Source of the DNA: Gemmata obscuriglobus
GTDB lineage: Bacteria > Planctomycetota > Planctomycetia > Gemmatales > Gemmataceae
Direction of reading: 5' to 3'
DNA length: 32,000 bases
Assembly (NCBI RefSeq): GCF_008065095.1
Contig: NZ_CP042911.1
Span: forward strand, 6,000,001 to 6,032,000
In this document: positions 1 through 32,000 of the stretch, piece by piece
Numbering within the stretch: position 1 is the first letter of the stretch
Layout: the number at the start of each line of letters is the position of its first letter
Made by a program: the position numbers and the translations under genes
The notes under the pieces: generated by a model
The model's database searches: none
What the model was told of the DNA's origin: nothing
What the model saw: the letters and a program-made list of their open reading frames with translations, nothing else

Positions 1-8615: not shown

Positions 8616-11600
8616 GTGGCGGGGATGCTCATGAGCCCAAAAACGAACTGGGTCACCGTCACGGATTCGCGCTACCAGTGGGAGCGCGACGCCCTCGATT
8701 TCGTCCGCGACCGCTGGCCCGACCACGAGCCGTACCGTGCGTGGTCGAACTTCGAGTTCATTGCGCTCGACGGCAGCATCAACGAGGTTGACCTGCTGCT
8801 GCTCACCCCGATGGGCTTCTTCCTCGTCGAGATCAAAAGCCGGCCGGGGCGGGTGTCCGGCGATGCGGGCACCTGGACGTGGGACACCGAGGGCCGACTC
8901 GTCACCGTCGGGAACCCGCTCCTCGCTGCCAACCTGAAGGCCAAGAAGCTCCGCGCGCTGCTCGAGCGCCAAAAGGCGGTTAAGGTCAAGGGCGGTCTGC
9001 CGTTTGTGGAGCCGCTCGTTTTCCTTTCCGCGCCGGGGCTTCAGTGCGATCTGCGCGACACGGCGGTTTACGGCGTCTGCCTGCGTGACGCGGACGCCGA
9101 GGGCGGCCGGCCGGAGCGGGCCGGAATACTCGCTGCGGTCAAGAGGCGCGAGTGCCCCGGCCTGAAGCCGAAGCACGGCCCGTTCATCGACCGCCCACTC
9201 GCGAAGATCGTCAGTCAGGCCATCCAGCAGGCGGGAATCCCGAACCAGCACCGCCAGCGGCGGGTGAGCGACTACGTGCTCGGTCGACTCCTCGACGAGG
9301 GGCCCGGCTACCAGGACTGGGAGGCGTCCCACGTCCAGAACGTCGGCGGCAAGCGGCGCGTCCGCCTCTACCTCGTGTGGAACGAGGCCACGGCCGACGA
9401 CCGGCAGATGGTCGAGCGGGCCGCCCGGCGGGACTACCAACTGACCGAGGCCCTCCAGCACCCCGGCGTTCTCCGGACCCTCGGCTACACCGAGCACGAG
9501 ATCGGCCCGGCGGTCGTCTTCGAGCACGACCCGAACGCACTCCGGCTCGACCACTATCTCGCTCAGCGGGGCGACCGGCTGGGGGCCGACGTGCGGCTCG
9601 ATCTGCTCCGACAGATCGCGGAGGTCGTCCGGTTCGCCCACGAGAAGAAGGTCGTCCACCGGGGCCTCTGCCCGCGGAGCATCCTCGTCCACGACCCGGA
9701 CGGGCCGCGGCCGCGGGTGAAGGTGCACAACTGGCAGGTCGGCTACCGGGTCGGCGGGTCGTCGTCGGGCGGGACGCGGGACATCACCGCCACCTCACAC
9801 GTTGATCTGCTGGTGGAGGACGCGGGAACGGCGTACATGGCTCCGGAGGCGGTCCTGCCCGCCGACACCGCCGGCGAGCACCTCGACATCTTCTCACTGG
9901 GGGCCGTCGCCTACCACGTCTTCACCGGCACGCCGCCGGCCGGCAACCGGCTGGAGCTGGCCGAGAAGTTACGGCAGACCCGCGGGCTGCTCGTGAGCGA
10001 CGCCCTGAACGGGGCGGCACCCAGCCTCCAGGAGTTGGTGCAGTACAGCACCCACCCGGACGTGACGAGCCGCGTCGACTCGGCCGCCGACTTCCTGGCC
10101 GGGCTCGACCTCGTCGAGGAGGAGTTGACCGCCCCGACGACGGATGCGCTGGTCGACCCGGTGCGGGCTCAGAAGGGGGACGCGCTTCCCGGCGGGTTCA
10201 CCGTCGTCCGCCGGCTCGGCCAGGGGGGCACGTCGGTTGCGCTGCTGGTCGAGCGGGAAGGTGAAGAGTACGTCCTCAAGGTTCCAAACACCGCGGACGA
10301 CGAGCCGCGGTTGCGGGCCGAGGGCGAGGTGCTCGCCAAATTGCGGCACCCCCACGTCATCGAGTACGTTCAGCCACAGAAGCTGTCTGGCCTCCCGTAC
10401 CTGTTGCTGCGGTCGGCCGGGCCGGAGACGCTCGGCCAGCGGCTGCGGAAGGAGGGGCGGCTGCACCTGGACCTGCTCCAGCGGTTCGGGGAGGATCTGC
10501 TGGAGGTGGTGAAGTACCTGGAGGAACAGGGCATACCGCACCGGGACATCAAGCCCGACAACATTGGCGTCGGCCCGGTCGGACGCGGGGACATGCTCCA
10601 CGTTGTCCTGTTCGACTTCTCCCTGTCCCGCACGCCGCCGGAGAACGTTGAGGCCGGCACCAAGGCGTACCTCGACCCGGCCCTCCCGCGGCGCAAGCGG
10701 TGGGACCTGGCCGCCGAGCGGTACGCGGCCGCCGTCACCCTGTTCGAGATGGCCACCGGCACGCTCCCGCGGTGGGGCGACGGCCGGAGCGAGCCGTCGC
10801 AGCTCGACTGCGAGGCGACGGTCGACGAGGAGCTGTTCGACCCGACCCTGCGGGACGCCTTCGTCCTGTTCTTCCGCAAGGCCCTCCGCCGGGAGGCCCG
10901 CGAGCGGCACGACAACGCCGACGAGATGCTCCGGGCGTGGCGAGACTGTTTCGCGGCCATCGGGCCGCCGGACGCCGGGGAACTGAACGAAGAAGAACTC
11001 CGGGCGAGGCTGGAGGGGGCGACGTTCGACTCGTCGGTCCACGAACTGGGGCTGGGGACGCGGGCGACCAACGCTCTGGACCGGGCCAACATGCTGACCG
11101 TCGAGGACATGCTCAGCGTGTCCATGCGGCGGCTGCTGCGGTTGCGCGGCGTCGGCAACAAGACGCGGCGGGAGATCGCGTCCGCCGTCAAGATCCTGCG
11201 GGCCCGACTGGGCACCCCGCAGGCCGACGCGACGGTGGCCGTAGAAGAGCCCGAAGAGCCGCCGACGGGTGCCCCCGGTCGATTGAGCGTCGATCTGCTG
11301 GTTCAGCGGCTCACCCGCTCCAGCCCGCGCGAGGGGGGCACGGCCAAGCAGTCGGTCATCGCCCTGCTCGGACTTGAGGAGTCGCTCCCGAACCCCTGGC
11401 CCAGCCAGGCGGACGTATCACGGTTCATCGGCGTGACGCGGGCCAGGGTCGGGGCGGTCATCAGCAAGGTGATCGACCGCTGGGGCCGTGACAAGGCCCT
11501 GACCGCCCTCCGCGGCGACCTTGCCGGGCTGCTGGTGACGGCCGGTGGGGTGATGACCGCCGGGGAACTCGGCGACGCAATCCTGGCCGCCCGCGGGTCG

Positions 11601-12803
11601 GTGGCGGAGGAGCCCCAGCGGTCGCTGCTCGGCCGGGCCATCGCACGCGCCGCGGTCGAGGTCGAGAGGACGATGTCCGAGCCGCGGTTCCTCGTCCGCC
11701 GCGACGACACGCGGACGCTCGTCGCCCTGCACCCGGCCCTGGCTGACCACGCCGCCCGGCTCGGCGACCGGGCCGACGAACTGGCCCGCGAGGACCCGTT
11801 GGCTTCTCCGACGCGGGCGTTGCAGGTTCTCCGCGAGGTGCCGGCCCCGGCCGGGTTCGAGCCGCTGGCCGACTCCCGGCTCCTGCGGCTGGCCGCCGCG
11901 GCGTCGGTCGAGGCCGCGGTGTCGAGCCGTCAGGAGATCTACCCCCGCGGGATGGACGCCCTCCGGGCTCTGCGGCTGGCGCAGGGAGCCCTCGGCAACG
12001 TGAAGGTGCTCACCGTCGAGCAGGTCCGCGACCGGGTGGCCGGACGCTACCCGGACGCCCAGCCGCTGCCGGAGCGGCCACAGTTGGACGAGTTGCTGGA
12101 GGCGGCCGACGTCGGCTTGCGGTGGAACCCGGACGCCGCCGACGGCCGCGGCGGGTACGTCTCCCGCTTCCAGGAGACGGTGTCGGTTACCACGGCCAGC
12201 ACGCCGCCACAACGGCAACCGACCGCGTCCGGCCACGCGCCTCGCGAGACGTTCTCGCCGGAGGAGGCCGACGCCCGCCTGTTCGAGGAGAAGTTGCGGC
12301 GGTCCCTCAAGGAAGGGGCGTTCCTCACTTTGCTGGTCGCTCAGCGATCGTATCAGCAAGCCCTCGGTGAGCTGCAAAGCGAGCGCTTCTCGCTGAAGAC
12401 CATCGACGCCGACCGGCTGATCATCGACTCCCTCCGCGAGACGGCGGGCAAGGCCCGCGTCGATTGGCCCCTCGTCCTGCGGGCCGACTCCCACACCGGC
12501 AACGGCGACTGGGCGAAGTTGATGATGCTGGTCGGCCGGGCGATGCCGCGGGTCGAGGAACGACTCGCCGGGTCCGACTCCACGATCCTGCTCCTGAACC
12601 CCGGCCTGCTGGCCCGGTACGACAAACTAGACCTGCTCGAAAAGCTCCGGGACCGCGTCGGGCGGCCCGGCGGCCCCGCGGGTCTGTGGCTGCTCTTGCC
12701 GAACCAGCAGCCGATGATCGACGGGAAGGCCGTGCCGCTGCTCAGCCCCGCCCAGCGGGTCCACGTCCCGGAGAGCTGGGTCGAGAACCGTCACCGGGCC
12801 TAG
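8616..12803 (+). CDS. pglW: BREX type 2 serine/threonine kinase PglW (NERD domain + degenerate kinase + active kinase + RpoA alpha-CTD-like HhH + long C-terminal region)
   Basis: 1395-aa ORF; GTG at 8616, with alternative ATGs at 8625 and 8631. NERD-like WERDALDFV...EVDLLLLTPMGFFLVEIKS. First kinase-like domain has VHRGLCPRSILV and YMAPE. Second kinase has GQGGTS, VLKV, HRDIKPDN, DFS. HhH motif is LGLGTRATNALDRANMLTVEDML..LRGVGNKTRREI. Context: directly upstream of pglX/Y/Z. Confidence 0.9.
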   Translation: MAGMLMSPKTNWVTVTDSRYQWERDALDFVRDRWPDHEPYRAWSNFEFIALDGSINEVDLLLLTPMGFFLVEIKSRPGRVSGDAGTWTWDTEGRLVTVGNPLLAANLKAKKLRALLERQKAVKVKGGLPFVEPLVFLSAPGLQCDLRDTAVYGVCLRDADAEGGRPERAGILAAVKRRECPGLKPKHGPFIDRPLAKIVSQAIQQAGIPNQHRQRRVSDYVLGRLLDEGPGYQDWEASHVQNVGGKRRVRLYLVWNEATADDRQMVERAARRDYQLTEALQHPGVLRTLGYTEHEIGPAVVFEHDPNALRLDHYLAQRGDRLGADVRLDLLRQIAEVVRFAHEKKVVHRGLCPRSILVHDPDGPRPRVKVHNWQVGYRVGGSSSGGTRDITATSHVDLLVEDAGTAYMAPEAVLPADTAGEHLDIFSLGAVAYHVFTGTPPAGNRLELAEKLRQTRGLLVSDALNGAAPSLQELVQYSTHPDVTSRVDSAADFLAGLDLVEEELTAPTTDALVDPVRAQKGDALPGGFTVVRRLGQGGTSVALLVEREGEEYVLKVPNTADDEPRLRAEGEVLAKLRHPHVIEYVQPQKLSGLPYLLLRSAGPETLGQRLRKEGRLHLDLLQRFGEDLLEVVKYLEEQGIPHRDIKPDNIGVGPVGRGDMLHVVLFDFSLSRTPPENVEAGTKAYLDPALPRRKRWDLAAERYAAAVTLFEMATGTLPRWGDGRSEPSQLDCEATVDEELFDPTLRDAFVLFFRKALRREARERHDNADEMLRAWRDCFAAIGPPDAGELNEEELRARLEGATFDSSVHELGLGTRATNALDRANMLTVEDMLSVSMRRLLRLRGVGNKTRREIASAVKILRARLGTPQADATVAVEEPEEPPTGAPGRLSVDLLVQRLTRSSPREGGTAKQSVIALLGLEESLPNPWPSQADVSRFIGVTRARVGAVISKVIDRWGRDKALTALRGDLAGLLVTAGGVMTAGELGDAILAARGSVAEEPQRSLLGRAIARAAVEVERTMSEPRFLVRRDDTRTLVALHPALADHAARLGDRADELAREDPLASPTRALQVLREVPAPAGFEPLADSRLLRLAAAASVEAAVSSRQEIYPRGMDALRALRLAQGALGNVKVLTVEQVRDRVAGRYPDAQPLPERPQLDELLEAADVGLRWNPDAADGRGGYVSRFQETVSVTTASTPPQRQPTASGHAPRETFSPEEADARLFEEKLRRSLKEGAFLTLLVAQRSYQQALGELQSERFSLKTIDADRLIIDSLRETAGKARVDWPLVLRADSHTGNGDWAKLMMLVGRAMPRVEERLAGSDSTILLLNPGLLARYDKLDLLEKLRDRVGRPGGPAGLWLLLPNQQPMIDGKAVPLLSPAQRVHVPESWVENRHRA

Positions 12804-12807
12804 GAGG
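12803..12807 (+). promoter_or_regulatory. GGAGG Shine-Dalgarno-like element overlapping the pglW stop; probable original pglX RBS, now displaced by the cassette insertion
   Basis: TAGGAGGAAG at 12801-12810 lies immediately left of the inverted repeat. Joining the sequence outside both repeats gives TAGGAGGAAG+ACCCTTCTCTTATG, which places GGAGG 14 nt (a long spacer) upstream of the pglX ATG. Confidence 0.4.
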
Positions 12808-12810
12808 AAG

Positions 12811-13260
12811 CTCCCGCAAAGTCGCAAAGACGCAGAGAGAAACAGAAATGACCGAGAACGAAATTGCAACAGCTGTCGTCGATGCTGCGTTCCAGATCCA
12901 CACCAAACTCGGCCCGGCCTGCTCGAAAGCGTTTACCAGGCGGTCATGGTTCACGAACTCGCGCGACGCGGCCTGTCGGTCGCACACGAGGTTCCGGTCC
13001 CGGTGATCTGGGAGGGTTTGCGCCTGGAGGCCGGGTTCCGGGCCGACATCATCGTGGACGGTCGGGGCGTCATCGAGTTGAAGTCGGTGGAGGCGGTGGC
13101 CCCGGTCCATCCGAAGCAACTCCGTACCTACCTCCGGCTCACCGGCTGCAAACTTGGGCTTCTGGTCAACTTCAACGTAAACCTGATCAAGGACGGCATC
13201 ACCCGCGTGGTGAACGGTCTCTGATCTTGATTCCTTTGCGTCTTTGCGACTTTGCGGGAG
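12811..13260 (+). mobile_element. 450-bp cassette bounded by perfect 24-bp inverted repeats, carrying a GxxExxY-family gene
   Basis: CTCCCGCAAAGTCGCAAAGACGCA at 12811-12834 is exactly the reverse complement of 13237-13260 (checked base by base). The repeat is built from tandem (N)CGCAAAG octamers. A third, related copy pair lies at 16171-16243. Confidence 0.7.
12848..13224 (+). pseudogene. GxxExxY protein (PD-(D/E)XK nuclease superfamily), disrupted by a 1-nt deletion
   Basis: ATG at 12848 gives MTENEIATAVVDAAFQIHTKLGP, then the frame is lost. Track ORF 12946..13224 continues as MVHELARRGLSV...GFRADIIVDGRGVIELKSVEAVAPVHPKQLRTYLRLTGCKLGLLVNFNVNLIKDGITRVVNGL. Adding one G in GGCCCGG/CCTG (about 12917) restores GPGLLESVYQAVMVHEL, the family signature. 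Confidence 0.8.
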
Positions 13261-13271
13261 ACCCTTCTCTT

Positions 13272-16200
13272 ATGATCGACCGCACCGCGTTCCTGGCCGA
13301 CGCGCAGAAGATCGTCGCCCGGCTGGAGAAGGACCTGCGCGCCCGGTGCGACGACATGCCCGAAGTCGGGCGGGCCGTCGGGTCCGAGTACCGCACCGCG
13401 AAAGACGCCGGCCGCACCGGGCAGACGCTCGAAGAGTGGCGGGCCGACGCCATCACCCAGCAGGCCGTCGCCTGGGTGCTGTCGTGCGTGTTCGTGCGGT
13501 TCCTGGAGGACAACCGGCTCATCGACCCGCCGAAGATCAGCGGGCCGGTCCCGCCGGAGGGCGAGAAGGGTGAGAACCGGCTGGCCCGTGCCCGCGACGA
13601 GCACGAACTGTTCTTCACCGGCGCACGCCGGGGGAGCGAGTTCACCGACCGCGAGTACCTGCTGTCCGTGTTCGACGAGCTGGCGAAGCGGCCGGGCACG
13701 AAGGACCTGTACGGCCCGCACAACCCGATCCGGGCGATCCCGAACTGGCTGTCGCCGGACGCCGCGAAGGACATCCTGCTGCCGTTCTTCCAGAAGATCG
13801 ACGCCGGGTCCGGCCTACTCGTCCACGACTTCACCGACCCGTCATTCGACACCCGCTTCCTCGGCGACCTGTACCAGGACCTCTCGGAGGCGGCCCGCAA
13901 GAAGTACGCCCTGCTCCAGACGCCGGTGTTCGTGGAGGAGTTCATCCTCGACCGCACCCTGCTACCGGCGATCGAGACGTTCGGCCTCGCCACGGTGAAG
14001 ATGATCGACCCGGCCTGCGGCAGTGGCCACTTCCTGCTCGGTGGGTTCAACAAGCTGCTGGAACTGTGGGTGAAAAAGGAGCCGGGCACGCCGCCGCGGG
14101 AGTTGGTGCAGCGAGCACTCGACGCGATCCACGGCGTGGACCTGAACCCCTACGCGGTGGCCATCGCTCGGTTCCGGTTGCTGCTGGCGGCGTGGCAGGC
14201 GGCCGGGGTGACGAGCCTGAAGAACGCCCCGGACTTCAAGCTGAACCTGGCCTGCGGCGACTCGCTGTTGCACGGCGGCCGGTCGGTGCAGAAGACACTC
14301 GACGAGGAGGTATTCGGGCACACTTACCAGCCCGAAGACCCGGTCGAACTGGAGCGATTGCTGCGCCCCGGCACCTACCACGCGGTGGTCGCCAACCCGC
14401 CATACATCACCCCGAAAGATCGCGGGCTTTGCGACCAGTACCGTGATCGGTATTCCGCCTGCCACCGTCAGTATTCGTTATCCGTACCGTTCATGCAGCG
14501 TCTTTTTGAACTAGCATGCGCAAATGGTTTTATTGGCCAGATCACGGCCAATTCATTCATGAAGCGGGAATTTGGCAAGAAGATTGTCGAGGCATTTTTC
14601 CCCCTGATAGACCTGACCCACATCATCGATAGCAGTGGGGCCCACATTCCAGGTCACGGTATTCCGACGGTGATACTTTTCGGTCGTAACCGCCCCCCGG
14701 TTGCCACAACCCTTCGTGCCGTCATGGGGATTCGAGGCGAACCGTGCGTGCCAGCTAACCCAGCGACAGGTCCAGTATGGTCTTCGATTGAGCAGCAGGT
14801 CGATCAGCCAGGGTCTCAGGGGAAGTTCGTTAGCGTTTCTGATGCAGAACGGGCCGTTTTTCTGAAACATCCTTGGAGCATCGGAGGTGGTGGGGTCGCC
14901 GACGCAAAAGAAACCATCGATCAGGTTTCTAACACTTGCCTCGCATCAATAGTTGAATCGCTTGGGAGGACGGTATCGACCCAGGGAGATGACGTCTTCG
15001 TTGTGCCCACGGCGCAAGCACGTCGGAGTGGCATCGTTACGGGCCACTACCGTCCACTTGTGCGTGGCGAAGATGTCAGGGATTGGCAGGCTAAAGCCGA
15101 TCTTGCAGTGTTGTTCCCGTACGACACAAACCTACTTCCGATACCCGATGACTTGTCAGCAACTGTGCTCCGCTACCTGTGGCCTGCTAAAGCAGTGCTG
15201 GCTTCAACTTTGATGTTTGGTGACAAGACGAAGGTGCAAACTGGATTAAGGTGGTTTGAGTATGGCCAGTTCATCGCCGATCGCTTGCGGAATCGTATCG
15301 CCCTTGTTTACAGCGAAGTAGCCACGCACAACCACTTCGCTTTCGACCGCGGGAGCAGAGTCTTCAATCGTACTGCTCCTATCATCCTGCTTTCCAGTTC
15401 TGTCACGGAAGACGGGCATTTCGCCCTTCTTGGTTTGCTGAACAGCTCGGTCGCAGGCTTTTGGCTCCGACAAGTCTGCCACGATAAAGGCAGCAGCGGG
15501 ATCACTGGCGGCATAAAAGTGGAAGCCTGGGATCGTTTCTTTGCATTCAATGGGACAAATACTAATCGATTTCCGCTCCCTGACGCACGCCCACGAGGGC
15601 TTGCATTTCGGCTCGACGCTTTCGCGCGCAACATCGCGGACAATCAGCCTGCCAGTGTCATTGCTAGATGGGTCGATGGTTTATCGCTCTCGTCTTTACT
15701 CGACAGTTCTGAAGCCACGTGCCGCCGTTGCCGAGGGACAATGATACGGCTGCAAGAAGACCTCGACTGGGAGTGCTACCGCCTCTATGGGCTGTCCGCT
15801 GACGGCCTCACCGACTCACAATGGGAGACCCGCGACTTGCCGGTCAAGCTCGGTGAGCGGGCGTTCGAGATCGTCCTCGCCCGCAAGATGCGCGATGAGG
15901 GCTTGGAAACGACGTGGTTCGCCCGGCACGGCTCGACCCCGATCACCGAGCTACCCGCGCACTGGCCGCCGGACTACCGGAAGCTGGTCGAACGCCGCAT
16001 TGAGGCCATCGCGGCCAACCCGCAGATCGCCCTGATCGAGCAGCCGGAGTACAAGCGGCGGTGGAACGACACCCCGTGGGCCGAGAAGGTCACCGCCGCC
16101 CTGCACGACTGGCTCCTCGCCCGGCTGGAGTCGTACTTCGACATTGATGGGAGGATGCGAGAAGATGAGAATCTCCCGCAAAGTCGCAAAGGCGCAAAGA

Positions 16201-17075
16201 CGGAAGGTTCTTCTCTTGGCGACTCTGCGGCTTTGCGGGAGATTCGTCTTTATCCGCTCACTCGAATCGCCGACGTGGCGTCGAAGGACGCCGAGTTCCG
16301 CGAAGTGGGCCGACTCTACCGCGAGGGGCGGATCGACTTCGACGTAACGAAGCTGGTCACCGAACTGGTCGAGGCCGAGAGCGTCCCGCTCCTGCCAGTG
16401 CTGCGGTACAAACCGACGGGGTTGGATAAGCGGCTAGCCTGGGAGCGAACCTGGGATCTGCAACGCCGCGAGGACGCCATCGACGCCCGCGTCGCCGGCA
16501 AGTCGGTCGATGTCGGTGCCGGCGGCTGGACGCACCAGAAAGACGACGGCAAGTCGCCGCTGAACCCGGCGCAGGCGAGCCTGCTCAAGCAGTACGTCGT
16601 CGACCCGAACACCCCGCAGTCGATCCCGGTGCCGCCGAAGTACAAGTCGGCAGACTTCCAGAAGGGCGACTACTGGCGTCTCCGCGGCGGCCTCGACGTG
16701 CCGAAGGAGCGGTGGGTACTATTCCCGCACTGCGGCGGGGCCGACGGGCTGCCACTGGTCGCCTGGGCCGGGTACGATCACCTGCAACTGGCTAAGGCGA
16801 TCGCGACCCACTACGTCCACGTGCAGGAGCAGGAGGGCGGCCGCGACGACCCGCGGCTGGTGCCGCTGCTGGCGGCGATCTGCCAACTGCTCCCGTGGCT
16901 GAAGCAGTGGCACAACGAGATGGACGAGGAGTTCGGCTCCCGGATGGGCGACTACTACGAGGGGTTCGTCTCGGAGGAGGCCCGCGGGATGGGCAAGACG
17001 GTGGACGAGGTCTGCACTTGGCAGCCTCCTGCCGGCGGGAACGGCCGGAGCGGCCGCGGCCGGAGAGCAAAGTAG
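13272..17075 (+). CDS. pglX: BREX adenine-specific DNA methyltransferase PglX
   Basis: The ATG at 13272 (MIDRTAFLADAQK) lies within track ORF 12864..17075. AdoMet motif IDPACGSGHFLL is at about 14004. Catalytic motif VVANPPYITPK has NPPY at 14394-14405. The size (1267 aa) and the position between pglW and pglY fit PglX. Confidence 0.9.
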   Translation: MIDRTAFLADAQKIVARLEKDLRARCDDMPEVGRAVGSEYRTAKDAGRTGQTLEEWRADAITQQAVAWVLSCVFVRFLEDNRLIDPPKISGPVPPEGEKGENRLARARDEHELFFTGARRGSEFTDREYLLSVFDELAKRPGTKDLYGPHNPIRAIPNWLSPDAAKDILLPFFQKIDAGSGLLVHDFTDPSFDTRFLGDLYQDLSEAARKKYALLQTPVFVEEFILDRTLLPAIETFGLATVKMIDPACGSGHFLLGGFNKLLELWVKKEPGTPPRELVQRALDAIHGVDLNPYAVAIARFRLLLAAWQAAGVTSLKNAPDFKLNLACGDSLLHGGRSVQKTLDEEVFGHTYQPEDPVELERLLRPGTYHAVVANPPYITPKDRGLCDQYRDRYSACHRQYSLSVPFMQRLFELACANGFIGQITANSFMKREFGKKIVEAFFPLIDLTHIIDSSGAHIPGHGIPTVILFGRNRPPVATTLRAVMGIRGEPCVPANPATGPVWSSIEQQVDQPGSQGKFVSVSDAERAVFLKHPWSIGGGGVADAKETIDQVSNTCLASIVESLGRTVSTQGDDVFVVPTAQARRSGIVTGHYRPLVRGEDVRDWQAKADLAVLFPYDTNLLPIPDDLSATVLRYLWPAKAVLASTLMFGDKTKVQTGLRWFEYGQFIADRLRNRIALVYSEVATHNHFAFDRGSRVFNRTAPIILLSSSVTEDGHFALLGLLNSSVAGFWLRQVCHDKGSSGITGGIKVEAWDRFFAFNGTNTNRFPLPDARPRGLAFRLDAFARNIADNQPASVIARWVDGLSLSSLLDSSEATCRRCRGTMIRLQEDLDWECYRLYGLSADGLTDSQWETRDLPVKLGERAFEIVLARKMRDEGLETTWFARHGSTPITELPAHWPPDYRKLVERRIEAIAANPQIALIEQPEYKRRWNDTPWAEKVTAALHDWLLARLESYFDIDGRMREDENLPQSRKGAKTEGSSLGDSAALREIRLYPLTRIADVASKDAEFREVGRLYREGRIDFDVTKLVTELVEAESVPLLPVLRYKPTGLDKRLAWERTWDLQRREDAIDARVAGKSVDVGAGGWTHQKDDGKSPLNPAQASLLKQYVVDPNTPQSIPVPPKYKSADFQKGDYWRLRGGLDVPKERWVLFPHCGGADGLPLVAWAGYDHLQLAKAIATHYVHVQEQEGGRDDPRLVPLLAAICQLLPWLKQWHNEMDEEFGSRMGDYYEGFVSEEARGMGKTVDEVCTWQPPAGGNGRSGRGRRAK
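16171..16243 (+). repeat. 73-nt solo inverted-repeat (MITE-like) copy of the cassette terminal repeat, embedded in the pglX reading frame
   Basis: ATCTCCCGCAAAG (16171-16183) pairs perfectly with CTTTGCGGGAGAT (16231-16243), and the stem extends imperfectly beyond that. The left arm CTCCCGCAAAGTCGCAAAGGCGCAAAGA matches the 12811 repeat. It is translated as ..NLPQSRKGAKTEGSSLGDSAALREI.. with no stop. Confidence 0.75.
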
Positions 17076-17101
17076 GCGACCTCCAATCAGACAGGGCGAT
17101 C

Positions 17102-18370
17102 ATGTTCATCACGACGCTGGAGCTGGAGAACGTCCGCACGTTCGCGAAGGCGAACCTGGACTTCGTCCACCCGGACCTGGAGTACGCACCGGCGAAGACG
17201 CCGCTAGACAAGCTGAAAAAGCGACTTCCCCGTCCGCGACTGCCGAACGTGAACCTGCTGCTCGGCGACAACGGTTCGGGCAAGACGACGCTTCTGCGGG
17301 CCATCGCGATGTCCGCCCTCGGCCCGAGCGTGACCAGCCCTTCGGCTGGAATCCGGGACCCGGGGCTGGTTCGGCGGGGCGCGGACCTGCCGAAGAATGC
17401 GAAGGCACGCCTCGTGAGTGCGTTCGGGTTACACCCCCAAGACCGGGCCCCAGAAGGGGCGGTCGCACGGGGGGAACTTGAGGTCGGGAAGCGGGGCGAC
17501 ACCGAGGAGTTCAGGTTCCTCGATCCGGACGAACACGTGTGGGAGCCGGTCTTCGAGGAGAAGAACGACGCGTTCCTCGTGGTCGGTTACGGGGCCACTC
17601 GTCGCGTGGAGCAAGCCGATCGGTTTGACATGGGGTCGCGGACCAAGACCCGGTTCATCCGCGGACAGCGCATCGCCAGCCTCTACGAGGACGGGTTCTC
17701 GCTCATCCCGCTGACCTACTGGTTGCCCGACTTGCAGAAGTCCAACAAAGGGCGATATACCCAGGTCGTCCACCTCCTCAAACGGCTGATCGGACCCGGC
17801 CACTACACGTTCACCGAAGAGCTAGAGCGGGGCGACTACCTCTTCGAGCGAGGCGGTATGAAGATCCCGTTCCGGGCACTTTCCGACGGTTACCGGGCCT
17901 TCATCGGGTGGGTCGGGGACCTGTTATACCACGTGTGCTACGGCGCCCCGTCCGGGAAGAAACTGGACGAGGGGTCGGGGATCGTACTGGTGGACGAGAT
18001 CGACCTGCACCTGCACCCGCGGTGGCAGATGAAGGTCATCCCGACGATCGCGAAGGCACTGCCCCGGATGCAGTTCGTGTTCACGTCGCACAGCCCCCTC
18101 GTGGCCGGCAGCCTCGAATGGATGAACATCATCACGCTGAAGACGAACAACAAGACCAACCGCACCAAAGTTGGACGTCTCCAGAGGAGCATTCACGGGC
18201 TCGACGCGGATCAGATCCTGCTGAGCGACCTTTTTGGGCTGACCAGTACGCGGGCCGAAGCCAAGACGACCCAGCTTCACAAGCTGACGGCTCAAGCCCG
18301 AGAGGGCGATGACGCCGCGGCCCTCCAAATCGTCCGAGAACTCAGTCGTGGGTTGGAGGAGTCGCCTTGA
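17102..18370 (+). CDS. AAA_15/AAA_21-type ABC-like ATPase, Septu PtuA-like
   Basis: ATG at 17102 (MFITTLELENVRTF). Walker A LLGDNGSGKTTLLRAI, signature-like LSDGYRAF, Walker B IVLVDEIDLHLHPRWQ, H-loop FVFTSHSP. Its stop overlaps the start of the downstream HNH gene. Confidence 0.8.
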   Translation: MFITTLELENVRTFAKANLDFVHPDLEYAPAKTPLDKLKKRLPRPRLPNVNLLLGDNGSGKTTLLRAIAMSALGPSVTSPSAGIRDPGLVRRGADLPKNAKARLVSAFGLHPQDRAPEGAVARGELEVGKRGDTEEFRFLDPDEHVWEPVFEEKNDAFLVVGYGATRRVEQADRFDMGSRTKTRFIRGQRIASLYEDGFSLIPLTYWLPDLQKSNKGRYTQVVHLLKRLIGPGHYTFTEELERGDYLFERGGMKIPFRALSDGYRAFIGWVGDLLYHVCYGAPSGKKLDEGSGIVLVDEIDLHLHPRWQMKVIPTIAKALPRMQFVFTSHSPLVAGSLEWMNIITLKTNNKTNRTKVGRLQRSIHGLDADQILLSDLFGLTSTRAEAKTTQLHKLTAQAREGDDAAALQIVRELSRGLEESP

Positions 18371-19254
18371 TCCGCATCGTCGTCACCGAAGCCGCCCTAC
18401 GGGCCAGAATTGAGGAACTCAAGGCCGGCTGGGAGGGGCGGATGAAGGCGCTCGTCACGGCCCTCAGGGGCAACGACGATCCCGAATTCCAGAACGAGTG
18501 GAGCGACATCAAAGAGGCGTACATCGAATTCCAGCACTCGAAGTGCGCGTTCTGCGAAAAGCCCCTGGAGGGCAAGATCGAACAGGACGTGGAGCACTTC
18601 CGGCCAAAGGGGGCCGTGGTCGCTTGGCCGGTGCCCGGTGACTTGGCCGATGAGGTTCGGAAAGCCGGGTTCCGGGTTGTTCAGCCACCCAGAGGGTCGA
18701 AGGGATACAAGTACCTCGCGTACCATCCGCTCAACTACCTGACGGCGTGCAAAACGTGCAACTCGATTAGAAAGAAGAACTACTTCCCGATCGCGGGCCG
18801 CCGTAGGCTCGGCGGACGCGCGATCGCTGACCTCGCGGGCGAGCAAGCCTATTTGATTTACCCACTCTCGGACCTCGACGCGGACCCGGAGCACTTGATC
18901 GAGTTCATCGGCATTACGCCTCGTCCCAAAGCCGGCTTGACGGTCTTTGAACGACTCCGCGCACGCGTGACGATCGAATTCTTCGGCCTGGACAACGTAT
19001 CCGAGCGGAAGGATCTGCTCATCGACCGATTCGAGACGCTAGAAAAAGTCTACCTTGCACTGAAGGGGCGGACGGAATTTGCCACAGCGGCCGACCGCAA
19101 CAGGGCCGACCAGGTGGTGACGGCTTACCAGACCAGCCGGAGGCGGCATACGAACTGTATCAAACATTTCGTTGCCCTGTTTACCCGGCATCCGGAGCAA
19201 GCCGAGCAACTATATCAGGACGCGGTTACCTACCTGAAAACGGTCTCCAGTTGA
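18367..19254 (+). CDS. HNH endonuclease of the TIGR02646 / Septu PtuB-like type
   Basis: TTG start at 18367 overlaps the ATPase stop (TTGA). Motifs: KCAFCEKPLEG..EQDVEHFRPKG ... LNYLTACKTCNSIRKKNYFP (CxxC..H..CxxCN HNH pattern). A downstream TIEFFGLDNVSERKDLLIDR segment is also typical of this family. Confidence 0.75.
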   Translation: MIRIVVTEAALRARIEELKAGWEGRMKALVTALRGNDDPEFQNEWSDIKEAYIEFQHSKCAFCEKPLEGKIEQDVEHFRPKGAVVAWPVPGDLADEVRKAGFRVVQPPRGSKGYKYLAYHPLNYLTACKTCNSIRKKNYFPIAGRRRLGGRAIADLAGEQAYLIYPLSDLDADPEHLIEFIGITPRPKAGLTVFERLRARVTIEFFGLDNVSERKDLLIDRFETLEKVYLALKGRTEFATAADRNRADQVVTAYQTSRRRHTNCIKHFVALFTRHPEQAEQLYQDAVTYLKTVSS

Positions 19255-19276
19255 CCCGCTCCCGTCGGACAAGATC

Positions 19277-22200
19277 ATGACATTGCTGCGCGAGCTGATC
19301 GACATCCCCGAACACGTCCGCAAGGGCGACTTCGTCCTCCGCCTGTCCGAGGGTGTGGTCGACCCGGCCGGGACGTTGGGGGAGTACGTCGTCACCCCCG
19401 AACTGGTCCGGTGCTTCGACCAGGCCCTCGACTTCATCCGGGCCGCGGTCACCGGCCGGACGAGCAAAGCGACCTACCTGCACGGGTCGTTCGGGTCCGG
19501 CAAGTCGCACTTCATGGCCGTGCTGCACCTGATCCTCCAGGGCAACGCGCAGGCCCGCGGCATCCCCGAACTCGCACCGGTGATCGCCAAGCACAACGAC
19601 TGGCTGGCCGGGAAGAGGTTCCTGCTGGTGCCCTACCACATGATCAGTGGGGCGCACAACAGCATGGAGAGCGGCATCCTCGGCGGGTACGCCGACTTCA
19701 TCCGCCGCACCCGACCGGACGCTCCCGTGCCCGGCGTGTTCCTCGCCAAGGGGCTGTTCGAGGACGCCCAGCGGCAGCGGCGGCGGGACGGCGACGAGAA
19801 GTTCTTCGCCGAGCTGAACGCCGGCCGGGGCAACGAGCAGGCGTCGGGCTGGGGCGACCTCGAAAGCAGTTGGGACGCGGCCCGGTTCGAGGCGGCGATC
19901 GACGCCGACCCCGGTTCCGAGGAGCGGACCCGGCTGGTGAGCGACCTCGTGGGGACGTTCTTCCAGTCCTACGCGTCGGTGGCGCACGGGGGCCGGGAGG
20001 CGTACCTGTCGCTGGACAAGGGGCTGTGCGTGCTCAGCCAGCACGCCCGCGACCTGGGGTTCGACGCCCTCCTGCTGTTCCTCGACGAACTGATCCTGTG
20101 GCTGGCCACGCGGTCGGTGGACCTCGACTTCGTCAAGCGGGAGGCGGCCAAGCTCACCACCCTGGTCGAGGCGCAGACGCCCGACCGGCCGATCCCCGTG
20201 GTCAGCTTCGTCGCCCGCCAGCGGGATCTGCGCAAGCTGATCGGGGACCACGTTGCCGGGGCCGAGCGGCTGAACTTCAGCGACTCGCTCGACTGGCAGG
20301 AGGGGCGGTTCAGCACCATCACGCTGGAGGACCGGAACCTCCCGGCGATCGCCGAGAAGCGCGTCTTGAAGCCTGTCAGCGAGGCCGCGAAGGGCGAGCT
20401 GGACGCCGCCTTCGAGAAGACCGCGAAGGTCCGCGACGTGGTGTGGAACACGCTCCTGGCGAACGAGGGTGACAAGCGGATGTTCCGCCAGGTGTACCCG
20501 TTCAGCCCGGCCCTGGTGCAGACGCTCATCGCCGTGTCGAGCGTCCTCCAGCGGGAGCGCACCGCCCTCAAGGTCATGCGACAGCTCCTGGTCGACCAGC
20601 GAGATTCGCTCCAGGTCGGCGACCTCGTGCCCGTCGGCGACCTGTTCGACACCGTGGCCCACGGGGACGAGGCGTTTTCGGCGGAGATGGCGATCCACTT
20701 CGAGAACGCCAAGCGGCTGTACCACCAGAAGCTGCTCCCGGTGCTGGAGAAGCAGCACGGGCGGGCGGAGGAGCTGGAGCAACTGCCCTGGGAGAACCCG
20801 AAGCGGGTCGCGTTCCGCAACGACGACCGGCTGGTGAAGACGCTCCTGCTGGCCGCACTGGTGCCGGGCGTGGAGACGCTCCGCGGGCTCACCGCCGAGC
20901 GGCTGGCCGCCCTCAACCACGGGACGATCAAGACCCCGATCCCCGGTCGGGAAGCTCAAGAGGTGCTGCGCCGGGTCAAGACGTGGGCCGCGGGCGTCGG
21001 CGAGATCCGCGTCGGCGAGGGCCAGAACCCGACGATCACGGTGCAGCTCACCGGAGTCGATACCGAGGCCATCCTGGCCAAGGCCCGCGGCGAGGACAGT
21101 GCCGGCAACCGCCGCCGCCGCGTCCGCCAGATGCTGTTCGAGCAGCTCGCCATTGAGGACCCGGATAAGTTGTTCTTCACCTACGGGTTCCGGTGGCGGA
21201 ACACCGAACGGGCCTGCGAGCTGATCTTCGCCGACAAGCACGTCCGCGACCTGCCCGACACGTCGCTGGAGTCGGAGGACGGGTGGCGGCTGGTGATCGA
21301 CGTGCCGTTCGGGGAGCCCGGCCACGGCCCCCGCGACGGCATCGGCCGGCTCCAGCAGTTCCGCCACGCCCACCCGAACGGGACGCGCACGCTGGTCTGG
21401 ATACCGAACTACTTCAGCCAGGACGCCCTCCGCGACCTGGGGCTCCTGGTAGTGCTGGAGCACATCCTCGCCGGGGAGCGGTTCTCCGGGTACGCCTCGC
21501 ACCTGAACCCGCAGGACAAGCTGGCCGCCCGCAACCTGCTGGAGAACCAGAGCAGCGAACTGCGGCAGCGGGTGCGGCACCACCTGGAGGCGGCCTACGG
21601 GCTGGACGCCCTGCTGCCGGGCTCGCTGGACGCCACCCAGGAACTGGAGCCGCACGAGCAGTTCCAGTCCCTGAAGAGCGGGTTCGACCCGCAGCCCCCG
21701 GCTGCGGCCACACTCCGGGCGGCGATGGAGCAACTGCTCGACCAGGCGTTGGCCGACGACTACCCGGCGCACCCGCGGTTCGAGGCCGAGGTGCGGGCGG
21801 GGAACCTGCGGAAGGTGTACGACGTGGCCAGTCAGGCCGCCCGACGGGAGGACGGGCGGGTCGAGGTGGAGAAGACGCTCCGGCCGCTCCTGCGTCAGAT
21901 CGCCAACCCGCTCCTGCTGGGCGAGATGGGGCCGGACGCCACCCACTTCGTCCTCGGCCAGCACTGGAAGAACCACTTCACGCGCAAGATCTCGCAGGCC
22001 GGCGGTGCGGCCCTGACGGTGGGCCAGTTGCGGAAGTGGACCGACGACCCGAAGCCGATGGGGCTGCCCAAGGAGGCCGCGAACCTCGTCATCCTCGTGT
22101 TCGCCGAGCAGACGAACCGGACGTTTTTCCTGCACGGCGGTGCCACCGATGCCACCCTCTCCAACCTCTCCGACGCACTGGAGCTGCGGGAGTGGAAGGG

Positions 22201-22978
22201 GCCGTCGGAGGCCGTTTGGGATGCGGCCGTGCGGCGGGGCGGGAGCATCATGGGGGTGGCAGTCTCCCCGCTCCTCAAGTCGAACAACGTCAGCAGCCTG
22301 GCGAATCAGGTGAAGGCGAAGGCGACGGAGTGCCGGCCCGGCTTGCAGCTCTACGCCCGCCGACTGCGGGAGCGGCTCACGCCGATGAGACTCGCGGACT
22401 CGCCGCGTCTGAAGACCGCCCAGGCGACGGCCACGCTCGCGGAGCGACTGGCGGCGGGCGACGGGGACGGGCTGGTGGGGGTGCTGGCGACCGCCGAGGT
22501 GGCGACCTCCGAGGCCGCGATGAGCACCTGTCTGGGCCGGGCCGCCGAACTGGCCGTGGCCCTCGACTCGTTCAGCTGGGAGATCCTCGACGCGGTCTCG
22601 AAGCTCGACGGCAGCCAGCGAGCCGCGGCCGACGAGGTCGTCCGAACGGTCCGGGAGGCCCTCGCGGCCGACGAGCACGCGGTCGCGCTCGCCCCGACGC
22701 TGAAGGAGGCGCAGTCGAAGGCCGTGCGCCTGCTCACCGCCCGGCCACCCGCCCCGCCCGCTGTTCCCCCGCCGGCCGTTCCCCCACCATCCGACCCGCC
22801 GGTCGTCGTGACTCCCGTGCCAGTCACCCCGAAGACGGTGCTGCGGGGGGAGAAGGCCGGGCTCACCCTGGAGGAGGCCCAGACCCAACTCGACCGACTG
22901 AAGGAGGAGTTGTCCGCCGGGCAGACGGTGACCGTCAGCATGGCCTGGAAGGTCGAGTCAGGAGGACCCGGAACGTGA
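19277..22978 (+). CDS. pglY: BREX P-loop ATPase PglY (BrxC-like)
   Basis: 1233-aa ORF starting at an ATG. Walker A YLHGSFGSGKSHFMAV at about 19484-19510. LLFLDELILW is Walker B-like. Position between pglX and pglZ. The proline-rich segment PPAPPAVPPPAVPPPSDPP lies near the C-terminus. Confidence 0.88.
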   Translation: MTLLRELIDIPEHVRKGDFVLRLSEGVVDPAGTLGEYVVTPELVRCFDQALDFIRAAVTGRTSKATYLHGSFGSGKSHFMAVLHLILQGNAQARGIPELAPVIAKHNDWLAGKRFLLVPYHMISGAHNSMESGILGGYADFIRRTRPDAPVPGVFLAKGLFEDAQRQRRRDGDEKFFAELNAGRGNEQASGWGDLESSWDAARFEAAIDADPGSEERTRLVSDLVGTFFQSYASVAHGGREAYLSLDKGLCVLSQHARDLGFDALLLFLDELILWLATRSVDLDFVKREAAKLTTLVEAQTPDRPIPVVSFVARQRDLRKLIGDHVAGAERLNFSDSLDWQEGRFSTITLEDRNLPAIAEKRVLKPVSEAAKGELDAAFEKTAKVRDVVWNTLLANEGDKRMFRQVYPFSPALVQTLIAVSSVLQRERTALKVMRQLLVDQRDSLQVGDLVPVGDLFDTVAHGDEAFSAEMAIHFENAKRLYHQKLLPVLEKQHGRAEELEQLPWENPKRVAFRNDDRLVKTLLLAALVPGVETLRGLTAERLAALNHGTIKTPIPGREAQEVLRRVKTWAAGVGEIRVGEGQNPTITVQLTGVDTEAILAKARGEDSAGNRRRRVRQMLFEQLAIEDPDKLFFTYGFRWRNTERACELIFADKHVRDLPDTSLESEDGWRLVIDVPFGEPGHGPRDGIGRLQQFRHAHPNGTRTLVWIPNYFSQDALRDLGLLVVLEHILAGERFSGYASHLNPQDKLAARNLLENQSSELRQRVRHHLEAAYGLDALLPGSLDATQELEPHEQFQSLKSGFDPQPPAAATLRAAMEQLLDQALADDYPAHPRFEAEVRAGNLRKVYDVASQAARREDGRVEVEKTLRPLLRQIANPLLLGEMGPDATHFVLGQHWKNHFTRKISQAGGAALTVGQLRKWTDDPKPMGLPKEAANLVILVFAEQTNRTFFLHGGATDATLSNLSDALELREWKGPSEAVWDAAVRRGGSIMGVAVSPLLKSNNVSSLANQVKAKATECRPGLQLYARRLRERLTPMRLADSPRLKTAQATATLAERLAAGDGDGLVGVLATAEVATSEAAMSTCLGRAAELAVALDSFSWEILDAVSKLDGSQRAAADEVVRTVREALAADEHAVALAPTLKEAQSKAVRLLTARPPAPPAVPPPAVPPPSDPPVVVTPVPVTPKTVLRGEKAGLTLEEAQTQLDRLKEELSAGQTVTVSMAWKVESGGPGT
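22961..22966 (+). promoter_or_regulatory. Shine-Dalgarno GGAGGA for pglZ
   Basis: GGAGGA lies 8 nt upstream of the GTG at 22975, inside the end of pglY. Confidence 0.5.
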
Positions 22979-25659
22979 CGCAGCCGGCACCTACGTTCGG
23001 CCAGATCCGGGCCAAGGTCCAGGCCGTCCGCCGCAAGATCCCGGACGCCAGTGCGGTGGGCATCCACGCGCCAGGCCGGTACGCGGGCGACCGCGTCCGC
23101 CGGGAGGGTGCGGACACCTACCGGATCGAGCAGTGCGACTCACCGCTCGCGGCCCGCATCGCCCTGCTCGGCGACGAGCCGGCGGCGACGGTCACCGTGC
23201 TGGTCACCGGCCTCGCCGACCAGGATCTGGGCGACGACGTGCTGGTCCGGCTCGCGGGCCGCAGGCTCTACCCGCTGGACCCGTGGCAGATCGTCAAGGA
23301 ACTGTTCCAGGCGCACGCCGTCGATCCCCGGCTGCGCGGCCAGGGGTGGATCGCCGACCGGCTGCTGGAACTCGCCACCGCCGCGGGGGTGCCGGCCGCC
23401 GCGGGGGGCTACCTGGACGCGGAAATCGTCTGGCCCATGCTCCTCCAGCGGCTGCTCGGCCTGGAGGGGGACCGGCCCGACCTTCCCCTCCTGCTTCGCT
23501 GGTCGGCCGTCCCCGAGAACGTCGGACGCTTCCGCCGACTGCCGGACGAGCCCCGGCGGGCGATCGAGGGGTGGCTGTCCGCCTCGCTGGGGCCGACCGC
23601 GGCAGCCGTTCTCCGGTGCGCCGGTGCTACCGACCAACCCGACGCCCTGCCCGTCGGCCTGGCCCTCGGCGTCGTCCACCACCCGGCGGCCGCCGGGCAG
23701 CTGGACCGGGCCGCGGGGCGGCTGGAACGGTTCCTGGGCGGCCCCACCCCCGAACCCGCGGTCACCGACCGCTGGCACGCCGCCGCCACCGAGGCGGTGC
23801 GACTGCTGGACGCCGACACGCGGGCGAGGAACGGGCTGCTGCACCGTGCGGAGGAGGTGCTCCGGGAGGTCCAGGCGGACGAGTTCGCGCACCTGACCGA
23901 CGTGCTCCCGCGGGGGTTCGAGCAGCGACTGGCCCGGCTCGGCGGGCTGCTCGCGGTGACGGCCGACGAGCCGCCGGCGGTCGCCGAACTGACCGCCGCC
24001 CGCGACGCGGTCCGCCGGCACGACCAGGCCCGACGGGAGCCGCGGCGGGTGGAGCGGGTCGACATGGCCCTGCGGCTGGCACGGTGGCTGGCTGCCGCCG
24101 GCCCCGAAGTCGCCCCGCGGTCGCTGGGCGCGGCGGCGGCCGAGTACGTGGCACAGGGCAGCTTCGTGGACTGGGCCCGCTCGGCCCTCCGGGCGGGCGA
24201 CCCGGTTCGGGAGCTGTCGGAGGGGTACGCCCGGCTGCTGGCCCGGGTCGCCGCCCGGCGGGAGGCCCAGAACCGCCGCTTCGCCGAACTCCTGCGGGAC
24301 CAGACCGCCGCGGCGGCCCGGCCCGCCGACGTCACCCCCGTCGAGGCCGTCCTCGACCAACTGGTCGCCCCGCTCGCGGCCCTGGCCCCGGTGCTGGTCG
24401 TCCTCCTGGACGGGATGAGCCCGGCCGTGTCGCGGGAGCTGACGGCCGACCTGACCCGGCTGGACTGGGCGTCGCTCGGCCCCGGCGGGCGCGCACTGCC
24501 GCCCGGCCTGGCGGCGATCCCGTGCGTCACCGAGGCGTCGCGGACCAGCCTGTTCTGCGGCCGGCTCGCCACCGGGTCCGTCGCGGACGAGGCGGCCGGG
24601 TTCGCCGCGCACGCCGCCCTCAAGCTACACTGCCGCGCCGGTCAGCCGCCGGTCCTGTTCCACAAGATCGCTCTCACCGGACCCGGCGACGCCGCCCTGG
24701 CGGCCAACGTCCGGGAGGCGGTCGCCTCGGCGCAGAAGCGGGTCGTCGGGGTCGTGGTGAACGCGGTCGACGACCACCTCCTCAAGGGCGAGCAGCTCGA
24801 CCTGCGGTGGACGCGGGACGAGATCAAGGTCCTGCTGCCGCTCCTGTACGAGGCCCGGTCGGCCCGGCGGGTGGTCGTGCTCCTGAGCGACCACGGGCAC
24901 CTGCTCGACGACCAGACGCGAGCCGCGGACGGGGACGGCGGGGAGCGGTGGCGTTCGGACGACGGGCGTCCGGGCGAGGGCGAACTGGCCCTCCGCGGGC
25001 CGCGGGTTCTGCTCGGCGACGGCCACCGGCTGATCGCCCCGTGGACCGAACGGCTCCGTTATGTGGGCCGGAAGAATGGCTACCACGGCGGGTTGACCCC
25101 CCAGGAGATGTTGATCCCGATCACCGTGCTGGCGGCCGGCGACCTCCGCCCGGACGGGTGGGTGGACGCCCCCGACCCGGCCCCAGACTGGTGGGAGCCG
25201 GCTCCGCCCCTCGCTGCTCTGCCGGCAGTCGTGTTGCCGCCGAAACCCTCGGCCCCGAAGGTCCCGACGAGCCTGTTCGACGACGAAGAAGAGACCCCGG
25301 CAGTACCTCCCGTTGCCCCTGCGGTCGCATCGTCCCCAATTTGGGTGGCCGCCCTGCTGGCGTCGCCGGTTTTCACCGAGCAGAAGAAGCTGGGCGGGCG
25401 GGCCGTGCCGGACGACGCCACCTTCGCCGGGCTGCTGGCCGCCCTCGACGAGGCCGGCGGCAAGTTGACCTCGGCCGCCCTCGCCCGGCGGATGAGCTTG
25501 CCACCGTTCCGCCTTCGGGGGCTGCTGGCGGTCTGTCAGCGGGTCCTGAACGTCGACGGCTTCGCGGTCCTGGGCCGGGACGACCCGTCCGACACCGTTG
25601 AACTGAACCGGTCACTGCTGTTGCGGCAGTTCGACCTCATCGCGGAGGACCGCCCGTGA
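22975..25659 (+). CDS. pglZ: BREX alkaline-phosphatase-fold protein PglZ
   Basis: GTG at 22975 is in frame with track ORF 21193..25659 and overlaps the pglY stop (GTGA). PglZ-type motifs: VLVVLLDGMSPAVSREL, IPCVTEASRTSLFCG, VVVNAVDDHL, VVVLLSDHGH, GYHGGLTPQEMLIPITVL. The 5' part of the track ORF lies inside pglY and is rejected. Confidence 0.88.
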   Translation: MTQPAPTFGQIRAKVQAVRRKIPDASAVGIHAPGRYAGDRVRREGADTYRIEQCDSPLAARIALLGDEPAATVTVLVTGLADQDLGDDVLVRLAGRRLYPLDPWQIVKELFQAHAVDPRLRGQGWIADRLLELATAAGVPAAAGGYLDAEIVWPMLLQRLLGLEGDRPDLPLLLRWSAVPENVGRFRRLPDEPRRAIEGWLSASLGPTAAAVLRCAGATDQPDALPVGLALGVVHHPAAAGQLDRAAGRLERFLGGPTPEPAVTDRWHAAATEAVRLLDADTRARNGLLHRAEEVLREVQADEFAHLTDVLPRGFEQRLARLGGLLAVTADEPPAVAELTAARDAVRRHDQARREPRRVERVDMALRLARWLAAAGPEVAPRSLGAAAAEYVAQGSFVDWARSALRAGDPVRELSEGYARLLARVAARREAQNRRFAELLRDQTAAAARPADVTPVEAVLDQLVAPLAALAPVLVVLLDGMSPAVSRELTADLTRLDWASLGPGGRALPPGLAAIPCVTEASRTSLFCGRLATGSVADEAAGFAAHAALKLHCRAGQPPVLFHKIALTGPGDAALAANVREAVASAQKRVVGVVVNAVDDHLLKGEQLDLRWTRDEIKVLLPLLYEARSARRVVVLLSDHGHLLDDQTRAADGDGGERWRSDDGRPGEGELALRGPRVLLGDGHRLIAPWTERLRYVGRKNGYHGGLTPQEMLIPITVLAAGDLRPDGWVDAPDPAPDWWEPAPPLAALPAVVLPPKPSAPKVPTSLFDDEEETPAVPPVAPAVASSPIWVAALLASPVFTEQKKLGGRAVPDDATFAGLLAALDEAGGKLTSAALARRMSLPPFRLRGLLAVCQRVLNVDGFAVLGRDDPSDTVELNRSLLLRQFDLIAEDRP

Positions 25660-32000: not shown

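What the first reader, a model, noticed from the sequence alone, without database searches (positions are those of the whole stretch)
12804..13271. Inverted-repeat-flanked GxxExxY cassette inserted precisely between the pglX RBS and start codon
A 450-bp unit bounded by perfect 24-bp inverted repeats (12811-12834 / 13237-13260) carries a PD-(D/E)XK GxxExxY gene and fills the pglW-pglX spacer.

Removing it in silico leaves TAGGAGGAAG+ACCCTTCTCTTATG. That is a compact junction with a GGAGG about 14 nt before the pglX ATG, which looks like a clean insertion of a discrete element.

In a pglW-pglX transcript the repeats would form a 24-bp perfect stem closing a loop of about 400 nt. This is the geometry of RNase III-processed rRNA intervening sequences, so the element could uncouple or modulate expression of the methyltransferase relative to the kinase.
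Basis: partly seen in the sequence, partly recalled or inferred. Interest (0 to 1): 0.65.

Follow-up and report, generated by a model that had tools for sequence, protein, structure and literature searches.

The report
Decayed nuclease cassette splitting BREX genes
The 450-bp unit between the pglW and pglX defence genes of Gemmata obscuriglobus is a real but frameshifted copy of a small nuclease gene cassette, whose conserved hairpin-forming ends recur across many bacterial phyla and appear undescribed as a unit.

Summary
The inverted repeat is real: 24/24 nt perfect, 27 nt with one G·U, none expected by chance. It fills the pglW-pglX spacer of a complete BREX-2 locus in Gemmata obscuriglobus.

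- The GxxExxY gene is a pseudogene. A C4-to-C3 deletion at 12913-12915 breaks it, and the same break is present in 17 assemblies.
- The "clean insertion after the pglX RBS" is wrong. An empty-site orthologue has pglW and pglX overlapping by 4 nt (GTGA). The element replaced 24 nt there, and GGAGGAAG belongs to the element's outer stem.
- The repeat does not only flank genes. A compact 77-nt copy sits in frame inside pglX.

More broadly, 74 of 80 GxxExxY genes from unrelated metagenomes (30-66% GC) carry arms built of the same 8-nt CGCAAAG units. The cassettes sit tightly between a neighbour's stop codon and the next start codon, among housekeeping genes. One cassette is inverted between two relatives.

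Best reading: an old, decaying copy of a selfish, Cas4-like nuclease cassette that operons can tolerate. Its stem joins the pglW stop to the pglX start and hides pglX's Shine-Dalgarno-like GGGAG (SD-like, the ribosome-binding motif). RNase III processing is plausible but untested.

The parts
8616..12803 (+). pglW (BREX-2 Ser/Thr kinase). Compared with empty-site relatives, its last 8 codons were replaced and its TAG stop is supplied by the inserted DNA.
   Evidence: NF033442 scores 1689 bits. The C-terminus is ...ENRHRA* here and ...ENRHRAAQPSENRP* in L124.
12801..12810 (+). Outer left flank TAGGAGGAAG. It is the purine-rich outer extension of the element's stem and contains the pglW stop codon. 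It is not a displaced pglX RBS.
   Evidence: It is absent from the empty site L124. Across the family, positions -13 to -4 are 57-75% purine. It pairs with UUCUCUUA in the MFE and centroid folds. L121 has a co-varying outer pair, GGAAAGCAAGAAT / ATTCTGCTTCC.
12811..12837 (.). 5' arm CTCCCGCAAAG TCGCAAAG ACGCAGAG: a terminal CTCNCGCAAAG followed by 8-nt periodic NCGCAAAG units.
12848..13224 (+). GxxExxY (PF13366 / TIGR04256) nuclease pseudogene, Cas4/RecB-like PD-(D/E)XK. A 1-nt deletion in the C-run 12913-12915 shifts the frame after codon 23.
   Evidence: The AF2 model of a homologue has pLDDT 91 and best matches Cas4 SSO0001 (4ic1, E=1e-4).
12946..13224 (+). Residual 92-aa ORF, which lacks the GxxExxY motif. 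This is what gene callers annotate in G. obscuriglobus assemblies.
   Evidence: P0131 is 100% identical and found on 17 contigs, including ABGO01000001.1 and a 9.03-Mb contig.
13234..13260 (.). 3' arm CTTTGCGT CTTTGCGA CTTTGCGGGAG. Its terminal GGGAG (13256-13260) is the only SD-like motif (Shine-Dalgarno, ribosome-binding) upstream of the pglX ATG, with an 11-nt spacer.
13261..13271 (+). Outer right flank ACCCTTCTCTT. It is the pyrimidine-rich partner of the left flank and runs up to the A of the pglX ATG.
   Evidence: fold; comparison with L121 and L124.
13272..17075 (+). pglX (BREX-2 adenine methyltransferase).
   Evidence: NF033451 scores 1457 bits.
16169..16245 (.). Compact hairpin copy of the same repeat: 32-nt arms at 88% complementarity with a 13-nt loop. 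It is read in frame inside pglX (…NLPQSRKGAKTEGSSLGDSAALREI…).
   Evidence: -56.8 kcal/mol, z = -6.6. It is absent in L122, L124 and most PglX orthologues, and present in L121/P0002.

Best explanation
Identity: the unit is an old, decaying copy of a widespread selfish gene cassette. The cassette is a ~125-aa Cas4/RecB-like PD-(D/E)XK nuclease gene (the GxxExxY family). It is bracketed by family-specific inverted arms of the form CTCNCGCAAAG(NCGCAAAG)n.

History: an ancestor shared with at least two other Gemmata-like BREX-2 loci acquired the cassette in the only permissive spot between pglW and pglX. That spot is the 24-nt pglW tail plus the overlapping GTGA stop/start, which the cassette replaced. 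The inserted DNA now supplies the pglW stop codon (TAG), an SD-like GGGAG, and the sequence leading up to the pglX ATG. In G. obscuriglobus the nuclease gene has since been broken by a 1-nt deletion, while the arms remain perfectly complementary.

Mechanism (inferred): on the pglW-pglX mRNA the arms plus the outer flanks zip into a stem of about 35 bp. This stem places the pglW stop codon beside the pglX start codon and sequesters the GGGAG. A ribosome terminating at the pglW UAG would melt the base of the stem and free the GGGAG, which would preserve translational coupling. Alternatively, RNase III would cut the stem and free it.

This geometry is the norm for the family, which may be why the cassette is tolerated inside operons. 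The cassette is not a BREX component.

How the cassette moves is unknown. The arms are recombinationally active at the DNA level, and the encoded nuclease is the prime candidate for the enzyme that recognises them.
For: Shown:
- Inverted repeat and family membership.
- The frameshift is confirmed against L122 and is present in 17 assemblies of G. obscuriglobus.
- Site states in relatives: filled in L121 and L122/L123; empty with a GTGA overlap in L124 and a 4-nt overlap in the P0009 locus; occupied by a different element (a RAYT-type Y1 transposase between REP hairpins) in L205.
- 74 of 80 GxxExxY genes from metagenomes of 30-66% GC have runs of CGCNRAG units within 160 nt, at 6.5 per kb against 0.24 per kb elsewhere.
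- The two arms of one element are more alike than arms of different elements (0.71 against 0.62; 0 of 5000 permutations reach this).
- The protein tree tracks arm arrangement and unit variant.
- Neighbouring genes are housekeeping: 128 Pfam families among 127 flanking ORFs, and 75% are co-oriented with the cassette.
- F|R cassettes (arms pointing inward, as in the window) start 2-33 nt after an upstream stop in all but one case where one was called, and mostly end from 9 nt inside to 19 nt before a downstream start.
- One cassette is inverted relative to identical flanks between L125 and L157.
- dN/dS is 0.14 between L121 and L122. Between the window and L122 there are 2 synonymous and 6-7 non-synonymous changes.
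- The long-range stem appears in both the MFE and centroid folds (z = -4.75) and includes UAGGAGGA/UUCUCUUA.

Inferred: the translational coupling or RNase III consequences, and the nuclease's role in mobility.
Against: - No target-site duplication is present, and the insertion is not clean: 24 nt were replaced at the junction, and about 58 nt were replaced by 109 nt at the pglX hairpin. The integration mechanism is therefore not that of a classical transposon and remains unknown.
- Among roughly 200 loci chosen by the repeat alone, only 3 carry a GxxExxY gene. The hairpins could be moved by something else.
- On the sense strand, G·U-type mismatches outnumber A·C-type mismatches 23 to 11 (p = 0.058). 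This is only a trend towards RNA-level selection.
- Purifying selection on the ORF in L121 and L122 would also fit a host-beneficial function.
- No expression data were available.
Confidence: 0.7

Rival explanations
1. One reading: the stem is an RNase III site, as in rRNA intervening sequences. The host keeps the element as a regulator that uncouples or tunes PglX (methyltransferase) expression relative to PglW (kinase).
For: - A stem of 27 bp, or about 35 bp with the flanks, closes a ~400-nt loop. This is nearly the same geometry as the RNase III-cleaved Coxiella IVS: 428 nt with a 28-bp stem carrying one mismatch.
- The SD-like GGGAG of pglX lies inside the stem, so cleavage would free it.
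- The cassette is retained in three diverged loci.
- The arms stay perfect although the ORF has decayed.
Against: - Close relatives work with a 4-nt pglW/pglX overlap and no element.
- The same cassette family sits mostly among housekeeping genes, with no enrichment for defence genes.
- A similar stem lies inside the pglX ORF itself and would also be a substrate.
- There is no cleavage data, and the G·U bias is only marginal.
Confidence: 0.2
2. The arms are a REP/MITE-like host repeat family mobilised by a separate enzyme, for example a Y1/RAYT transposase. The GxxExxY gene would then be a passenger or a favoured landing site, not the element's own enzyme.
For: - Most copies of the repeat are 60-120-nt hairpins without any ORF.
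- At the very same pglW-pglX junction, L205 carries a RAYT-type Y1 transposase flanked by a different REP hairpin. This shows that REP-type systems are active in these loci.
- A GIY-YIG ORF is also bracketed by the repeat, in L136.
Against: - No RAYT homologue was found next to CGCAAAG repeats in about 205 loci.
- The repeat units are conserved around GxxExxY genes in hosts from 30% to 72% GC, and they track the protein phylogeny. Known REP families, by contrast, are lineage-specific (background knowledge).
- GxxExxY is the only recurrent protein family tightly bracketed by the repeat.
Confidence: 0.2
3. The GxxExxY nuclease is an accessory defence effector recruited into BREX-2, like the Septu genes nested further downstream. 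The repeats would be incidental.
For: - The fold is Cas4-like.
- This BREX-2 clade accumulates nested modules: PtuA/PtuB here and in L124 and L205, and an HTH-PIN pair in the P0009 locus.
- dN/dS is 0.14 between L121 and L122.
Against: - The gene is a pseudogene in this genome.
- There is no convincing PADLOC hit: the only match is PDC-M36A at E = 0.007, 13 bits.
- Flanking genes elsewhere are tRNA synthetases, glycosyltransferases, aminotransferases and the like.
Confidence: 0.07
4. It is an integron-type gene cassette, or a chance palindrome.
For: A small promoterless ORF bounded by imperfect palindromes superficially resembles a cassette with its attC site.
Against: - The arms lie on both sides of the ORF and are made of 8-nt units. 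No attC-type core sites (GTTRRRY) are visible at the ends (by inspection).
- Chance is excluded: 0 matches in 100 shuffles, and the structure recurs in dozens of unrelated loci.
Confidence: 0.02

Closest known systems
23S rRNA intervening sequences (IVS) with an ORF, e.g. Coxiella burnetii IVS/S23p and Leptospira IVS
   Same: A unit of about 430-450 nt in which terminal inverted repeats form a stem of about 28 bp with one mismatch around a small ORF. Both are regarded as selfish, horizontally acquired and tolerated because the stem rejoins the flanking RNA. RNase III excision is shown for Coxiella (PMC4990558).
   Different: This unit lies between two protein-coding genes, not in an rRNA helix. 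Its ORF is a PD-(D/E)XK nuclease, not the four-helix-bundle S23p. RNase III cleavage is untested here. I could not test whether IVS arms share the CGCAAAG units.
REPtrons / REPINs (RAYT Y1 transposase flanked by REP hairpins)
   Same: A single gene is bracketed by inverted copies of a repeat that is far more abundant as short stand-alone hairpins. A true example occupies the same pglW-pglX junction in L205.
   Different: The protein is a Cas4-like PD-(D/E)XK nuclease, not an HUH/Y1 transposase. The repeat is built of 8-nt tandem units and keeps its sequence across many phyla, whereas REP families are lineage-specific (background knowledge).
Correia repeat-enclosed elements (Neisseria) and other MITEs
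   Same: Short elements bounded by terminal inverted repeats, often co-transcribed with neighbouring genes. Correia hairpins in mRNA are RNase III substrates that alter expression of neighbours (background knowledge).
   Different: No target-site duplication is seen here, and target DNA was replaced rather than duplicated. A coding version exists, and the distribution crosses phyla.
Rickettsia palindromic elements (RPE)
   Same: Palindromic repeats inserted in frame into protein-coding genes and translated, as with the 16169-16245 copy in PglX. Repeat-derived peptides occur at the same PglX loop in P0002, P0005, P0006 and P0020.
   Different: A different sequence family, different hosts, and an associated nuclease gene.
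Free-standing homing endonuclease genes
   Same: A small nuclease gene wedged between host genes, with patchy presence or absence among close relatives and frequent decay to a pseudogene.
   Different: No evidence of a specific homing site. Insertions are at many unrelated gene junctions, and the conserved terminal repeats are not a feature of homing endonuclease genes.

Membership tests
GxxExxY protein family (TIGR04256 / PF13366 PDDEXK_3) | HMM score above the curated cut-off over the full length | tested here: met
   TIGR04256 scores 130.9 bits (cut-off 35) over profile positions 2-116 of 116. PF13366 scores 126.5 bits (cut-off 22). Both were obtained on the frameshift-repaired translation.
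GxxExxY protein family (TIGR04256 / PF13366 PDDEXK_3) | Uninterrupted ORF of about 125 aa | tested here: not met
   A 1-nt deletion at 12913-12915 breaks the frame, and only a 92-aa remnant ORF is callable. It is a pseudogene member.
GxxExxY protein family (TIGR04256 / PF13366 PDDEXK_3) | Conserved motif residues: G-x-x-E27-x-x-Y30, D67, E77-x-K79, Q91-x-x-x-Y95 | tested here: met
   All are present in the conceptual translation. They are invariant or more than 90% conserved among 103 homologues.
BREX type 2 (Pgl) system | Gene set pglW, pglX, pglY, pglZ, brxD and a helicase | tested here: met
   PglW 1689 bits and PglX 1457 bits. PglZ 794 bits and BrxD 640 bits. PglY scores 1066 bits, which is the best hit but below the 1700 cut-off. 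A DEAD/Lhr-like helicase is present.
BREX type 2 (Pgl) system | The cassette is a conserved component of the system | tested here: not met
   It is absent from L124 and the P0009 locus, where pglW and pglX overlap by 4 nt. In L205 the site holds a RAYT gene instead.
rRNA intervening sequence (IVS) | Inserted in a helix of 16S or 23S rRNA | tested here: not met
   It lies between pglW and pglX. There is no Rfam rRNA hit in 12000-17500. No rRNA was found in any of 209 fetched loci.
rRNA intervening sequence (IVS) | Terminal inverted repeats forming a stem of at least 20 bp around a small ORF | tested here: met
   A 27-bp stem with one G·U, extended by 8 bp of flank, is present in both the MFE and centroid folds.
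rRNA intervening sequence (IVS) | Excision by RNase III | not testable with these tools
REPtron (RAYT + REP) | Encodes a Y1/HUH transposase | tested here: not met
   The only Pfam hit is PF13366. tblastn with the L205 RAYT found nothing in the window or other loci.
REPtron (RAYT + REP) | Gene flanked by inverted copies of a repeat that is also dispersed as short hairpins | tested here: met
MITE / IS-type transposon | Terminal inverted repeats plus a target-site duplication | tested here: not met
   Terminal inverted repeats are present. There is no direct repeat at either boundary (…GGAGGAAG|CTCCC…GGGAG|ACCCTT…). Comparison with the empty site shows replacement of 24 nt, not duplication.
Integron gene cassette | A single 3' attC with R/L core sites, and IntI/attI nearby | tested here: not met
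   The arms lie on both sides and consist of 8-nt units. No GTTRRRY core is visible on inspecting the ends. I did not search specifically for IntI.

The most novel reading that the evidence does not exclude
GxxExxY genes and their CTCNCGCAAAG(NCGCAAAG)n arms may form a previously undescribed, cross-phylum class of mobile element. In this class a minimal Cas4-like PD-(D/E)XK nuclease, rather than a Y1 or DDE transposase, would recognise hairpin or cruciform arms built of 8-nt iterons. It would drive insertion, inversion and the spread of ORF-less hairpin derivatives, including in-frame copies inside proteins. The arms would be shaped so that the RNA stem rejoins the neighbours' stop and start codons and donates an SD-like motif. 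That would make the element nearly silent inside operons, and it could be the same design principle as rRNA intervening sequences.
Probability: 0.35. Interest if true: 0.8.

Novelty: new variant of a known kind. Interest (0 to 1): 0.6.

Why it matters
For this locus:
- The BREX-2 operon of a model planctomycete has been colonised at least three times: by the nuclease cassette, by an in-frame hairpin in PglX, and by a nested Septu system.
- The ancestral translational coupling of kinase and methyltransferase has been replaced by a long-range RNA stem.

More generally:
- GxxExxY (TIGR04256/PF13366) is a very large family: the search's 8,000-candidate limit was reached at E ≤ 1e-10. Its function is listed as unknown.
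- Here the family is almost always embedded in one conserved, 8-nt periodic inverted-repeat architecture, across hosts of 30-72% GC.
- The cassette sits exactly between neighbouring stop and start codons and can invert.
- This gives a concrete, testable hypothesis for what the family does.
- It also offers a tractable non-rRNA model for an old question: how ORF-bearing rRNA intervening sequences arise, move and are tolerated.

Tried and rejected
- Rfam, E-value mode, on 12000-17500: only a chance miRNA hit at E = 0.5.
- Sequence search of a GxxExxY profile against the PDB: no hit.
- Literature: "GxxExxY" occurs in 3 papers and PF13366/PDDEXK_3 in 2, none about repeats. The arm sequence occurs in no paper.
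- Exact look-up of the window's PglW: not on record. The source genome was found through the 92-aa remnant ORF instead.
The link to IVS elements is therefore unproven.
- Viral contigs: 81 stretches carry three tandem units, but only one carries a GxxExxY gene. The cassette is not phage-borne.
- RAYT next to CGCAAAG repeats: none.
- Consensus terminator and promoter scan of 12000-17500: nothing at either element.
- G·U against A·C mismatch asymmetry, as a test for RNA-level selection: 23 against 11, p = 0.058, inconclusive.
- Whether the low divergence of the cassette between the window and L122 marks a homing-like co-conversion tract: rejected as unproven, because pglW shows similar 96-98% mosaic blocks elsewhere.
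- Programmed -1 frameshifting at CCC-G that would restore GPGLLE: considered. It is unsupported, because there is no canonical slippery heptamer and recent substitutions are mostly non-synonymous.
- Four-helix-bundle genes sharing the arms: not tested, for lack of a seed sequence.
Full report

Yes, in its core. The arms 12811-12834 and 13237-13260 are perfectly complementary over 24 nt. They extend to 27 nt with one G·U position. A search allowing 3 mismatches found none in 100 dinucleotide-preserving shuffles.

The flanking genes are pglW (8616-12803; NF033442, 1689 bits) and BREX-2 pglX (ATG at 13272, ending 17075; NF033451, 1457 bits). PglY, PglZ, BrxD and a DEAD/Lhr-type helicase follow. 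The 450-bp unit therefore fills the 468-nt pglW-pglX spacer of a complete BREX-2 locus.

The window comes from Gemmata obscuriglobus. The remnant ORF is found on ABGO01000001.1 (assembly GCA_000171775.1) and on a 9.03-Mb contig. ABGO00000000 is G. obscuriglobus DSM 5831 (PMC3906078).

**2. The gene is a pseudogene.**

Translation from the ATG at 12848 gives MTENEIATAVVDAAFQIHTKLGP and then runs out of frame. The rest of the protein (GLLESVYQ…VVNGL, stop 13222-13224) lies in another frame.

The orthologous cassette in L122 reads GGCCCCGGCC where the window reads GGCCCGGCC. This is a C4-to-C3 deletion at 12913-12915. The resulting 92-aa remnant ORF is identical on 17 contigs, including an NCBI assembly and several Logan assemblies, so this is not a read error.

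After repair, the protein matches PF13366 (8.6e-37) and TIGR04256 (2.7e-38) end to end. Among 103 homologues the following are invariant or nearly so: E27 and Y30 (the GxxExxY motif), D67, E77-x-K79, and Q91-x-x-x-Y95.

An AlphaFold model of a homologue (pLDDT 91) best matches Cas4 SSO0001 (4ic1, E = 1e-4). Lambda-exonuclease-like folds come next. The family is therefore a minimal Cas4/RecB-type PD-(D/E)XK nuclease.

Between L121 and L122 the ORF is under purifying selection (dN/dS 0.14, dS 0.63). Between the window and L122 there are only 2 synonymous but 6-7 non-synonymous differences. That pattern fits recent loss of constraint.

**3. What related loci show.**

The PglX homologues closest to the window's are 71-76% identical. 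I fetched the loci that encode them.

| Locus | State of the pglW-pglX junction |
|---|---|
| L122/L123 | Intact 125-aa GxxExxY gene with the same arms at the same place; about 91% nt identity |
| L121 | The cassette plus an extra compact hairpin after the ORF |
| L124 | Empty site; window 12801-13272 is replaced by 24 nt; PglW ends …ENRHRAAQPSENRP*; its TGA overlaps the pglX GTG (GTGA); pglW is 90% identical in nt |
| P0009 locus | pglW and pglX overlap by 4 nt |
| L205 | A RAYT-type Y1 transposase (PF01797, 28 bits against a cut-off of 23) flanked by perfect 29-nt REP hairpins of another family; it starts within a few nt of where the window's element starts |

Three conclusions follow.
- The overlap is the likely ancestral state.
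- The cassette insertion is old. It is shared by loci whose flanking genes differ by dS 0.14-0.32.
- The short pglW tail is simply the only place where insertions survive.

**4.

Removing the unit in silico does leave TAGGAGGAAG+ACCCTTCTCTTATG. No empty site looks like that.

GGAGGAAG matches the purine-rich outer flank seen across the family: positions -13 to -4 are 57-75% purine, with T at -1 in 79% of arms. In the predicted RNA fold, UAGGAGGA pairs with UUCUCUUA. L121 has a different but again complementary outer pair, GGAAAGCAAGAAT / ATTCTGCTTCC.

So the inserted DNA runs from the pglW stop codon to the base before the pglX ATG. It replaced 24 nt rather than slipping between an RBS and a start codon. 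There is no target-site duplication.

**5. The repeat is a large, cross-phylum family.**

The hits came from Acidobacteriota (mostly Pyrinomonadaceae), Thermodesulfobacteriota and other delta-proteobacterial MAGs, Binatia, Planctomycetota, Verrucomicrobiota, Bacteroidota, Nostoc, Treponema, Nitrospiraceae and Methylococcaceae.

Most copies are compact hairpins spanning 60-120 nt. Their arms are made of 2-5 tandem 8-nt units (NCGCAAAG), and they often sit in tandem.

The window holds a second copy at 16169-16245: 32-nt arms and a 13-nt loop, at -56.8 kcal/mol (z = -6.6). It is read in frame inside PglX.
- Most PglX orthologues read DGRMND-AGKPTAQV-DVS at this point.
- The window and P0002 carry a repeat-derived peptide there. 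P0005 carries a similar one.
- P0006 and P0020 carry peptides from the other REP family.
- At the DNA level, about 58 nt were replaced by 109 nt.

This resembles the in-frame palindromic elements of Rickettsia.

**6. The repeat is tied to the GxxExxY gene.**

A metagenome scan with a GxxExxY alignment gave 582 relatives, of which 80 loci were kept (30-66% GC).

- Runs of at least 2 periodic CGCNRAG units occur at 6.5 per kb within 160 nt of the ORF, against 0.24 per kb in the rest of the same loci. 74 of the 80 ORFs have at least one run.
- Arrangements fall into three main types. In F|R the arms point inward as in the window (24-27 loci). In R|F they point outward (11 loci). In FR|FR a hairpin sits on each side (6 loci).
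- The two arms of one element resemble each other more than arms of other elements (0.71 against 0.62; 0 of 5000 permutations reach this). The variable fifth base of CTC[N]CGC usually matches between partners.
- In an NJ tree of the proteins, clades share arrangement and unit variant. One example is an R|F clade with CGCCAAG units. ORF and arms therefore evolve as one cassette.
- Flanking genes are ordinary: 128 Pfam families among 127 flanking ORFs, including tRNA synthetases, glycosyltransferases and aminotransferases. 75% are co-oriented with the cassette.
- F|R cassettes start 2-33 nt after an upstream stop codon in all but one case where one was called. Most end from 9 nt inside to 19 nt before the next start codon. 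The window's values are 7 nt and 11 nt.
- Between L125 and L157 the same cassette lies between the same two convergent genes but is inverted relative to them. The arms therefore recombine, or are re-used, at the DNA level.

In the opposite direction the link is weak. Among roughly 200 loci chosen by the repeat alone, only three carry a GxxExxY gene. GxxExxY is nevertheless the only recurrent family bracketed by the repeat. A single GIY-YIG ORF in L136 is the other nuclease found.

**7. How it probably works.**

Shown: the identity, history and family architecture described above.

Inferred for this locus:
- In the pglW-pglX transcript, the arms plus outer flanks form the long-range stem in both the MFE and centroid structures (-217 kcal/mol, z = -4.75).
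- The stem puts the pglW UAG next to the pglX AUG.
- It also buries the only SD-like motif for pglX, the GGGAG at the end of the 3' arm, 11 nt before the ATG. In the empty site L124, a GGAG inside the pglW tail sits at a similar distance.

There are two ways pglX could still be translated.
- A ribosome terminating at the pglW UAG, 7 nt before the arm, would melt the base of the stem and expose GGGAG beside it. That would restore coupling.
- RNase III would cut the stem, as it does in the Coxiella IVS of almost the same geometry: 428 nt and a 28-bp stem (PMC4990558).

I cannot choose between these without RNA data. On the sense strand, G·U-type mismatches outnumber A·C-type mismatches 23 to 11 (p = 0.058), which is only a hint of RNA-level selection. 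A comparable stem inside the pglX ORF argues against efficient, indiscriminate RNase III cutting.

How the cassette moves is unknown. The lack of a target-site duplication and the replacement of target DNA speak against classical transposition. The conserved iteron-like arms, which travel with a conserved nuclease across phyla, make that nuclease the prime suspect.

**8. Comparison with known systems.**

The unit works like an ORF-bearing rRNA intervening sequence but is not in rRNA and carries a different ORF. It is organised like a REPtron but lacks a Y1 transposase. It behaves like a MITE or Correia element but has no target-site duplication. Its ORF-less copies behave like Rickettsia palindromic elements. 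It is not a BREX component and not an integron cassette. The membership table gives the individual tests.

**9. Novelty.**

The protein family is known and named, with its function listed as unknown and "multiple transfers" noted (PMC3424549). I found no paper describing its inverted-repeat architecture or containing the arm sequence, and there is no Rfam family. I therefore rate this a new variant of a known kind (selfish cassettes bracketed by hairpins). The specific copy in the window is a decayed member.

**10. Limits.**

- I could not scan the G. obscuriglobus genome itself for further copies.
- The 80 metagenome loci are the best-scoring relatives, not a random sample of the family.
- I did not test whether four-helix-bundle genes share the arms.
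- No expression data were available.

Noticed in passing
window 16895-19254: A Septu system is nested between pglX and pglY: PtuA (PDLC00301, 3.4e-141; the match starts at aa 70 of the ORF, so the true start is near 17100) and PtuB (PDLC00318, 1.5e-70). It is absent in L121 and L122, where pglX abuts pglY. L124 and L205 carry a similar AAA ATPase gene plus a ~298-aa ORF at the same place.
   Followed up: partly
L205 4223-4989: At the same pglW-pglX junction in a related BREX-2 locus sits a RAYT-type Y1 transposase gene (221 aa) between two perfect 29-nt-arm REP hairpins (GGCGAGCGGCGCGGCGTCAGCCCGCCGGT). The first hairpin is translated as the new PglW tail (…GGERRGVSPPV…). Peptides from this repeat also occur inside PglX of P0006 and P0020.
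   Followed up: partly
window 14900-15740: A block of pglX is only 60-72% identical, or unalignable, to L121, L122 and L124, while the flanks are 90% or more identical. It looks like a swapped target-recognition region.
   Followed up: no
L125 1464-1907 vs L157 650-1094: The same GxxExxY cassette (84% identity) lies between the same two convergent genes, a class I tRNA synthetase and a second gene. It is inverted relative to them in one of the two organisms.
   Followed up: partly
window cassette arms and 16169-16245; L121 cassette and pglX hairpin: The rare variable base of the first 8-nt unit is shared within a locus between the cassette arms and the pglX hairpin 3 kb away. It is T in the window (3 of 4 arms) and A in L121 (all 5 arms), whereas G dominates across the family (67%). 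This suggests concerted evolution or common origin of the two elements within a locus.
   Followed up: no
L136 1937-2359: A 141-aa GIY-YIG nuclease ORF next to a GxxExxY cassette is bracketed by the same repeat in F-ORF-R arrangement.
   Followed up: no
L236 and L244 (IMG/VR contigs): Phage-like contigs in which several consecutive small ORFs are each separated by CGCAAAG-type hairpins.
   Followed up: no
window 2040-6665 (- strand): A 1541-aa ORF upstream of the BREX locus has no hit in Pfam, NCBIfam or PADLOC.
   Followed up: no
P0009 locus (no DNA held): An HTH_17 plus PIN gene pair is inserted between pglX and pglY in another related BREX-2 locus. The pglX-pglY junction therefore also accumulates nested modules.
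   Followed up: no

What the first reader, a model, noticed from the sequence alone, without database searches (positions are those of the whole stretch)
16171..16243. Solo 73-nt hairpin copy of the cassette repeat translated in-frame inside pglX
The same CGCAAAG-octamer repeat occurs as a compact inverted pair within the C-terminal third of pglX. It has a 13-bp perfect stem plus an imperfect extension. The ORF nevertheless stays open, encoding ..DENLPQSRKGAKTEGSSLGDSAALREIRL..

This resembles a MITE-like derivative of the GxxExxY cassette that inserted into a coding sequence and is tolerated as a surface loop. Alternatively it could be a structured RNA element acting within the methyltransferase mRNA. 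Either would be unusual for the specificity and modification subunit of a defence system.
Basis: partly seen in the sequence, partly recalled or inferred. Interest (0 to 1): 0.7.

Follow-up and report, generated by a model that had tools for sequence, protein, structure and literature searches.

The report
Repeat hairpin translated inside BREX pglX
A 75-90 base palindromic repeat, an empty copy of the arms that enclose a small nuclease gene next door, sits in frame inside the BREX-2 methyltransferase gene and adds a floppy 17-residue loop; the same thing recurs in pglX genes of several phyla, like the "selfish DNA in coding genes" known from Rickettsia.

Summary
Window 16170-16244 is a strong hairpin, and the extended stem spans 16161-16251. 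It folds at -53 kcal/mol, z = -7. Its arms are the CTCC-(CGCAAAG-N)x3 arms that flank the GxxExxY gene cassette at 12811-13260.

It lies in frame in pglX (residues 968-991). Relative to the closest homologues, 108 nt replace 57 nt, a net gain of 17 aa. The site is a linker that is exactly 26 aa in 68 of 109 homologues. AlphaFold2 gives pLDDT below 50 and coil for residues 970-988.

The repeat is not local. 70 of 72 metagenomic GxxExxY genes carry CGCNAAG-octamer arms, and ORF-less hairpins occur in many phyla. In nine BREX-2 loci the in-ORF copies are all in pglX. They occupy about six sites and are almost always in one reading frame.

The spacer bases of the two arms do not covary, and there is no G-U strand bias. 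This argues for a DNA-level repeat rather than a selected RNA structure.

Best reading: a non-autonomous, RPE/REPIN-like selfish palindrome tolerated in a permissive loop. How it moves is unknown. There is no target-site duplication and no transposase, only a Cas4-like nuclease.

The parts
16161..16251 (+). Complete hairpin element, including the purine-rich and pyrimidine-rich outer stem (GAAGATGAGAAT ... ATTCGTCTTT)
   Evidence: MFE structure pairs 16161-16251. With 16-nt flanks the sense strand folds at -53.0 and the antisense strand at -49.9 kcal/mol.
16173..16199 (+). Left arm U: CTCC plus three perfect octamer units (CGCAAAG-T, CGCAAAG-G, CGCAAAG). Translated as L-P-Q-S-R-K-G-A-K.
   Evidence: D4: 91% identical to cassette left arm 12807-12838; frame 0.
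16200..16214 (+). Loop or spacer between the arms (ACGGAAGGTTCTTCT). It partly pairs in the fold.
16215..16241 (+). Right arm U': three degenerate units (CTTGGCG, CTCTGCG, CTTTGCG) plus GGAG. Translated as ...G-D-S-A-A-L-R-E.
   Evidence: D3: 80% identical to cassette right arm 13234-13268; frame 0.
16158..16265 (+). The 108-nt block (PglX R963-R998) that replaces the canonical 57-nt linker of the closest homologue. Net gain 51 nt, or 17 aa.
   Evidence: DNA alignment A2 of window, L096 and L097; linker length table.
13272..17075 (+). pglX, the BREX-2 adenine methyltransferase, 1267 aa. The hairpin lies in its DUF7008 domain (residues 824-1259).
12811..12837 (+). Left arm of the GxxExxY cassette (CTCC-CGCAAAG-T-CGCAAAG-A-CGCAGAG)
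   Evidence: I4: 27 nt, 96% complementary to 13234-13260.
12848..13226 (+). GxxExxY / PDDEXK_3 ORF of the cassette. Here it is a pseudogene: one C is missing from the run at 12913-12915.
   Evidence: about 98% identical to L097, whose intact ORF scores 136.6 bits on TIGR04256 and 130.6 bits on PF13366.
13234..13260 (+). Right arm of the cassette (CTTTGCG-T-CTTTGCG-A-CTTTGCG-GGAG), 11 nt upstream of the pglX ATG

Best explanation
The hairpin is an ORF-less ('solo') member of a widespread family of palindromic DNA repeats.

What the family looks like (shown):
- Each arm is a tandem array of CGCNAAG octamers capped by CTC[C/A]...[G/T]GAG.
- The full-length form encloses a GxxExxY (PDDEXK_3) gene, a small nuclease with a Cas4-like fold.

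What happened here (shown):
- In this lineage, and in the P0002 lineage, the repeat replaced 33 nt of a poorly constrained 26-residue linker in the DUF7008 domain of PglX.
- The reading frame stays open. The octamer arms of the CTCC/GGAG form have no stop codon in any of the three sense frames tested.
- The 28 repeat-encoded residues are read through as a disordered surface loop, so PglX probably still works (inferred from the intact ORF).

How it most likely works (inferred):
- It behaves as selfish DNA, like Rickettsia palindromic elements in coding genes, or like REPINs relative to their RAYT gene.
- The source of new copies is probably local: the cassette sitting immediately upstream of pglX.
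- Copying most likely goes through break repair, gene conversion or recombination rather than cut-and-paste transposition. The GxxExxY nuclease is the candidate enzyme.
- These last steps are not demonstrated.
For: (1) Same repeat as the cassette: arms 91% and 80% identical, same orientation.

(2) The hairpin is the derived state.
- 68 of 109 homologues have a 26-aa linker with a conserved pattern.
- The closest homologue, P0001, is 93-100% identical in the flanking blocks and lacks the hairpin.
- DNA homology stops at ...GGGAGGATG and resumes at ATCGCCGAC.

(3) The site is permissive.
- 28 homologues carry 37-70-aa linkers of unrelated content.
- One of these is a second repeat family made of heptamer arrays.
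- AF2 gives pLDDT below 50 and coil for PglX 970-988, between helices with pLDDT above 90.

(4) The cassette is a general unit.
- 70 of 72 metagenomic GxxExxY genes (54-72% identity) have CGCNAAG arms within 130 nt.
- 31 of them have the U-ORF-U' arrangement.
- 48 have an inverted-repeat score of at least 14; among shuffled controls, 1 of the 72 loci reached that score (best of 20 shuffles each).

(5) Solo hairpins are widespread. The exact 19-mer occurs in 95 stretches of GTDB species genomes against about 4 expected by chance, spread over many phyla.

(6) It recurs in PglX.
- There are about six sites.
- One pglX gene (L100) has 5 hairpins.
- Each locus uses the same arm subtype (CTCC or CTCA) in its cassette and its solo copies.

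(7) DNA motif rather than RNA pairing. In 39 distinct hairpins the spacer positions pair no more often than expected if independent, and sense-strand G-U pairs equal antisense-strand G-U pairs.

(8) The GxxExxY model (pLDDT 90.5) matches Cas4 and lambda-exonuclease nucleases.
Against: - No target-site duplication. The event is a replacement, so no simple transposition footprint exists.
- No near-identical cassette copy was found in a second genomic context. The next best relative is 72% identical, so recent mobility is not directly shown.
- The cassette nuclease gene in this window is frameshifted.
- The strong frame bias (right arm 15 of 15, left arm 18 of 21 in one frame) and the restriction of in-ORF copies to pglX within BREX-2 loci go beyond what a purely neutral model of random insertion plus filtering predicts. 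They hint at selection or targeting.
- Several same-site insertions in different homologues may be inherited or exchanged by recombination rather than independent, so the number of separate events is uncertain.
- Surface exposure rests on a predicted model only.
Confidence: 0.78

Rival explanations
1. A structured RNA element acting within the pglX mRNA. For example, it could be an RNase III cleavage site or a translational pause that tunes expression of the methyltransferase. The same stem around the cassette would process the operon transcript, as in 23S rRNA intervening sequences.
For: - Very stable fold: -53 kcal/mol, z = -7.
- A stem of about 40 bp is long enough for RNase III (general knowledge).
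- Small ORFs enclosed by long stems are the architecture of ORF-bearing 23S rRNA IVSs.
- PF05635 IVS-type genes enclosed by inverted repeat arrays sit in equivalent slots of other BREX-2 loci.
Against: - No Rfam family matches. The only hits are generic miRNA-hairpin noise.
- In 39 hairpins the variable positions do not covary. G-U pairs are equally frequent on both strands.
- The antisense strand folds as well as or better than the sense strand in 8 of 11 in-ORF copies.
- Both arm topologies (U..U' and U'..U) exist, which conserves the motif rather than a particular RNA.
- The hairpin is not terminator-like.
Confidence: 0.1
2. An adaptive module for PglX. Under this reading the hairpins are retained or recruited for one of three reasons: they diversify surface loops of the BREX-2 methyltransferase (for example to escape phage anti-BREX inhibitors); they provide homology for recombination or mosaicism between pglX alleles; or they switch the gene off by inversion with the inverted cassette arm or by octamer slippage (8 nt, so a frameshift).
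For: - In nine BREX-2 loci, arms occur at 1.04 per kb in pglX and 0.17 per kb elsewhere. None lies in the pglW, pglY, pglZ or brxD ORFs.
- The reading frame is fixed.
- There are in-frame 42-nt tandem amplifications of the left arm in L182.
- PglX is mosaic: 94-100% identical to P0001 at the ends, 38-47% in residues 501-800, and the hairpin block is closer to P0002.
- A 38-nt inverted repeat, 87% complementary, links cassette arm 13234-13271 with hairpin arm 16162-16199 (I1).
Against: - The enrichment can be explained by proximity to the cassette, which is the source.
- The same arms occur in frame in housekeeping genes elsewhere: MutS2, AsnB, an Acs-like enzyme and an oxidoreductase.
- Most copies in Acidobacteriota are intergenic.
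- Three octamer units make a poor slippage tract.
- No inverted or length-variant allele was observed.
Confidence: 0.12
3. Not an insertion at all: a conserved native PglX segment, or a chance palindrome.
For: - The right end of the hairpin encodes ...LREI(R/S)L, which resembles the canonical linker end ...(K)LDI(A/S)L.
- Similar hairpin peptides sit at the same site in distant homologues P0035, P0104, P0005 and P0118.
Against: - 68 of 109 homologues lack it and share a conserved 26-aa linker.
- The DNA is a copy of the neighbouring cassette arms.
- 0 of 200 shuffles fold as well.
- The arm subtype follows the local cassette, not the PglX phylogeny.
Confidence: 0.02

Closest known systems
[quoted passage not shown] 2000 and 2002, as summarised in PMC10969869)
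   Same: - Palindromic repeat of about 100 bp inserted in frame in unrelated ORFs.
- Read through as an extra peptide.
- One preferred reading frame.
- Placed where the fold tolerates it.
- No transposase of its own.
   Different: - No sequence relation to RPEs was tested or is expected.
- The arms here are tandem octamers.
- The family spans many phyla rather than one genus.
- It has a gene-bearing form (GxxExxY).
- In the loci examined it is concentrated in one defence gene.
REP/REPIN elements and their RAYT gene (own knowledge: Nunvar 2010; Bertels and Rainey 2011)
   Same: - A single small enzyme gene flanked by two inverted copies of the repeat.
- Many ORF-less inverted doublets that fold as long hairpins.
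- The doublets are non-autonomous partners of the gene.
   Different: - The enclosed gene is a PD-(D/E)XK (Cas4-like) nuclease, not a Y1/IS200-type transposase.
- REPs are extragenic and lineage-specific. These copies also sit in ORFs and keep the same heptamer across phyla.
- There is no GTAG-type REP head.
- The arms are not themselves palindromic.
Bacterial MITEs (review PMC10969869)
   Same: Short, with terminal inverted repeats, no transposase, multi-copy, and able to make in-frame fusions.
   Different: - No target-site duplication at this copy.
- No parent IS with a transposase.
- Both convergent and divergent arm topologies occur.
ORF-bearing intervening sequences of 23S rRNA (PF05635 / TIGR02436 proteins)
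   Same: - A small ORF sits in the loop of a long stem formed by flanking inverted repeats. ORF-less short versions also exist.
- PF05635 genes with inverted repeat arrays occupy the same intergenic slots in other BREX-2 loci.
   Different: - This copy is not in rRNA.
- Excision by RNase III is untested here.
- This copy is translated.
[quoted passage not shown]
   Same: Coding sequences with dyad symmetry, spread horizontally among distant microbes.
   Different: PARCELs are 25-residue units in long tandem tracts that make up whole surface proteins. They are not single hairpins inserted in enzymes, and they have no associated nuclease gene.

Membership tests
GxxExxY-cassette hairpin repeat family (defined here) | Arms made of at least 2-3 tandem CGCNAAG octamers capped by CTC[C/A] and [G/T]GAG, in inverted orientation | tested here: met
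   the window hairpin has CTCC plus 3 units, and 3 units plus GGAG.
GxxExxY-cassette hairpin repeat family (defined here) | The same arms enclose a GxxExxY/PDDEXK_3 gene in full-length copies | tested here: met
   Window 12811-13260, L096, L097, L100 and L182; 70 of 72 metagenomic GxxExxY genes have such arms; family assignment TIGR04256 and PF13366.
MITE | Terminal inverted repeats, small size, no transposase gene | tested here: met
   The element is 75-91 nt and holds no ORF of its own.
MITE | Target-site duplication flanking the insertion | tested here: not met
   57 nt of the ancestral linker are replaced by 108 nt, with no direct repeat at the junctions.
MITE | Parent insertion sequence with the same ends that encodes a transposase | tested here: not met
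   The only gene-bearing form encodes a 125-aa PD-(D/E)XK nuclease with a Cas4-like fold. No transposase family hit was found.
RPE-like protein-coding palindromes (functional class) | Palindromic repeat inserted in frame and translated within otherwise conserved proteins, at several unrelated sites or genes | tested here: met
   about 6 sites in PglX; MutS2, AsnB, an Acs-like enzyme, an oxidoreductase. Translation is inferred from intact ORFs only.
RPE-like protein-coding palindromes (functional class) | Insertion lies on the protein surface or in a loop, compatible with the fold | tested here: met
   AF2 model: pLDDT below 50 and coil for residues 970-988, between confident helices. This is a prediction, not a solved structure. 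No PDB homologue of DUF7008 exists.
RPE (Rickettsia family proper) | Sequence homology to RPE-1 to RPE-10 and occurrence in Rickettsia | not tested
   No RPE sequences were on hand. The composition and the octamer structure make homology unlikely.
REPIN-RAYT system | Enzyme gene flanked by inverted copies of the repeat, plus dispersed ORF-less inverted doublets | tested here: met
   31 of 72 are U-ORF-U'; 92 short inverted doublets in the fetched loci.
REPIN-RAYT system | The enzyme is a Y1 (IS200/IS605-like) transposase | tested here: not met
   The enclosed gene is PDDEXK_3 / TIGR04256.
23S rRNA intervening sequence | Located in a 23S rRNA helix and excised by RNase III | tested here: not met
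   No rRNA or any Rfam family in the window; the element lies in a protein ORF. RNase III cleavage is not testable here.
Curated structured RNA family (Rfam) | Match to a covariance model at the gathering score | tested here: not met
   0 hits; only sub-threshold miRNA-hairpin models.

The most novel reading that the evidence does not exclude
GxxExxY (PDDEXK_3) genes and their CGCNAAG-octamer arms form a REPIN/RAYT-like pair of autonomous and non-autonomous elements. The pair would be driven by a minimal Cas4-like nuclease instead of a transposase and would be spread across at least six phyla. Its ORF-less hairpins would behave as mobile coding mini-modules. They would enter pglX preferentially, in one fixed reading frame, and diversify the loops of the BREX-2 methyltransferase or drive its mosaic recombination. 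Small 23S-IVS-type (PF05635) genes with other short-unit arms would do the same.
Probability: 0.2. Interest if true: 0.85.

Novelty: new variant of a known kind. Interest (0 to 1): 0.6.

Why it matters
Three reasons.

1. **In-frame selfish palindromes are not confined to Rickettsia.** They occur in free-living bacteria of many phyla. This one sits inside the specificity and modification subunit of an anti-phage system. Annotators and structure modellers should expect repeat-derived loops there, with peptides such as ..LTQRRKDAKEE....FAPLREI..

2. **It gives the GxxExxY family a testable role.** The search returned at least 7,984 protein clusters, and the function of the family is unknown. The hypothesis is that the protein is the nuclease partner of the hairpin repeat that encloses its own gene.

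3. **It raises a question about defence evolution.** Within BREX-2 loci the in-ORF copies are restricted to pglX and use one reading frame. If this holds genome-wide, it would point to targeted or selected remodelling of a defence protein by mobile DNA.

Tried and rejected
- **Rfam.** The gathering-score scan of the window and the E-value scan of five repeat-rich loci gave no real family.
- **Literature.** Exact repeat strings matched 0 papers. 'GxxExxY' matched 3 papers and PDDEXK_3/PF05635 a handful. None describes the arms.
- **Peptide-profile search of the 5.8-billion-protein set.** The doubled profile returned mostly 30-116-aa 'hypothetical proteins', which are spurious ORFs called over hairpins. 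It could not rank large proteins with single insertions, so it gave no count of host families.
- **Sequence search of the PDB with PglX.** It matched BREX-1 PglX/BrxX only at the methyltransferase motif (residues 240-309). There is nothing for DUF7008, and Foldseek with the DUF7008 model also found nothing. The 'surface loop' claim therefore rests on AF2 confidence alone.
I used homologue P0241 with an alignment instead.
- **Holliday-junction-resolvase idea for GxxExxY.** Foldseek gives Cas4 and lambda-exonuclease, not Hjc/RecU, so this is unsupported.
- **Terminator idea.** The hairpin is not called terminator-like.
- **tRNA or tmRNA nearby as an integration target.** None in the window.
- **Source genome.** It is not among the GTDB species representatives that hold the exact 19-mer, so a genome-wide copy count could not be made.


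Full report
**1. The observation**

Window 16050-16370 was read directly.
- The left arm is CTCC followed by three perfect octamer units: CGCAAAG-T, CGCAAAG-G, CGCAAAG (16173-16199).
- About 15 nt follow, then the right arm: CTTGGCG-A-CTCTGCG-G-CTTTGCG-GGAG (16215-16241).
- The perfect stem is 14 bp (16170-16183 with 16231-16244).
- The repeat finder reports 32-nt arms, 88% complementary, 13 nt apart (I3).
- As RNA, 16160-16255 folds at -53.3 kcal/mol. The mean of 200 dinucleotide shuffles is -28.0 +/- 3.6, giving z = -7.07, and no shuffle folds as well. The stem runs from 16161 to 16251.
- CGCAAAG occurs 12 times in the window against 4.4 expected. Clustered copies are found only here and at 12815-12829 and 13234-13256.

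**2. Context**

The window is a BREX-2 (Pgl) locus.
- pglW is 8616-12803 (NERD, two kinase domains, RNAP alpha-CTD).
- pglX is 13272-17075 (1267 aa; Eco57I/MmeI methylase domains; DUF7008 at residues 824-1259).
- pglY starts at 19277. pglZ, brxD and a helicase follow.

Between pglW and pglX lies a 450-bp cassette.
- Two 27-nt arms, 96% complementary (12811-12837 and 13234-13260, I4), enclose a 125-codon ORF.
- In the closest relatives (L097/L098 and L096) this ORF is intact. It is a GxxExxY/PDDEXK_3 protein (TIGR04256, 136.6 bits; PF13366, 130.6 bits).
- In the window one C is missing from the run at 12913-12915, so the gene is frameshifted.
- The hairpin arms inside pglX are 91% and 80% identical to these cassette arms (D4 and D3).

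**3. Is it an insertion?**

I aligned PglX with 22 homologues and then with 108.
- Between the invariant DGRM and the (L/I)AD motif, 68 of 109 sequences have exactly 26 residues with a conserved pattern (DGRMND.G.PTA..D..L.S.A.LAD).
- The three closest hairpin-less homologues, P0001, P0003 and P0004, belong to this group.
- The window has 43 residues at this position.

At the DNA level the window and L097 are alignable up to ...GGGAGGATG and again from ATCGCCGAC. In between, 57 nt in L097 correspond to 108 nt in the window (16158-16265). There is no direct repeat at the junctions.

So this is a replacement: 28 new residues for 11, a net gain of 17 aa. The 26-aa form is ancestral.

P0002 (L096) shares the hairpin and its flanks. 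PglX itself is mosaic:
- 94-100% identical to P0001 in residues 1-300;
- 93-96% identical in residues 1001-1200;
- 38-47% identical in residues 501-800;
- in the hairpin block (901-1000), closer to P0002 (83%) than to P0001 (62%).

The hairpin allele may therefore have arrived by recombination between pglX alleles.

**4. Is it a loop?**

I ran an AlphaFold2 model of residues 801-1267 with a 109-sequence alignment. Mean pLDDT is 81. The model gives pLDDT below 50 and no secondary structure for fragment residues 170-188, which are PglX 970-988. These residues lie between helices with pLDDT above 90.

No solved structure covers DUF7008, either by sequence or by fold. Surface exposure is therefore predicted, not shown.

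The linker is a hotspot. 28 homologues have 37-70 residues there.
- 9 of them, including the window, carry the CGCNAAG-type peptide.
- Others carry peptides from unrelated short-unit repeats.
- In L184 that insert is a hairpin of heptamer arrays: TGGTCAC... paired with ...AATGACA. The segment containing it folds at -50 kcal/mol.

**5. The repeat family**

*Distribution.* The exact 19-mer CTCCCGCAAAGTCGCAAAG occurs in 95 stretches of the GTDB species genomes. My own estimate of the chance expectation for 596 Gb is about 4. Most hits are in Pyrinomonadaceae and other Acidobacteriota. Others are in Planctomycetota, Verrucomicrobiota, Nostoc, Anaerolineales, Desulfobacterota, Binatia and Fibrobacterota. 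A few isolated hits look like chance.

*Arrangement.* In these loci the arms form short inverted doublets in both topologies. There are 55 of the form U'-loop-U and 37 of the form U-loop-U'.

*Link to GxxExxY genes.*
- Of 72 metagenomic GxxExxY genes (54-72% identical) with usable flanks, 48 have flanking inverted repeats scoring at least 14. Among shuffled controls, 1 of the 72 loci reached that score (best of 20 shuffles each).
- Nearly all of these arms are CGCNAAG octamers.
- 70 of 72 have at least one such arm within 130 nt, and 31 are U-ORF-U'.
- The protein family is very large and well conserved across phyla. At least 7,984 clusters score E <= 1e-10, with 65-82% identity among the top hits.
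- Its model (pLDDT 90.5) resembles Cas4 (4ic1, E = 7e-5; also 4r5q) and lambda-exonuclease-type nucleases.

The 'cassette' is therefore a real, recurrent unit, and the pglX hairpin is its ORF-less form.

**6. Recurrence in pglX**

DNA of eight further BREX-2 loci was fetched.
- Hairpins of the same family lie inside pglX in L096 (2), L099 (3), L100 (5), L181, L182, L183 and L184. They fold at -36 to -69 kcal/mol.
- Together with the protein scan, they define about six sites. These are near residues 232-255, 820-848, 880-910, the DGRM linker, the LQREEDRL site near 1040-1140, and the C-terminal tail.
- Across nine loci (171 kb) there are 36 arms in pglX (1.04 per kb) and 23 outside it (0.17 per kb). 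The outside copies lie almost entirely in the intergenic DNA that touches pglX. None is inside the pglW, pglY, pglZ or brxD ORFs.
- Each locus uses one arm subtype (CTCC/GGAG or CTCA/TGAG) in both its cassette and its solo copies.
- Reading frame, measured from DNA: the left arm is in frame 0 (L-[PT]-Q-[RS]-R-K-x-A-K) in 18 of 21 copies. Two of the three exceptions are C-terminal tails. The right arm is in frame 0 (..F-A-P-L-R-E..) in 15 of 15. Yet all three sense frames are open in the CTCC/GGAG form, and two of three are open in the right arm of the TGAG form.
- Some same-site copies are probably inherited or exchanged rather than independent. The number of separate events is therefore lower than the number of copies.

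In-frame arms also occur in housekeeping genes of Acidobacteriota: MutS2, asparagine synthase, an AMP-binding enzyme and a flavin oxidoreductase.

**7. DNA element or RNA element?**

- In 39 distinct compact hairpins, the heptamer bases are nearly invariant.
- The spacer and fourth positions pair no more often than expected if the arms varied independently. For example, observed against expected pairings are 15 vs 12.6, 17 vs 18.9, 16 vs 12.4 and 20 vs 21.2.
- Only the cap position covaries, and that tracks the two subtypes.
- G-U pairs on the sense strand (about 37) equal those that would form on the antisense strand (about 36).
- The antisense strand folds as well as or better than the sense strand in most in-ORF copies.
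- There is no Rfam match and no terminator-like call.

What is conserved is the sequence motif in each arm, not the pairing of one transcript. This favours a DNA-level repeat, meaning a protein-recognised or recombinogenic palindrome. It does not exclude incidental RNase III cleavage.

**8. Mechanism**

*Shown:*
- The repeat is identical in kind to the cassette arms.
- The hairpin form of the linker is the derived state.
- The site is permissive.
- The family is widespread.
- The family is linked to GxxExxY genes.

*Inferred:*
- The hairpin is a non-autonomous copy generated from a cassette-type element, probably the one next door.
- It likely arose by repair, gene conversion or recombination rather than cut-and-paste. 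The evidence is the absence of a target-site duplication, the replacement of 33 nt, and the mosaic allele.
- The GxxExxY nuclease is the candidate enzyme.
- Selection then keeps only copies that preserve the frame, encode the balanced-charge peptide, and restore the ...(D/E)-I-x-L residues that lead into the next structured element.

*Not explained by this passive model:* the exclusive hit on pglX within the loci, and the near-absolute frame. I list an adaptive or targeted role as the main rival and as the novel case.

**9. Comparison with known systems**

- The closest functional analogue is the Rickettsia palindromic element: an in-frame, translated, loop-compatible palindrome.
- The closest architectural analogue is the REPIN-RAYT pair, an enzyme gene flanked by inverted repeats with ORF-less doublets dispersed in the genome. 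Here the enzyme is a PD-(D/E)XK nuclease and the copies enter ORFs.
- It fails two MITE criteria: no target-site duplication and no parent transposase.
- It is not an rRNA IVS. However, PF05635 IVS-type genes enclosed by inverted arrays of other short units occupy the same intergenic slots in L099, L183 and L184. This suggests a broader class of small genes enclosed by hairpins.
- I found no paper that describes these arms.

**10. Verdict**

It is a new variant of a known kind, the protein-coding selfish palindrome. It has unusually wide distribution, a candidate nuclease partner, and a striking association with pglX. Interest 0.6.

Noticed in passing
window 12848-13226 (C-run 12913-12915): The cassette's GxxExxY ORF is a pseudogene here. 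One C is missing relative to L097, whose cassette is otherwise about 98% identical, so GPGLLESVY reads GPACSKAF... It could also be a sequencing error in a homopolymer.
   Followed up: yes
window ~17100-19254 (ORFs 16895..18370 and 18367..19254): A Septu-like pair is inserted between pglX and pglY: an AAA_21 ATPase (PtuA model, 119 bits, below the cutoff) and a 295-aa protein with a weak PtuB/HNH hit. It is absent from L097, where pglY follows pglX directly, and present in the same slot in L181. This looks like a defence system nested inside the BREX-2 operon.
   Followed up: partly
window 13272-17075 versus P0001-P0004: PglX is a mosaic. It is 94-100% identical to P0001 in residues 1-300 and 93-96% in 1001-1200, but only 38-47% in residues 501-800. 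This looks like exchange of the presumed target-recognition region between alleles.
   Followed up: partly
L099 2556-3008; L183 20690-21049; L184 14215-14607: In other BREX-2 loci, 23S_rRNA_IVP / four-helix-bundle genes (PF05635, TIGR02436) occupy intergenic slots (pglW-pglX, pglZ-brxD, pglY-pglZ). They too are enclosed by inverted arrays of short tandem units (TTCTTGG/ACCAAGA, GGTCAGT/ACTGACA). Solo hairpins of heptamer arrays of the same kind (similar units, not identical to the cassette arms) sit in the pglX DGRM linker of L184.
   Followed up: partly
L182 13119-13338 and 13816-13964: In a Binatia pglX, the left arm plus spacer is tandemly amplified five times with a 42-nt (14-aa) period (EEDRLTQSRQDAKE...) before a single right arm. 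A second such array straddles the stop codon.
   Followed up: no
L181 9333-9998: In the P0005 locus, the pglW-pglX slot holds a 221-aa gene with a weak Y1_Tnp (IS200/RAYT-like) hit instead of GxxExxY. Its flanks share a GC-rich direct repeat (GGCGGGCTGACGCCGCGCCGCTCGCC).
   Followed up: no
L079 1400-2150; L051 ~3880-3930: Pyrinomonadaceae and Chloracidobacterium loci hold other dispersed repeats next to the CGCAAAG hairpins. One is GTCAGAACCGGGAGCGATAGCGACTGG, translated as ..SEPGAVATG.. inside MutS2. There are also long tracts of GTCAGTTGTCGGT-type units.
   Followed up: no
window 2040-6665 (- strand): A 1540-aa ORF upstream of the BREX-2 genes has no Pfam hit at E <= 0.001.
   Followed up: no
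L001-L095 (for example L014 5605-5671, L008 1019-1067): In Acidobacteriota the commonest form has the opposite topology: (CTTTGCG-N)n-GGGAAA-loop-CTCCC-(GCAAAG-N)n. It is mostly intergenic. L055 and L079 show regularly spaced arrays of such units. Why both convergent and divergent arrangements of the same arm exist is unexplained.
   Followed up: partly

What the first reader, a model, noticed from the sequence alone, without database searches (positions are those of the whole stretch)
17076..19276. Septu-like ATPase + HNH nuclease pair nested between pglX and pglY
A translationally coupled AAA_15/21 ATPase and TIGR02646-type HNH nuclease (PtuA/PtuB-like) sit inside the BREX operon, on the same strand, with only 26-nt and 22-nt spacers to pglX and pglY.

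Hand-counted 60-nt samples give about 58-60% GC here, against about 68% for a pglY sample, which suggests separate acquisition. Both the ATPase and pglY starts sit in the identical heptamer GATCATG (17098-17104 and 19273-19279). Both are preceded by GACA (immediately in cgGACAaGATCATG, 4 nt upstream in caGACAgggcGATCATG). This looks like a duplicated initiation region left at an insertion junction.

No BREX nuclease effector is known. An operon-embedded ATPase-HNH module could therefore be either an independent nested defence or a co-opted effector.
Basis: partly seen in the sequence, partly recalled or inferred. Interest (0 to 1): 0.7.

Follow-up and report, generated by a model that had tools for sequence, protein, structure and literature searches.

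The report
Septu defence pair nested in BREX-2
A two-gene anti-phage module (Septu: an ATPase plus an HNH nuclease) sits inside a larger anti-phage operon (BREX type 2) of Gemmata obscuriglobus; it is real and intact, but it is optional cargo in a known insertion hotspot, an arrangement already described in the literature.

Summary
ptuA (17102-18370) and ptuB (18367-19254) lie on the + strand between pglX and pglY of a complete BREX-2 operon. The spacers are 26 and 22 nt, the genes overlap in TTGA, all catalytic motifs are intact, and GC3 is lower than in the BREX core (0.83/0.77 against 0.91-0.95).

The pair is accessory. The closest BREX-2 locus found (L166; PglY 97% identical, DNA syntenic on both sides) has pglX and pglY overlapping with no ptuAB. 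In 42 of 54 independent BREX-2 loci this junction holds other cargo, including toxin-antitoxin modules, GmrSD-like proteins, PARIS-like ATPases and PADLOC candidate systems.

The embedded PtuA proteins nevertheless form one well-supported clade (99/100 bootstraps). In that clade 10 of 13 informative members are embedded, against 0 of 39 outside it. The clade also contains free-standing pairs.

The "duplicated initiation region" idea fails. GATCATG is not enriched in the window, and the right-hand copy is absent from every related locus examined. The right part of the insert (PtuA C-terminus, ptuB and spacer) has a separate recombination history.

The claim that no BREX nuclease is known is outdated, because PglZ has been shown to be one. 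ABC-ATPase plus HNH pairs inside BREX loci, and embedding in general, are already published.

Verdict: an autonomous type I Septu carried as operon-embedded cargo, and a new member of a known kind.

The parts
8616..12803 (+). pglW (BREX-2 Ser/Thr kinase with an N-terminal NERD nuclease domain)
   Evidence: NCBIfam BREX_PglW 1688.8 bits against a cut-off of 990; Pfam NERD and Pkinase
12848..13221 (+). small PDDEXK_3 gene embedded between pglW and pglX, apparently frameshifted
   Evidence: tblastn with the intact L166 5833-6210 product gives two HSPs (92-95% identity) in different frames
13272..17075 (+). pglX (BREX-2 adenine methyltransferase). The true start is ATG 13272; the ORF-list start of 12864 is an over-extension.
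   Evidence: NCBIfam BREX_2_MTaseX 1456.7 bits, with the profile starting at residue 144 of the long ORF. L166 PglX aligns from 13272.
14902..15741 (+). variable, low-GC block inside pglX (probable target-recognition region)
   Evidence: GC 0.54 and GC3 0.55. It is the only part of pglX not alignable to L166 by blastn.
17052..19275 (+). segment present in the window but absent from the nearest BREX-2 locus L166, where 13 nt stand in its place
   Evidence: blastn L166 against the window: L166 9201-9986 matches 16266-17051, and L166 10000-17692 matches 19276-26971
17076..17101 (+). 26-nt spacer between pglX and ptuA. No terminator-like site on the + strand. It is conserved in L001.
17102..18370 (+). 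ptuA: Septu ABC-type ATPase, 422 aa. Walker A is G55-K61, the LSDGYR signature is 260-265, Walker B is D298/E299, and the H-loop is H330.
   Evidence: PADLOC PDLC00301 E=1.9e-141. The motifs are invariant in 20 homologues. PDB PtuA chains match at E=1e-19 to 1e-22. dN/dS against L001 is 0.125.
18190..19276 (+). module with a separate history: the PtuA C-terminal extension (about 55 aa), all of ptuB and the 22-nt spacer
   Evidence: Identity to L001 drops from about 88% to 40-70% here and returns to 95% at the pglY ATG
18367..19254 (+). ptuB: Septu HNH nuclease, 295 aa, with a TTG start overlapping the ptuA stop. Zinc ligands are C60, C63, C128 and C131. The catalytic residues are H77, N123 and N132.
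   Evidence: PADLOC PDLC00318 E=1.5e-70. Invariant columns. H77 aligns with the His that is Ala in the variant chain 22bu_F. AlphaFold2 pLDDT is 92. The top 10 Foldseek hits are all PtuB chains.
19255..19276 (+). 22-nt spacer between ptuB and pglY; not conserved in any related locus
19277..22978 (+). pglY (BREX-2 ATPase)
   Evidence: PADLOC BrxC-PglY 1484 bits, full length
22975..25659 (+). pglZ (BREX-2 phosphatase/nuclease family); GTGA overlap with pglY
   Evidence: NCBIfam BREX_PglZ_2 794 bits
25656..26969 (+). brxD
   Evidence: NCBIfam BREX_BrxD 639.9 bits
26966..29068 (+). brxHI helicase
   Evidence: PADLOC BrxHI 986 bits

Best explanation
The pair is a complete, selectively maintained type I Septu system: the PtuA ABC-type ATPase plus the PtuB HNH nuclease. 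It is carried as optional cargo in the pglX-pglY junction of a BREX type 2 operon in Gemmata obscuriglobus. Across phyla that junction is a hotspot where defence cassettes are swapped, most likely by recombination in the conserved flanking pglX 3' and pglY 5' sequences.

Shown: identity, intact motifs, accessory status, the hotspot, the mosaic history, and purifying selection.

Inferred:
- ptuAB is read through from the BREX promoter. The evidence is same strand, 26-nt and 22-nt spacers, and no terminator-like site.
- PtuA and PtuB form the usual complex through the PtuA C-terminal extension and the PtuB C-terminal domain.
- The complex acts on its own as a second, abortive-type layer. As in characterised Septu systems, the ATPase keeps the HNH nuclease off until infection. 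The nuclease then cuts tRNA (tRNA-Tyr in E. coli Septu) and/or nicks DNA, stopping phages that escape or inhibit BREX.
For: Identity:
- Full-length PADLOC PtuA and PtuB matches.
- Invariant Walker A, signature, Walker B and H-loop in PtuA.
- Invariant CxxC...H...N...CxxCN in PtuB.
- PtuB fold matches solved PtuB chains.
- No reverse transcriptase and no Rfam RNA nearby, so it is not the retron type.

Accessory status:
- L166 (PglY 97% identical; DNA 91-95% identical on both sides) lacks the 2224-nt segment and has pglX overlapping pglY.
- L167 and L168 carry HTH plus PIN genes in the same slot, and in L169 the genes are adjacent.
- Of 54 independent BREX-2 loci, 11 have a gap of 200 nt or less and 42 have a gap above 600 nt. 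The gaps hold diverse defence cargo.

Autonomy:
- Members of the same PtuA clade (L092, L095) and of the wider family (L004, L005) are free-standing pairs. L004, L092 and L095 sit among housekeeping genes; L005 sits in a defence-rich neighbourhood.
- The BREX core is complete both with and without ptuAB.

Functionality:
- dN/dS is 0.125 for ptuA, like the core genes at 0.10-0.24.

Mechanism from the literature:
- PtuA:PtuB forms a 6:2 complex, ATP inhibits the nuclease, and stand-alone Septu nicks plasmids (PMC12640716).
- Septu EcB88 cleaves the tRNA-Tyr variable loop and needs Walker A/B and HNH residues (PMC13096335).
- The PtuA C-terminal extension binds the PtuB C-terminal domain (PMC12819146).

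Arrangement already described:
- Embedding in BREX, in the same orientation in 96.7% of cases (10.1101/2024.01.29.577857).
- OLD-family ABC ATPase plus HNH pairs inside BREX loci (PMC12839542).
Against: - All ten full-length embedded PtuA sequences fall in one clade with 99/100 bootstrap support: 10 of 13 informative members embedded, against 0 of 39 outside. This long association with BREX-2 could reflect functional coupling rather than simple co-transfer.
- No expression, interaction or phage data exist for this organism.
- Promoter types of Planctomycetes are not covered by the scan used.
- The substrate (tRNA or DNA) is extrapolated from E. coli systems that share only about 20% identity in PtuB.
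Confidence: 0.75

Rival explanations
1. Guard or backup effector functionally wired to BREX-2. PtuAB would be held inactive by, or would sense the state of, a BREX component and fire when a phage inhibitor disables BREX. This would resemble PrrC with EcoprrI.
For: - The embedded PtuA sequences form a single clade with 99% bootstrap support that lives mostly in the pglX-pglY slot across Gemmataceae, Planctellipticum and Planctomycetaceae genomes.
- Synonymous divergence of ptuA equals that of the adjoining pglX 3' end (0.44 against 0.42), so the two have travelled together.
- The literature proposes ABC-ATPase nuclease pairs as a backup layer of BREX (PMC12839542) and cites the PrrC precedent (10.1101/2024.01.29.577857).
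Against: - The same clade contains free-standing pairs among housekeeping genes (L092, L095).
- A nearly identical BREX-2 operon works without the pair as far as gene content shows (L166).
- The slot holds many unrelated cargoes.
- No extra domain is detected in PtuA or PtuB relative to stand-alone relatives.
Confidence: 0.13
2. Core component of a BREX-2 subtype: the nuclease effector that BREX-2 needs.
For: Position inside the operon, same strand, tight spacing. Recurrence in at least 13 loci.
Against: - Absent from L166, L167, L168 and L169, the four close relatives chosen by PglY alone.
- Absent from 53 of 54 BREX-2 loci in the genome survey.
- BREX already has PglZ, a reported nuclease (PMC12205998), and the PglW NERD domain.
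Confidence: 0.03
3. Recent single insertion that duplicated the initiation region (GACA...GATCATG) at both junctions.
For: The identical heptamer covers both start codons, with GACA upstream of each.
Against: - Not enriched: 14 of 100 shuffles reach the same count.
- No longer flanking repeat.
- L001 shares the left junction almost base for base but has a different right junction and a different ptuB (46% identical).
- L170, which carries the same ptuB type as the window, has GATC at neither junction.
- GC3 of 0.77-0.83 and dS of 0.44 against L001 argue against a recent arrival.
Confidence: 0.04
4. Decaying passenger: the pair is no longer functional.
For: ptuB has a rare TTG start. ptuA is split in L001 and L170. 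The neighbouring small PDDEXK_3 gene is frameshifted.
Against: - Both window ORFs are full length against their profiles, with every catalytic residue in place.
- dN/dS is 0.125.
- The TTG position matches the conserved MIR N-terminus of homologues.
- L001 and L170 show multiple breaks in core genes too, as expected from error-prone assemblies.
Confidence: 0.05

Closest known systems
Type I (stand-alone) Septu, PtuA/PtuB (E. coli Septu, PDB 8EE4/8EE7/8EEA; Septu EcB88)
   Same: - Two co-oriented genes with overlapping stop and start.
- ABC-type ATPase with Walker A, signature, Walker B and H-loop.
- HNH nuclease with a four-cysteine zinc site and a helical C-terminal domain.
- No reverse transcriptase.
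- PADLOC Septu profiles match full length, and the PtuB fold matches.
   Different: - Sequence is distant from the characterised E. coli proteins. PDB PtuA matches cover only residues about 245-400, and PtuB is 13-20% identical over the aligned structure.
- PtuB is longer: 295 aa against 205-258.
- The pair sits inside another system's operon, with no detected promoter of its own.
- The trigger and substrate are unknown here.
Defence systems embedded in BREX, DISARM, type I RM and Hma (Payne et al. 2024, 10.1101/2024.01.29.577857), for example BrxU in pEFER BREX, Septu in Hma and PrrC in EcoprrI
   Same: A known defence system nested between genes of a larger one on the same strand. The nested system also occurs outside the host system, and the slot holds varied cargo, including the PDC and HEC families defined in that work.
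   Different: - The host here is BREX type 2 and the slot is specifically the pglX-pglY junction.
- The text and held supplements of that paper do not name Septu-in-BREX.
- Here the embedded PtuA proteins form one clade.
OLD-family ABC ATPase plus HNH pairs inside BREX loci, proposed as 'backup effectors' (PMC12839542, NAR 2026)
   Same: The same gene pair architecture in the same kind of location.
   Different: That survey does not call them Septu. It does not describe the presence/absence polymorphism, the clade structure or the module swap seen here. Whether this Gemmata locus is in its data could not be checked.
Type II Septu / retron I-A (Ec78/Eco7, Ec83/Eco4) PtuAB
   Same: Homologous ATPase and HNH proteins. 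The best structural matches of PtuB are these chains.
   Different: There is no reverse transcriptase or ncRNA here. The NCBIfam retron-type PtuA and PtuB equivalog cut-offs are missed by a wide margin: 119.7 against 500 bits, and 33.1 against 150 bits. PtuA lacks the N-terminal extension, at 422 aa against 550.

Membership tests
Septu (type I, PtuA+PtuB) | PtuA: ABC/SMC-like ATPase with intact Walker A lysine, signature motif, Walker B D-E and H-loop | tested here: met
   GDNGSGKT (K61), LSDGYR (260-265), VDEIDLH (D298, E299) and TSHSP (H330) are invariant in 20 homologues. Pfam AAA_21 scores 71.1 bits against a cut-off of 27.
Septu (type I, PtuA+PtuB) | PtuB: HNH (beta-beta-alpha-metal) nuclease with the catalytic His and Asn | tested here: met
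   C60/C63, D74-E76-H77, N123 and C128/C131/N132 are invariant in 40 sequences. H77 aligns with the residue that is Ala in the variant PDB chain 22bu_F. The top 10 Foldseek matches are PtuB chains at probability 1.00.
Septu (type I, PtuA+PtuB) | Match to family profiles | tested here: met
   PADLOC PDLC00301 E=1.9e-141 (residues 1-420) and PDLC00318 E=1.5e-70 (residues 1-292)
Septu (type I, PtuA+PtuB) | ptuA immediately followed by ptuB on the same strand | tested here: met
   TTGA overlap at 18367-18370. The same 4-nt overlap occurs in L001, L002 and L003.
Septu (type I, PtuA+PtuB) | Anti-phage protection that needs both the ATPase and the HNH activity | not testable with these tools
   Shown only for E. 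coli systems (PMC13096335, PMC12819146)
Septu (type I, PtuA+PtuB) | PtuA oligomer binding PtuB through the PtuA C-terminal extension and the PtuB C-terminal domain | not tested
   Indirect only: the PtuA C-terminal extension and ptuB were exchanged together relative to L001. No complex was modelled.
Type II Septu / retron I-A effector | Adjacent reverse transcriptase and msr/msd RNA; NCBIfam PtuA (NF041760) and PtuB (NF041761) equivalog scores | tested here: not met
   The neighbours are pglX and pglY. No Rfam match in the window. Scores are 119.7 against 500 bits and 33.1 against 150 bits.
   25.8 bits against a cut-off of 52.15, matching only residues 46-86. UniRef nevertheless names the protein 'TIGR02646 family protein'.
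BREX type 2 (host operon) | pglW, pglX, pglY, pglZ, brxD and brxHI together | tested here: met
   All six are found on one strand at 8616-29068
Embedded (nested) autonomous defence system | Lies between genes of a host system on the same strand, is absent from otherwise equivalent host loci, and also occurs outside the host system | tested here: met
   Window anatomy. Absent in L166. Free-standing in L004, L005, L092 and L095.
PrrC-type guard of its host system | Activity controlled by physical interaction with the host system's proteins | not testable with these tools
   Only circumstantial clade association

The most novel reading that the evidence does not exclude
A distinct Septu lineage has become a long-term resident of the BREX-2 pglX-pglY slot in Planctomycetota and is functionally coupled to BREX-2. 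It would act as a guard that fires its HNH nuclease when BREX-2 is inhibited. The exchangeable unit formed by the PtuA C-terminal extension and PtuB would then be the part under diversifying pressure from phages.
Probability: 0.13. Interest if true: 0.6.

Novelty: new member of a known kind. Interest (0 to 1): 0.32.

Why it matters
This locus is not a missing BREX nuclease. Its value is as a clean natural example of how large defence operons carry swappable second-layer modules.

- A near-isogenic pair of loci exists, with ptuAB (window, L001) and without it (L166). That pair defines the cassette boundaries to the base.
- One junction is used as a cargo slot across Planctomycetota, Cyanobacteria, Acidobacteriota and Proteobacteria.
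- One Septu lineage is largely confined to that slot.
- The ATPase tail and the nuclease are exchanged as one unit.

These points give direct handles for testing whether embedded systems are only co-regulated passengers or are functionally coupled to their hosts. That question remains open in the embedding literature.

Tried and rejected
- Flanking repeats or an insertion scar. No direct repeat of 12 nt or more links the two junctions, and no IS-like inverted repeats flank the insert. GATCATG is not enriched.
- Internal promoter or terminator. No + strand terminator-like site lies between pglX and pglY. The one promoter-like hit (19251-19278) ends inside the pglY start codon, so it cannot give a normal pglY leader. 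The scan does not cover planctomycete promoters.
- A third Septu gene. The 440-aa ORFs just upstream of ptuA in L013 and L005 are unrelated to each other and match no PADLOC family.
- Retron or other RNA. No Rfam family and no tRNA were found in the window.
- Pfam on PtuB gave nothing. Sequence search of the PDB with PtuB alone was marginal (E=0.011), and a profile improved it only to E=3.8e-5. The fold comparison was needed.
- Looking for this exact case in the supplements of the two survey papers gave no usable hit. Li et al. 2024 (PMC12318543) is not held, so its results are cited through later papers.
- A first dN/dS run used a wrong frame for the pglX 3' end. It was redone in frame.
Full report
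**What is there.**

The window comes from Gemmata obscuriglobus. PtuA and PtuB are 100% identical to proteins named from that species on a 9.03-Mb contig.

The + strand from 8616 to 29068 carries a complete BREX type 2 operon: pglW, pglX, pglY, pglZ, brxD and brxHI. Most of these genes are joined by 4-nt overlaps.

Two genes lie between pglX and pglY:
- ptuA, 17102-18370, 422 aa.
- ptuB, 18367-19254, 295 aa.

The pglX stop is at 17075 and the pglY ATG at 19277. The ORF list's pglX start of 12864 is an over-extension. The real start is ATG 13272.

**Identity.**

PtuA:
- It matches the PADLOC Septu profile PDLC00301 over its full length (E=1.9e-141).
- It passes the Pfam AAA_21 and AAA_15 cut-offs.
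- Its Walker A (K61), LSDGYR signature, Walker B (D298, E299) and H-loop (H330) are invariant among 20 relatives.

PtuB:
- It matches PADLOC PDLC00318 over its full length (E=1.5e-70).
- It has no Pfam hit and only sub-threshold NCBIfam scores.
- The HNH core is nevertheless complete: C60/C63, D74-E76-H77, N123, and C128/C131/N132. These columns are invariant in 40 sequences.
- H77 aligns with the histidine that is alanine in the variant PDB chain 22bu_F.
- An AlphaFold2 model (pLDDT 92) has solved PtuB chains as its ten best PDB matches. Cas9 HNH domains follow.

No reverse transcriptase gene and no Rfam RNA are present. The retron-type NCBIfam equivalog cut-offs are missed by a wide margin. 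The pair is therefore a stand-alone (type I) Septu.

**Is it core or cargo?**

The three closest PtuA relatives on long contigs all lie between pglX and pglY of BREX-2 loci:
- L001, 86% identical.
- L002, 66% identical.
- L003, Planctellipticum variicoloris, 59% identical.

More distant relatives (53-55%) are free-standing pairs (L004, L005).

The closest BREX-2 locus found through PglY is L166 (PglY 97% identical).
- It has pglX and pglY overlapping, with nothing between them.
- At the DNA level it is syntenic with the window from the pglW start to the brxHI end, at 87-95% identity.
- Window 17052-19275 (2224 nt) stands where L166 has 13 nt.

Three further relatives chosen by PglY alone also lack ptuAB. 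L167 and L168 carry an HTH plus PIN pair in the slot. In L169 the two genes are adjacent.

A genome-wide sample of 80 BREX-2 loci was fetched with a PglY profile.
- 54 independent loci have pglX followed by pglY on one strand.
- The gap is 200 nt or less in 11 of them and more than 600 nt in 42.
- Only one, L013, carries same-family ptuAB.
- The 99 gap ORFs hit many defence families: PDC-M28, PDC-S24, SoFic, NsnAB, HEC-05/GmrSD, AbiLi, AriA, PD-T4-2 and toxin-antitoxin modules.

Two caveats apply to this sample. Gap sizes come from tblastn extents. Some ORFs in high-GC DNA will be spurious.

The junction is therefore a cargo hotspot, and ptuAB is one of many interchangeable loads.

**A BREX-2-associated Septu lineage.**

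Eighty further loci were fetched from metagenomes with a PtuA profile and mapped with the BREX proteins. In a neighbour-joining tree of 76 full-length PtuA sequences:
- All ten embedded ones fall in one 17-leaf clade.
- That clade is recovered in 99 of 100 bootstraps.
- Among leaves with informative flanks, 10 of 13 inside the clade are embedded, against 0 of 39 outside (Fisher p=1.8e-8).

The clade also holds L092 and L095, which are free-standing pairs flanked by peptidase, ThuA and transporter genes. The lineage is strongly associated with the slot but does not depend on it.

**History of the insert.**

Composition is distinct but not alien. GC3 is 0.83 for ptuA and 0.77 for ptuB, against 0.91-0.95 in the core.

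Comparison with L001 shows three segments:
- About 88% nucleotide identity from the pglX 3' end through ptuA to about 18190.
- A fall to 40-70% through the last ~55 codons of ptuA, all of ptuB and the spacer.
- A return to 95% exactly at the pglY ATG.

PtuB identities to the window protein are bimodal: 60-77% in a few relatives and 41-48% in all others. This split is unrelated to PtuA identity.

The PtuA C-terminal extension is the part that clasps the PtuB C-terminal domain in solved complexes (PMC12819146). Exchange of the extension together with ptuB therefore makes structural sense. This last step is inference.

Synonymous divergence between the window and L001 also differs by segment:
- ptuA core, 0.44.
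- pglX 3' end, 0.42.
- pglY and pglZ, 0.22 each.

The operon is a recombination mosaic, and ptuA has travelled with the pglX 3' end. dN/dS of ptuA is 0.125, within the range of the core genes (0.10-0.24).

**The GATCATG idea.**

The heptamer is at both start codons, but several results count against an insertion scar:
- It occurs 3 times in the window against 1.3 expected, and 14 of 100 shuffles reach that count.
- No longer repeat links the junctions.
- The left junction is conserved almost base for base in L001.
- The right-hand GATC is absent from L001, L002, L003, L013, L117 and L125.
- L170 carries the window's ptuB type, yet it has GATC at neither junction.

Because the two junctions have different histories, a duplicated initiation region left by one insertion is not supported.

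**How it most likely works.**

There is no + strand terminator-like site between pglX and pglY, and the spacing is tight. ptuAB is therefore probably transcribed with the BREX genes. This is inferred, and planctomycete promoters are not covered by the scan.

The mechanism is extrapolated from characterised systems:
- PtuA oligomers bind PtuB.
- ATP binding keeps the nuclease off.
- Stand-alone Septu nicks plasmid DNA (summarised in PMC12640716).

The likely role here is a second, abortive-type layer against phages that evade or inhibit BREX-2.

**Comparison with what is known.**

Embedding of defence systems in BREX, DISARM, type I RM and Hma is described, with Septu commonly inside Hma and the same orientation in 96.7% of cases (10.1101/2024.01.29.577857).

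A 2026 survey reports OLD-family ABC ATPases paired with HNH nucleases inside BREX loci and calls them backup effectors (PMC12839542).

PglZ is reported to be a metal-dependent nuclease (PMC12205998), and PglW here has a NERD domain. The premise that BREX lacks a nuclease no longer holds.

What may be new is modest:
- The near-isogenic pair of loci with and without ptuAB.
- The clade confined largely to the slot.
- The swap of the PtuA C-terminal extension together with ptuB.

**Verdict.**

- Best explanation: an autonomous type I Septu carried as embedded cargo (confidence 0.75).
- Novelty: a new member of a known kind.
- Interest: about 0.3.
- Most novel reading not excluded: a guard function coupled to BREX-2, probability about 0.13.

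Noticed in passing
window 14902-15741: A low-GC block inside pglX (GC 0.54, GC3 0.55, against 0.86-0.94 in the rest of the gene). It is the only part of pglX that does not align to the 87-92% identical L166 locus. It looks like a swapped target-recognition region, which would change the methylation specificity.
   Followed up: partly
window 12848-13221: A small PDDEXK_3-family gene is embedded between pglW and pglX. It is intact in L166 and L169 but split over two frames here (a frameshift or a sequencing error). It makes the ORF-list version of pglX look 136 codons too long.
   Followed up: partly
window 18190-19276, compared with L001 10780-11862: The last ~55 codons of ptuA, all of ptuB and the downstream spacer form a unit with a different history from the rest of ptuA. 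PtuB identities among relatives are bimodal (60-77% or 41-48%) whatever the PtuA identity.
   Followed up: partly
window 7200-8615, especially 7882-8064 (+): Synteny with L166 starts exactly at the pglW start. The small HTH_17/MerR gene that precedes pglW in L001, L002, L166, L167 and L168 has no match in the window. In its place is a lower-GC stretch with a 60-aa ORF ending in HYNKERPHQ, which resembles the C-terminus of a DDE (rve-type) transposase. The operon's upstream control region may have been replaced.
   Followed up: no
L166 17705-18868: A 387-aa ORF with no PADLOC match sits between brxD and brxHI in the nearest relative and is absent from the window. This is a second cargo slot in the same operon.
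   Followed up: partly
L003 12309-14269; L013 6419-7741; L088 and L153 upstream of ptuA: The pglX-pglY slot can hold several cassettes at once. Planctellipticum has ptuAB plus a 186-aa ORF and a GmrSD_N/HNH (NsnA-like) protein. L013 has an unannotated 440-aa ORF before ptuA. L088 and L153 have 3-5 kb between pglX and ptuA.
   Followed up: partly
window 2040-6665 (-): A 1541-aa ORF with no Pfam or PADLOC family and only weak coiled-coil (SMC-like) similarity lies upstream of the BREX operon on the opposite strand.
   Followed up: no
window 8616-25659 compared with L001 and L166: Synonymous divergence differs two- to three-fold between neighbouring genes of the operon: pglX 0.37-0.57, pglW 0.24-0.29, pglY and pglZ 0.14-0.22. 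This indicates frequent recombination within BREX-2 loci.
   Followed up: partly
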